Assembly (NCBI GenBank): GCA_036565925.1
Contig: DATCXH010001115.1
Location: 1-35,968, forward strand
From: Vicinamibacterales bacterium
Lineage (GTDB): Bacteria; Acidobacteriota; Vicinamibacteria; Vicinamibacterales; UBA2999
Length of the DNA: 35,968 nt
Direction of reading: 5' to 3'
Part shown: in pieces, positions 1 through 35,968 of the stretch
Layout: the number at the start of each line of letters is the position of its first letter
Position numbering within the stretch: position 1 is the first letter of the stretch
Notes under the pieces: model-generated
Told to the model about the DNA's origin: nothing
What the model saw: the letters and a program-made list of their open reading frames with translations, nothing else
Database searches by the model: none
Made by a program: the position numbers and the translations under genes

Positions 1-627
1 CGGCAGCTGCTCCGCGAGCTCACGACCGACGTTCACAGCCGATCGATGCTCCATCCATCGACGATGTACGGATTGTTCAATCCGTTCTGGTGGGGGCACG
101 TGGATGAGGAGTGGGTGCACCGTTTCGCGAAGTACGAGCGAGTGAACGCCCCTTCCGATGGAGCGGCCGGCTTCAGGTGGCCAGAGCCCGGCACGCCGTA
201 CACGGCCGTGAAGTTCTACTTCAACGACTGCTTTCCGGATACGCCCGAGAACCGCGCCTTCGTGCGTCGCACAGTGCAGGCGCTCAGTGAGCGAGGTCCG
301 CTCGTGTCGCTGGCGACGAATCTGCGGCTCGACGATCACGCCAGCCATGATGCGGAATCGATCGAGGTTCGCACGCTGCCACACGACATGCACCCGCGCG
401 ACAACCTGGCGTTGCAGACGGCCATCGTCGCCGGCGCGTCGGCGTTCGTTGGTACATATGGCGGTTTCTCGTATCTCGCGCCTTTCTTGAACGTGAGATC
501 GACCGCGTACTTTTCCGACGCCAGCGGTTACTCGGCGCGGCACCTGCTGATGGCGCGTTCTGCGCTCGAGTCGATCGGTACAGGGGGGTTGCTCGAGGTG
601 CGGCCGTCTGGAGTAAGCGGAGTATGA
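1..627 (+). CDS. 5'-truncated CDS for a GT9-like (heptosyltransferase-fold) putative glycosyltransferase; paralog of 6468..7643
   Basis: Frame 1 is open from base 1, so the ATG at 46 is probably internal. The product aligns by eye with the C-terminal half of the 6468..7643 product (LHPSTMYGLFNPFWWGH vs CHPSLMFRLFRNVWHGN; AIVAGASAFVGTYGGFSYLAPFLNV vs ALIARARFFLSACGGLAWQAPFMGV). The last motif resembles the GT9 C-terminal 'li..a.l.ig.DSG..HlAaalg.P' region. Confidence 0.6.
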   Translation, partial: RQLLRELTTDVHSRSMLHPSTMYGLFNPFWWGHVDEEWVHRFAKYERVNAPSDGAAGFRWPEPGTPYTAVKFYFNDCFPDTPENRAFVRRTVQALSERGPLVSLATNLRLDDHASHDAESIEVRTLPHDMHPRDNLALQTAIVAGASAFVGTYGGFSYLAPFLNVRSTAYFSDASGYSARHLLMARSALESIGTGGLLEVRPSGVSGV

Positions 628-698
628 CAGAGACAACGGTATCTCCCTGTTAACCCGTTACCCCCGCAATCTCCGTTTCCTCGGACAAGGCAGACAGC

Positions 699-1829
699 AT
701 GAGTATTCGACAGATCCTCGTGACCGGCGGCGCCGGTTACATCGGATCCCATCTCGTTGACGCGTTGGTTGCGCGCGAGTACCGCGTCAAGGTACTCGAC
801 AACCTGGAACCGCAAGTTCATCGCTCCGGTCAATGGCCGTCGTATGCCAACCCGAAGGCGACGTATATTCGCGGCGACGTTCGCGATCGAGCGGTGTTCG
901 AGCCGCTGGTGCTCGAGTCCGATGCGGTCGTGCACTTCGGTGCCGCGGTGAGCGTCGGCCAGAGCATGTATCAGGTCGATCGCTACGTGGACGTCAATAC
1001 GCGTGGCACGGCGCTGCTGCTCGACATCCTGGTCAACAACAAGCACCACGTCGAGAAAGTGCTCGTCGCCTCGTCGATTGGCGTGTACGGGGAAGGCGCC
1101 TATCGCTGCGCGACGCACGGAGCGGTCGCGCCGACGATTCGCTCCGAGGAGCAGCTTGCCGCCCGCGACTGGGAACAGCGATGCCCGACGTGCGGCAACC
1201 ACGTCGTCTCCATTCCGACGCCGGAGGACAAACCGCTCTATCGCGACAACATCTATTCGATGACCAAGCTGCACCAGGAAGAGATGGTGTTGTTGATCGG
1301 GAAGACGTACGGCATCCCTTCGGTCGCGCCGCGGTTCTTCAACGTCTACGGTCCGCGACAGAGTCTGAGCAATCCATACGCCGGCGTCGCCGCGATCTGG
1401 TTGAGCCGTTTGCTCAACGATCGCCAGCCGGTCGTCTTCGAGGACGGCGGTCAGCTTCGCGACTTCGTCTCGATCCACGACGTCGTCGCCTGCCTGGTGT
1501 TGATGATCGAGACGGCGGGCGCCGACTTCCTGCCAGTCAATGTCGGTTCAGGCGAGACGGTGACGATTCTCGAGATCGCGAAGACGTTGAATCGCATTCT
1601 CGGCAAGTCGATCGAGCCCGAGGTGACGCAGGCAGGACGCAAGTTCGACATTCGTCACAATACGGCCGACATCACGCGTGCGAAGACGACGCTTGGATTT
1701 GCGCCGCGGGTCACGCTCGATCAGGGATTCGGGGAGCTGGTTGAATGGGCAAAGACGACACCCGACGTTGCGACAGACTTCTTCGATCGCGCCTATGACG
1801 AACTGAAGCAGAAGGGACTGCTCGTCTAG
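699..1829 (+). CDS. NAD-dependent epimerase/dehydratase (extended SDR) with a Cys-containing insertion
   Basis: N-terminal Rossmann motif VTGGAGYIGSH and catalytic YSMTK (YxxxK). Length of 376 aa is typical of nucleotide-sugar epimerases/dehydratases. ATG start at 699. Confidence 0.9.
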   Translation: MSIRQILVTGGAGYIGSHLVDALVAREYRVKVLDNLEPQVHRSGQWPSYANPKATYIRGDVRDRAVFEPLVLESDAVVHFGAAVSVGQSMYQVDRYVDVNTRGTALLLDILVNNKHHVEKVLVASSIGVYGEGAYRCATHGAVAPTIRSEEQLAARDWEQRCPTCGNHVVSIPTPEDKPLYRDNIYSMTKLHQEEMVLLIGKTYGIPSVAPRFFNVYGPRQSLSNPYAGVAAIWLSRLLNDRQPVVFEDGGQLRDFVSIHDVVACLVLMIETAGADFLPVNVGSGETVTILEIAKTLNRILGKSIEPEVTQAGRKFDIRHNTADITRAKTTLGFAPRVTLDQGFGELVEWAKTTPDVATDFFDRAYDELKQKGLLV

Positions 1830-1831
1830 CC

Positions 1832-2938
1832 GTGATCCTGACATTCGAACAACTGAAAGAGTACCGCGGTACCGTCGCCATGGTGGACGGTGCCTTCGAT
1901 CCGATGCACCGCGGGCACATCGAGTACTTCAAGGCCGCTTGTTCGTTGGGGCTGCCGCTGCTCTGCAATGTGGCATCGGATCGCTACGTCCGCACCAAGC
2001 ACCGGCCGCTGCTTCCCGAGGATCAGCGCGCGGCGATCGTCGACGCGATCCGGTTTATCGCCTACACGCATGTCAATCAGTTCGACACCGAGACCATCCT
2101 TCGCGAGCTGCAACCCCGCTACTACGTGAAGGGCAGTGACTGGCGGGGGCGTCTTCCGGCCGATCAGGTCACGATTTGCGCGAATCATGGCATCGAGGTC
2201 GTCTACCTGGACACCGTGCTCGATTCGTCGAGCCGCATCCTTCAGCAGTTCACGCAGGAGCCCGTGATACGACTCATGAACATCAGCGAATTCGAAGCCG
2301 CCGTCCTGGCGCAGAAGCCGACCGACCAACAGCACTACGACGAGAACTACTGGCTGGGCGAATGGCGCGCCGGTGATAACAACTATTCGCTGGAGACGCG
2401 GCGCCGTATCGAGGCGAAGAACCCGCAGCTGATCAAGGACGTCTTCCAGCCAACGCGGGTGATCGATCTGGGTTGCGGCCCCGGCGCCTTGATGCATCTT
2501 CTCCACGAGATTGGGGTCGAAGCCGACGGCATCGACTACAACGAGATGAGCCTCAAGCTGGCGACGCCGGAGGTCAGGGATCGCATCGCGATCGGGGATG
2601 CCAAGGACACGTCAATCAAGAAGGACGGTTCGTACGACCTCGTCATCTGCCGCGAGGTGCTGGAACATCTGACGGTGCTCGAGGTGAAGAGGGCGGTCGC
2701 CAACATGGTTCGCCTTACCTCGAAGTTCATCTATGTCACGACGCGGTTCCACCCGAACCCGCCGACGCTGCTCGACTTCAACACCAGCGACGACCTGGAT
2801 CCCTCGCACATCACGCTCCTCAACAAGGACATGCTCCGCTTGATGTTTGTGCTCGAGGGCTGCCGCTCGCGGCCGGATCTCGAGGAAAAGATGGACTGGG
2901 GACGCAAAGGCCGTGTCCTGGTTCTCGAGAAGATCTGA
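1832..2938 (+). CDS. Fusion protein: cytidylyl/adenylyl-transferase-like domain (RfaE domain II / TagD-like) plus class I SAM-dependent methyltransferase
   Basis: The N-terminus has GAFDPMHRGHIEYF (HxGH nucleotidyltransferase signature) followed by KGSDW and SSSRIL, resembling RfaE-II. The C-terminal half has VIDLGCGPGALM (SAM motif I) and DLVICREVLEHL. GTG start lies 3 nt after the upstream stop. Confidence 0.85.
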   Translation: MILTFEQLKEYRGTVAMVDGAFDPMHRGHIEYFKAACSLGLPLLCNVASDRYVRTKHRPLLPEDQRAAIVDAIRFIAYTHVNQFDTETILRELQPRYYVKGSDWRGRLPADQVTICANHGIEVVYLDTVLDSSSRILQQFTQEPVIRLMNISEFEAAVLAQKPTDQQHYDENYWLGEWRAGDNNYSLETRRRIEAKNPQLIKDVFQPTRVIDLGCGPGALMHLLHEIGVEADGIDYNEMSLKLATPEVRDRIAIGDAKDTSIKKDGSYDLVICREVLEHLTVLEVKRAVANMVRLTSKFIYVTTRFHPNPPTLLDFNTSDDLDPSHITLLNKDMLRLMFVLEGCRSRPDLEEKMDWGRKGRVLVLEKI

Positions 2939-2942
2939 CGGT

Positions 2943-4526
2943 ATGCGGGTGCCGCCGGCGGTGGTCGGCGCGGCGGTGATCGCCGGAGTGGCAACCGCCC
3001 TCGTCCGCTTTCTCGGGCTGGAAGGCTTCTCGAACGATCACTTTCAGTACCTCGCCGCTGCGCAGCAGATGCGGCTCGGTGAGTGGCCCACACGCGATTT
3101 CGCCGATCCCGGGATGCCGCTGATGTATGCGGCCTCGGCGGCTGCGCAAATCGTCTTCGGCCATTCGCTCTTTGCCGAAGCGATGCTGATGGCCATCGTC
3201 TACGGAGTGACGTCGACGCTGGTCGTGATCGCGGCGTGGCGGGCATCGCGATCGTGGGTTGTTGCCGTGCTGGCGTGTGTGCTGTGCGTCATGGCGTTTC
3301 CGCTGCCGGCCAGTTATCCGCGCGCGTTGTTGTACGCCCTTGGTCCGCTGGCGATCTGGGCGTGGGTTCGTCAGCCAACCGGCCCTCGTCTCTTTCTCAT
3401 TTCCCTTGTTGTCTGCGTCGCGTATCTGTTTCGGCAGGAGCATGGTCTCAATCTTGGGCTGGCCGCGATCGTCACCGTGGCTCTTGCACCTGGCGACGCA
3501 CGGGTCATGAAGACGCGTCTGATGACGCTCGGTGTGCTCATCCTGCTGGTGAGCCTGCCGTACGCCGTGTATATCCAGCGCAGCCAGGGAATCTTGAGCG
3601 CTTCAGTGAGCTCATGGGAGTTCAGCCGGCGTGAGGCCGACCGCACGGCGCTCCACCTCGCCGCGTATGGCTCGGGCGATGCCGTACGGCTCTACTACTT
3701 GTTTCATGCGCTGCCACTGATTGCCGCCGCCGTCGTTGCGTTGAATGTCCGACGCGGACGGACCGAGGACGCGTTGATGGGCGCGCCACTCGTGGTGTTA
3801 GCGTTTCTCGCCAACATGAACTTCCTTCGCGATCCGCTGCCGGTGCGTCTGCCGGACGCGATCGTGCCGGCGGTGCTCGTCGCAGCGTGGCTGGCGGGAC
3901 GCGCATTGCGCGTGCCCTCGTTGCCGCTGCGATCGGTCGCGCTCACTGGGGCCGCGGTGCTCATGTTCATCGGGGCCTCGTCAGTCGCGGTGGTCGGCCG
4001 CACGCAGGAGAATCTTGCCCGCACGAATCTGAGTGTCGGACTGTCATCGCTCCCGCAGCTCGTACGCGATCGGACCGCCCAGCTGAAATCCCGGTACGAT
4101 CGGCAGCAGCTACCCGACGGTCGGATCCTGTCCCTCGTCGGCCTGTTCGACTACCTCGATCGCTGTACAACCCCGAGTCACCGATTGCTGGTTGCCGGCA
4201 ACGCGCCGGAAATCTACGTGTACGCACAGCGTCCGTTCGCGGCAGGCCATAGCACTTTTCTCGAGGGCTACTACCAATCCGAATCGGAACAGCAGCAGAT
4301 GCTCGATCGCGTGCGACAGCAGGTGGTCGCCTTCGCACTGATGCTGAGCGATCAGGAGTCGTCGTTCCGTTCAACGGCGCCGGGCGTGAGTGCGTTTGTC
4401 GCTGCCAACTTCCAGCCGCTGACCGAGATACCCACGAGCAGCGATCGAACGGTTCGCGTCCTGGTCCGCAGTGGATTGCCTCCGCTTCACGCGGATACGA
4501 CGACAGGGTGGCCATGCTATCGGTAA
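2943..4526 (+). CDS. Polytopic membrane protein, GT-C-like architecture (paralog 1 of 4)
   Basis: I take the ATG at 2943 (MRVPPAVVGAAVIAG...), just after the upstream stop, as the start rather than the track start at 2847. It has TM1, then NDHF (3033..3044) and GEWPTRDF, then about 10 more hydrophobic segments. The soluble C-terminal domain carries RLLVAGNAPEIYVYAQRPFAAGH..F..GYY. These motifs are shared with 7640..9544, 13544..15214 and 15216..16847. Confidence 0.8.
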   Translation: MRVPPAVVGAAVIAGVATALVRFLGLEGFSNDHFQYLAAAQQMRLGEWPTRDFADPGMPLMYAASAAAQIVFGHSLFAEAMLMAIVYGVTSTLVVIAAWRASRSWVVAVLACVLCVMAFPLPASYPRALLYALGPLAIWAWVRQPTGPRLFLISLVVCVAYLFRQEHGLNLGLAAIVTVALAPGDARVMKTRLMTLGVLILLVSLPYAVYIQRSQGILSASVSSWEFSRREADRTALHLAAYGSGDAVRLYYLFHALPLIAAAVVALNVRRGRTEDALMGAPLVVLAFLANMNFLRDPLPVRLPDAIVPAVLVAAWLAGRALRVPSLPLRSVALTGAAVLMFIGASSVAVVGRTQENLARTNLSVGLSSLPQLVRDRTAQLKSRYDRQQLPDGRILSLVGLFDYLDRCTTPSHRLLVAGNAPEIYVYAQRPFAAGHSTFLEGYYQSESEQQQMLDRVRQQVVAFALMLSDQESSFRSTAPGVSAFVAANFQPLTEIPTSSDRTVRVLVRSGLPPLHADTTTGWPCYR

Positions 4527-4546
4527 CCGCAGAGCGGCGTCGGGAC

Positions 4547-5983
4547 ATGACGACTGAATCCGCTCTCGATCGTTCCACACGGTGGACCTGGCTGTCCTAC
4601 GCGTACGCGGCACTCGTGGTCACCGGTCTCAGCTATCTGCTGTTCGACATTCCGATTCAAGTGTCGGACAGCTATGGCAATTTGGTTCAGGCATCGGGCC
4701 GCACGCTCGGCCAACTCGTCTACGACCAGTTCCACGCGACTGGATTTCTGCGGCCATTCCTGTGGGGCCACATCCGGGTGGTGTACGACCTCTCAGGCGG
4801 GAACTACCACGCATGGTTTCGCGGCTGGCACGTGGGTCAGGTCGTAGTGCTCACGATTCTGTTCATGCGGCTCGTGAAACCGCGGACGGCTGCGGGCGCG
4901 GCGGCGGTGACGATTGGTCTTGCTGCGTTGATCGGGCTACACACCTTTGCCGGCACGATTCTCGAGGCGTTTCCCATCAACGCCTACATGACGATTCTGA
5001 TTTGCTGCTATCTCGCTGCGGACCTCGCACTTGGCGCTCCGCGCTGGTGGCGTGATGTTGCGGCCGCGGTGCTGTTCATCTTTGCGGCGCTCAGCGTCGA
5101 GAGCGGGCTGCTGATCGCAGTCGTGCTGGTCGCCGCCTTCCTGTTCGGCGCGCGGGGTGTCTCGCGATGGGCGATAGCGGCCATCGTGTTGCTCGTCGTC
5201 GGATATCTTGGGCTGCGTTTTGCCGTGCTCGACGTCGGCACGCCGGGTCTGACCGAGCGCAGCTCCGGGTTCGGATTCGCGATACTCGATCCGAAGGATC
5301 TCGAGAGCCGGTTCGGCGCACACCCCAGCGTGTTCTATCTCTACAACATCGGTACAGCGCTGCTGTCGGTGCTCTTCTCGGAACCGCGTGCCGGTGTGTG
5401 GACTGCGACTCGTAACTTTCTCTACGGCGACGAGCTGTCAATCGCACTGCTTGCCAATCTGATCGCCTCAGCGATGGGTACGCTCGTCCTCGTCTGGTAC
5501 GCGTGGCATCGTCGCACGGACTGGGTCGCGCGGCGGTTTACCCGCGACGACCAACTGATGGCGATCTTCGTGGCGGTCGCGGTCGCCAACGCGGTGATTA
5601 GCTATGCATACACCAAGGACGTGATTCTCAGTCCCGCCGGGATCTTCTACGCCGCCGCGCTCGCGGCAGCCGTAAAAACGCTCATCGAGTCGACCTCGCT
5701 CTCCGCGCGTCGCATGCGCGTTGCCGCCCTGACGATGTTTCTGGTCGTGTTATCGGGGGCGTGGGCATTTCGCGCGGTGGCCATTCACATTGCGCTGCGC
5801 TCGGAGGCGACCAGCGTCCGCAACGAGTGGGTCTATATCGATGAGTGGATCCGTGAGCAGCGGCTGAACCCCGACGCCACGGGACTCGCGCTCAAGCAGC
5901 GGCTCCAGACCGATGCGATCGTGACGCATCCGGTACGGCCGGAGGTGATCGGTGACTGGCTTGAATGGTTCCGTGAGCCCTGA
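4547..5983 (+). CDS. Polytopic integral membrane protein of unknown function (candidate polymerase, flippase or GT-C-type enzyme)
   Basis: Long ORF with many hydrophobic segments (LSYAYAALVVTGLSYLLF, VVVLTILFMRLV, LLIAVVLVAAFLF, and others). Start is ATG 4547, or GTG 4508 / ATG 4514 overlapping the upstream stop. No soluble catalytic motif recognised. Confidence 0.72.
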   Translation: MTTESALDRSTRWTWLSYAYAALVVTGLSYLLFDIPIQVSDSYGNLVQASGRTLGQLVYDQFHATGFLRPFLWGHIRVVYDLSGGNYHAWFRGWHVGQVVVLTILFMRLVKPRTAAGAAAVTIGLAALIGLHTFAGTILEAFPINAYMTILICCYLAADLALGAPRWWRDVAAAVLFIFAALSVESGLLIAVVLVAAFLFGARGVSRWAIAAIVLLVVGYLGLRFAVLDVGTPGLTERSSGFGFAILDPKDLESRFGAHPSVFYLYNIGTALLSVLFSEPRAGVWTATRNFLYGDELSIALLANLIASAMGTLVLVWYAWHRRTDWVARRFTRDDQLMAIFVAVAVANAVISYAYTKDVILSPAGIFYAAALAAAVKTLIESTSLSARRMRVAALTMFLVVLSGAWAFRAVAIHIALRSEATSVRNEWVYIDEWIREQRLNPDATGLALKQRLQTDAIVTHPVRPEVIGDWLEWFREP

Positions 5984-6458
5984 GCGTCGCGTCGCGCTGC
6001 CCGTGCTCATCGCGGCCGCGGCACCGGCCTGTCTGGTCACCCTCGGCGTGATCGTCTTCATGGTGTTCGAGGTGTCGGGACGGACGCTGTCGTCGGAGGG
6101 GCCGGTCCGCAATATCGCGGAGGCGGCGGCGATCGGCAGCGATTCCACGGTCATGCGGTTACTGCAGGCTGGCGAGGACGCCAATCGAGTGGTCGAGGTT
6201 CGTCCCTACGCGATCTCCTCGTCCATTCGACGGGTGAGCGGTGCCGAGGCTGCGGTCTGGAGCCGGTCGATCGAACTGATCACCCTGCTCGATCGCTTCG
6301 GTGCGATCAGCGAGCCGGAGAACCGGCGCAGGCTGACCTGCCTGGCTGCCGACCTGCGCGTCGAGGACGTCCTCGAGTACCTCGCGCCGAAGGGCGCAGC
6401 GTGGTGTGTCCCGGGTCAGGTAGTCGCGGAAATCGAGGCTCGCTCGCGTGACAAGTAG
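5952..6458 (+). CDS. Small membrane-anchored protein with degenerate ankyrin-like repeats
   Basis: N-terminal TM segment (ALPVLIAAAAPACLVTLGVIVFMVF), then EAAAIGSDSTVMRLLQAGEDAN and two weaker repeats resembling the ANK consensus (AA..G....V..LL..GA..N). The GTG start overlaps the upstream gene; an alternative in-frame GTG lies at 5973. Confidence 0.5.
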   Translation: MTGLNGSVSPERRVALPVLIAAAAPACLVTLGVIVFMVFEVSGRTLSSEGPVRNIAEAAAIGSDSTVMRLLQAGEDANRVVEVRPYAISSSIRRVSGAEAAVWSRSIELITLLDRFGAISEPENRRRLTCLAADLRVEDVLEYLAPKGAAWCVPGQVVAEIEARSRDK

Positions 6459-6467
6459 CGTGGACGC

Positions 6468-7643
6468 GTGAGCGCATTCGACGCGCTGCGCAATGTTGGC
6501 TTCAAGGTCGACCGGCGGCTGCAGTCTGCGCCGAAGCCGCTGGTACGTGCGATGCGGCGTCATTCGCGCGCGCAGGAGCATCGCGCGTTCCGGCGCGAGG
6601 CGGAGGCGATCGATCGCGAGATTGCCACACTTGCCGCCACGACGCATCCGATCGTGGTCGGACCGTGGCTCGCCGAAGTCGGCTATGAAGTCCTCTACTG
6701 GATTCCATTCCTCCGCTGGTTTCAGGACGCCTTCGGCATCCCGCGCGATCGATTGATCGTCGTCTCTCGGGGCGGAATGGAGTCGATGTATCGCGATTTC
6801 GCCGCGGGCTACGCGGACATTTTCGACCTGACGACCCCGCAGCAACTCGCGGCACGTAACGCACAGCGCCGATCGGAAGGTGAGGGCGGCGGACAGAAGC
6901 AGTCGGCGACGAGCACACTGGACGAGGAGCTCATTGCGGCGGTGCGTTCGACGCGCGGCCTCGGCGAGGTCGCCGTCTGTCATCCCTCGTTGATGTTCCG
7001 GCTGTTCCGCAACGTGTGGCACGGCAACCTGCCGTTCGATCTGTTGTGGCGCCGGACGCGTCACGTAGCCGTCGGCCGCTCCAACCGGACGGGCGCTGCG
7101 GCACGTGCTCTGCCGCCGGGTATCCCCGACGACTTCATTGCCGCAAAGATTTACGCGGGACCTGCGCTGTCCACGCACGAGAAGACACGCGAGGCGGTGC
7201 GCGCCGTGGTGACTCAAGCAGCGTTGATCGCGCCAGTGGTACTCCTCGAAACCGATCTCGGGATCGACGAGCATCGCGACTTCGATCTCGACGGCATCCC
7301 CAACGTCATCAGTGCCCGTTCGCTGATGTCGCCGCGGACGAACCTCGATACGCAGCTCGCACTGATTGCGCGCGCGCGCTTTTTTCTCAGCGCATGCGGC
7401 GGGCTGGCCTGGCAGGCGCCGTTCATGGGCGTGCCCACGGTGGCGATCTACGACAGCGACAGTCTCTTGGCGCCACACCTGTTCGTCGCGCGGCACGCGG
7501 GGGCGCTGACCGGTGCCGCCGAGTTCACGTCAGTGGACCTGCGAGGCCTCTCGCGCGTCGGTCTCGCAGGGCCACTGACCCTGAGCGAGCGCTCGTCAGG
7601 CCGCCGGTTCGACGAGAGCGAGTCGAAGGGCATCACCAAATGA
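6468..7643 (+). CDS. GT9-like (heptosyltransferase-fold, GT-B) putative glycosyltransferase
   Basis: IVVGPWLAEVGYEVLYWIPFLRWF is an N-terminal beta-loop-helix like that of GT9. The C-terminal LALIARARFFLSACGGLAWQAPFMGVPTVAIYDSD resembles the GT9 donor-binding region. Paralog of the partial CDS 1..627. Preferred over the antisense ORF 6159..7496. Confidence 0.75.
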   Translation: MSAFDALRNVGFKVDRRLQSAPKPLVRAMRRHSRAQEHRAFRREAEAIDREIATLAATTHPIVVGPWLAEVGYEVLYWIPFLRWFQDAFGIPRDRLIVVSRGGMESMYRDFAAGYADIFDLTTPQQLAARNAQRRSEGEGGGQKQSATSTLDEELIAAVRSTRGLGEVAVCHPSLMFRLFRNVWHGNLPFDLLWRRTRHVAVGRSNRTGAAARALPPGIPDDFIAAKIYAGPALSTHEKTREAVRAVVTQAALIAPVVLLETDLGIDEHRDFDLDGIPNVISARSLMSPRTNLDTQLALIARARFFLSACGGLAWQAPFMGVPTVAIYDSDSLLAPHLFVARHAGALTGAAEFTSVDLRGLSRVGLAGPLTLSERSSGRRFDESESKGITK

Positions 7644-9544
7644 AAGCGCGGTTGGCGATCGGAGCGCTGGCGCTTGCGCTGCTGACGGTCGCGTATCGCT
7701 ACCTCTCATTCACCGATTTCGCCAACGATCACTTCGTGCATCTCTCGGTTGCGCAGCAGATCACCATGGGCGATCTGCCGGTGCGTGATTTCGTCGAACG
7801 CGGACTGCCGCTGATGCCGCTGATCTCAGCGGCAGGTCAGGTGCTGTTCGGCGAAGGTCTGCGCTCCGAGTTGTGGGTCATCGCGATTGCGTACGGCGTC
7901 GCCGCAGCGCTCTCCTACGTGGTGGCGCTGCAGATGTCGGGCGCGGCGGCGATTGCCGCGCTGACCGCGCTGATGCCGGTCGCTGTGTATCCGGTCACCT
8001 ACAGCTATCCGAAGCTGTTGGTTCCGGCGCTTGGCAGTGCGGTCGCGTGGTGGTATTGCGCGAGGCCGGACACGGTGCGCGCCGTGTTGATGTCCGTGGC
8101 CGTCGCCGCAGCGTTTCTCTTTCGCCACGACCTCGGCGTGTTTCTCGGCGTGAGCACGATTGCGATGATGCTCGCGTATCACGGCGTCAGCCGTGCGACG
8201 CTCGTCTCTGTCTCACGCGTCGTTGCGGTCGCCACGCTGATCGTGGCTCCCTATCTCGTCTGGGTGCAGGTCTTCGAAGGGCTCGGCACTTACGTGCGTG
8301 AAGGGATGGTCTTCTCGGAGCGCGAGGCGCAGCGGGCCAACTGGTGGACGCCGCCAAGGTTCGCAGTCGATTCGAGCCGACCACTCCTCGAGCCCCTCGC
8401 GCACGGACCAGTGATCAACGTCCGGTGGCAGCCGAACGCGTCTGAGGCCAGCATCGCCGACGCCGAAATCCGTCATCGACTCGTGCGTCAGTCCCTGAAC
8501 TCGCCACAGAGTTGGACCTACGAAATGCGTCGATGGTCCACGTCTGACATCGAGCGGCTGGTGAAAGATCCGCTCGCAGCGGACACGCAGGGTATTGACC
8601 GGTCCGCATTCCGCGTGCAGGTGTCTGCGCCGGGCGGCCTCGAGAGCTGGTTGGTCAACGTCTATGGGCCCGGGGAAGGCATGCGCCTTCGCGCCAACGC
8701 CACCGCCGCGCTGTTCTATCTCGTGTGGCTCGTGCCCATCGTGGCGGCCGCGGTTTTGGCCGGGACCTGGTCGACATCGACACCGACAAGTCGCGCGTTG
8801 GTCACCCTGTCGCTGGTCATGCAGTTCGCGATGAATCTCACGATGCTGCGTGACCCGATCGAGACGCGGATTCGCGACGTGCTGGTCCCCGCCTCGCTGC
8901 TGATGGCGTGGCTTGCGGGTCTTGTCTGGCAAGTCAGGTCGACCGGCATCGACTGGCCAGCGACGGCATCCCTCCGATCGACGGTCGTGCGCAGGTTGGC
9001 CGTCGCCGTTGTCCTCGTGATGATCGTGGCGGGGACCGCCGCCGTTGGTGATGCCTCAACGCAGATTGAACGTACCAACATCGCGAACGGCATCGACGGG
9101 ATCAATCTGCGCCTGCGGACGATTCGACGGGTGCTATCGCCTCCGGATCAGCGCACCGGACAACTGTCGCCCGCCTACCGCACGCTGGTGACGTCGCTGG
9201 TGCGCTGCACGTCGCCGGGCTCGCGATTGCTCACCCTGACCTTCGCGCCCGAGGTCTTCTTCTACACGCACCGCGCCTTTGCCGGCGGGCACGTCTCGTT
9301 CTCGCCGGGGTACTACACCAGCGATCGCGATGCGACGATGCTGCTGACGCGCGTGTCGTCGGAAGATGTGCCGTTCGTGATCCTCGACAGTCAGACCGAG
9401 GGCGAGATGCTCGGCGACTATCCGCGCATTGGATCGTATGTGCGAGCGAATTATCACGAGGCGTGGCGTGTGCCGCTCACCAGCGAGAAGGCGTTTATCG
9501 TGCTGGCGCGCAACGATCGCGCGGAATGCGCTCGGCTAGAATGA
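7640..9544 (+). CDS. Polytopic membrane protein, GT-C-like architecture (paralog 2 of 4), with an extra loop domain of about 110 aa
   Basis: The ATG at 7640 overlaps the upstream TGA (ATGA). The protein starts MKARLAIGALALALL..., with NDHF at 7724..7735 and GDLPVRDF. The C-terminal domain carries RLLTLTFAPEVFFYTHRAFAGGH..F.PGYY. The track ORF start at 7016 is an upstream read-through in the same frame. Confidence 0.8.
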   Translation: MKARLAIGALALALLTVAYRYLSFTDFANDHFVHLSVAQQITMGDLPVRDFVERGLPLMPLISAAGQVLFGEGLRSELWVIAIAYGVAAALSYVVALQMSGAAAIAALTALMPVAVYPVTYSYPKLLVPALGSAVAWWYCARPDTVRAVLMSVAVAAAFLFRHDLGVFLGVSTIAMMLAYHGVSRATLVSVSRVVAVATLIVAPYLVWVQVFEGLGTYVREGMVFSEREAQRANWWTPPRFAVDSSRPLLEPLAHGPVINVRWQPNASEASIADAEIRHRLVRQSLNSPQSWTYEMRRWSTSDIERLVKDPLAADTQGIDRSAFRVQVSAPGGLESWLVNVYGPGEGMRLRANATAALFYLVWLVPIVAAAVLAGTWSTSTPTSRALVTLSLVMQFAMNLTMLRDPIETRIRDVLVPASLLMAWLAGLVWQVRSTGIDWPATASLRSTVVRRLAVAVVLVMIVAGTAAVGDASTQIERTNIANGIDGINLRLRTIRRVLSPPDQRTGQLSPAYRTLVTSLVRCTSPGSRLLTLTFAPEVFFYTHRAFAGGHVSFSPGYYTSDRDATMLLTRVSSEDVPFVILDSQTEGEMLGDYPRIGSYVRANYHEAWRVPLTSEKAFIVLARNDRAECARLE

Positions 9545-9567
9545 ATGACCGTTCACAGCGTCCACGT

Positions 9568-9597
9568 TTCGTAGAGGCGGGTCTTCAAACGCGCCTG
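9568..9597. repeat. REP-like intergenic hairpin repeat, copy 1
   Basis: TTCGTAGAGGCGGGTCTTCAAACGCGCCTG with stem AGGCG/CGCCT. It closely matches the reverse complement of 11421..11453. Located in the 76-nt spacer after paralog 2. Confidence 0.5.
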
Positions 9598-9620
9598 AGA
9601 ACGTTGAGCCAGGAGGACCG

Positions 9621-10400
9621 GTGCCGCAGGTGCAGGATTCGCAAGTAAAGAAGTTCTGGGAGACCCGCGCTCAGGATCAGTCGTTGACTGACGCGGAGGC
9701 GACGCATTCAGACGTCTGGCAGCGTTGGCTCGAGATCGAGACGATCAAGCCGTTTCTCCGCGCCACCGATTCGATGGTGGACGTCGGCTGTGGATCCGGT
9801 TACGCGACGCGCCTGCTGGCGCCGCTGGTTCGCGAAACGCTCGGTATTGATTTCAGCGAGTCGATGATCGAACGGGCGCGGACCGCGGCAGCCGGCAAGC
9901 CGAACCTGCGCTTTGAAGTCGGCAATGCGCTCGACCTCGACCCGAAGGCGCTCGGGACGTTCGACGTCGCACTGTCTGTGCGTTGTCTGATCAATCTGGA
10001 GAGCTGGGATCGACAGCAGCGTGCGATTGAAAACATCGCCAGGCTGCTCAAGCCCGGTGGGCGGTTCATCTTCGTCGAGGGGCTCGCTGACGGCCGGCGC
10101 AACCTGAACGCGATGCGCGCGCAGATGGGCCTTTCGGAGATGCCGACGGTCTGGCACAACGTCGACTTCGAAGAGTCGCAGTTGTTGCCATTCCTCGATC
10201 GCTTGTTCACGCTCGATGCCCGTCGTCATTTTGGTGTCTACGACTTCGTCTCACGCATCGTCCATCCGATGGCCGTCGCGCCCGAGTCGCCCGTCTACGA
10301 CTCGGCCATCAACCGTACCGCGGCGCAACTGGCGGTGCAGCTCCAGGACTTCGGATCGGTGAGCCGCGTGGCGTTTCTCGTGCTCGGGCGGCGAGGCTGA
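9621..10400 (+). CDS. Class I SAM-dependent methyltransferase
   Basis: VDVGCGSGYATRLLA (motif I) and LLKPGGRFIFVE (post-motif). The GTG start is preceded by AGGAGG 4 nt upstream. Confidence 0.85.
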   Translation: MPQVQDSQVKKFWETRAQDQSLTDAEATHSDVWQRWLEIETIKPFLRATDSMVDVGCGSGYATRLLAPLVRETLGIDFSESMIERARTAAAGKPNLRFEVGNALDLDPKALGTFDVALSVRCLINLESWDRQQRAIENIARLLKPGGRFIFVEGLADGRRNLNAMRAQMGLSEMPTVWHNVDFEESQLLPFLDRLFTLDARRHFGVYDFVSRIVHPMAVAPESPVYDSAINRTAAQLAVQLQDFGSVSRVAFLVLGRRG

Positions 10401-11416
10401 TGGCAGATCGATCGACGGTCATCGTGACGGGCGGCGCCGGGTTCATCGGTTCGGAGCTCGTCCGTCAGCTGGCGGAACGCGGCGAGCGCGTTGTCATCAT
10501 CGACAACCTGGTCAACGGCAAACGCGAGAACGTCGCGAACGTGCTGTCGCCCGATGTGATCCTTCAGGTGAGTGACGTGCGCGACACTGATGCTGTGGTC
10601 CCGCATCTGCGCGAGGCCGGCATCGTCTATCACCTCGCATGCCTGGGAGTGCGCCACTCCGTGCATTCGCCTCAGGAAAACCACGATGTCAACGCGACCG
10701 CGACGCTGAAGCTGCTCGCGGCGGCGCGACAGGCCGATGTCCCGCGCTTCGTGTATGTGTCGAGCTCAGAGGTGTATGGGGGCGTCGAGTTCACGCCCAT
10801 TCTCGGTGACGCGATCAGCGAGGATCACCCGGCATTTCCCTGCACGGTGTACGGCGGGTCCAAGCTGGCCGGCGAGTCCTACACGCGCGCATACTTCCGC
10901 ACCTACGGCTACCCGACGGTCGTCATCCGTCCGTTCAATACGTATGGGCCGCGTTCGCATCACGAAGGGGACAGCGGGGAAGTGATTCCCAAGTTCCTCC
11001 TGCGTTGCCTCGCCGGCCGGCCGATGATCGTGTTTGGAGATGGTTCGCAGTCGCGCGACTTCACGTTCGTGAGCGATACCGCGGCAGGCATTCTGCTCGC
11101 GGGCGATCATCCGAAAGCGGTCGGCGAAACCATCAATATCGGCTCGGGTACCGACGTGAGGATTGCAGACCTGGCGAAGACGGTCGCGTCTGTCACAGGC
11201 CGGCCAAATGCCGAGATCGTGTACGACGAGCCGCGACCAGGCGACGTGTATCGCCTGATTGCCGATGTCTCTCGCGCTCGCGGCCTGCTCGGGTTCGAGC
11301 CTCGAGTGTCGATGGCTGACGGCCTGCAGCGTCTCCTGCAGTGGTATCGCGATCAGAAGAAGAGCCCCGAAGAACTTCTCGAGCAGGAAGTCGTCCGCAA
11401 TTGGATTCCTGCCTGA
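10400..11416 (+). CDS. NAD-dependent nucleotide-sugar epimerase/dehydratase (extended SDR)
   Basis: VTGGAGFIGSELV, SSSEVYG, YGGSKLAGE (YxxxK) and PFNTYGPR. The ATG shares one base with the upstream TGA. Confidence 0.9.
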   Translation: MADRSTVIVTGGAGFIGSELVRQLAERGERVVIIDNLVNGKRENVANVLSPDVILQVSDVRDTDAVVPHLREAGIVYHLACLGVRHSVHSPQENHDVNATATLKLLAAARQADVPRFVYVSSSEVYGGVEFTPILGDAISEDHPAFPCTVYGGSKLAGESYTRAYFRTYGYPTVVIRPFNTYGPRSHHEGDSGEVIPKFLLRCLAGRPMIVFGDGSQSRDFTFVSDTAAGILLAGDHPKAVGETINIGSGTDVRIADLAKTVASVTGRPNAEIVYDEPRPGDVYRLIADVSRARGLLGFEPRVSMADGLQRLLQWYRDQKKSPEELLEQEVVRNWIPA

Positions 11417-11420
11417 CAAG

Positions 11421-11453
11421 CAGGCGGGTCTGAAGGCCCGCCTCTACGACGAA
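11421..11453. repeat. REP-like intergenic hairpin repeat, copy 2 (inverted relative to copy 1); possible terminator/attenuator-like stem without a U-tract
   Basis: CAGGCGGGTCTGAAGGCCCGCCTCTACGACGAA with stem AGGCGGG/CCCGCCT (extendable with one G-U pair). Lies in the 36-nt spacer between the SDR and aminotransferase genes. Confidence 0.5.
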
Positions 11454-12622
11454 TGAGCAACACGACCGCGCCGATCCCCGTTGCACGACCCTGGCTCGAC
11501 GAGCGTGACGCGGAGGCTGCCCGCCGCGCCATCTTGTCGGGATGGGTGACACAAGGGCCGGAAGTCGCCGCATTCGAGCGTGAGTTTGCCATCGCCGTCG
11601 GTGCGCCGTATGCCTGCGCGGTCTCGAGTTGTACGACAGCGCTGCATCTCGCGCTCCTCGCCGTCGGTGTTGGTGCCGGCGACGAGGTCATCACCGTCAG
11701 CCATTCGTTCATTGCGACGGCGAACGCCGTCCGCTACTGCAATGCGATGCCGGTGTTCGTGGACGTGACGGCCGACACGTTCAACATCGATCCGTCCCTC
11801 ATCGAGCCGGCGATTTCCGATCGGACCAAGGCCATCCTTGTTGTGCATCAACTCGGTATGCCGTGCGAGCTGCCGCCGATCCTCGCACTCGCCGGGCGCC
11901 GCGGCATCCCGGTGATCGAGGACGCCGCATGCGCGATCGGCAGCGAGGTGCTGTGGGACGGGACGTGGGAACGAATCGGCAAGCCGCACGCTGACATCGC
12001 ATGTTTCTCATTTCATCCGCGCAAACTGCTCTCCACGGGCGATGGCGGGATGTTGACGACGCGCGATGAGAAGCTCGACGCCACGTTTCGGCTACTGCGT
12101 CAGCACGGGATGACGGTGCCTGATACCGTACGTCACGCCTCGTCGCAGGTCGTGTTCGAGCAGTACTCGGTTCCGGCGTACAACTACCGCATGACCGACA
12201 TTCAGGCCGCGATCGGTCGCGAACAATTGAAGCGCCTGGCGGCAATCGTCGAGCGGCGTCGCACGTTGGCGGCCGCGTATGCCGAGTGTCTTCGCGGCAT
12301 TCCCGGTGTGATTCCGGCCGCTGAGCCCGAGTGGGCGCGCACAAACTGGCAGAGCTATACCGTCCGCCTGCGGCCGCCGCTCGAGCAGCGACGGGTGATG
12401 CAGCGCTTGTTAGACGAAGGCATTTCGACGCGCCGCGGTGTGATGAATGCGCATCGTGAACCGGCGTATCCCGCAGGATCGTGGCGGGCGCCGGGCCCAC
12501 TGACGCGCGGTGAGCAGGCGCAAGACACTGCGATCGTGCTGCCGCTCTACCACCAGATGACTGACGAGGATCAGCAGCGGGTGATCGCGGCACTCAGGCG
12601 TGCCGTGTCGCGTGAAGGGTGA
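11453..12622 (+). CDS. DegT/DnrJ/EryC1/StrS-family PLP-dependent sugar aminotransferase (ArnB-like)
   Basis: SSCTTALHLALLAVGVGAGDEV, VIEDAACAIGS and FSFHPRKLLSTGDGGM (PLP lysine context). Length is 389 aa. Confidence 0.92.
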   Translation: MSNTTAPIPVARPWLDERDAEAARRAILSGWVTQGPEVAAFEREFAIAVGAPYACAVSSCTTALHLALLAVGVGAGDEVITVSHSFIATANAVRYCNAMPVFVDVTADTFNIDPSLIEPAISDRTKAILVVHQLGMPCELPPILALAGRRGIPVIEDAACAIGSEVLWDGTWERIGKPHADIACFSFHPRKLLSTGDGGMLTTRDEKLDATFRLLRQHGMTVPDTVRHASSQVVFEQYSVPAYNYRMTDIQAAIGREQLKRLAAIVERRRTLAAAYAECLRGIPGVIPAAEPEWARTNWQSYTVRLRPPLEQRRVMQRLLDEGISTRRGVMNAHREPAYPAGSWRAPGPLTRGEQAQDTAIVLPLYHQMTDEDQQRVIAALRRAVSREG

Positions 12623-13569
12623 TGATTTCCATCCTCACACCGGCGTTCAACGAATCCGTCAACCTCGAGAATCTCCACGCACGTCTCTCGCAGACGATGG
12701 CGCAGCTCGGGGAGGAGTGGGAGTGGCTGATCGTTGACGACCATTCGCGCGACGACACGTTCGCGGTCGTGCAGCGTCTCGCGCTGATCGATTCACACGT
12801 GCGCGGCATCCGGCTCGCCCGCAACCGCGGATCGCACGTGGCGATTACCTGCGGCCTGCATCACGTGCGCGGCGACGCCGCAGTGATGATGGCGTCGGAT
12901 CTGCAGGATCCACCCGAGACGCTCGGTGCGCTGCTGCAGAAATGGCGCACCGGCGCGCAGGTCGTCTGGGCGACGCGGCGCGAGCAGCCCGGCGAAGGAA
13001 CGCATGCCGGGTTTGCCTCGATCTACTACTGGATCATGCGGAACATCGTCGGGATGAAGGAGATTCCGTCGCGGGGTGCCGACTTCTTCCTTATCGATCG
13101 CGTGGTCATCGATGCGTTCCGTCGCTGCGACGAGCAGCACGTCAACGTGTTTGCGTTGATTACCTGGCTCGGATTCCGACAGGAGTACATCGAGTACGAC
13201 AAGCAACCGCGCGTGGCGGGGCGATCCGGCTGGACGATCGCTCGCAAGATCAAGCTGGTCGTCGATTCGATTACCGCGTTCTCCGATGCGCCGGTCCAGG
13301 CCTGCTGGCTGCTCGGCGCGGCGCTGATGGTCATTGGCTTCCTTTCCATTGTCGTTGGCTTGAGCGTGTTCGAGAGTTTGCAGGCCGCCGTCGTGGTGCT
13401 GCTCGGCGCGATTGCCGGCGGCACCGGACTTGTGCTGTGCGCGCTGGCAATGCTCGGCGAGTACGTGTGGCGCGCCCTCGATCAATCGCGGCGCCGGCCG
13501 CTGTATCTCATCGAGGCTACCGCCGGTCCAACCGCCACGTTCGATGGTCGACCGTCCGCGCGTCTCTGA
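12619..13569 (+). CDS. GT2-family polyprenyl-phosphate glycosyltransferase (ArnC/GtrB/DPM1-like)
   Basis: ISILTPAFNES and LIVDDHSRDDT (DxD region) in a GT2 catalytic core, followed by two C-terminal TM helices (ACWLLGAALMVIGFLSIVVGL, VVVLLGAIAGGTGLVLCALAMLG), as in ArnC/GtrB. GTGA overlap with the upstream stop; an alternative ATG lies at 12622. Confidence 0.88.
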   Translation: MMISILTPAFNESVNLENLHARLSQTMAQLGEEWEWLIVDDHSRDDTFAVVQRLALIDSHVRGIRLARNRGSHVAITCGLHHVRGDAAVMMASDLQDPPETLGALLQKWRTGAQVVWATRREQPGEGTHAGFASIYYWIMRNIVGMKEIPSRGADFFLIDRVVIDAFRRCDEQHVNVFALITWLGFRQEYIEYDKQPRVAGRSGWTIARKIKLVVDSITAFSDAPVQACWLLGAALMVIGFLSIVVGLSVFESLQAAVVVLLGAIAGGTGLVLCALAMLGEYVWRALDQSRRRPLYLIEATAGPTATFDGRPSARL

Positions 13570-15214
13570 GCAGCTCCGACGACCGGTCGTCGTCGCCGTC
13601 GTTGCACTCCTGCTGTTCGTATGGGTGTTTCTGTACCGTTTCAACACGCTTGGTGGCGCCTTCGGCGGGTTCGACAACGACCACTTCCTGCATTTCGTGT
13701 ACGCGAAACAAGTCCAGGCTGGAGAACAGCCGTTGCGCGACTTCATGGACGCCGGTCTGCAGGGCGCACGGCCATCATTGACCTACGAACTCTCGGCGGC
13801 GGCGCAGACCTACTTTGGGAACAATCTGCGATCCGAGGCGTGGCTGACGGTCGGTGGAGTTGCACTCGGTGCGGCAATCGCGTTCGTCGCCGCGAGCATG
13901 ATCGCGCCCTGGCCGTGGGCGTTGTTGACAGCGCTGTTGTCGGCGCTCATCTCCCCCAAGTTGTACGGCTATCCCAAGGTGCTGGTGACCGCCGTGGCGT
14001 CGCTGCTCATCGTCTGTGCGTCACGGCTGCCACCCCGAACGCGGGTCGCGGTGATGAGCGCGTGGACCGCCATCGCGTTTCTGTTCCGCAACGACTACGC
14101 AATCTACTGCGTCGTGGGTTTTGTCGTTATCACGGTCTGTGCCGCAACGGCGTCGTGGCGCGATCGCCTGACGCAGGCGGCCGCCTATCTTCTGTTGACT
14201 GGAGTGCTGCTGGCACCCTCGCTGTGGTGGGTGCAGCACTATCGAGGACTCACCGAGTACGCGCGCAACGGTCTCGAGATGAGCCGCAACGAGGCTTCAC
14301 GGACGCGCATTGGTTGGCCCCGGCTTTCGCTCGAGCACGGCCTGCGGTCCGTTATCGAAGACGAGGACAACGCGAAAGCCTGGATCTACTACGTCTTCCT
14401 CGCTGTGCCTCTCGTGGTGATCGGCGTGACGGCGAAGCACGCGATGCAGGGCAGGCACGAGCCACACGCGCCGGTTGCCGCGCTGCTGGCGCTGAGCGTG
14501 ATGACGATGGTGCTGTCGCACTACTTCCTTCGGGGCAATCTGGCCGCACGGTTTGGCGATATGGGACCGCCGATGGCGGTCCTTGCGGCGTATCTGCTCT
14601 TCGTGTCGACGAGAGGGCTCATCGACCATTGGCTGCGTGCGCTGCCTGGCGCCATGATTGCGATCGCCGTCTTCGGCATGACCGTGATGTGCACGTGGCA
14701 GATGGCGAGTGTCAGCAGCGAACTGCGAACCGGCCGTTTGCTCGAGCTGCCAGGCGATCTGTTCGAGCGGACGCGGCGCGCGTCCCAGGAACTCCTCGCG
14801 ATGCCGCCTTCATTGCGCGAGCAGGAAGGTGCCGGTCGCATGCAGGCCTCGGCGTACCTCCATCAATGCACGAAGACAACGGATCGCGTGGTGGTCATGG
14901 GCTATGCCACCGATGTGATCGTCTTCGCCGAACGGCTCTTCGGCGGCAGGCGTGCGAGCTTCGTCCCTGGCTTCTATGCCGACGACCGCTACTCACGCGA
15001 AACGGTCGCGTCGCTGCAATCCACCTCTGTTCCCATCGTGCTGGGCAGCAACCTGTTCGATGACGGGCAAATGCCGGTGATTGCCGACTACCTGCGCTCA
15101 CACTACGAGGAGGCGGGAAAGGTGCGGTTCTACGAGAGCGAGCTGCGCGTGCTCGTGCGCCGCGGTCTTGCCGGACAGCCGCTTGGTCCCGGAGGTCTGC
15201 CATGTTTCGGATGA
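13544..15214 (+). CDS. Polytopic membrane protein, GT-C-like architecture (paralog 3 of 4)
   Basis: Chosen start is the ATG at 13544 (MVDRPRVSEQLRRPVVVAVVALLLF...). NDHF is at 13676..13687, followed by GEQPLRDF, FLFRNDY and MSRNEASR. The C-terminal domain carries RVVVMGYATDVIVFAERLFGGRRASFVPGFYADDRY and the protein ends GLPCFG. It is highly similar to the next gene. Confidence 0.8.
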   Translation: MVDRPRVSEQLRRPVVVAVVALLLFVWVFLYRFNTLGGAFGGFDNDHFLHFVYAKQVQAGEQPLRDFMDAGLQGARPSLTYELSAAAQTYFGNNLRSEAWLTVGGVALGAAIAFVAASMIAPWPWALLTALLSALISPKLYGYPKVLVTAVASLLIVCASRLPPRTRVAVMSAWTAIAFLFRNDYAIYCVVGFVVITVCAATASWRDRLTQAAAYLLLTGVLLAPSLWWVQHYRGLTEYARNGLEMSRNEASRTRIGWPRLSLEHGLRSVIEDEDNAKAWIYYVFLAVPLVVIGVTAKHAMQGRHEPHAPVAALLALSVMTMVLSHYFLRGNLAARFGDMGPPMAVLAAYLLFVSTRGLIDHWLRALPGAMIAIAVFGMTVMCTWQMASVSSELRTGRLLELPGDLFERTRRASQELLAMPPSLREQEGAGRMQASAYLHQCTKTTDRVVVMGYATDVIVFAERLFGGRRASFVPGFYADDRYSRETVASLQSTSVPIVLGSNLFDDGQMPVIADYLRSHYEEAGKVRFYESELRVLVRRGLAGQPLGPGGLPCFG

Positions 15215-15215
15215 C

Positions 15216-16847
15216 GTGGTGATCCGCCGCGGAGTTGTGCTCGCGGTCGTTGCGGTCCTGCTGTTCGCATGGGTCTTTCTATATCGCTTCAACACGCTCG
15301 GCGGCGCACTCGGGGGGTTCGACAACGATCATTTCCTCTACATGACGATCGCCAAGCAGGTACAGGCGGGCGAGCAACCGCTTCGCGACTTCATGGATGG
15401 CGTGCATGGCGCGTGGCCTTCGTTGACCTACGAGTTCTCTGCCGCTGCGCAACGGCTTCTCGGCAACAACCTTCGTTCAGAGGCGTGGCTGACCGTCGGT
15501 GGCGTTGCACTCGGCGCGACAGCGACGTTTCTCGCCGCCAGTCTGATCGCGCCCTGGCCTTGGGCGCTGTCGACGGCGGTAGTGTCGGCACTGTTGTCGC
15601 CCAAGCTCTACGGATATCCCAAGGTCGTCGTCACCGCGTTCGCCGTTCTGCTGATCATCAGTTACGCGCGGCGTCCGATATGGGCGCTGCTCGTCGCAAT
15701 GAGCATCTGGACCGCGGCCGCGTTTCTCTTCAGACACGATTACAGCGTTTACTGCGCGGTCGGCTTCGGTGCGGTGATTGGTCTGGCTGGCGACACTCCA
15801 TGGCATCGTCGCATCACACGTGGCGTCGTCTACGGTCTTCTCACCGCCCTCCTGCTGGCGCCATCGCTATGGTGGATTCAGCGCTATCGGGGGATCGGCG
15901 AGTACGTGCGCAACTCCCTGGAGATGAGCCGCAACGAGTACGAACGGACGCAGATCGGTTGGCCCGTCATCACGCCCGATGGTCTATCGCCGTTCGCGAT
16001 ATTCGGCACCGACGAGAATGCCGAGGCGTGGATTTACTACATGTTTGCCGGCGTCCCGCTGGCCGTGCTGGTGCTCAGCGCATGGAAGGTGCGCAAGCCA
16101 CCGACCAATCCCGATGCCGTCGCGCTCATCGCCGTCAGCCTGATGACAGCGGCGCTGTGGTACTCCTTCCTGCGTGGGAACCTGTCGGCGCGCTTCGGCG
16201 ATATGGCGCCACCGGTCGCCGTGCTCGGTGCGTTTCTACTCTTTCGAAGCACCAGCGGTTGGCCATCGCGGCGTGCGATGTTCACAACGGCGCTCGCTGT
16301 GGCCGGGTTCGTACTGACCGTATTGTGCGCGTCCCGTACGGGCAGTGTCGTCAGCGAACTGTGGACGTCGCGTCTGCTCGAGCCTCGTGACACGTTGGCG
16401 CGCATGTCACACATCTCCACTGAGCTGGCCGCGATGCCACAGTCGCTGCGTGAGGCCCAGGCGGCAGATCGGATGCAGGCCGCCGATTACCTGCACCGCT
16501 GCACGCGGCCGACCGATCGTGCGCTGGTTGTCGGCTACTACACCGACGTGCTGGCGTTTGCCGAGCGGCTGTTCGCTGGTGGACGAGCGGCATTCGTCGT
16601 GGGGTTCTACGCCGACGATCGCTACATGCGGGAGACGATCGCCAGGCTCGAGTCGCAATCGGTGCCCATCGTGCTTGGTGGTGCCGAAGTCGACTACCAG
16701 GAGTTCCATCTCCTCGGCGATTACCTTCATGCTCGCTACGACCATGTCGGCGAGGTCTCGTCGAGTGAAGGCCCACTACGGGTGTTCGTGCGTCGCGGAC
16801 GCGTCGGTACACCATCCGGACCCAATGGGCTTCCGTGCTTCGGATGA
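15216..16847 (+). CDS. Polytopic membrane protein, GT-C-like architecture (paralog 4 of 4; tandem duplicate of paralog 3)
   Basis: GTG at 15216 or 15219, immediately after the upstream TGA (15212..15214). NDHF is at 15324..15335, followed by GEQPLRDF, FLFRHDY and MSRNEYER. The C-terminal domain carries ALVVGYYTDVLAFAERLFAGGRAAFVVGFYADDRY and the protein ends GLPCFG. Confidence 0.8.
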   Translation: MVIRRGVVLAVVAVLLFAWVFLYRFNTLGGALGGFDNDHFLYMTIAKQVQAGEQPLRDFMDGVHGAWPSLTYEFSAAAQRLLGNNLRSEAWLTVGGVALGATATFLAASLIAPWPWALSTAVVSALLSPKLYGYPKVVVTAFAVLLIISYARRPIWALLVAMSIWTAAAFLFRHDYSVYCAVGFGAVIGLAGDTPWHRRITRGVVYGLLTALLLAPSLWWIQRYRGIGEYVRNSLEMSRNEYERTQIGWPVITPDGLSPFAIFGTDENAEAWIYYMFAGVPLAVLVLSAWKVRKPPTNPDAVALIAVSLMTAALWYSFLRGNLSARFGDMAPPVAVLGAFLLFRSTSGWPSRRAMFTTALAVAGFVLTVLCASRTGSVVSELWTSRLLEPRDTLARMSHISTELAAMPQSLREAQAADRMQAADYLHRCTRPTDRALVVGYYTDVLAFAERLFAGGRAAFVVGFYADDRYMRETIARLESQSVPIVLGGAEVDYQEFHLLGDYLHARYDHVGEVSSSEGPLRVFVRRGRVGTPSGPNGLPCFG

Positions 16848-17332
16848 ATTCTGATCAGCACACCGAGCTCGGATGGCTGCACGTGATTCCGCTGGTCGTG
16901 ATCGGCGTGCTGGCAGTCGTGCTCTGGCGACCTGCTCCGGATCCGCCGCCATCCGAGGAGCAGGAAGCGAAGATCGCGGATCTCGCCGCGCGACTGGGTT
17001 CGCTCTCGTCGAGCGCAAGCGACATTGACGATCGGCTGCGCTCGTTCGGACCGTTTCCGCCGGACGCGAAGGCGAGCCGCGCGCTGGCCGATGCGCTGAT
17101 TGCGTGTGGAACTGCAAGACTCGATGATTCTCGTCGCCGGCAGCTGGCGAGACAGCTCTTCAGTATCACCGTCATCGGCGACCATCGCGCTGAAACGGTG
17201 CCTGCGGCATTACTTGGCATAGAGCGATCGGTCGGGACGTCTGGATGCGCTCCGGCAGCGATCGACCAGATCGTGAGGACGGCGAGGGCCGTGGCCAGCA
17301 CGGATCCTTCTCCGCGCCGCGACTGGTGGTAA
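16844..17332 (+). CDS. Small membrane-anchored hypothetical protein
   Basis: The ATG at 16844 overlaps the upstream TGA (ATGA). It has one N-terminal TM segment (WLHVIPLVVIGVLAVVLW), a Pro-rich linker and a soluble tail. Third-position GC bias is consistent with coding. No recognisable domain. Confidence 0.5.
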   Translation: MNSDQHTELGWLHVIPLVVIGVLAVVLWRPAPDPPPSEEQEAKIADLAARLGSLSSSASDIDDRLRSFGPFPPDAKASRALADALIACGTARLDDSRRRQLARQLFSITVIGDHRAETVPAALLGIERSVGTSGCAPAAIDQIVRTARAVASTDPSPRRDWW

Positions 17333-17403
17333 AGAAAGGCCGGGTTTCTACCGATGTCGTGGTCAGGTAAGATGATCCCTTCGCTGACAAGCTCATACTC
17401 ACG

Positions 17404-18327
17404 ATGATTGATTGCATTGCGGGTTATCACCTGAATCCCTGGACCTGTGGAATCGCCAAATTCAACGCGATTCTCGCCAAATATCTCGGGGTTCCGGTGG
17501 TTGGACTCGGCGCTGTCGAGCTCGGCAGTCACAGGCGCCCGTTGCTCTCGATCAAGCTGTCGGAGTTCAGCTCGGCTGATGCCGCCGAGCTGGATCTCTG
17601 GGCGAGTTCGAGAGCCGGTGAGTTCGAATTGTTTCTGCACGCGTTCGACGGAACCGAGGTCGAGCAGCGTCTCGTCGCCGCGGCCGCGAAGGTCTATTGC
17701 GGCAACAGTGAGCTCTTCACCGAGCTCCAGACAATGCGCCCCGACATCCAGGAGCTGTTTTGTCCCGGCACGATTCTGAATCCGCAGCGGTTCCAGCGGA
17801 CGGAGCTGTCGGTGTTCACGTTCGGCATGGCGCACAAAATTCGCGTGCCGCTCTATCGCCGACTGCACGATCTGCTCGAAGCGACCGGGCAGAGCTACTC
17901 GGTGTACGTGTCAACGGCGCTCCATGAGAACACCAGCTTCGATGGCTCCTTCGTCGTGCGGTTCGAGGAGCTCCAATCGATCTTCAACGGACAGGTCTAC
18001 TTCATGGGGTACCTGTCCGATACGGCGGTCTTCAATCACCTGATGGACTGTACGTTCCTCGCCGCCTTCTTCGAGAAGGGCCTGCGCGCGAACAACACGA
18101 CCGTGAATGCGGCAATGGAAGTCGGCTGTGCGGTGATCACCAACCTTGACGAGCACTCGCCGGTTGGCCTGGCCCACATGCACAACGTGATCGACATCAA
18201 TCTCTGCGAGCGTCTGCCCGATACGGAGCAGACGCAGCGCATCGGCCGCGCCGCACGCGAGATCGCGCACGGCCAATACGGATGGGACCAGCTCGTCGCG
18301 CAGCTGCGGCCCGTCGTTCGAACCTGA
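17404..18327 (+). CDS. Divergent GT-B-like putative glycosyltransferase
   Basis: The C-terminal half resembles the GT1/GT4 donor domain (VYFMGYLSDTAVFNHLMDCTFLAAFFEKGLRANNTTVNAAMEVGCAVITN). It is preceded by a 71-nt, visibly lower-GC spacer. Preferred over the antisense ORF 16855..17868. Confidence 0.65.
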   Translation: MIDCIAGYHLNPWTCGIAKFNAILAKYLGVPVVGLGAVELGSHRRPLLSIKLSEFSSADAAELDLWASSRAGEFELFLHAFDGTEVEQRLVAAAAKVYCGNSELFTELQTMRPDIQELFCPGTILNPQRFQRTELSVFTFGMAHKIRVPLYRRLHDLLEATGQSYSVYVSTALHENTSFDGSFVVRFEELQSIFNGQVYFMGYLSDTAVFNHLMDCTFLAAFFEKGLRANNTTVNAAMEVGCAVITNLDEHSPVGLAHMHNVIDINLCERLPDTEQTQRIGRAAREIAHGQYGWDQLVAQLRPVVRT

Positions 18328-18364
18328 CAGAGGGGCGAGGCACGTCTCGCTCGACGGAGACTCA

Positions 18365-19441
18365 ATGGCACGCACACTGAAGATCGGCGCGCGCGAGATT
18401 GGCGATCACACCCCGTGTTACGTGATCGCCGAGATCGGACATAACCACCAGGGCAGCCTCGACAAAGCACGTGAGTTGTTTCGCGAGGCCAAGCTGGCCG
18501 GCGCGCACGCCGTAAAGCTGCAGAAGCGCGACAACCGCGGGCTCTACACCCGCGCCGCCTACGAGAAGCCGTACGACAACGAAAACAGCTTTGGGGCGAC
18601 CTACGGCGAGCACCGCGAGTTCCTCGAATTCGGCAAGGACGAATACGTCGCGTTGCAGGCCTATGCGAAAGAGCTGGGCATCGACTTCTTCTCGACGGCG
18701 TTCGATATCGCCAGTGCCGACTTTCTCGAGTCGCTGAATGTGCCGGCTTACAAGATCGCCTCAGGCGATCTCAAGAGCGTGCCGCTCCTGAAGCACGTGG
18801 CCGCGTTCGGGAAGCCAATGATAGTCTCGACCGGTGGCGCATTGCTCGAGGATGTGAAGCGCGCGTACGACGCCATCCTGCCGATCAATCCGAACCTGGC
18901 GATCCTGCAGTGCACGGCGGGATATCCGGCGGCCTTTGAAGAGCTCGACCTGCGAGTGATCAGCACCTACCGCGAGCATTTTCCGAAGGCGACCGTTGGT
19001 TTCTCGAGCCACGACAACGGTATCGCGATGCCGGTTGCCGCCTACATGCTCGGGGCGCGCATCATCGAGAAACACTTCACGTTGAATCGCGCGATGAAGG
19101 GCACCGACCATGCGTTCTCGCTCGAACCGGTCGGTCTCCGCAAGTTGGTCCGCGACCTCGATCGCACGTTCAAGGCGATGGGCGACGGCAAGAAGAAGCT
19201 CTACGAGAGCGAACGCGCGCCGATCATCAAAATGGGCAAGAGCCTCGTCGTCGCGCGCAATCTGCCCAGCGGTCACGTGATCGGTCCGAACGACGTGGTC
19301 ATGAAATCGCCCGGTGGTGGCATCCCGCCGTACGATCTCGACAAGGTCATCGGCCGAGTGACGCTCAAGCCGCTGCATGAGGATGACTTCCTCACCTTCG
19401 ACGTCCTGAGCAAGGCAGACGCCGAATTCGCCCGTTCGTGA
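18365..19441 (+). CDS. neuB: NeuB-family nonulosonic acid synthase with C-terminal SAF domain, resembling animal-type sialic acid / KDN 9-phosphate synthase (NANS)
   Basis: CYVIAEIGHNHQGSLDKARELFREAKLAGAHAVKLQKRD, PYDNENSFGATYGEHREFLEF, ILQCTAGYPAAFEELDLRVI, GFSSHDNGIAMPVAAYMLGARIIEKHFTL, GTDHAFSLEP, and a SAF-like tail (GKSLVVARNLPSGHVI). A GGAGA RBS lies upstream of the ATG. Confidence 0.92.
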   Translation: MARTLKIGAREIGDHTPCYVIAEIGHNHQGSLDKARELFREAKLAGAHAVKLQKRDNRGLYTRAAYEKPYDNENSFGATYGEHREFLEFGKDEYVALQAYAKELGIDFFSTAFDIASADFLESLNVPAYKIASGDLKSVPLLKHVAAFGKPMIVSTGGALLEDVKRAYDAILPINPNLAILQCTAGYPAAFEELDLRVISTYREHFPKATVGFSSHDNGIAMPVAAYMLGARIIEKHFTLNRAMKGTDHAFSLEPVGLRKLVRDLDRTFKAMGDGKKKLYESERAPIIKMGKSLVVARNLPSGHVIGPNDVVMKSPGGGIPPYDLDKVIGRVTLKPLHEDDFLTFDVLSKADAEFARS

Positions 19442-19448
19442 CGCTTCG

Positions 19449-20258
19449 GTGAACGGACGCTTTTCTCTCGACAAGCGTATCGCCGTCGTGACCGGGGCCA
19501 CCGGCAAGCTGGGCGCGGTGTGGACCGAAGCGCTCATCGAAGCCGGCGCCTGCGTTGCCGCACTCGACATCGCCAAGGCGGTGCCGACCGCCAGGTTCGA
19601 GGAGCTGACCAAGCGGGCCGGCAACGCAATCCAGCGCTTCGAGTGCGACATCACGAAGCGTGAATCGATCGAAACCGCCGCGAGCCTGGTCGCCGAGCGC
19701 CTCGGTGAGCCGTCGGTCCTCGTGAACAATGCAGGGATCGATCAGCCGCCGGACAGCCCCGGCGGCCGTCATCACCTGCACCAGCTGCCGATCGACGACT
19801 TCCGCCGCATGGTGGAAGTGAATCTGCTCGGCACGTTCCAGGTGACGCAAGTAGTCGGTGAGCGTATGGCGGCCAATGGCGGTGGTTCGATCATCAACAT
19901 CGGATCGCTCTACGCCTCGGTGTCGCCGGACGCCAACTTCTACGCCCACCTTGCCGGCAACGCGCCGTTCATCAAGTCACCGGCGTATGGGGCATCGAAG
20001 GCAGCGGTTGTGAATATGACCAAGTTCTTCGCGACACACTGGGCGGGTCGCGGCATTCGAGTCAACACGCTGTCGCCCGGAGGTGTGCTGGCCGGTCAGG
20101 ACGAGCAGTTCAAGTCCAAGTACGGCGCGCGCGTGCCGATGGCGCGCATGGCTGAACCTGAAGATCTCAAGGGCCCGTTGATCTTTCTCGCCTCGTCTGC
20201 CTCGTCTTACGTCACCGGCCACGAGCTCCGTGTGGATGGAGGCTTCACCGCATGGTGA
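19449..20258 (+). CDS. Short-chain dehydrogenase/reductase (classical SDR)
   Basis: VVTGATGKLG, NNAGI and YGASKAAV (YxxxK). Length is 269 aa. Confidence 0.9.
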   Translation: MNGRFSLDKRIAVVTGATGKLGAVWTEALIEAGACVAALDIAKAVPTARFEELTKRAGNAIQRFECDITKRESIETAASLVAERLGEPSVLVNNAGIDQPPDSPGGRHHLHQLPIDDFRRMVEVNLLGTFQVTQVVGERMAANGGGSIINIGSLYASVSPDANFYAHLAGNAPFIKSPAYGASKAAVVNMTKFFATHWAGRGIRVNTLSPGGVLAGQDEQFKSKYGARVPMARMAEPEDLKGPLIFLASSASSYVTGHELRVDGGFTAW

Positions 20259-20277
20259 AGCACGGAGGCTTGACGGC

Positions 20278-21474
20278 GTGGTGAAGCACCTGACCGTGGC
20301 GCTCGCGGCCATGGTCATCTTCGGTGCTCTTCACATTACGCTCGGGCGCATCCCCGTTGCCAACGGCGCGGGCTGGGACGGCATCGATTACGTCGCGATG
20401 CTGGAGAAGGGCTGGAAGGCCGGCGGACCAAATACGCAGTTGCGGCCGTTGGTGGTCTGGCTCACGCAACCTGCGTACGTCATGACCGGCTCTGCCGCCC
20501 AGGCGTTCGACATCACCAACTACGCCTTTACCGGTCTGCTGGCGTTTCTGTTTTCGCAGCTGATGGAGTGGTACGGCGCGTCCTCGGTGGCGCGATGGAT
20601 CGCGATCCTCTGCATCAGCGTGTCGAATGCCTATCAACTGCCCGCGTACTACCCAGTGCTGATCGATCTTGGCGGGCACGCGATGATGGCACTGGCGATG
20701 TGGCACATCATCGCCGGACCACGATGGGCAGCAGGCGGCGCTTCTATCGCTGCGGTCCTGTCACGCGAGTATGCGCCGGTCGTCCTGATCTTCGGTGCGT
20801 GGCGCGATCGTCATCTTCGCGTTCCCTTGACGACAACGCTGGCCACGTATGGTCCTGCGGCGCTGGTTTACGTGGCCGTGCGAGTGATTGTGGTTGCGCG
20901 AGCGACGGCGGAAGGAAACACGCTGCAGACATTCATCCGCAATACCGGTTTGTGGAGCGGGCCGTTGTTCCCGGCGTTCTATTTCTATTTCTTGCTGACC
21001 ATCGCCGGCGGCGTGTCGCTGGTGCTCGCCGCGCAGCCGCAGCGCTGCTGGCGCGTCATTCGGGAAGAGCCCGAGTGGCTCGGGTTTGCGGTGCCCATTA
21101 TTCTCGTCACTGCGCTGGTGGGGATCGATATCTGGCGGTATCTCACCGCGTTGACGCCGCTGATCGTCGTGCTGTTCGCGCGATGTTCGCAGGAGTGGCG
21201 GCCACGTCAGGCAATGGTGCTGATGTCGGCCGTCGTGGTGTTGACGCTCGTGACGCAAATGCCATTTCAGGGAATGGACCTGACGCGATACTTTACGGAG
21301 TGGTTTCCGTACTACGCCTGGACCAACGCAGTGCCTGCGGACGTGTCTGTCACGCGCGACATGCTCTGGCCAGGGTGGACGTGGAGGTTCGCGGCCGTGG
21401 CGCTGGCGCTTGGTGCGCTGATCGCGTATGCCAACGGTCGTGGACGCAGTGCACTGGTGACCCAGCGTGCATGA
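20278..21474 (+). CDS. Polytopic integral membrane protein of unknown function
   Basis: GTG at 20278 with GGAGG 9 nt upstream; the track start at 20230 overlaps the SDR gene. About 10 hydrophobic segments. The first loop carries GWDGIDYVAM. No soluble domain. Confidence 0.7.
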   Translation: MVKHLTVALAAMVIFGALHITLGRIPVANGAGWDGIDYVAMLEKGWKAGGPNTQLRPLVVWLTQPAYVMTGSAAQAFDITNYAFTGLLAFLFSQLMEWYGASSVARWIAILCISVSNAYQLPAYYPVLIDLGGHAMMALAMWHIIAGPRWAAGGASIAAVLSREYAPVVLIFGAWRDRHLRVPLTTTLATYGPAALVYVAVRVIVVARATAEGNTLQTFIRNTGLWSGPLFPAFYFYFLLTIAGGVSLVLAAQPQRCWRVIREEPEWLGFAVPIILVTALVGIDIWRYLTALTPLIVVLFARCSQEWRPRQAMVLMSAVVVLTLVTQMPFQGMDLTRYFTEWFPYYAWTNAVPADVSVTRDMLWPGWTWRFAAVALALGALIAYANGRGRSALVTQRA

Positions 21475-22967
21475 CACGAAGAAGAGAATCTGTGAGCATT
21501 GATCTCTCGATCCCGTCGATTGTTCCGAACCAGATGGGCGGCCACGACCGTGGCGCCGCCGACAACCGCACGTTTGCCAAGATGGATCCGGCGACCGGCC
21601 GCGAGTGCTGCCGCGTGGCGCGCTCGAGCGCGGCTGACGTGAACTCCGCCGTCGAGTGTGCGAGGAAGGCGCAGCCGGCGTGGGCGGCGACGACCGTCGT
21701 CAAGCGCGGCGAGATACTTCGGCGGATCGCCATCCTGATGCAGGAGCATCGCAACGCGATCGCCGATCTCGTGGCGCGCGAGACCGGCAAGTCCCGCAAG
21801 GACGCACTCGGCGAGACGGATGCGGCGATCGAGATGGGATTCTTCGTCGCTGGCGAGGGCCGTCGTTTCTACGGTCAGACGACAACGAGCGCCGTGCCGA
21901 ACAAGAGCGCGATGATCGTCCGGCAGCCGCTCGGCGTCGCCGGTCTCATCATCGCCGCGAACACGCCGATTGCCAACGTGGCGTGGAAAGCATTTCCGGC
22001 GCTGCTCTGTGGCAACTCCGCGATCCTGAAAGCTGCTGAAGACACTCCGCTCTCTGCCTGGGCGTTCGGCGTGCTCGCGCGCGAAGCCGGCATTCCTGAA
22101 GGTGTGTACACGACGCTGCACGGCTTCGGCGAAGAAGCTGGTGCGCCGCTCGTCGATCATCCCGACGTCGCGATCGTCAGCTTCACGGGATCGTGCGAGG
22201 TCGGCCGCTGGATCGCCGAAACCGCCGGCCGGCGCCTTGCGAAGACGTGCCTCGAGCTTGGCGGCAAGAACCCCTTGATCGTCTGCGATGATGCGGATTT
22301 GCAGAATGCGGTGACCTGGACACTCGGCTCGGCGTTCAGTAACGCGGGCCAGCGTTGCGCGGCCGGCAGCCGCATCATCGTTTTCGAGCAGGTGTACGAT
22401 CGTTTCAAGGCGATGCTCGTCGATGCGACTCGCAAGCTGAAAGTGGGAACCTCCGACAGTGACGACTACGGCCCGGTTATCAACGAAGACCAGATGAAGA
22501 ACATGCTCGCCGCAGTCACGCGCGCGAAGGCGGCGGGTGCGACTGTGATCACCGGCGGCGAGCGCTTGACCGGACCCTCATACGGCGACGGTTATTTCGT
22601 TGCGCCGACGTTGATCGAGAACGTGGGCCTCAACGACGAGATCACCCGCAGCGAGCTGTTCGGCCCGATCACGTGTCTCTATCGCGTGTCGAATTTCGAC
22701 GAGGCGATTGCGCTGGCGAACGATTCACCTTTCGGACTCACCGCATCGATTCATACGCAGAACATCAATCGCGCGATGACGTTCCTGAACCGGATTCAAT
22801 CCGGCGTAGCCGTCGTGAACGGTGGCACCTACGGCAGCGAGCCGCACCTGCCATTCGGCGGACTGCGTCAGTCGGGCAATGGCTGGCGTGAAGCCGGCAC
22901 GCAGGCAATCGACGTCTACTCAGATCTGAAGACGATCTACATCAATCACAACCCGAGTGCGGTGTGA
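21471..22967 (+). CDS. NAD(P)-dependent aldehyde dehydrogenase
   Basis: The ATG at 21471 overlaps the upstream TGA (ATGA). FTGSCEVGRWI, ELGGKNP (catalytic Glu), GQRCAAGSR (catalytic Cys) and ELFGPI. The track ORF start at 20568 is an upstream same-frame extension across the membrane gene. Confidence 0.92.
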   Translation: MTRRRESVSIDLSIPSIVPNQMGGHDRGAADNRTFAKMDPATGRECCRVARSSAADVNSAVECARKAQPAWAATTVVKRGEILRRIAILMQEHRNAIADLVARETGKSRKDALGETDAAIEMGFFVAGEGRRFYGQTTTSAVPNKSAMIVRQPLGVAGLIIAANTPIANVAWKAFPALLCGNSAILKAAEDTPLSAWAFGVLAREAGIPEGVYTTLHGFGEEAGAPLVDHPDVAIVSFTGSCEVGRWIAETAGRRLAKTCLELGGKNPLIVCDDADLQNAVTWTLGSAFSNAGQRCAAGSRIIVFEQVYDRFKAMLVDATRKLKVGTSDSDDYGPVINEDQMKNMLAAVTRAKAAGATVITGGERLTGPSYGDGYFVAPTLIENVGLNDEITRSELFGPITCLYRVSNFDEAIALANDSPFGLTASIHTQNINRAMTFLNRIQSGVAVVNGGTYGSEPHLPFGGLRQSGNGWREAGTQAIDVYSDLKTIYINHNPSAV

Positions 22968-22982
22968 ACATGGCAGTCCCAG

Positions 22983-23209
22983 GTTCCATGTTCCAAGTTC
23001 CCGGTTCGTGTTCGAGGTTCCCCGGTTCGTGTTCGAGGTTCCGGTGTTCCAGCTTCGGCGTTCGCTGTTCGAAGAGGACATGGCTGGCTCGAGGGCGAAA
23101 TCTGACCCGGAACCCTGAACGGCGCACCCGAACCCGGAACCCTGAACCGCGAACCCTGAACTCCGAACTTCGAACGCGAACCCGGAACCTGGAACATGGA
23201 ACGCGGAAC
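22983..23209. repeat. Inverted array of ~7-nt-period GTTC (left arm) and GAAC (right arm) repeats forming a long imperfect palindrome
   Basis: By my count there are 12 GTTC units at 22983..23070 and 14 GAAC units at 23110..23209. A perfect 21-bp tandem duplication (CCGGTTCGTGTTCGAGGTTCC) occupies 23001..23021 and 23022..23042. The outer arms (22982..23001 vs 23185..23203) are complementary with about one mismatch. The array fills the whole ALDH-to-cytidylyltransferase spacer and overlaps the ATG at 23196. Confidence 0.85.
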
Positions 23210-23966
23210 TAGTCCATCCGCAGTCGCCTTTATCCCCGCTCGCGTGGGATCGAAGCGGGTCCCCGGGAAGAACATCCGGCTGCTCGGCGGTCATCCGATG
23301 ATTGCCTACACGATCGGTCCGGCACTCGAGAGCAAGGTCTTCGACGCCGTCATCGTCTCGACTGATTCAGAAGAGATTGCCGCGATTGCGCGCCACTACG
23401 GCGCCGAAGTGCCATTCCTTCGTCCACCTGCGCTCGCCAGCGACACCTCGCCCGACATCGAGTGGCTCGAGTACACCATTGGTGAGCTGAGCGCACACGG
23501 ACGCAACTGGGACTGCTTCAGTTTGCTGCGTCCGACCAGTCCGTTTCGCACCGCGGATACCATTCGACGCGCGTGGGCGACGTTCGCGGCTCAGGAAGGC
23601 GTCGATTCGTTGCGAGCGGTCGAGTTGTGTACGCAGCATCCGGGAAAGATGTGGGTGGTGCGCGGGCAGCGGATGTCTCCGTTGTTGCCATTCGGTAACG
23701 GGGATCAACCGTGGCACAGCACGCCGTACCAAGCGCTGCCTCGAGTATTTGTGCAAAACGCGTCCCTCGAGATCGCGTGGACGCGTGTCGTGCGCGAGCG
23801 GAGGACGATTGCCGGTGATGTCCTCGTGCCGTTTCTCACCGAAGGCTACGAAGGTTTTGATATCAATGACGCCTTTGACTGGATGGTGGCCGAGCGGCTC
23901 CTCGTCGAAGGGAAAGTAACCTTGCCAACCGTGAACACCGAGCCTTATGGGACTATGAAGGTTTAG
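23196..23966 (+). CDS. Acylneuraminate cytidylyltransferase family protein (CMP-nonulosonic/ulosonic acid synthetase, NeuA/KdsB-like)
   Basis: The N-terminal AFIPARVGSKRVPGKN matches the 'IPARxGSKxxxxKN' signature. Also LRPTSPFR. Length is 256 aa. Confidence 0.88.
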   Translation: MERGTSPSAVAFIPARVGSKRVPGKNIRLLGGHPMIAYTIGPALESKVFDAVIVSTDSEEIAAIARHYGAEVPFLRPPALASDTSPDIEWLEYTIGELSAHGRNWDCFSLLRPTSPFRTADTIRRAWATFAAQEGVDSLRAVELCTQHPGKMWVVRGQRMSPLLPFGNGDQPWHSTPYQALPRVFVQNASLEIAWTRVVRERRTIAGDVLVPFLTEGYEGFDINDAFDWMVAERLLVEGKVTLPTVNTEPYGTMKV

Positions 23967-24073
23967 TGGTAAGTCTTTCATAGTTCGCTGTGGCCGCTCC
24001 GTTGTCGCGGCCAGGTAATCGCGGTCGAAGGCTGGTTGTGACTCGTATGGTTTCGGTATATACGGACCACTAG

Positions 24074-26020
24074 ATGGGTGATATTCAGACAGACCAGGGT
24101 GAATCGCTCGAGCTGCATTTCGTACCCGCAGACGAGTTCAACCGGCTGCTCGACGCCAACGTCTCGGACGTGGCCCGAGCGCGCGCCTTCGCCGCGCTCG
24201 CGCGCATCAACACGCTCTACATGATCGCCGGCGCGTGGTCCGGCCACATCGGGACGAGCTTCAGCTCGCTCGAGATCATGAGCTGGGTGTTCCTGAACGA
24301 GATGCGCGATCTCAAGAAGGGCCCGCAACAAACCGACATCTTCTTCTCGTCGAAGGGCCATGACGCCCCCGCGCTCTACAACGTGCTGATTGGTCTCGGT
24401 CTGCTCGACGAAGACAAACTCCACCAGCTGCGACGTCTGCATGGACTGCCCGGGCATCCGCACATCGAAACGCCGTACATCCAGGCCAACACCGGCTCAC
24501 TGGGTATGGGTATCTCGAAGGCGAAGGGCATGGTGCTGGCCAATCGGCTTGCCGGCGTTGAGCGCCGCGTGTTTGTGCTCACCGGCGATGGCGAGCTGCA
24601 GGAAGGCCAGTTCTGGGAGTCGCTGTCATCGGCCGCCAATCGCGGCCTGGGCGAGATCGTCGCGATCGTCGACCACAACAAGATTCAGTCTGATACCTGG
24701 GTCGAAAACGTCAGCAGCCTTGGTGACATCGAGGCAAAGTTCCGCGCGTTCGGATGGCACGTCGCCCGCTGCGATGGTCACGACGTCGCCGCGCTCGAGA
24801 AAACGTTCCGCGCTCTGGACGATGTGGAGAATGTGCCCAAAGTGATCATTGCCGATACCGTGAAGGGAAAGGGCGTCTCCTTCATGGAAGGTCCGGCGAT
24901 GACTGAGGGCCAGCTGTACGGATATCACTCGGGTGCACCCGGCGAGAAGCAGTACACGGACGGGCTCGCCGAGCTGTTGGAGTCGGCAAACAGTCTCTTT
25001 GCGGAACTCGGCCTCGGAAAGCTGCGCACCGACACACGTCTCCGCAATCCGCGCCGGGAGCCACGCAAGACCGACAACCTGATCGCCGCGTACGAGCAGG
25101 CGCTGCTCTGGCAAGGCGAGCGTCATCGCAACCTGGTCGTCCTCGATGCGGATCTCATCAAGGACTGCGGCCTCGTGCAGTTCTCGAAGCGCTATCCCGA
25201 TCGTTTCGTCGAGTGCGGCATCGCCGAGCAGGACATGGTGTCGATGGCGAGCGGCATGGCGCGTCGCGGCGTGCTGCCGATCGTGCATTCGTTCGCATGC
25301 TTCCTGTCAGCGCGTCCCAACGAGCAGATCTACAACCAGTGCACCGAGGGGACGAAGGTCATCTACGTTGGTTCACTGGCGGGGTTGATCCCTGGCGGCC
25401 CCGGCCACTCACATCAGTCGGTGCGCGACATCTCGGCGCTGCGCGGCGTGCCGAATCTGTCGCTGCTCGAGCCGTGCATGGAAGCGGAGGTCGGTGCGCT
25501 GGTGGACTACGCGGTCAATGCCGCCGTGGACAGCGTCTATCTCCGACTCGTGTCGGTGAAGTGGCCGATCCCGTTTGGTTATCCGTCGCATCACAAAGTC
25601 GAGATCGGCAAAGGCTGGGTCGTCCGCGATGGTGACGATGCGATCTGCTTCGGGTATGGACCGTGGCTGATGGCAAGCGCGTATGAGGCCGTCGAGGAGA
25701 TCGAGAAGAGCACCGGCGCGACGATTCGGCTGGTGAACCTCCCATGGCTCAATCGCATTGATTTGCGGTGGCTGCGCGAGGTGGTCGGCGGACGACGATC
25801 GATCGTGACGCTCGACAATCACTATCTGAAAGGCGGGCAGGGCGAGATGGTTGCCACGGCGATCGCCGAGCTTGGCCTCGAGCCGGCCGCCCGCGTCTGG
25901 CGCGTCGGCGTCATGGCGCTGCCGCAGTGCGGCACCAACGACGAGGTGCTCGCACATCACAAGCTCGATGTCGCCAGTCTTGTCTCGAGCTTCAAACGGG
26001 CGGTGCCGCAGATCGCATGA
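24074..26020 (+). CDS. Transketolase-family ThDP enzyme (N- and C-terminal halves fused in one 648-aa protein)
   Basis: GHIGTSFSSLEIM, GSLGMGISKAKG and GDGELQEGQFWE...VDHNKIQ (ThDP/Mg motif). The pyrimidine-binding half carries ECGIAEQDMVSMASGMA and GPGHSHQS. Confidence 0.9.
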   Translation: MGDIQTDQGESLELHFVPADEFNRLLDANVSDVARARAFAALARINTLYMIAGAWSGHIGTSFSSLEIMSWVFLNEMRDLKKGPQQTDIFFSSKGHDAPALYNVLIGLGLLDEDKLHQLRRLHGLPGHPHIETPYIQANTGSLGMGISKAKGMVLANRLAGVERRVFVLTGDGELQEGQFWESLSSAANRGLGEIVAIVDHNKIQSDTWVENVSSLGDIEAKFRAFGWHVARCDGHDVAALEKTFRALDDVENVPKVIIADTVKGKGVSFMEGPAMTEGQLYGYHSGAPGEKQYTDGLAELLESANSLFAELGLGKLRTDTRLRNPRREPRKTDNLIAAYEQALLWQGERHRNLVVLDADLIKDCGLVQFSKRYPDRFVECGIAEQDMVSMASGMARRGVLPIVHSFACFLSARPNEQIYNQCTEGTKVIYVGSLAGLIPGGPGHSHQSVRDISALRGVPNLSLLEPCMEAEVGALVDYAVNAAVDSVYLRLVSVKWPIPFGYPSHHKVEIGKGWVVRDGDDAICFGYGPWLMASAYEAVEEIEKSTGATIRLVNLPWLNRIDLRWLREVVGGRRSIVTLDNHYLKGGQGEMVATAIAELGLEPAARVWRVGVMALPQCGTNDEVLAHHKLDVASLVSSFKRAVPQIA

Positions 26021-26700
26021 TCGTGCTGTTCTGGGATATTGACGGCACGCTGCTGACCACGGGCAAGGCAGGCGTTCCGGCGTGGGAGCAGGCTGTCCGC
26101 GAGATCGTGCAGCGTGATTTCGAACTGGCGTCCTTTCGCGTTGCCGGGATGACCGACTATCAGATCGCGGTGCGCACGTTCGAGATGCTCGACGTCCCGG
26201 TGGACGAGGCCACGATTCACAAGATGGTGGGTCGCTACGAGGCGCTGCTGCCGCAGGAGTTGCCGAAGAAGCAGGGCCGGGTGCTGCCCAACGTGCGTGA
26301 AATTCTCGAACTCATGAGCGGCCGATCCGATGTGCGCTCGTATCTGCTCACCGGCAACACACGCGGCGGTGCGCGGGCCAAGCTCACGCACTACAACCTG
26401 TTTCACTACTTCATCGACGGCGCGTTTGCCGAGGACGCCGGCGCGCGCTCGACGATTGCCACGCGGGCGCTGCAGCTTGCCCGAGACGCTGGTCCAGTTG
26501 CCGACAACGGGATCTTCGTCGTCGGCGACACGCCGCACGATATCGATTGCGCAAATGCGATCGGCGCGAGGACCGTCGCCGTGGCGACGGGCGGCTATTC
26601 GCTCGACGAGCTTCAATCGCATCGGCCGTGGCGTGCGTTCGACGAGCTGCCCGCGGCGGAAGAATTCGCCCGTCTCATCGACGAGGCGCGGCAGGGATGA
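26017..26700 (+). CDS. HAD-superfamily hydrolase (subfamily IA, phosphatase-like)
   Basis: The ATG at 26017 overlaps the transketolase TGA (ATGA). MIVLFWDIDGTLL is motif I (DxDGT), LLTGN is motif II and VGDTPHDIDCA is motif IV. The track start at 25768 is an upstream same-frame extension. Confidence 0.88.
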   Translation: MIVLFWDIDGTLLTTGKAGVPAWEQAVREIVQRDFELASFRVAGMTDYQIAVRTFEMLDVPVDEATIHKMVGRYEALLPQELPKKQGRVLPNVREILELMSGRSDVRSYLLTGNTRGGARAKLTHYNLFHYFIDGAFAEDAGARSTIATRALQLARDAGPVADNGIFVVGDTPHDIDCANAIGARTVAVATGGYSLDELQSHRPWRAFDELPAAEEFARLIDEARQG

Positions 26701-28412
26701 AGCACGGGATTCGCCGCGTGCCGCAGCTGTGGCGTGCGACGCGGCTGGCGCGCCGCTGGTATCACGCGCGCGCGGGTGCGTATCCCGACTGGCAGCAGCT
26801 GATCGCCGCGGACTCAGCGCGCTGGCAATCGGCACGTGCGGCCGCGGCCAATGGTCCGCGCGTACTGTTCGCGACGGCGATCGGGTCGTACGCGCACGCG
26901 GTTACGCTCGAGAGCGCGCTTGCCGCGGCGCTGACGTTCCGCGGCGCCAACGTGCACGTCCTGCTCTGCGACGGAGCGATGACAGCCTGCGCCGAATGCG
27001 AGGCATCGCTCTATCCCAACGTCGCGCGGTTTGCTGAGCACGGACCGGCACGAGACCTGTGCCGCGATTGTCAGTGGCCGGCCGAGCGCGTCTATCAGCA
27101 GCTCGGACTCACGATTCATCGCTACGGCGACTGGCTGACTACCGAAGACCGCGCCCAGGCCCGTCATCTGGCGACGTCGATCGCGTTCGAACAGATCGAA
27201 GGGTTGACAGTTGACGGGCTGGCCATCGGTGAGCATGCGTATGCCGGTGCGTTGCGCTTCTTCGCGACCGGATCACTGGACGATCAGCCGCACGGCGAAG
27301 CGGTCCTGCGTCGGTATCTCGAGTCGGCGCTGCTGACGGCGTTCGCCACACGGCAACTGATCCGATCGGTCGGATTTACGTCGGCGGTCTTCACGCATGG
27401 CATCTACGTACCGTGGGGCCTCATCGGTGAGGTGGCACGTCAGGAGCGCGTGAAAGTGTCGACGTGGAACGTCGCCTATCGCAAGCGGCGCTTCATCTTC
27501 AGCCACGACGACACGTATCACCACACGCTGATGAGCGAGCCGTTGTCGCACTGGGAGAACCACGAGCTCTCGCCTGCGCAGGAACAGGATCTGATGCAGT
27601 ACCTCGCCAGTCGCCGCGAGGGCATGTTCGACTGGATCGTCTTCCATCGCCCGACCACCCAGAAGGCCGACGATATCGCCGCGAAGGTCGGGCTCGATCG
27701 CACACGGCCGGTGATCGGCCTGCTGACGAATGTCTCGTGGGACGCGCAGTTGCACTATCCGGCGAACGCCTTCGTCGACATGCTGGACTGGCTGGTGCAG
27801 ACGTGCCGCTACTTCGCGACGCGTCCCGATCTGCAGTTGCTGGTGCGCGTGCACCCAGCCGAGATCAGCGGGTTCCCGCCGTCCCGCCAACCGATCCTCG
27901 GTGAACTGCGGAAGCACATCCCGACGCTCGCGCCAAACATCCATATCGTGCCGCCCGAGAGCGGATTGAGCACCTACGCGCTGATGTCTCTGTGCAACAG
28001 CGCGATCATTTACGGCACGAAGATGGGCGTCGAATTGACCGCGGTCGGGCTGCCGGTGATCGTCGCGGGTGAGGCATGGATCCGCAACAAAGGGTTGACC
28101 CACGATGCGACCACGCCGGAGGAATACTTCAAGATCCTCGAACGTCTGCCATTTCCCGAGCGCCTTGGTCCCGCCCAGCTCTCCAGGGCCCGCCGTTACG
28201 CCTACCATTTCTTCTTCAACCGGATGATTCCGCTTCCCTTTATCCAACCCAAGGCGGGATATCCGATCTATAGCCTCAAGCTCGAGGCTTTGAAGCACCT
28301 CCTTCCCGGCGAATCCGAAGGACTGGATACAATCTGCGACGGCATCCTCGGCAAGGGGCCATTCGTCCTGTGCGACAAGGCCGCCCACACGCCGCAGCTT
28401 GTGAATTCGTGA
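26697..28412 (+). CDS. Large GT-B-like protein, possibly capsule-polysaccharide-biosynthesis (KpsC/KpsS-type) family; candidate ulosonic-acid transferase
   Basis: The ATG at 26697 overlaps the HAD TGA (ATGA). The protein is 571 aa with a Rossmann-like N-terminus (PRVLFATAIGSYAH), a Cys cluster (CDGAMTACAEC...CRDC) and a C-terminal GT-B-like block (LLVRVHPAE..., NSAIIYGTKMGVELTAVGLPVIVAG). Family assignment is by architecture and context only. Confidence 0.55.
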   Translation: MKHGIRRVPQLWRATRLARRWYHARAGAYPDWQQLIAADSARWQSARAAAANGPRVLFATAIGSYAHAVTLESALAAALTFRGANVHVLLCDGAMTACAECEASLYPNVARFAEHGPARDLCRDCQWPAERVYQQLGLTIHRYGDWLTTEDRAQARHLATSIAFEQIEGLTVDGLAIGEHAYAGALRFFATGSLDDQPHGEAVLRRYLESALLTAFATRQLIRSVGFTSAVFTHGIYVPWGLIGEVARQERVKVSTWNVAYRKRRFIFSHDDTYHHTLMSEPLSHWENHELSPAQEQDLMQYLASRREGMFDWIVFHRPTTQKADDIAAKVGLDRTRPVIGLLTNVSWDAQLHYPANAFVDMLDWLVQTCRYFATRPDLQLLVRVHPAEISGFPPSRQPILGELRKHIPTLAPNIHIVPPESGLSTYALMSLCNSAIIYGTKMGVELTAVGLPVIVAGEAWIRNKGLTHDATTPEEYFKILERLPFPERLGPAQLSRARRYAYHFFFNRMIPLPFIQPKAGYPIYSLKLEALKHLLPGESEGLDTICDGILGKGPFVLCDKAAHTPQLVNS

Positions 28413-28428
28413 CGCAGCGACGCCGGTC

Positions 28429-30222
28429 GTGATTACAGCTCTCAGTTTCGTGATTGCCACCGCCACGGCGGTGGCGATGGGCGCGGTTGTACGCCGCATT
28501 GCGCCTGTGGTCGGCGCGGTGGTGCCGCCACGCCCGGATCGGTGGAGCAGTGCGCCGACGCCGACCATGGGCGGGATCGCGATCGCGATCGGCACGCTCG
28601 GCGGCTTCATTCTGGTCGGATTGGCCAGTCCGGACGCCGCGTCCGCGAGCTCGGCGTGGGCCTGGGTGCTCCTCGCCGCGCTTGGCATGTTCGTCGTCGG
28701 CTTCTATGACGATCGGCTGCAGCTGTCGCCGATCGCCAAGCTCGTCGCATCGCTTGTCATCGGTGCGTTCCTCGTGTTCGCGTTGTCCGGCGCTGACCCT
28801 GATAGCGCGCTGCCGCCCGAGTACACGCTGGTCGGCACCATCTGGTTCGCCGGGCTCTGCCACGCGATGAACCTGCTCGACAACATGGACGGCCTGGCGA
28901 CTGGCGTCGCCATCATCGCCACCACGTTTCTCGCCACGCTGCTCAGCCCACTTCTTGGCCCGATGCTGGTGGCGCTGCTGGTGTCGCTGGCCGGCGCGCT
29001 GGTTGGATTCCTTTTCTGGAATCGTCCGCGGGCCCGGCTGTTCATGGGCGATTGCGGCAGCCTTTTCATCGGCGCGATGCTCGCGGGTTCGTCACTCGTG
29101 CCGATCTTCAACGCCCGCGTGGCGTTCGTCAGCCCGGCGGTGCTGGTTGTGTTGATCCTCGTCGTGCCGCTTTTCGACACGGCGTTCGTTCTCGTGCTGC
29201 GGCGGCTTGCCGGCCGCAAGGCGAGCAAGGGCGGCACCGATCACGTGTCGCACCGGCTCGTGTCGCTTGGCTTCTCGGAGCGCAGCGCGGTTCGGATCCT
29301 GTATCTCTTCGCGCTCATTGGCGGGCTGGCGGCGTGGGGAATTCAGAAGTGGAGTGCGGTCGAGCCGATGATGCCATTCGTGGCGTTGTTCGGTGTGATC
29401 GTGATCCTGATCGGCATCTATCTCGCGCGCGTGCCGGCCTATAACGCGCAGGACTTCATCGCGCTGCAGAAGTCCTCGTTCGCGCCGTTCCTCAAAGATC
29501 TGGCATTCCGCTGGCACGCGGGGCAGGTGATGCTCGACCTGGTGCTCATCACCGTGTGCTACTACGTCGCCTACCGGCTGCGTTTCGAGGGCGAGAGCCT
29601 CGATCCGTTTCTGCAGTACTTTCTCTCCACGCTGCCGATCGTGCTCGGGTGCAAGCTGCTGGCACTGCTGGCGTCTGGACTGTACCAACGCTCGTGGGAT
29701 ACGTTCGGCCTTCGCGATCTGACGACGGTGGTGCGAGGTGTGGGCATCGGATCGCTACTCACCGTGGCGGCGTCCTACTACCTCTATCGCGGCGAGGGCT
29801 CGTCACGCGTCGTCTTCGTGCTTGACGCGCTGCTGCTCGGGGCCGCGATCATCGCAACGCGCGTCTCGTTCCAGGCCATGAACCTGTTGGCCTCTGAGCG
29901 AAACAAGAAAAGCCGGCGCGTGCTGGTCTACGGCGCCGGTGGCTACGGCCGGCTGTTAGTGCGTGAGATGCGCGCCAACTCGGCGTGGCGCATGAACCCG
30001 GTAGGATTCATAGACGACGACCCGATGAAGGCGCATCGCTGGATTGTTGGCGTGCCGGTGCACGGTGCGATCGATCAGCTCGAGCAAGTGATGCGCGTGT
30101 ACAACGTCGATGAAGTCCTCCTCAGCAGCCCGGCGATCAATGGCAATGTTGAAGTCAGGATTCGTGAGATCTGCATGGTGCTGCAGAGACCTGTGCGCCG
30201 GTTGCGCATGGAGATCTCGTAG
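28429..30222 (+). CDS. Polyprenyl-phosphate HexNAc-1-phosphate transferase (MraY/WecA superfamily, GT4-type PNPT) fused to a C-terminal 4-TM plus Rossmann-like module typical of WbaP/CapD N-termini
   Basis: PNPT motifs are FYDDRLQLSPIAKL, NLLDNMDGLATG, FMGDCGSLFIG, VPLFDTAFVLVLRR and TDHVSHRL. The C-terminal part has 4 further TM segments followed by RRVLVYGAGGYGRLLVREM...NPVGFIDDDP...GVPVHG...VDEVLLSSP. Confidence 0.88.
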   Translation: MITALSFVIATATAVAMGAVVRRIAPVVGAVVPPRPDRWSSAPTPTMGGIAIAIGTLGGFILVGLASPDAASASSAWAWVLLAALGMFVVGFYDDRLQLSPIAKLVASLVIGAFLVFALSGADPDSALPPEYTLVGTIWFAGLCHAMNLLDNMDGLATGVAIIATTFLATLLSPLLGPMLVALLVSLAGALVGFLFWNRPRARLFMGDCGSLFIGAMLAGSSLVPIFNARVAFVSPAVLVVLILVVPLFDTAFVLVLRRLAGRKASKGGTDHVSHRLVSLGFSERSAVRILYLFALIGGLAAWGIQKWSAVEPMMPFVALFGVIVILIGIYLARVPAYNAQDFIALQKSSFAPFLKDLAFRWHAGQVMLDLVLITVCYYVAYRLRFEGESLDPFLQYFLSTLPIVLGCKLLALLASGLYQRSWDTFGLRDLTTVVRGVGIGSLLTVAASYYLYRGEGSSRVVFVLDALLLGAAIIATRVSFQAMNLLASERNKKSRRVLVYGAGGYGRLLVREMRANSAWRMNPVGFIDDDPMKAHRWIVGVPVHGAIDQLEQVMRVYNVDEVLLSSPAINGNVEVRIREICMVLQRPVRRLRMEIS

Positions 30223-30265
30223 TGTGGTACTCAAGGTCTCTCAACACGACTCAAACAGTGACGAC

Positions 30266-30291
30266 GAAACGCGGAGCGCGGAAACGCGGAG
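30266..30291. repeat. Direct repeat of GAAACGCGGAG (two copies), left partner of an inverted repeat pair flanking the SMI1/KNR4 gene
   Basis: GAAACGCGGAG occurs at 30266..30276 and 30281..30291. Its reverse complement matches the tandem CTCCGCGT / CTCCGCGTTC at 30913..30930. Confidence 0.6.
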
Positions 30292-30350
30292 ATTCATTAG
30301 CAGTCCGCGGTGAAAGCCACGCGGGCGATCAGCTCGTCAACTTCGCCCAC

Positions 30351-30800
30351 ATGACCACAGTTACTTTCGAGCAGTTTCTCAGTCAGAACAAATCGCGCTT
30401 TGCGCGGATCGACGCAGAGTCCACCGCGACAATCCATCCCAATGCGCCCGTGGATGACCGGCACATCAACGCGGCGGAGATGCGACTCGGCGTCCAGCTG
30501 CCGGCGTCGTACAAAACATTTCTCCGTGTGTGCGGCTCCGGCCAATGGTGCGGCGGCGCCGGAAGACGTCTATCCCTTCGACCAGGACACGGTGACTGGG
30601 AGGGTTTCGTTGCGCTTGTCCACAACGTCGGCGGATTGGGCAACTTCGTCGCCATGAATCCGCGTGAGCAGACGGCGCCCGGGGAATGGGCTCTCTATTA
30701 TTGCTCGCACGATCCGTTCGGATTCGGCAGGATCGCGGACTCGTTCGAATCGTGGACGCGCGAGGCAGTCACCGCGTTCGAGGAGAACGACGATCTGTAG
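30351..30800 (+). CDS. SMI1/KNR4 (SUKH-1) family protein
   Basis: ATG at 30351 (MTTVTFEQFL...). AEMRLGVQLPASYKTFLRVCG matches the SUKH N-terminal 'lg..LP.dYk.fl...nG' signature. Followed by GGLGNFVAMNP and an acidic C-terminus. The start of the gene is visibly lower in GC than its neighbours. Confidence 0.72.
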   Translation: MTTVTFEQFLSQNKSRFARIDAESTATIHPNAPVDDRHINAAEMRLGVQLPASYKTFLRVCGSGQWCGGAGRRLSLRPGHGDWEGFVALVHNVGGLGNFVAMNPREQTAPGEWALYYCSHDPFGFGRIADSFESWTREAVTAFEENDDL

Positions 30801-30912
30801 GGAAAGGCGGCCGACGACGTCGAGCAGACATGGCGCAGCTTTCGAACGAAGACCAAGAAGTGGTGGCAGTTCTGGCGCTGACGGTCCCCGCCCGACCGGC
30901 TAGACTAAATAG

Positions 30913-30930
30913 CTCCGCGTCTCCGCGTTC
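30913..30930. repeat. Tandem CTCCGCGT / CTCCGCGTTC, right partner of the inverted repeat pair flanking the SMI1/KNR4 gene
   Basis: CTCCGCGT at 30913..30920 and CTCCGCGTTC at 30921..30930. The reverse complement is GAACGCGGAG-ACGCGGAG. Confidence 0.6.
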
Positions 30931-30955
30931 CGTGGACATGTGTGCGCTGTGGTAA

Positions 30956-32110
30956 TTGAGTTCACGTTTGGGTGACACCGTCACACTTCGGGTCGGTATA
31001 GACGGTCGTGCATTTACATCTCCCGCGGCCGGCGTTCGTCGGTATGTGTCGTCGCTCGTGCCGGCCCTCAAAGCGGCCGATTCCGGGCTTGAACTCGTCG
31101 CACTCGGGGGGAATCGCAACGCCATGCCTGCGGATCTCGCGCACGTCAGCGAGCCCTGGCATCCGCCGACCAATCTCGGATGGAGCGCGATGGGATTACC
31201 CCGCGCCGCAGCGAGTGCTCGGGTGGATGTGATACACGCGCCTTCCTACACGGCGCCCTTATGGTCGAGTGCGCCCGTGGTGTTGACGATCCACGATGTC
31301 AGCTACGAGCGCCATCCCGAGTGGTACCCGTATCAGCGCGATGCAATGCGCCGCATGTTCTATCGCCGCAGCGCGCAGAGCGCCGCCCGAGTGTTGACCG
31401 ATTCCGAGTTCTCAGCCGGCGAGATCGCGGCCGCGTATCACATTCCTCGCGAACGAATTGCCGTGGCGCCGCTCGGAGTCTCGGATCACTTCGCGCCCGT
31501 CGATCGTCCGAACGAGACGCTCCCGGCTGATGTCACTCCGCCGTTCTTGCTGCACGTCGGCGATCTGCACGAGCGACGAAACCTGCCGCTCGTGGTGCAC
31601 GCGATGTTCGAGGCGCAGCGACGTCCGGGGATGCCACGGCTCTCACTGGTGCTGGCCGGCGTCGATCGCGGTGTCGGCGACCGGCTGCGCGGCTACGCGC
31701 GCGATGCCGACTCGCCTGATGCCGTGGTATGTCTGGGTCCCGTGACGGATTCGCAACTCCTGACGCTCTATCGCGGCGCGGCGGCACTCGTGTATCCGTC
31801 GCGCTACGAAGGGTTCGGACTACCGGTACTCGAGGCGATGGCGTGCGGTACGCCGGTCATTGCGTCACGTGCGGCGTCGATTCCTGAAGTGCTCGGTGAC
31901 GCCGGCGTCCTGCTCGACCCCGACGACGAACCTGGATGGGCAGAAGCGTTCGCACAGATCGTAAACGACGAGTGGCAGAAGGCACGGATGCGACAGGCCG
32001 GCCTCGAGCGCGCGAAGGAGTTCACCTGGGCGCGCACCGCGGCGCTGACGCTCGAGGCGTATCGGCAAGTCGCGCGCGGACGCGCGCACACGAGTTCGCA
32101 TCGATCATGA
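30956..32110 (+). CDS. Glycosyltransferase, GT-B fold (Pfam Glycos_transf_1 / CAZy GT4-like)
   Basis: PSRYEGFGLPVLEAMACGTPVIAS is the E-x7-E motif. The N-terminal LRVGIDGRAF is typical. The TTG start at 30956 is uncertain. Confidence 0.86.
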   Translation: MSSRLGDTVTLRVGIDGRAFTSPAAGVRRYVSSLVPALKAADSGLELVALGGNRNAMPADLAHVSEPWHPPTNLGWSAMGLPRAAASARVDVIHAPSYTAPLWSSAPVVLTIHDVSYERHPEWYPYQRDAMRRMFYRRSAQSAARVLTDSEFSAGEIAAAYHIPRERIAVAPLGVSDHFAPVDRPNETLPADVTPPFLLHVGDLHERRNLPLVVHAMFEAQRRPGMPRLSLVLAGVDRGVGDRLRGYARDADSPDAVVCLGPVTDSQLLTLYRGAAALVYPSRYEGFGLPVLEAMACGTPVIASRAASIPEVLGDAGVLLDPDDEPGWAEAFAQIVNDEWQKARMRQAGLERAKEFTWARTAALTLEAYRQVARGRAHTSSHRS

Positions 32111-33114
32111 GCGGCGTACCGACCGCGTCGATCGTGATCGTCAGCTGGAACGGCCGGCAGTTTCTCGAGCCGTGTCTGAACGCCGTCGCTGCGCAGCAAG
32201 GCGTCGAGGCCGAGACGATTGTCGTGGACAACGGATCGTCCGATGGGACCGGCGCTTTCGTTCGCGAGCGCTTTCCATGGGTACGGCTGGTCGCGCTCAG
32301 CGAGAATCGTGGTTTTGCCGGTGGCAACAATGCTGGTGCGCGCGAGGCTCGCGGTCGCTTCATCGTGCTTCTCAACAACGACACCGTGCCGGAGCCGGGC
32401 TGGCTGGCGGCGTTGCTGCGTGGCCGAGAGGCGGGTGGCCCGAACGCGTTGGCATCATCGCGAATCGTCTACATGCACGATCCTCGGGTGATCGACAGTG
32501 CCGGCGATGGATTGCTGCGCTGGGGCGGCGCCTTCAAGCGGCATCACGGCGCGAGCATCGAATCGGCACCTGAGTCACGTGAAGTCTTTGGCGTGTGCGG
32601 CGCCGCGTGTGTCATCCCGCGCATCGTGTTCGAGGAGCTCGGTGGATTCGATGAGGATTTCTTTGCCTCACATGAGGACGTCGACCTGTCGTATCGCGCG
32701 CGGCTGCTCGGATATCCATGCCGCTACGTCGCCGAGTCCGTGGTGCGCCACCATGGCAGCGCCACGCTTGGACGCGTGAGCGAGTTCGCCGTCTTCCACG
32801 GTCAACGCAATCTCGAGTGGATGTACTTCAAGAACACACCGGGCTCGCTGCTGCTGCGCACGCTCCCCGGACACGTGGTGTACACCGCGGCTGCGGCGGT
32901 TCACTTCACGAGGCACGGCTTGCTTGGAGCCTTTCTCCGCGCCAAGTGGGCGGCGCTGGCCGGGTTGCCTGGTCTGCTTCGCAAACGCGCACACGTACAG
33001 CGCACGCGACGTGTTGACGGCGACGCGATCTGGCCTCATCTCGAGCCACGCTGGCTCGCGGCCAAGCGTCGCGAGAAGCAATTCGATCTGAGTCTCGCCG
33101 GGGACAACCGGTGA
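32107..33114 (+). CDS. Glycosyltransferase family 2
   Basis: The ATG at 32107 overlaps the upstream TGA (ATGA). ASIVIVSWNGRQFL, VVDNGSSDGT, NRGFAGGNN, LNNDT and EDVDLSYR (GT2 rhamnosyltransferase-like motifs). Confidence 0.88.
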   Translation: MSGVPTASIVIVSWNGRQFLEPCLNAVAAQQGVEAETIVVDNGSSDGTGAFVRERFPWVRLVALSENRGFAGGNNAGAREARGRFIVLLNNDTVPEPGWLAALLRGREAGGPNALASSRIVYMHDPRVIDSAGDGLLRWGGAFKRHHGASIESAPESREVFGVCGAACVIPRIVFEELGGFDEDFFASHEDVDLSYRARLLGYPCRYVAESVVRHHGSATLGRVSEFAVFHGQRNLEWMYFKNTPGSLLLRTLPGHVVYTAAAAVHFTRHGLLGAFLRAKWAALAGLPGLLRKRAHVQRTRRVDGDAIWPHLEPRWLAAKRREKQFDLSLAGDNR

Positions 33115-34004
33115 CGCCGGAAATGGCCGCGGTCCTCGTCAACTACAACGCCGGGCCCGAAATTCGCGTCGCGTTGCAGTCGATTGCCAGCGAAACGGCC
33201 GGCCGAGGCTGGGAAGCGATCGTAGTGGACAACGTCTCCACCGACGGCAGCAGCGACTACGTCTGGGAGTTCGCCCCGCACGCGCGCGTGCTGCGGAACA
33301 CGGTCAATGTGGGATTCGGCCGCGGCATCAACCAGGGCGTGGCCGAGTCGAGCGCACCCTACATCCTGATCATGAATCCCGACTGCCGCCTCGAGCCTGG
33401 CGCATTGACGACGATGCGCACCGAGATCCAGACGCGACCGCGATGCGCGGTTGTCGGTCCGCGTGTGTTGGATCCGGATGGTTCAGACCAGGGCAGTGCA
33501 CGCGGTGATCCCGACATGCTGACCGGTTTGTTTGGGCGGACCGGACCGCTCCGATTTCTGTTTCCGTGGGCGGCGGCGTCGCGCCGCAATGTCGTGAACA
33601 CCGGGCGTCAAAGCGCCACCGTGGACTGGGTGTCCGGGGCGTGCATGCTGGTGCGCCGCGCGGCGTTCGACGACGTCAGTGGGTTCGATCCGCGTTACTT
33701 CCTGTACTGGGAAGACGCCGATCTCTGCCGTCGTCTTCGGGCGCGGGGTTATGAAATTCGTTATGTGCCTGGAGCGACCGCGGTCCACCAGGTCGGGCAA
33801 TCGAGCCGCACTGCACGTGCCGCATCGATCAAGGCGTTCCATGAGAGCGCGTATCTCTACTACACGATTCACGTGGCACCGGGCCCGCTCAATCCGAAAC
33901 GCGCGATCGCGCGCGTGCTGCTCGCAGCGCGGTGCTGGTGGCGGCTGAGGAGCGTCCCCTCGGAACGCGCATCCGCAGAGGCACCGAGCAATCTGGCTTC
34001 CTGA
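33111..34004 (+). CDS. Glycosyltransferase family 2
   Basis: GTGA overlap start at 33111; an alternative ATG lies at 33123. AAVLVNYNAGPE, VVDNVSTDGS, NVGFGRGINQG, MNPDC and WEDADLCRR. Confidence 0.88.
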   Translation: MTPEMAAVLVNYNAGPEIRVALQSIASETAGRGWEAIVVDNVSTDGSSDYVWEFAPHARVLRNTVNVGFGRGINQGVAESSAPYILIMNPDCRLEPGALTTMRTEIQTRPRCAVVGPRVLDPDGSDQGSARGDPDMLTGLFGRTGPLRFLFPWAAASRRNVVNTGRQSATVDWVSGACMLVRRAAFDDVSGFDPRYFLYWEDADLCRRLRARGYEIRYVPGATAVHQVGQSSRTARAASIKAFHESAYLYYTIHVAPGPLNPKRAIARVLLAARCWWRLRSVPSERASAEAPSNLAS

Positions 34005-35096
34005 CTAGAGAATCTCGCTCACTAACATCGCGACGTGTTCGCCGATCGATAAACACGACGTGAGCCCTGGCGACTCGATGCCCGCCGCCTGAACCAGGCG
34101 CGGGTTGTTCCCATCCCTGGCAATCAGAAAATCCGAGAACGACTGATCGGGAGGGTGGAGCTTTGCCCGGATGCCGCTGCCGCCGAGCCGCAAGTCTTCG
34201 AGTCGCAGTTCCGGAAGCAGCGACTGGGCCGGCTCGAGGAAGGATTCGACGGGGAACCGGTTGTCTTCGTAGTCGTCCTTGCGGTTCTGATAGCAGACCG
34301 TGGGACCAAGCGTCACATTGCCCGCCATCGTCTTCGTGAGGTGCACTCCGAGCCCGTGGGTGTGCGGCAGTGGATAGACGAGTCCGTTGACGAGACCGCG
34401 CTTGGAAGGCACCAGTTCGACGTACTCGCCGCGACACGGATAGATCCGGAACGGCTGTCCGCCGAGCAGTGCGGACACTTCGTCTGCATAGAGACCCGCC
34501 GCGTTCACCACCGTCCTGGCCAGAATCGACTCGGCGCGCGTGCGAAGCTCCACGCCGTCCGCGCCCGAATCAGCACCGATCAGCGGCGATCCAGGCAGCA
34601 GCGCGACGTCGTGTTCGGTACACAGTCGCGCCAGCGTTCGGACCAGCGCCTCGGCCTCGAGGATTCCGGTATTCGGCGAGAACAACGCCGTCGCTGCTGC
34701 GACGTGCGGCTCGCGCGAGCGAATGAACGCCTGATCCACCATGCGCAGCCCTTCGACGCCGTTGCTTTCGCCGCGCACGCGGATCGCCTCGAGCGCATCG
34801 ACCTCGCTGTCGTTGTGAGCGACGATCAGCTTTCCGCAGCGCCGATGCGGCACGTTGTAGCGTGCGCAGAACTCGTAGAGCATCCGCGCGCCGTTCACGC
34901 AATGCCGTGCCTTCAGGCTGCCGGCCGGGTAGTACATGCCGCCGTGAATGACCTGGCTGTTGTGCGTGCTGGTGCCCATGCCTGGCCTGGGCTCGCGTTC
35001 GAGGACGCACACGCTGCGCCCGCGCTGTGCCAGCGACCACGCCGTCGCAAGTCCGACGACGCCGGCGCCAATGACCGCAGTGTCGATCTGTTCCAT
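34005..35096 (-). CDS. lhgO: FAD-dependent oxidoreductase, L-2-hydroxyglutarate oxidase/dehydrogenase-like
   Basis: [15 protein letters not shown] is the dinucleotide-binding GxGxx[25 protein letters not shown] and RRCGKLIVA resemble LhgO/YgaF. Its stop codon abuts the stop of the convergent GT2 gene. Confidence 0.85.
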
Positions 35097-35148
35097 CTCT
35101 GAAGTACGATGACGTAATCAAGGCACAATGCGCAATGCCGACGGCTCA

Positions 35149-35968
35149 ATGCCCAATCGCGTCCTCGTCACAGGAGCCAACGGCCAACTCGCCTTCTTCA
35201 TCACGCACGCGTTTGCCGATCGCCAGGTGATTGCGCACACGCGACAGTCGCTCGACGTGACCGATCCTGCGTCCGTGGCCAGAACCGTGGCCGCGATTGC
35301 CCCCGATCTGATCGTCAACTGCGCCGCATTCAACGACGTGGATGGCGCGGAAAGCCGATCCGTCGACGCGCTCGCGATCAATGCGTTTGCCGTGCGCAGT
35401 CTCGCGCGGGCGGCCGATGCAGCCGGCGCGACGCTCGTCCACTACAGCAGCGACTTCGTCCTCAACAGCGACAGCCGCGACCCGCACGATGAGGATCTCA
35501 GGCCGGCACCGCGCGGTGTGTACGCCTCGTCGAAGTTGCTCGGCGAGTGGTTCGCCGCGACGTGCGCGCGCGCCTACGTGCTGCGCGTGGAAAGCCTCTT
35601 TGGATCGCCGGCGGACTGGACCGGTCGTCGAGGCACGCTCGATCACATCGTCGATGGCCTGCAGCAAGGCCGCGAGGTCAAGGTCTTCACCGATCGCATC
35701 GTCTCGCCCAGTTACTCGAAGGACGTGGCCGCTGCGACCAGGCATCTCGTATTGAGCGGAGCGGCCCCCGGCGTGTATCACTGCGTCAATGACGGGCATG
35801 CGAGCTGGCACGATGTCGCCGCCGAGGCGGCGCGCATCCTGAATGTGCCCGCGCGTCTCGTCCCGATCACAGTCGATCAGCTGCCCCTGCGTGTGCCACG
35901 CCCGCGCTATTGCGCGCTCTCGACAGGGAAGCTCGCGGCAACCGGCTTCGCCATGCCGACGTGGCAGG
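35149..35968 (+). CDS. rfbD: dTDP-4-dehydrorhamnose reductase, 3'-truncated by the window end
   Basis: My own translation of the + strand (this ORF is not in the track because it runs off the window): MPNRVLVTGANGQLA..., LDVTDPASV, PDLIVNCAAFNDVDGAE, LVHYSSDFV, PAPRGVYASSKLLGE, SPSYSKDVA, GVYHCVNDGHASWHDV and PRPRYCALS. An alternative in-frame ATG lies at 35128. The antisense ORF 35146..35811 is a shadow. Confidence 0.88.
   Translation, partial: MPNRVLVTGANGQLAFFITHAFADRQVIAHTRQSLDVTDPASVARTVAAIAPDLIVNCAAFNDVDGAESRSVDALAINAFAVRSLARAADAAGATLVHYSSDFVLNSDSRDPHDEDLRPAPRGVYASSKLLGEWFAATCARAYVLRVESLFGSPADWTGRRGTLDHIVDGLQQGREVKVFTDRIVSPSYSKDVAAATRHLVLSGAAPGVYHCVNDGHASWHDVAAEAARILNVPARLVPITVDQLPLRVPRPRYCALSTGKLAATGFAMPTWQ

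Follow-up and report, generated by a model that had tools for sequence, protein, structure and literature searches.

Four genes of the DNA stretch analysed here (the window, 35,968 nucleotides of a Vicinamibacterales contig), in a sugar-biosynthesis locus of a soil member of the Acidobacteria, encode polytopic membrane proteins, named P1 to P4, that are predicted with high confidence from modelled structure to have the GT-C fold of lipid-linked-sugar transferases such as ArnT. They accordingly represent an undescribed sequence family within a familiar enzyme class, and not a novel type of machinery. Members of the GT-C class assemble or modify lipid A, O-antigens, cell-wall arabinan and glycoproteins. 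On the strength of the model, P1-P4 are probably GT-C(A) paralogs that move polyprenyl-phosphate sugars onto a surface glycan. The genes concerned, with their immediate partners, are as follows.

2943..4526, + strand: P1, 527 aa; NDHF at 3033-3044, RDF at 3093-3101; predicted 11 transmembrane helices and C-terminal periplasmic alpha/beta domain
4508..5983, + strand: M5, 491 aa polytopic membrane protein without a C-terminal domain
7640..9544, + strand: P2, 634 aa; NDHF at 7724-7735, RDF at 7784-7792
10400..11416, + strand: NDP-sugar 4,6-dehydratase-like SDR (LegB/RmlB-like; Pfam/NCBIfam)
11453..12622, + strand: DegT-family sugar aminotransferase (PseC/ArnB-like; Pfam 2.6e-108; NCBIfam PseC 4.5e-92, ArnB 1.9e-79)
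12619..13569, + strand: GT2 polyprenyl-phosphate glycosyltransferase of the ArnC/PgfS/GtrB type (Pfam Glycos_transf_2), with C-terminal transmembrane helices
13544..15214, + strand: P3, 556 aa; DNDHF with N at 13676, RDF at 13736-13744
15216..16847, + strand: P4, 543 aa; DNDHF with N at 15324, RDF at 15384-15392

All four P ORFs lie on the + strand and translate cleanly at the coordinates given in a preliminary description of this DNA. The NDHF starts reported there (3033, 7724, 13676 and 15324) were borne out, as was a G(E/D)xPxRDF element about 15 residues further on. The N of NDHF is residue 31 in P1, 29 in P2, 45 in P3 and 37 in P4, with G(E/D)xPxRDF beginning 15 residues past it and RDF lying 20 residues after NDHF. 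Common to the four proteins are these two motifs, (F/Y)LFRx(D/E) and C-terminal motifs. Other patterns proposed in the preliminary description needed amendment: FLFR(H/Q/N)(D/E) is a conserved motif but its exact form fails for P1 (YLFRQE), the S(R/E)xEAxR loop does not hold for P4, which has SRNEYER, and the C-terminal pattern is shared loosely only, with P3 and P4 having T-D where the others have P-E.

Pairwise BLASTP among P1-P4 gave E-values of about 1e-15 to 6e-44, and by sequence comparison the four are true paralogs, P3 and P4 sharing 60% identity over their full length. When the window was translated in all six frames, a family HMM matched P1-P4 exactly, and no further family copy was found among all window ORFs. 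In P2 the long periplasmic TM7-TM8 loop is extended by an insertion of ~135 aa. Many family representatives of 620-690 aa give split profile matches, in two parts, consistent with an insertion at the corresponding place. Orthologs of P1 with 83-91% identity were identified in three related loci (L001, L002 and L004). P3 had no match above 36% identity across 78 related loci, which points to it being a recent tandem duplicate, and a search of public contigs for the exact P3 sequence returned no match. The closest relatives of P4 in related loci (52% identity in L003 and 46% in L005) are likewise situated downstream of a GT2 ortholog.

Pfam, NCBIfam and PDB sequence searches of P1-P4 returned nothing at threshold. 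The same was true of Pfam and NCBIfam searches on 54 family members, two of which touched PMT_2 (E 0.014). P4 alone of the paralogs matched DUF6044, in a match confined to residues 176-327 that scored 20.5 bits where the cut-off is 27, and a PDB profile search with the family gave only an AcrB noise match. Comparison of the family with E. coli ArnT by hhalign was weak (E 0.0047, probability of only 7.5%) and is regarded as a lead; it aligned the family segment 'GF.NDHF..LA.AQQML.GEWP' to ArnT, placing Asp32 opposite the Asp of ArnT PDETRY. The WWDxG motif of PglB/STT3 (GT66) was found in none of P1-P4, and a PglB-type OST was rejected on this basis. No description of the family was found in literature on Vicinamibacter and GT-C or on DUF6044. 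That no named GT-C family was recognised in the preliminary description is borne out for the curated HMMs (Pfam, NCBIfam), though the JGI pipeline annotates a few members as 'ArnT-like', and the family HMM searches gave no confident match to any non-GT-C family.

P1 was modelled with AlphaFold2 (pLDDT 93.3, pTM 0.92). The model has 11 transmembrane helices, of which TM1 spans residues 5-25, and a C-terminal alpha/beta domain. The first loop has one helix at residues 31-44, whose N-terminal tip holds Asp32, and another at 59-72, and a long loop after TM7 (215-245) holds a helix (217-234) and the conserved S..E..R motif. The proposal of four GT-C-like membrane proteins of one architecture stood, while the count of about 10 transmembrane segments after the first loop is replaced by 11 in all. 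In a Foldseek comparison of the P1 model with the PDB, the best 18 matches were all GT-C structures (probability 0.99-1.00, TM-score up to 0.51), including ArnT, AftA, DPY19, STT3/PglB, EmbB, AftB and ALG9. The best match was ArnT 5f15 (E 4.9e-6, TM-score 0.51); STT3 and PglB were matched at E 5e-5 to 6e-4, and Pmt1 was also among the matches. A comparison with viral structures was uninformative. Two other readings were rejected: that of a transporter, as transporter (non-GT-C) folds scored a TM-score of only ~0.11, and that of a Wzy, WaaL or SEDS protein, for which there was no Pfam match and no structure among the 50 Foldseek matches listed.

By definition, the first extracytoplasmic loop of GT-C(A) enzymes has two juxtamembrane helices, the first of which bears the conserved catalytic Asp at its tip (PMC12041299, PMC10265970), and the anatomy of the P1 model matches this definition. 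In the model, Asp32 of NDHF occupies the position of the GT-C(A) catalytic Asp (PMC12041299). Enzymes of this class also have a long, helix-bearing extracytoplasmic loop, the donor gate, between distal transmembrane helices, for which the post-TM7 loop of P1 is a candidate. Counts over ~256-272 family members found the motif residues to be near-invariant. For the first loop these were D32 (255/256), N31 (240/256), G46 (258/260) and P49 (259/260), followed in the RDF part by R51 (245/260) and D52 (257/260). Further on, R164 (269/270), R296 (264/273), R302 (269/273) and D305 (264/273) were conserved, with R430 (266/271) and F432 (263/271) also kept. The Cys pair of the C-terminal domain is invariant (C408 271/271, C525 268/268), and the domain is probably disulfide-bonded. 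None of P1-P4 lacks any of the charged residues conserved on the periplasmic side. Averaged over 245 members, predicted cytoplasmic loops carry a net charge of +0.8 to +2.7 and the first loop one of -2.7; this charge bias puts the NDHF/RDF loop outside, and both the first loop and the C-terminal domain are predicted from sequence to be extracytoplasmic. The GT-C-like interpretation offered in the preliminary description is thus supported by predicted fold, position of the Asp, predicted topology, family searches and conservation of the motifs in homologs.

The GT2 enzyme encoded between P2 and P3 matched PgfS (3e-48) and ArnC (1.4e-35) of NCBIfam over its full length, both below the curated cut-offs, and aligns with E. 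coli ArnC over 311 residues at 28% identity (E 2e-37). It is presumed to be the maker of the lipid-linked donor. Its stop and the start of P3 overlap by 26 nt, and P4 begins 1 nt past the P3 stop. The triad of dehydratase, aminotransferase and GT2 is conserved in related loci. The dehydratase possibly opens the route to the donor sugar or that to a nonulosonic acid; a NeuB and a PseF-like enzyme are encoded nearby, and the dehydratase and aminotransferase may serve a nonulosonic-acid pathway rather than the lipid-linked donor. The locus also encodes a WecA-like initiating transferase and GT4 and GT2 enzymes.

ORFs with multiple transmembrane segments in the window were confined to P1-P4, M5, 20230-21474 and the WecA-like gene. 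No flippase ORF (GtrA, SMR, MATE or Wzx-like) was present in the window, a hydropathy search for a small one being negative, and no formyltransferase, deformylase or SMR flippase (equivalents of ArnA, ArnD and ArnE/F) was detected there. The soluble neighbour at 6468-7643 was observed to be a member of a multi-copy family, and the soluble neighbours at 6468, 17404 and 26547 had no match in PDB sequence searches. The genes are co-oriented with gaps of -32 to +76 nt, and may by these two features form a single operon; a promoter and terminator scan of the window gave nothing above chance.

M5 had no Pfam or NCBIfam match, and 687 homologs were identified, whose genes are interspersed with P-family genes in related loci. 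Its AlphaFold2 model (pLDDT 82.7) was matched by Foldseek to ArnT, STT3, AftD and EmbC at a probability of >=0.96, with an E-value of only 9e-3. Alignment of the P and M5 families by hhalign showed no homology, and M5 was accordingly rejected as a fifth paralog; judged by its model, it is probably a GT-C-like protein of an unrelated sequence family. M5 as a further GT-C-like protein had been missed in the preliminary description. In one protein (P0315), an M5 domain is joined to an ortholog of the GT2 of 12619-13569.

The P family comprises at least 3,602 clusters at 50% identity. Within the genome collection scanned it was found almost entirely in Vicinamibacterales, where each genome has several paralogs; nearly all genomes of this order in the collection are metagenome-assembled. 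The family genes lie in a block that varies, inside a glycan/nonulosonic-acid locus that is conserved. An ArnC-like GT2 was present within 10 kb in 14 of the 41 family loci of >=20 kb, about two thirds of such loci having none within this distance. Closer coupling was seen in a fusion of GT2 and P-family domains (P0139) and in locus L080, where an ArnC-like GT2 and a family gene form an isolated pair with a 4-nt overlap amid unrelated genes. Fusion to a Ser/Thr kinase domain is seen in one family representative. No study of Vicinamibacterales envelope glycans was found.

From these data we infer an enzymatic activity, a donor, an acceptor, roles for individual residues and a division of labour among the paralogs. 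At the cytoplasmic face, the ArnC/PgfS-like GT2 would load the sugar of a nucleotide sugar onto polyprenyl (undecaprenyl) phosphate, and the adjoining 4,6-dehydratase and aminotransferase may supply a precursor of the 4-amino-4,6-dideoxy-hexose type. The lipid-linked sugar would be flipped by a flippase encoded outside the window. At the periplasmic face, each paralog would bind it in a groove formed by the transmembrane bundle, the first loop and the post-TM7 loop, with Asp32 as the putative catalytic residue, helped by Asp52 of RDF, and with R164, R296 and R302 holding the phosphate leaving group. The C-terminal domain would cap the site and help to select the acceptor. The paralogs may differ in the position or linkage at which they add the sugar(s) to a surface glycan, which the WecA-like, GT4 and GT2 enzymes encoded in the locus would assemble. 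A model of GT2, flippase and GT-C is established for the Gtr, Arn and pentofuranose systems (PMC11127046).

The same fold and chemistry could serve a protein acceptor, as in periplasmic O-glycosyltransferases like PMT or PgfM1/PgfM2, with Ser/Thr-rich regions of S-layer proteins, pilins or adhesins decorated from a polyprenyl-phosphate monosaccharide. The best NCBIfam match of the adjoining GT2 is to PgfS, whose partners in the O-glycosylation of streptococcal proteins are an epimerase and two GT-C paralogs (PMC12041528); that score, however, is 164.6 bits against a model cut-off of 500, so far below it that orthology is not indicated, and the GT-Cs of the Pgf system are YfhO-domain proteins (PMC12041528), of which there was no match here. 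The weak PMT_2 matches of two members, the presence of Pmt1 among the Foldseek matches and the kinase fusion would also fit a protein acceptor, whereas the WecA-like transferase with the GT4 and GT2 enzymes fits a lipid-linked glycan, and no candidate target protein was found. A protein acceptor is considered unlikely.

Less probable still is that a preassembled glycan is moved en bloc from a polyprenyl-diphosphate oligosaccharide donor onto protein or lipid, as by an OST or ligase like PglB/STT3 or, functionally, WaaL/PglL. Although STT3 and PglB gave significant Foldseek matches, and the WecA-like enzyme and cytoplasmic glycosyltransferases of the locus would make an Und-PP-oligosaccharide, the structures matched best are those of ArnT and AftA, which transfer monosaccharides, WWDxG is missing, and WaaL, Wzy and SEDS structures are missing from the matches listed. 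Coupling and fusion to GT2s of the monophosphate-sugar synthase type, and at least four paralogs per locus, which is atypical for an OST or ligase, also argue against it. Negligible sequence similarity to any characterised enzyme would allow a retained GT-C-like fold with another function, be it scaffold, polymerase or export component, or non-sugar transferase. Such a role appears very improbable, given that all but one of the 256 members keep the catalytic-Asp position of GT-C(A) enzymes, that all four paralogs keep the charged periplasmic set, that transporter folds match so poorly and that the context is saturated with sugar-activating enzymes.

New GT-C families have been founded one by one on characterisation, GT136 in 2024 being an example (PMC11127046). 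The P family stands outside Pfam and NCBIfam, and its motifs and alignment could serve as the start of a Pfam or CAZy entry, which would improve the annotation of thousands of 'hypothetical proteins'. The pair of L080 offers a minimal cassette for heterologous characterisation. Several paralogs per genome in a fast-changing block suggest that the cell surface diversifies strongly, with possible consequences for interactions with phages and predators and for soil aggregation. It is a tentative and rather doubtful suggestion that the P family, the M5 family and the family of the soluble protein at 6468-7643 constitute a Vicinamibacterales-specific combinatorial toolkit for periplasmic glycan diversification. 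If true, cassettes would be gained, duplicated and lost between the conserved flanks of a nonulosonic-acid/amino-sugar locus, giving strain-specific surface glycans, in a counterpart of O-antigen seroconversion built mainly on lipid-linked donors and multiple new GT-C families. The boldest form of this suggestion would have unusual lipid-linked sugars, such as amino-dideoxy or nonulosonic ones, as donors.

Comparison to known systems begins with ArnT (CAZy GT83; PDB 5F15/5EZM), the best structural match, with which the P family shares a polytopic transmembrane domain and a C-terminal periplasmic domain and, in the weak hhalign alignment, an acidic residue that begins a helix directly behind TM1, with a G-(D/E)-W-x-P element further on. 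The neighbouring ArnB-like aminotransferase and ArnC-like GT2 add to the likeness. Dissimilarities are an identity of 12-15% in the structural alignment, the lack of a PMT_2 or ArnT HMM match above threshold, 11 predicted transmembrane helices against the 13 of ArnT, and a window without detected equivalents of ArnA (formyltransferase/decarboxylase), ArnD and ArnE/F. With at least four paralogs per locus against one ArnT, lipid A is unlikely to be the sole acceptor.

AftA (GT85), AftB and EmbA/B/C share with the family the GT-C(A) fold and the catalytic-Asp position at the tip of the first juxtamembrane helix, and AftB has 11 transmembrane helices and a periplasmic cap (PMC12041299). The mycobacterial Aft/Emb system uses several paralogous GT-Cs and one lipid-linked donor for different linkages of one glycan, and is by this likeness the best analogy for the four paralogs. 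It differs in showing no detectable sequence similarity and in belonging to another phylum and envelope type; the P family lacks CBM domains and the window lacks genes of the DPA pathway (phosphoribosyltransferase, DprE1/E2).

GtrA/GtrB/Gtr* and GT136 pentofuranose systems place a polyprenyl-phosphate sugar synthase gene beside that of a GT-C, which modifies a glycan after export (PMC11127046), and the L080 pair looks like a minimal cassette of this three-component type. Here, in contrast, there is no adjacent flippase gene, the GT-Cs are of another sequence family, and they are multi-copy within the main biosynthesis locus rather than in a separate seroconversion cassette. The streptococcal Pgf system (PgfS, PgfE, PgfM1/PgfM2) differs in the YfhO domains of PgfM1/PgfM2, its Ser/Thr-rich protein acceptors and its Gram-positive envelope, but resembles the present locus in combining a PgfS-like GT2, sugar-modifying enzymes and at least two GT-C paralogs per cluster.

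The four paralogous membrane proteins studied here (the P family, P1 to P4) are encoded as follows.

2943-4526, forward strand: P1
7640-9544, forward strand: P2
13544-15214, forward strand: P3
15216-16847, forward strand: P4

These ORFs, read as four related genes in the preliminary description, were found to be real, as each is translated without interruption and their products align with one another over their whole length (BLASTP, pairwise E-values of 1e-15 to 6e-44); a P-family HMM searched against a six-frame translation of the window recovered exactly these four. P3 and P4 look like a recent tandem duplication, given their 60% identity. The previously described motif coordinates were exact and the motif spellings mostly held, the exceptions being P1 (YLFRQE) and P4 (SRNEYER), while the proposed C-terminal pattern is common to the paralogs only in a loose sense. 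All genes from 46 to 16847 lie on the forward strand with intergenic gaps of -32 to +76 nt, and consensus scans of the window for promoters and terminators gave no signal above chance. Given the co-orientation and short gaps, a single operon is plausible.

Structural prediction of P1 with AlphaFold2, using a 54-sequence alignment as input, gave a model with a pLDDT of 93.3 and a pTM of 0.92, in which the following features were identified.

Residues 5-25: TM1
Residues 31-44 and 59-72: two helices of the first loop
Beyond TM1: ten further TM helices
Residues 217-234: helix inside the long loop after TM7
Residues about 393-527: alpha/beta C-terminal domain

Enzymes of the GT-C(A) type share a core consisting of a characteristic TM arrangement, a first long extracytoplasmic loop with two juxtamembrane helices, the first of which is tipped by an essential catalytic Asp, and a helix-bearing long loop between distal TM helices, to which prokaryotic members frequently add an alpha/beta periplasmic cap (PMC10265970; PMC12041299). 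The predicted model of P1 fits the TM arrangement, the first loop and the cap, and its helix-bearing loop after TM7 may correspond to the remaining element; at the tip of its first loop helix lies Asp32 of the NDHF motif. The GT-C resemblance put forward in the preliminary description was borne out by a Foldseek search of the PDB, in which places 1-18 were all taken by GT-C enzymes. The best match was ArnT (E 4.9e-6, TM 0.51), with AftA, DPY19, yeast and human STT3, PglB, EmbB, AftB and ALG9 also among these places and ALG3 and Pmt1 lower among the matches. After the GT-C folds came MFS and other transporters, with a probability below 0.3 and a TM of 0.11. On the basis of this model, the P family is predicted with great confidence to possess the GT-C fold.

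Loop charges across 245 members support an N-in topology, since the predicted cytoplasmic loops carry a mean net charge of +0.8 to +2.7 and the first loop one of -2.7; the NDHF and RDF motifs and the C-terminal domain are therefore predicted to lie outside, as had been proposed. The acidic residues of both motifs proved near-invariant in counts over about 256-272 P-family relatives (D32 in 255 of 256, D52 in 257 of 260; P1 numbering), as did G46, P49, R51, R164 (269/270), R296, R302 and D305. The C-terminal domain has two cysteines, conserved in 271/271 and 268/268 relatives, which suggests an extracytoplasmic disulfide. In P2, the long periplasmic loop that connects TM7 to TM8 carries an insertion of about 135 aa (residues about 216-351), for which no domain match was found. 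For many P-family representatives of 620-690 aa the profile match is split into two stretches, suggesting from sequence a subfamily with an additional periplasmic module.

The family was found not to correspond to a named one, as had been suspected, with nothing above threshold in Pfam and NCBIfam searches; P4 reached 20.5 bits against DUF6044 (cut-off 27), and PMT_2 was touched by two of 54 relatives (E 0.014). By sequence, the P family does not qualify for GT83/PMT_2, GT66 or Wzy/WaaL, and PDB sequences searched with a 54-member profile gave no real match. Alignment with E. coli ArnT using hhalign was weak (E 0.0047, probability 7.5%), pairing 'GF.NDHF..LA.AQQML.GEWP' with ArnT '[25 protein letters not shown]'; this is a lead consistent with the GT-C reading and short of proof. 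Public homologs are unnamed, except for five labelled '4-amino-4-deoxy-L-arabinose transferase-like' by the JGI pipeline, with one further homolog, an NCBI 'hypothetical protein', in a Vicinamibacterales MAG. A description of the family was not found in a literature search. The P family is a new sequence family inside a well-known enzyme class.

When 1.84 billion representative proteins were searched with a profile, 3,602 clusters passed E<=1e-3 and 1,041 passed the stricter E<=1e-30. Of the 78 related loci kept from a species-level genome collection, nearly all come from MAGs of Vicinamibacterales or of unclassified Acidobacteriota, and several paralogs occur per MAG; three loci with other taxonomic labels may be binning errors. 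In a metagenomic protein of 898 aa (P0163), an N-terminal Ser/Thr protein kinase domain precedes a P-family domain, which may reflect either a true fusion or an artefact of gene calling.

Related loci share an upstream frame (cytidylyltransferase, g0046, SDR, nucleotidyltransferase-methyltransferase) and a downstream frame (dehydratase, aminotransferase, GT2, a gene like 17404-18327, NeuB, SDR, ALDH), between which genes of the P, M5 and 6468 families occur in varying numbers. In the closest relatives (L001, L002 and L004), flanking proteins are mostly 79-98% identical to those of the window, yet each has at least one M5-like gene missing from the window, situated in L001 and L002 between the orthologs of P1 and M5, and L004 has extra copies. 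Gene content thus changes even among close relatives. As P3 also had no match above 36% identity in the sampled loci, the block therefore turns over quickly, like O-antigen-type loci. The 6468 family, multi-copy in this block (five in L048), is represented by 6468-7643 (forward strand; 391 aa, soluble, without Pfam or PDB match). By eye, its product and that of 46-627 (forward strand; 193 aa) have a G-x-x-G-G...A-P-F motif in common at the C-terminus, and the two may represent an unrecognised glycosyltransferase-like family.

M5 (4508-5983, forward strand) is a 491-aa polytopic membrane protein of a separate, uncharacterised family. It has 687 homologs, gave no family match and is unrelated in sequence to the P family, with whose genes it is interspersed in the variable block of related loci. 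Its model (pLDDT 82.7) is weakly GT-C-like and matched ArnT, STT3, AftD and EmbC at probabilities of at least 0.96, with a modest E of 9e-3 and a TM of about 0.4. Among the M5 homologs, P0315 is a fusion with a protein orthologous to the ArnC-like GT2 of the window (65% identity). M5 is probably an additional GT-C-like enzyme, in which case the locus holds more such machinery than previously noticed.

The window GT2 (316 aa) is encoded directly upstream of P3 with a 26 nt overlap. Its full-length matches to PgfS (3e-48) and ArnC (1.4e-35) fall short of the equivalog cut-offs, and its identity with E. coli ArnC is 28% over 311 residues, C-terminal TM region included. Independent links between the P family and polyprenyl-phosphate GT2s were provided by a GT2 and P-family fusion (P0139), an isolated ArnC-like GT2 and P-family pair overlapping by 4 nt among unrelated neighbours on a 2.2-Mb metagenomic contig, and the presence of an ArnC-like GT2 within 10 kb in 14 of the 41 related loci that span 20 kb or more.

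Ahead of the GT2 lie a LegB/RmlB-like 4,6-dehydratase and a PseC/ArnB-like aminotransferase, and the window also encodes NeuB, a PseF-like cytidylyltransferase, an SDR, a nucleotidyltransferase-methyltransferase fusion, a WecA/MraY-like initiating transferase, one GT4 and two additional GT2s. The gene at 28429-30222 (forward strand) encodes an unusual fusion of an N-terminal WecA/MraY-type (Glycos_transf_4) domain with a C-terminal CoA_binding_3 region, which WbaP/WcaJ-type phosphoglycosyl transferases typically carry in their N-terminal part. Between the WecA-like gene and a transketolase-like gene lies 26547-28412 (forward strand; 621 aa, soluble), without Pfam, NCBIfam or PDB sequence matches and with no counterpart found across the 78 related loci. 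The 307-aa product of 17404-18327 (forward strand), without Pfam or PDB match, has a homolog immediately ahead of NeuB in each of the five related loci that captured both genes (L009, L014, L017, L067, L068) and may perform an unrecognised nonulosonic-acid pathway step, e.g. PseG/LegG-like. A 414-aa polytopic membrane protein (20230-21474, forward strand) has no Pfam match and 78 homologs, all hypothetical or unnamed; the 799-aa ORF overlapping it (20568-22967, forward strand) is an over-call, as the aldehyde dehydrogenase domain does not start until residue 332 and the true ALDH gene probably begins near 21500.

In the proposed mechanism, the GT2 would load a sugar onto polyprenyl phosphate, a flippase would export the lipid-linked sugar, and each paralog would transfer the sugar at the periplasmic face, with Asp32 (with Asp52) as the putative catalytic residue, the conserved arginines holding the phosphate and the C-terminal domain aiding acceptor choice. 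This mechanism class as a whole is considered likely for P1-P4. The donor may be a 4-amino-4,6-dideoxy-hexose derivative made by the adjacent enzymes, or the dehydratase and aminotransferase may instead serve nonulosonic-acid synthesis; glycan, protein and lipid A are all candidate acceptors.

Protein O-glycosylation of the Pgf/PMT type, with the PgfS match of the GT2 in its favour, is an unlikely explanation. En-bloc transfer from diphosphate-linked oligosaccharides is less likely still; the presence of STT3 and PglB among the structural matches speaks for it, and the absence of a WWDxG motif from P1-P4 against it. A role other than that of a glycosyltransferase appears very improbable.

The context of an Arn pathway is incomplete in the window, and as no flippase is encoded within it, the classical three-component layout is two-thirds present. 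The way of working proposed for the P family is like that of ArnT, Aft and Gtr-type enzymes; its value lies not in a new mechanism but in its size, restriction to one order, paralog expansion and fast-changing locus architecture.

Follow-up and report, generated by a model that had tools for sequence, protein, structure and literature searches.

A soil acidobacterium appears to carry an animal-type, phosphate-route pathway to a nonulosonic acid, encoded within a cassette that is common to many bacterial phyla. We hold with moderate confidence that this pathway is of the animal NANS or Kdn-9-P kind and is embedded in a conserved tailoring cassette. The genes lie in a stretch of DNA of 35,968 nucleotides, here called the window, as follows.

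17404..18327, + strand: 307-aa accessory protein encoded upstream of the synthase, fold compact and GT-B (GT4-like)
18365..19441, + strand: NANS-like nonulosonic acid synthase (NeuB + SAF; 358 aa), assigned by Pfam, NCBIfam, alignments, tree and marker residues
19449..20258, + strand: classical SDR, NAD type (adh_short_C2, 2.2e-47)
20230..21474, + strand: polytopic, hydrophobic membrane protein of ~410 aa, start uncertain, inserted between SDR and ALDH
21471..22967, + strand: aldehyde dehydrogenase (ALDH; Aldedh, 7e-152), kept in the cassette
22968..23215, + strand: intergenic spacer hairpin of ~240 nt that covers the cytidylyltransferase start codon
23196..23966, + strand: NeuA-type CMP-ulosonic acid synthetase (cytidylyltransferase; PF02348)
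24074..26020, + strand: fused transketolase-fold ThDP enzyme without the sugar-phosphate site (TK-like; Pfam Transketolase_N/pyr/C)
26017..26700, + strand: HAD-IA phosphatase (HAD_2/HAD/Hydrolase, type IA; homologs in loci L003, L015 and L086)
26697..28412, + strand: 571-aa KpsC-like GT-B protein, candidate CMP-ulosonic-acid transferase (from fold and invariant residues)
28429..30222, + strand: WecA/MraY-type polyprenyl-phosphate sugar-phosphate transferase fused to CoA_binding_3

An earlier note on this DNA proposed that the NeuB-family protein resembles animal NANS more closely than bacterial NeuB. On sequence criteria, the assignment of the 18365..19441 product as a NANS-like rather than a classical synthase holds. 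Pfam detects NeuB (1.9e-77) and SAF. The protein is 41% identical to a human NANS sequence (290 bits; 341 residues aligned with a single gap) and 40% identical to an animal NANS taken from the database (P0197, Cordylochernes scorpioides, UYV73508.1; 272 bits), whereas the solved bacterial enzymes SpsE, N. meningitidis NeuB and PseI score only 161, 145 and 134 bits. The NCBIfam models NeuB_NnaB and PseI give 294 and 234, under their cut-offs of 400 and 340. The peptide strings cited in the earlier note are present, and the α2-β2 motif K.QK...R.A...PY....S(F/W)G.TYGEH...LEF is co-linear in both animal sequences; this stretch is of animal length, 2-3 residues longer than that of classical NeuB. 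The synthase has Asp at Nm-E134 and lacks the Arg of Nm-R314, which is the eukaryote-type state of both markers (PMC8208679). In classical NeuB, the Nm-R314 Arg is essential (PMC8208679).

The phylogeny that the earlier note had called for places the synthase with animal NANS in a 62-row group (support 99), in a tree that left out the Kdn-9-P synthases of B. thetaiotaomicron and Prymnesium. Within that group, the synthase belongs to a separate bacterial clade (support 100), outside the animal clade, and this distinct clade could take another phospho-aldose. An AU test rejected trees in which the synthase groups with the classical paralog of this genome and N. meningitidis NeuB (p 0.025, moderately significant only, with long branches involved). 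Pfam and family searches found no NeuC or ManNAc kinase in the window, as the earlier note had said. A classical NeuC-NeuB-NeuA set is present elsewhere in the genome, on contig C782, where a NeuC-like gene lies beside classical NeuB and NeuA.

The synthase, phosphatase and cytidylyltransferase had also been placed in one operon. This is consistent with the arrangement of the genes, which follow each other closely or share 4 nt, and no terminator signal rises above that of shuffled sequence. However, these three genes do not form the unit alone, as the earlier note had supposed, given that the SDR, ALDH and TK-like genes are also conserved across phyla. More than 10 phyla share the order NeuB, SDR, ALDH, CMP-transferase, TK, with identities of 40-68% for the SDR, ALDH and TK-like proteins. 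Twelve loci seemingly lack the TK-like gene, and for 10 of them a TK-like gene of 44-57% identity was found just past the locus or on another contig. The TK-like protein nearly always accompanies the synthase clade. In two variant loci (L006 and L012), the NeuB-SDR pair is combined with aminotransferases and not with ALDH. Because the SDR, ALDH and TK-like genes are conserved together with the core genes, plain Kdn or Neu5Ac is an unlikely end product. The membrane protein gives no family match in profile searches and has a homolog only in the close relative L003 (49% identity); it is, on this distribution, a lineage-specific insert.

The cytidylyltransferase is confirmed by PF02348. Among solved relatives, N. 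meningitidis CMP-Neu5Ac synthetase is the nearest (83 bits, compared with 37 bits for KdsB), and the PseF model scores 132 bits, under its cut-off of 206. The RNA of the spacer hairpin at its start has a predicted folding energy of -131.7 kcal/mol (z -9.3).

The HAD family of the phosphatase is likewise confirmed by its Pfam matches, and the gene is translationally coupled to its neighbors on both sides, which encode the TK-like enzyme and the transferase. The enzyme carries a C1 cap (type IA) and is not of the C0 KdsC type. NANP, the phosphatase of the animal NANS, NANP, CMAS route, also belongs to the C1-capped HAD-IA class, so the window holds a phosphatase of this class and a NeuA/CMAS-type cytidylyltransferase, as does the animal route. 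However, no specific similarity of the window HAD to known NulO-9-P phosphatases, including NANP, was detected, and its homologs are seen in only a few lineages. The cassette also lacks a GNE-type epimerase/kinase, and its SDR, TK-like and ALDH enzymes have no animal counterpart.

In B. thetaiotaomicron and Prymnesium parvum, a Kdn-9-P synthase, a Kdn-9-P phosphatase and a CMP-Kdn synthetase follow the same logic, in which PEP and Man-6-P are condensed and the product passes to a dedicated phosphatase and then to the CMP-synthetase (PMC6200933). The likeness to the Bacteroides phosphatase does not extend to the window, because a HAD-IA enzyme occupies that place here; the three extra conserved enzymes are a further difference. 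KdsC/YrbI-family HADs do adjoin the synthase in loci L007, L019, L025, L030 and L038, and in L033 one lies ~5.5 kb upstream on the opposite strand. Against E. coli KdsC these proteins reach 91 bits, and against the B. thetaiotaomicron Kdn-9-P phosphatase 56 bits. Orthologous cassettes with a KdsC/Kdn-9-P-phosphatase-type HAD beside the synthase occur in five other phyla. The phosphorylated substrate suggested in the earlier note is thus plausible, and the phosphate-route reading gains comparative support.

The TK-like enzyme shares with canonical transketolases (human TKT, 4KXU; bacterial TktA) the fold, domain order, ThDP/Mg ligands and donor-ketol histidines, but it scores under the NCBIfam transketolase cut-offs (400 against 488 for NF004559). 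Residues were compared for 17 orthologs and three canonical paralogs of the same genome, aligned to human TKT. H37, H77, H110, H258, D155, N185 and E366 (human numbering) are retained in 18/18 aligned cassette proteins. In contrast, the phosphate ligands are replaced: R318 by I/V or a gap, S345 by D, H416 by L/Y and R474 by S/I. In addition, D424 is replaced by P. The genome's three canonical transketolases keep all these residues within the sequence covered, which for C499 ends at a contig edge after E366. Judged by this alignment, the TK-like enzyme is one in which all ThDP- and ketol-binding residues are kept and every sugar-phosphate ligand is lost. It is a specialized paralog that occurs with this synthase clade alone, and its patchy occurrence (13 of 301 genomes of a phylum sample) resembles the distribution expected of a surface-glycan trait.

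The nearest named relatives of the SDR are D-mannonate oxidoreductase, gluconate 5-dehydrogenase and sorbitol dehydrogenase, which act on the next-to-last (secondary) carbon of polyols and sugar acids to give ketols. Asp closes β2 in 24/24 cassette SDRs, which indicates a preference for NAD(H) and therefore points to the oxidation direction. We propose that the SDR oxidizes the next-to-last carbon of a sugar acid tail. The top NCBIfam models for the ALDH are 2-keto-acid semialdehyde dehydrogenases (2,5-dioxovalerate and α-ketoglutarate-semialdehyde; 418-420 bits, below cut-offs). Because every family score is under its equivalog cut-off, the substrates suggested for the SDR, ALDH and TK-like enzymes are weakly indicated.

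The 571-aa protein gives only a weak Pfam match (Capsule_synth, E 0.043, under the cut-off). Its AF2 model (pLDDT 85.8) most resembles KpsC β-Kdo transferases (E 1e-7; TM(target) 0.52-0.54, TM(query) ~0.33). Residues D349, H386, P387 and E389 are invariant in its family, as is a four-Cys cluster (C91, C98, C122, C125). Its HP motif, likewise invariant, is one that GT-B transferases dependent on CMP-sugars typically have. The KpsC/KpsS β-Kdo transferases (GT107; PDB 6MGB, 6MGC and 8FUW) share the GT-B fold and this motif, but they are only 12-14% identical and lack the extra N-terminal four-Cys part. The WecA/MraY-type protein, whose gene position is matched in L001 and L003, probably starts the glycan. 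Upstream of the synthase, the 307-aa protein has no Pfam or NCBIfam match. Its AF2 model (pLDDT 81.8) is closest to BshA and other GT4 enzymes (TM ~0.42), and L003, L015, L018, L022, L026 and L028 carry homologs (40-90% identity) close to the synthase.

What each gene encodes, where the synthase falls in the tree, its marker residues, the conservation of the cassette and the lost phosphate site of the TK-like enzyme are observed; from here we infer a substrate, a reaction order and a product. The NANS-like synthase would join PEP to a 6-phospho-hexose, most likely Man-6-P because the cassette lacks precursor enzymes, to form a Kdn-9-P-type nonulosonate 9-phosphate. The HAD-IA phosphatase, or a KdsC-type HAD in other phyla, would remove the 9-phosphate. 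The NAD-dependent SDR would then oxidize the C8-OH of the exocyclic glycerol tail to a terminal ketol. By our own derivation, 8-keto-Kdn viewed from C9 would be D-threo at C3/C4, as a donor for transketolase must be. The TK-like ThDP enzyme could split C7-C8 with departure of a glycolaldehyde unit, and ALDH could oxidize the aldehyde so formed at C7 to a carboxylate, which would yield a 3-deoxy-hept-2-ulosaric acid. The NeuA-type enzyme would make the CMP-sugar, although activation could also precede the SDR, TK-like and ALDH steps. Finally, the KpsC-like protein may add the sugar onto the glycan begun by the WecA-type transferase.

The same enzymes could be ordered differently. SDR and ALDH are the smallest pair that would convert CH2OH to COOH, so the SDR might oxidize the C9-OH and ALDH complete an unshortened C9 diacid (a non-2-ulosaric acid), with a separate role for the TK-like enzyme. 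Kdo8N synthesis in Shewanella, which uses the KdnB dehydrogenase and the KdnA aminotransferase, is a precedent in which an already completed ulosonic acid has its tail oxidized to a carbonyl (a terminal aldehyde made by the dehydrogenase) and processed further, and the NeuB-SDR loci with aminotransferases in place of ALDH likewise fit. However, Kdo8N synthesis uses another dehydrogenase family, with neither C-C cleavage nor ALDH. We consider the C9 diacid unlikely: it leaves no role for the near-universal companion of the synthase clade, which still has its ketol-binding histidines, and the SDR's nearest relatives attack secondary rather than primary alcohols. Slightly less probable again is that the TK-like, SDR and ALDH enzymes act upstream, using central sugar phosphates to build an unusual aldose phosphate (of a tetrose, pentose or octose) that the synthase then condenses with PEP. 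In the aminoshikimate (AHBA) pathway, a transketolase supplies an enzyme that condenses PEP, and the absence of other precursor enzymes agrees with such a role. However, the four phosphate-binding residues are replaced in every cassette member, one by Asp; oxidation of an aldose phosphate by ALDH would consume the synthase's aldehyde substrate; the NAD-type SDR suggests oxidation; and the genome already has three canonical transketolases.

That the pathway is simply a Kdn or Neu5Ac route, with SDR, ALDH and TK as passengers of a polysaccharide locus, seems improbable. Three core genes are enough for CMP-Kdn production by B. thetaiotaomicron and by Prymnesium (PMC6200933), and the cytidylyltransferase is NeuA-like, but passengers would not be expected to keep a fixed order beside synthase and cytidylyltransferase across so many phyla, nor to include a specialized enzyme limited to this synthase clade. 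We give least credence to a synthase that takes a nonphosphorylated sugar, as classical NeuB does, beside a HAD of unrelated role. HAD genes are common and the window HAD-IA is unlike known NulO phosphatases, yet KdsC-family phosphatases adjoin the orthologous synthase in several phyla, and the synthase has the NANS-type markers without the Arg that classical NeuB requires (PMC8208679).

The phosphate-route pathway with tail remodeling therefore remains our preferred reading. Because the cassette includes a dehydrogenase, a remodeled transketolase and an aldehyde dehydrogenase, it probably yields a new surface sugar that is doubly acidic, and not an ordinary sialic acid or Kdn.

A run of plus-strand genes, close-packed or overlapping by 4 nt, extends over 17.4-30.2 kb of contig C363. 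This contig is part of a 6.6-Mb MAG (completeness 84.5%), and its close homologs carry Vicinamibacterales or Acidobacteria labels. The gene order is repeated in two related metagenomic contigs. A promoter and terminator scan of the window gave no signal above shuffled background. The run comprises the following features.

17404-18327, plus strand: 307-aa protein without a family, first gene of the run
18365-19441, plus strand: synthase with the Pfam domains NeuB and SAF
19449-20258, plus strand: classical SDR
20230-21474, plus strand: polytopic membrane protein, between the SDR and ALDH genes
21471-22967, plus strand: aldehyde dehydrogenase (ALDH)
228-nt spacer between the ALDH and cytidylyltransferase genes
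23196-23966, plus strand: CTP_transf_3 cytidylyltransferase
24074-26020, plus strand: fused transketolase-fold protein (TK-like)
26017-26700, plus strand: HAD-IA hydrolase
26697-28412, plus strand: 571-aa protein without a family
28429-30222, plus strand: WecA/MraY-type transferase

The 307-aa protein (17404-18327), which has no family match, is predicted to adopt a compact GT-B/GT4-like fold, and its homologs adjoin the synthase in loci of Acidobacteria, Rhodospirillaceae and Solirubrobacterales. The membrane protein at 20230-21474 is an insert between SDR and ALDH restricted to the lineage of the window; a 49% identical copy is found in a close relative (L003), and none in the cassettes of other phyla. 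The spacer region (22968-23215), whose arms are rich in GTTC and GAAC, is predicted to form a hairpin of ~240 nt, with a folding energy of -131.7 kcal/mol and a z-score of -9.3. The hairpin would bury the start codon of the cytidylyltransferase gene, and it may be a translational or processing control element. The WecA/MraY-type transferase (28429-30222) is fused at its C terminus to a four-TM plus CoA_binding_3 module, which is usual in WbaP/PglF-like proteins. In another close relative (L001, ERZ25039547 contig_6477), gene calling broke the cytidylyltransferase, TK and HAD genes into short fragments, probably because of frameshift errors in a long-read assembly.

The earlier note had held that the synthase resembles animal sialic acid synthase (NANS) more than classical bacterial NeuB, and the peptides it quoted are present in the window. 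The protein matches Pfam NeuB (PF03102) with 260.5 bits (cut-off 22.1) and SAF with 43.7 bits (cut-off 21), and the catalytic and metal residues K53, Q55, K129, Y186, H215, H236 and D247 (N. meningitidis NeuB numbering, Nm) are all kept in it and throughout a 28-sequence alignment. It is 41% identical to human NANS (290 bits, one gap in 341 residues), with the human sequence checked only against a database animal NANS, P0197. The latter protein, from the pseudoscorpion Cordylochernes scorpioides (UYV73508.1), is itself 40% identical to the synthase (272 bits) and ranks within the top 150 of 18,728 representative hits. The solved bacterial enzymes SpsE, N. meningitidis NeuB and PseI score 161, 145 and 134 bits. 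Against the classical NeuB/LegI model TIGR03569 and the PseI model TIGR03586, the synthase reaches 294.4 and 233.6 bits, under the NCBIfam equivalog cut-offs of 399.65 and 340.25.

Two markers of eukaryotic NanS have been described, namely Asp replacing Nm-E134 and a missing Arg at Nm-R314 (PMC8208679). Both are found in the synthase, which has Asp at the first position and, in the SAF domain, Ser in place of the Arg that is essential in classical enzymes. At the same two positions, N. meningitidis NeuB and SpsE carry Glu and Arg, and a paralog encoded on contig C782 of the host genome carries Glu and Lys. The alpha2-beta2 stretch that had been singled out as shared with NANS is indeed co-linear in both animal sequences (K.QK...R.A...PY....S(F/W)G.TYGEH...LEF) and is 2-3 residues longer than that of the classical enzymes; the corresponding loop of the human enzyme is described as favouring reaction with a phosphorylated substrate (PMC8208679). 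Together, the scores (272-290 versus 134-161 bits), the markers and the failed NCBIfam cut-offs confirm the NANS-like character of this predicted enzyme. The position of human NANS Met42, considered as a discriminator between Kdn and Neu5Ac, varies among members of the cassette clade and is uninformative.

A maximum-likelihood tree was built from 84 sequences, among which the B. thetaiotaomicron and Prymnesium synthase references were not included. The synthase belongs to a clade with an SH-aLRT support of 100 that comprises 39 bacterial sequences. This clade adjoins that of animal NANS, and both lie within a support-99 group of 62 rows, outside of which N. meningitidis NeuB and the C782 paralog fall. 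When the synthase is constrained to group with the classical enzymes, the log-likelihood drops by 63.5 units (AU p 0.025). The phylogeny proposed as a check thus gave no robust clustering with the classical clades, and so the grouping that would have spoken against the earlier reading was not found. In this 84-sequence tree the synthase was also not placed within the animal NANS clade, where an ortholog would be expected; judged by sequence, it is a neighbour of animal NANS and not a member of that clade.

The paralog belongs to a second, classical gene set for nonulosonic acids (NulOs) on the minus strand of C782:35-5750. This set encodes a NeuA-like cytidylyltransferase, a GT-C-like membrane protein whose last residues are GWPCYR, a methyltransferase, a NeuC-like epimerase and a classical NeuB, the last scoring 173 bits against N. 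meningitidis NeuB. Because this NeuB is accompanied by a NeuC-like epimerase and NeuA, the organism has a classical set in addition to the NANS-like one.

Searches of 80 loci from named genomes with the window proteins (tblastn) revealed the order NeuB-SDR-ALDH-cytidylyltransferase-TK in Thermodesulfobacteriota, Gemmatimonadota, Alpha- and Gammaproteobacteria, Chloroflexota and Acidobacteriota, and also in Bdellovibrionota, Melainabacteria, Elusimicrobiota, Actinomycetota and Chlorobiota. The cassette thus spans more than 10 bacterial phyla. Its order tracks membership of the synthase in the support-100 clade, and among the 80 loci those of more distant NANS-like synthases gave no ALDH or TK. 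The unit of synthase, phosphatase and CMP-synthetase that had been recognized in the window is therefore present in all three parts, but it is only a portion of a larger cassette, in which SDR, ALDH and the TK-like protein are conserved as well.

Twelve loci apparently lack the TK gene. However, 10 of these 12 genomes carry a 44-57% identical ortholog, either just past the end of the locus or on a different contig, and the displaced orthologs often adjoin a cytidylyltransferase gene; cassette variants without TK are therefore mostly artefacts of locus or contig ends. Of 301 Acidobacteriota species sampled, 13 have the TK-like gene, a patchy distribution of the sort expected for a surface-glycan trait. 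Two loci of the cassette clade (L006:11913-17811 and L012:11882-14090) have NeuB-SDR followed by genes for DegT-type aminotransferases, a SASA-like esterase and sugar dehydratases, with no ALDH there. In the L006 genome, the cytidylyltransferase, TK and HAD genes are on another contig (L086). Such arrangements may be amino-sugar variants of the pathway.

The earlier note likened the grouping of synthase, HAD phosphatase and cytidylyltransferase genes in one operon to the Bacteroides Kdn-9-P synthase/phosphatase system. A HAD gene does lie in the operon, but its product is a C1-capped type IA enzyme, whereas the B. thetaiotaomicron system has a C0 phosphatase of the KdsC/YrbI type. Profile and PDB searches with the window HAD gave no match to KdsC or BT1713; its best PDB match, and the sole good one among solved structures, is 2HCF, a Chlorobium protein of uncharacterised function. 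The ORFs of 27 related loci were clustered. A protein of ~175 aa with FDFDGVFTDN...GNDIND motifs directly adjoins the orthologous synthase in five loci (L007, L019, L025, L030 and L038), from a deltaproteobacterium, Chromatiales, Vampirovibrio, Gaiellales and Dehalococcoidales. In an Elusimicrobia locus (L033), it is encoded ~5.5 kb upstream of the synthase on the opposite strand. The ~175-aa protein is a member of the KdsC/Kdn-9-P phosphatase family, scoring 91 bits against E. coli KdsC and 56 bits against B. thetaiotaomicron BT1713.

Thus, the synthase is genetically linked to a putative sugar-acid phosphate phosphatase, which is the HAD-IA in the window operon and a KdsC-family HAD beside orthologs. 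The recruitment of two unrelated HAD types to one cassette argues well, on comparative grounds, for a synthase product bearing a phosphate that needs removal. The phosphorylated-substrate interpretation is in this way favoured by the orthologous loci, despite the lack of KdsC likeness in the window HAD itself.

The TK-like protein aligns end to end with human TKT, whose sequence was checked only against the HMMER alignment to 4KXU. In human numbering, the ThDP/Mg ligands and donor-ketol histidines (H37, H77, H110, H258, D155, N185 and E366) are invariant in the window protein and 17 orthologs. However, four phosphate ligands are replaced in all 18: R318 by Ile or Val (or a gap), S345 by Asp, H416 by Leu or Tyr, and R474 by Ser or Ile. 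D424 is replaced by Pro in the same proteins. In the same alignment, the three canonical transketolases of the host genome (C499:4206-5709, C795:9747-11915 and C343:4274-6391) keep every such residue that their sequence covers; that of C499 is 52% identical to human TKT and ends at the contig edge after E366. The TK-like protein thus has the ThDP/Mg ligands and catalytic histidines of canonical transketolase (EC 2.2.1.1) but not its sugar-phosphate site, and therefore it should perform ketol chemistry, although not on ordinary sugar phosphates. Supply of erythrose-4-P or another sugar phosphate was rejected as its role, since all phosphate ligands are lost and the canonical enzymes of the genome keep them. 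Decarboxylation of a 2-keto acid was likewise rejected, because the conserved NeuA-type cytidylyltransferase requires that the 2-keto acid be intact, and because the histidines that bind the ketol are kept.

In all 24 cassette SDRs beta2 ends in Asp, and this classical marker of NAD(H) use argues for an oxidative role. Among named enzymes, the closest relatives are D-mannonate oxidoreductase, gluconate 5-dehydrogenase and sorbitol dehydrogenase, with scores under the equivalog cut-offs that make them leads only. These three enzymes act on polyols or sugar acids, whose next-to-last carbon they oxidise to give a terminal ketol. The best models for the ALDH are alpha-ketoglutarate semialdehyde and 2,5-dioxovalerate dehydrogenases, which act on semialdehydes of 2-keto acids; they are the nearest named families only, at 418-420 bits against NCBIfam cut-offs of 750-770.

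The most economical scheme is one that gives every conserved enzyme a role. The synthase would condense PEP with a 6-phospho-hexose to yield a Kdn-9-P-type acid; Man-6-P is the likely substrate, because no precursor genes accompany the cassette. The HAD would then take off the phosphate, the SDR would oxidise the C8 hydroxyl, the TK-like enzyme would cut the C7-C8 bond, and the ALDH would convert C7 to a carboxylate, with the product being activated with CMP. In this scheme the order of steps, the acceptor of the C2 unit and the form of the sugar that is tailored (free or CMP-bound) are inferences. By our own derivation, 8-keto-Kdn seen from C9 would have exactly the D-threo configuration of transketolase donors, and the glycerol tail would be accessible because it is exocyclic in the pyranose form. 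SDR, phosphate-site-less TK and ALDH would on this scheme form a "periodate-like" module that removes two carbons from a Kdn-type glycerol tail and oxidises the stump, to give a CMP-activated 3-deoxy-hept-2-ulosaric acid. We put this forward tentatively, as a possibility with somewhat less than even prospects.

From Kdn, the predicted product, again by our derivation, is 3-deoxy-L-arabino-hept-2-ulosaric acid, a diastereomer of plant Dha. Identity with Dha was rejected, because NeuB-type condensation and the mannose-derived centres predict L-arabino and not D-lyxo. Dha is an ulosaric acid of plants whose biosynthesis is still unknown (PMC12168206).

The 571-aa protein is a candidate for the transferase that uses the CMP-sugar. 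Its structural model is confident (pLDDT 85.8), and Foldseek ranks KpsC beta-Kdo transferases highest, ahead of generic GT-B enzymes, though with TM-scores of only 0.33/0.54. A weak Pfam match to Capsule_synth (PF05159; KpsC/KpsS, GT107), 13.7 bits and under the cut-off of 20, agrees with this, as does an HP motif (H386-P387) that is invariant among its homologs; the similarity is modest. The protein accompanies NANS-like synthases even outside the cassette clade. Four cysteines (C91, C98, C122 and C125; window 26967-27071, residues 91-125) are kept without exception in 17 homologs drawn from several phyla, which suggests a structural metal site in a KpsC-like transferase.

Overall, the interpretation given in the earlier note is partly supported: on the evidence of gene content and protein sequence, the feature is a new form of the known 9-phosphate nonulosonic-acid route. 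Bacterial NulOs are usually sorted as Neu, Leg, Pse or Kdn, and their synthases are used to predict surface sugars from genomes. In the cassette, which is shared by many environmental bacteria of different phyla, an animal-type (9-phosphate) synthase is paired with SDR, ALDH and TK-like enzymes, a trio that, to our knowledge, is used by no described NulO pathway. A literature search found no description of the cassette or of bacterial ulosaric-acid biosynthesis. Every step of the pathway is directly testable with recombinant enzymes. If the proposed module is real, no earlier biosynthesis of an ulosaric acid would be known, and transketolase-fold enzymes would gain a new type of reaction and a new job. 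If the tailoring occurs as proposed, it would create a new class of acidic sugar on bacterial surfaces and provide a model for how ulosaric acids, of which plant Dha is one, can be made.

Follow-up and report, generated by a model that had tools for sequence, protein, structure and literature searches.

A dispersed inverted heptamer array, probably an intervening-sequence-like hairpin without cargo, between two operon genes of a Vicinamibacterales bacterium

The spacer between an NAD(P) aldehyde dehydrogenase (ALDH) gene and a cytidylyltransferase gene of a Vicinamibacterales bacterium is filled by two arms of inverted heptamers, and we regard it as fairly probable that this element is a cargo-less hairpin resembling the intervening sequences (IVSs) of 23S rRNA and one copy of a dispersed GGTTCCN family. 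That the copy belongs to a genome-wide GGTTCCN family, in a genome with no fewer than 10 heptamer families, is observed directly; the reading as a miniature IVS-like hairpin cassette follows from its arms, which are built like those surrounding PF05635 genes of the genome and genus, one of which has arms of the same unit, GTTCCGG. The window analyzed here is the whole stretch of 35,968 nt (contig DATCXH010001115.1), and the host genome is a fragmented metagenome-assembled genome (MAG) of the Vicinamibacterales (Acidobacteriota) of 6.65 Mb in 1271 contigs, 84.5% complete, in which genes were called by a crude codon-usage model trained on its long ORFs, with approximate starts.

The element is the one large inverted repeat in the 36-kb window and lies between two protein-coding genes, not within a 23S rRNA helix (Table 1). 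TRF reports arrays of period 7 and period 21 over 22975-23209, with the period 7 stretches at 22979-23056 and 23105-23209, and all 10 matches to (GTTCNNN)x2GTTC in the window fall within the element, where 100 shuffles gave an expectation of 0.00. An earlier note on this DNA had counted 12 GTTC units at 22983-23070 and 14 GAAC units at 23110-23209, which agrees with the sequence, as does its non-repetitive center of ~35 nt, found here to be 34 nt. The perfect 21-bp tandem duplication that it described is real, because 23001-23021 is identical to 23022-23042 (ccggttcgtgttcgaggttcc), and to judge from the sequence this is a sign of recent slippage. The proposed period of ~7 nt applies to most units, several being 6, 8 or 9 nt long, and the arms were correctly located except at the left edge, where the repeat begins at ~22975, 8 nt past the ALDH stop, and not at 22983. 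Outer units of the left arm read GTTCCAT, GTTCCAA and GTTCCCG, while inner units are of the GTTCGNG type, and between 22975-23044 and 23141-23210 the arms are 77% complementary across 70 nt.

Table 1. Features of the inverted heptamer array and its flanking genes (positions in the window)
Feature	Position	Strand	Evidence or remark
Upstream gene, NAD(P) aldehyde dehydrogenase (ALDH)	21471..22967	+	Pfam PF00171 (Aldedh), E = 1.7e-152
ALDH stop codon TGA	22965-22967	+	8 nt ahead of array
Left arm, 12 GTTC-containing units, mostly 7 nt	22975..23072	.	Sequence, TRF, pattern count
Perfect 21-bp (three-unit) tandem duplication in left arm	23001..23042	.	Sequence; TRF period 21
Non-repetitive center, 34 nt, hairpin loop region	23073..23106	.	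Sequence, loop comparison
Right arm, 14 GAAC-containing units, reverse complement of left arm	23107..23210	.	Sequence, TRF, pattern count
Downstream gene, CMP-sugar-type cytidylyltransferase	23196..23966	+	Pfam PF02348 (CTP_transf_3)

The right arm runs into the downstream gene, and its last three units double as codons 1-5 of the cytidylyltransferase, start codon included. No in-frame start other than the ATG at 23196 precedes the conserved VAFIPAR motif, and the N-terminus reads MERGT-S-PSAVAFIPAR as compared with the ancestral-type MPS(A/T)VAFIPAR; in nucleotides, the ancestral-type ATGCCATCC has become AGTCCATCC in the window, with the start supplied by an ATGGAAC unit of the array. The loop holds no ORF, and hence no PF05635 ORF. 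We also considered the whole array as coding sequence and rejected this, as the spacers of orthologs differ in length by non-multiples of 3; heptamer units, when pure, necessarily leave all six frames open.

To place the element within its genome, we searched for the repeat elsewhere. The pattern (GTTCNNN)x3GTTC has 200+204 matches in the host genome compared with 7+3 for the reversed control, and GGTTCCN arrays are found at 57-58 loci, a minimum because many of them adjoin contig ends. Pairs in the order GTTC-then-GAAC account for 15-19 of these loci and the opposite order for one, the remainder being single arrays. GGAAC reads outward at both ends of the GTTC-then-GAAC elements. Seven is the commonest tandem period genome-wide (TRF: 323 rows, 273 loci, 16.8 kb), and the at least 10 unit families, including GGTCCTT, GGTGGTT, GGTTCCN, CAATGCY, CAACTCC and GGAATCA, are mostly laid out as inverted pairs of one same unit; homogenized runs of GTTCCAG or GTTCCGG units and solo arrays also occur. 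The positions of the arrays follow a rule with respect to genes. Among the 152 array sides that face gene 3' ends, 94 have the stop codon within -3 to +10 nt of the edge, ~9x the 6.7% expected for a random intergenic position, and the stops adjoining arrays are enriched for TAG/TAA (72% vs 52% genome-wide). Polarity after the stop is specific to the family (GUUCCNG 12:2, GUCCUUG 21:5, GGUGGUU 11:2). On sides facing a 5' end, the nearest start outside the array is ~2-38 nt away, and in about one third of them it coincides with the array edge or falls just within it. The window copy fits this rule, starting closely behind the ALDH stop and entering the start of the next gene. Outward ATGGAAC units were considered as general start codons and rejected, the apparent case on contig C165 being a gene 3' end; at the ALDH junction the outward ATGGAAC start holds in all filled orthologs.

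The likeness to intervening sequences emerged from the genes that share these arms. On contig C794 of the host genome, (GTTCCGG)22 is followed by a 153-aa ORF and then by (CGGAACC)10, and this ORF belongs to PF05635, the '23S rRNA-intervening sequence protein' family (E = 9e-17), whose small four-helix-bundle members were originally discovered in IVSs of ribosomal RNA. The host genome contains six PF05635 matches, of which four (on C794, C855, C954 and C1169) sit between inverted arrays of 7- or 8-nt units, the unit being GTTCCGG, CAACTCC, AAAGTGGA or TTGTCGA, one per armed gene; the remaining two are at contig ends or beside 24-nt repeats. Gene-less arrays of the four arm units are present at 38, 10, 4 and 4 loci, own arms counted. 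Of 40 shuffled heptamers, 28 have no locus at all, and those that score highest turn out to be rotations of real families. A census of 36 genus genomes found PF05635 genes in every one, 1-15 apiece. Arms were scored at the 25 loci with full flanks by the number of 9-mers found in inverted form in both flanks of the gene (300 nt on the upstream side, 500 nt on the downstream side), RNA duplex z-scores being uninformative on flanks of 300-500 nt; at least 5 inverted 9-mers span the gene at 23 of these 25 loci, where ~0.6 are expected, and TRF identifies matching 7-9-nt units in opposite orientation at the genus loci. A second junction of the genus, between rhomboid and TPR genes, carries a GTTCC-armed PF05635 cassette that is confined to the clade G000/G022/G048; the spacer measures -4 to 24 nt in eight species, and other species have gene-less hairpins of other units or, in one case, a gene-less GTTCNNN hairpin.

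The association extends beyond the genus, with a PF05635 gene lying between arrays at one Peptococcaceae and one Bacteroidales locus and PF05635 genes present in all 7 other probed genomes with GGTTCCN arrays. GGTTCCN-armed PF05635 genes were found in a Phycisphaerae MAG, a Thermomicrobiales MAG and one genus-mate, and the loci examined from 4 of those 7 genomes held none. The GGTTCCN-armed proteins of different phyla are not each other's closest relatives, which weakens a strict partnership of protein and unit, and co-inheritance of the protein with the GGTTCCN unit across phyla was not seen. A literature search of limited coverage returned no paper tying PF05635 genes to tandem-repeat arms outside rRNA. 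The sharing of units within genomes favors a four-helix-bundle protein that maintains arrays of its own unit. Tentatively, the heptamer-array hairpins may be non-autonomous partners of PF05635 cassettes, in a relation that resembles REP and RAYT but lacks a known nuclease; in this bold reading, the Avd-like pentameric protein encoded on C794 between GTTCCGG arms would act on arrays of its own unit at other sites of the genome to maintain, copy or protect them.

The arrays could alternatively be candidate protein-binding sites, an option that the earlier note also raised as an array of half-sites, acting as a sponge or nucleoid site for a pentameric four-helix-bundle protein, an ECF sigma factor or CsrA. 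GGAAC resembles the -35 box of ECF sigma factors and GGA motifs are those bound by CsrA; the regular 7-nt spacing and the outward GGAAC at both ends of GTTC-then-GAAC elements agree with this proposal. PF05635 proteins are, moreover, described as toroidal pentamers (Lin 2006, as cited in PMC4990558). The existence of many families with unrelated units, together with proteins that do not co-cluster with units, makes such a binding array very unlikely in our estimation.

The history of the element was followed at the same junction in 30 genus genomes that conserve the ALDH-cytidylyltransferase gene pair, each relative's locus being examined with a 1.5 kb flank. Homologous GTTC/GAAC inverted arrays fill the spacer in 12 of the 30 (150-255 nt) and have recognizable blocks in common, e.g. 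GGTTCGTGTTCAGGTTCG. The spacer is empty in 14 (11-57 nt), two others are partly deleted (L166 retains the left arm only and L162 a truncated left arm), and two, L173 and L177, hold a different near-perfect palindrome. In the empty allele of L150, stop and start overlap as TGATG and the N-terminus is MPSTVAFIPAR; in every filled allele, the sole in-frame start lies within the right arm. A PF05635 gene was found at this junction in 0 of the 30 species. Well-supported branches in a tree built from the two flanking proteins require a minimum of 8 changes of junction state, and the state labels are no more clustered than shuffles. The empty allele of L169 retains GAACGGCCGC, complementary to the GCGGCCGTTC end found in L166, its sister, as well as a CTCCTTC block found 3' of the right arm in filled alleles, and this footprint implies that at least some empty alleles are deletions of a formerly filled site. 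Arrays change much faster than genes: between the host and its sister species G022 the flanking proteins are 96-98% identical, yet the array of G022 is clearly different and 78 nt shorter. The element has long been settled in the ALDH-cytidylyltransferase junction, where empty alleles have an overlapping TGATG; unit slippage and partial or complete deletion have reshaped it in different species, and the array now provides the start codon and first codons of the cytidylyltransferase gene.

The transcript of this junction is predicted to form a very stable structure. The RNA of 22960-23230 has a predicted folding energy of -138.5 kcal/mol (z = -8.3), which 0 of 200 shuffles matched, and forms a stem of 91 pairs whose longest uninterrupted helices are 18 and 13 bp, and in the ensemble the AUG at 23196-23198 pairs with the CAU at 22987-22989, with P(unpaired) ~0. 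The earlier note had anticipated from the complementary arms a long imperfect hairpin whose outer pairing would sequester this ATG, and the folding bears it out on both points. It had also offered, as one option, a translational or processing control element inside the operon. In a locus-specific version of this option, a hairpin selected to hide the AUG would set the ratio of ALDH to cytidylyltransferase expression. The fully paired AUG is consistent with this, as are the arrays at the junction in 12 of 30 genus-mates, each full ortholog array folding with z between -3.5 and -7.9, and the outer ~31 bp of the stem, which are nearly invariant among 7 species. The conserved outer right arm is explained, however, by its partly coding for the N-terminal codons. 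The search for covariation that the earlier note proposed for homologous spacers gave a negative answer: RNAalifold, run on 7 orthologous spacers (the other six orthologs were left out for a repeat structure that makes alignment unreliable), returned 31 pairs of which just 2 are compensatory, with a covariation term of +1.53. Nor is the sense strand preferred, as it out-folds the antisense strand in 4 of 12 orthologs, and the opposite strand of the window element folds at -142.3 kcal/mol (z = -6.9); with so few orthologs folding better in sense, the palindrome may be maintained at the DNA level. Selection at the RNA level is therefore unsupported either by covariation in the 7 spacers or by strand preference in the 12 orthologs. 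A locus-specific element is further opposed by the dispersal of the unit over ~57 unrelated loci in the host genome, by the 14 orthologous operons that have a TGATG-type junction in place of the array, and by the at least 8 gains or losses on the tree. Dispersed units, by which the earlier note itself proposed to tell a mobile element from a regulatory one, a junction that is often empty and absent covariation together argue against a dedicated regulatory element, which we hold to be improbable. Other searches of the region were negative: in Rfam, only a chance mir-995 match appeared (17 bits vs a gathering score of 72), a scan for intrinsic terminators over 22700-23500 gave 0 terminator-like sites, the arm being followed by TAGTCCATCC, and a sigma-70 promoter scan found no consensus.

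Two opposing signals bear on how copies arise. The 'group 2' alleles at the ALDH junction typically have a structured arm of ~48 nt, GAACacGAACcgaGAAGagaGAACctgGAAGcgtGAAC, which nhmmer places at no fewer than 8 other loci of the host genome and which recurs at a further junction in one genus-mate; independent slippage would hardly produce such a fixed order of unit variants, which favors copying. The homogenized GTTCCAG/GTTCCGG runs and the 21-bp duplication of the window copy are signs of growth in place, and signals of copying and of in-place growth are both apparent in these sequences. Under the simplest account, the element would be a plain, long heptanucleotide simple sequence repeat (SSR) as understood by Mrazek 2007, born by slippage and grown in place, with the inverted layout and the PF05635 neighbors as by-products. 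The duplication, the solo arrays and the homogenized runs all suit this account, and so do loops that are not common to copies, the absence of a target duplication, the occurrence of the GGTTCCN unit beside unrelated PF05635 proteins in different phyla, and an excess of heptamers that is described as general in bacteria (Mrazek, as cited in PMC4679880 and PMC4692102). Slippage does not readily explain a unit found at dozens of loci when most shuffled units are found at none, a ratio of about 15-19:1 between the GTTC-then-GAAC order and its reverse, the fixed ~48-nt series of unit variants at eight or more loci, arrays near stop codons at ~9x expectation, or the bracketing of 23 of 25 genus PF05635 genes by such arrays, and we judge the account unlikely.

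The element might instead be a classical non-autonomous transposon, of MITE or REP/BIME type, moved in trans by a transposase or RAYT. It is dispersed and palindromic, relatives have both filled and empty sites, the arm has a structured consensus, and the host genome contains 6 matches to the Y1-transposase family PF01797 (RAYT-like). Of these genes, 0 of 6 have heptamer arrays beside them, being flanked by repeats of 12 nt and 38 nt, and the RAYT/REP hypothesis was accordingly rejected. Among 35 inverted loci, the longest word shared by the two flanks averages out no longer than chance would suggest (3.60 vs 3.46 in mismatched controls), so that a target-site duplication was not detected, and the AGTCC found on both sides of the window copy, tried as a target duplication, is within chance. 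Copies share no loop or core sequence, duplicated loci excepted; a search for genes between matching arms found only PF05635 and no transposase gene, and neither an enzyme nor an insertion footprint for copying of the element was found. The MITE-like insertion proposed in the earlier note comes closest among its options and falls short in lacking a target-site duplication and loops common to the copies, although the structured ~48-nt arm does recur between loci. A classical transposon is, on this evidence, highly improbable.

The earlier note did not recognize the array as a described element. This is correct in part: an exact-string literature search for the repeat gave no relevant paper, but inverted intergenic heptamer arrays are already published from Xanthomonas (PMC4692102) and cyanobacteria and that the window element adds one more of that kind. 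The intergenic heptameric arrays of Xanthomonas (GGGAATC) and Nostoc (GGGGAYT) are present in many copies per genome, ~90% of them intergenic, lie far nearer the end of the upstream ORF and vary in length among close relatives, and those of Xanthomonas often occur as convergent (inverted) pairs that could fold into stem-loops (Rehm et al. 2015, PMC4692102). The window element is like this type, the STRR heptamers of cyanobacteria included, in being a 7-nt tandem, many-copy, intergenic, arranged in inverted pairs and near the end of the upstream ORF. It differs in that the GGTTCCN unit is not G-rich and has no G-quadruplex potential, host arrays abut stops within 0-10 nt, and the window array gives a start codon; the publication on Xanthomonas and Nostoc names no associated gene family, whereas the arrays studied here are linked to PF05635. 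Direct TAACTGA repeats occur at >100 intergenic sites in Beggiatoaceae, cyanobacteria and Bacteroidetes, ending a few nt from starts and spreading patchily across phyla without a known spreading mechanism (MacGregor 2015, PMC4679880). The GGTTCCN arrays similarly place one heptamer at many intergenic sites, patchy across phyla, but host arrays are long, inverted and anchored to stops, while TAACTGA forms 2-6 direct units, with one inverted case, upstream of starts.

In a further departure from the earlier note, tandem heptamers have been described within the stem of an S23p-bearing IVS in Coxiella (PMC4990558). ORF-bearing intervening sequences of 23S rRNA are known from Coxiella burnetii, Leptospira and Brucella (Warrier et al. 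2016, PMC4990558). In that of Coxiella, the S23p ORF lies in the loop and the stem is cut by RNase III, and the 5' region contains tandem GACAGAT heptamers in variable number, with the cut at the start of the first repeat (PMC4990558). Published cases of a gene set in a heptamer-bearing stem are confined to 23S rRNA (PMC4990558). Like the Coxiella IVS, the window element has long complementary terminal arms, with stems of -143 kcal/mol in Coxiella and -138 in the window, and the family of the loop ORF, S23p/PF05635, is also found between the GTTCCGG arms on C794. In contrast to rRNA IVSs, the window copy lies in an mRNA spacer, is ORF-less and has far longer arms (12 and 14 units); cutting by RNase III is known for the Coxiella IVS and is a prediction for the window element.

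The REP/BIME elements of enterobacteria are likewise extragenic palindromes in dispersed copies, found where genes converge and in the spacers of operons. Liang, Rudd and Deutscher in 2015 reportedly found them often within ~15 nt of stop codons. A REP is a single palindrome of 20-40 nt with a RAYT transposase as its partner. Unlike REP/BIME, the host arms are tandem arrays, and the RAYT-like genes carry other repeats.

For the cargo-less, IVS-like hairpin that we favor, the fold suggests that the arms in the operon transcript would pair as an imperfect duplex of ~91 bp, burying the AUG. The stems of rRNA IVSs suggest by analogy that this duplex would be a substrate for the cellular RNase III, the gene for which is present in the host genome, and the operon transcript duplex is probably cut by it; such a cut would part the two cistrons and free the start region. 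As no sign of RNA-level selection was seen, any regulatory effect is taken to be incidental to a selfish or neutral element; for the host, the net outcome is probably neutral or at most mildly modulatory, not dedicated control.

The element is of moderate interest alone and of more as a test bed. Across 30 species, the junction in its empty, filled, half-deleted and other-palindrome states is a natural series for study, in which the repeat of filled alleles has replaced an overlapping stop/start and now gives the start codon of a sugar-activating enzyme, and the second junction in the genus alternates between gene-bearing and gene-less forms. Together, the two junctions make testable the processing by RNase III, the cost or benefit to flanking genes and the dependence on the four-helix-bundle protein. 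For annotation, they are a warning that start codons beside such arrays may fall within the repeat, and the arrays explain breaks in short-read assemblies at these sites in these organisms. Among long simple repeats, it is those of heptanucleotides that exceed expectation most strongly in many bacterial genomes, a long-noted excess for which we know of no cause, and to our knowledge no function has been established for the '23S rRNA intervening-sequence' four-helix-bundle proteins. If true, the bold reading would tie the heptanucleotide excess of bacteria and the intervening sequences of rRNA to one protein family.

At the exact junction between the ALDH and cytidylyltransferase genes that the GTTC/GAAC heptamer hairpin occupies in the window, two loci from genus-mates (L173 in genome G010 and L177 in genome G043) contain a palindrome of another kind, nearly perfect, with the sequence GGGGTCGGGAGTCATTAC(A/G)AGAATCGAAAT...ATTTCGATTCTCGTAATGACTCCCGACCCC (z = -9 to -11), downstream of which the ancestral-type start ATGCCATCC is retained. 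The junction between the convergent rhomboid and TPR genes is a second hot spot, whose contents differ among species of the genus: some species hold a PF05635 cassette with GTTCC arms, others hold gene-less hairpins built from at least four other units, and in further species the junction is empty (-4 to 24 nt). At two of these loci, L263 and L264, an insert of approximately 600 nt has GGTCCTT-type arms and no match to PF05635. On the 3' side of the cytidylyltransferase gene, the window contains a relatively A+T-rich, 107-nt spacer with complementary ends (TAGTGGT versus ACCACTA). This spacer may act as an internal promoter or form a further small structure.

Elsewhere in the genome containing the window, the loops of two GTTC/GAAC hairpins on contig C165 resemble each other, as do their flanks (GAACGCTTCAT... 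and ...TACTCATTCC), and a segment including the hairpin has therefore been duplicated. Tandem repeats of 24 nt (GTCGGTGCAAGGCCACTGACGCTT, approximately 12 copies) are present on C787, and related 24-nt repeats adjoin a PF05635 gene on C15. The RAYT-like (PF01797) genes have flanking repeats of their own: GTCAGACCCCGG and CGGGGTCAGACC in inverted arrangement on either side of the C655 gene, arrays of the 12-nt GGCGCAGGGCTC on C509, and repeats 38 nt long on C368. These genes and their repeats are a separate REP-like system within the same genome.

Coordinates of repeat-associated features in the window, its genome (C, contigs) and relatives (L, loci)
Feature	Location	Separation
CAATGCY loci (examples)	C1010:2423-2522; C1263:6087-6230; C343:4142-4258	
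RAYT-like gene regions	C655:2712-3550; C509:2636-3745; C368:566-698	
Rhomboid/TPR junction	C794:4535-5317; relatives L244-L273	
GTTC/GAAC hairpin pair	C165:729-920; C165:3605-3823	2.7 kb
24-nt repeats	C787:3891-4194; C15:1837-2114	
Spacer after cytidylyltransferase gene	window 23967-24073	

In a genome-wide survey, stop codons lying -3 to +10 nt from heptamer arrays were TAG in 41%, TAA in 31% and TGA in 28% of cases, compared with genome-wide usage of 32%, 20% and 48%, respectively. Where the stop is TAG, its G often doubles as the array's first base (TA|GTTCC, TA|GTCCTTG). Arms of the CAATGCY family are asymmetric in approximately 9 loci of this genome, with AATGCCC predominating in the left arm and AATGCTC, read on the opposite strand, in the right. 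Pairing of the arms therefore places a C·A mismatch on one strand and a G·U pair on the other, which is possibly a sign of strand-specific, RNA-level pairing.
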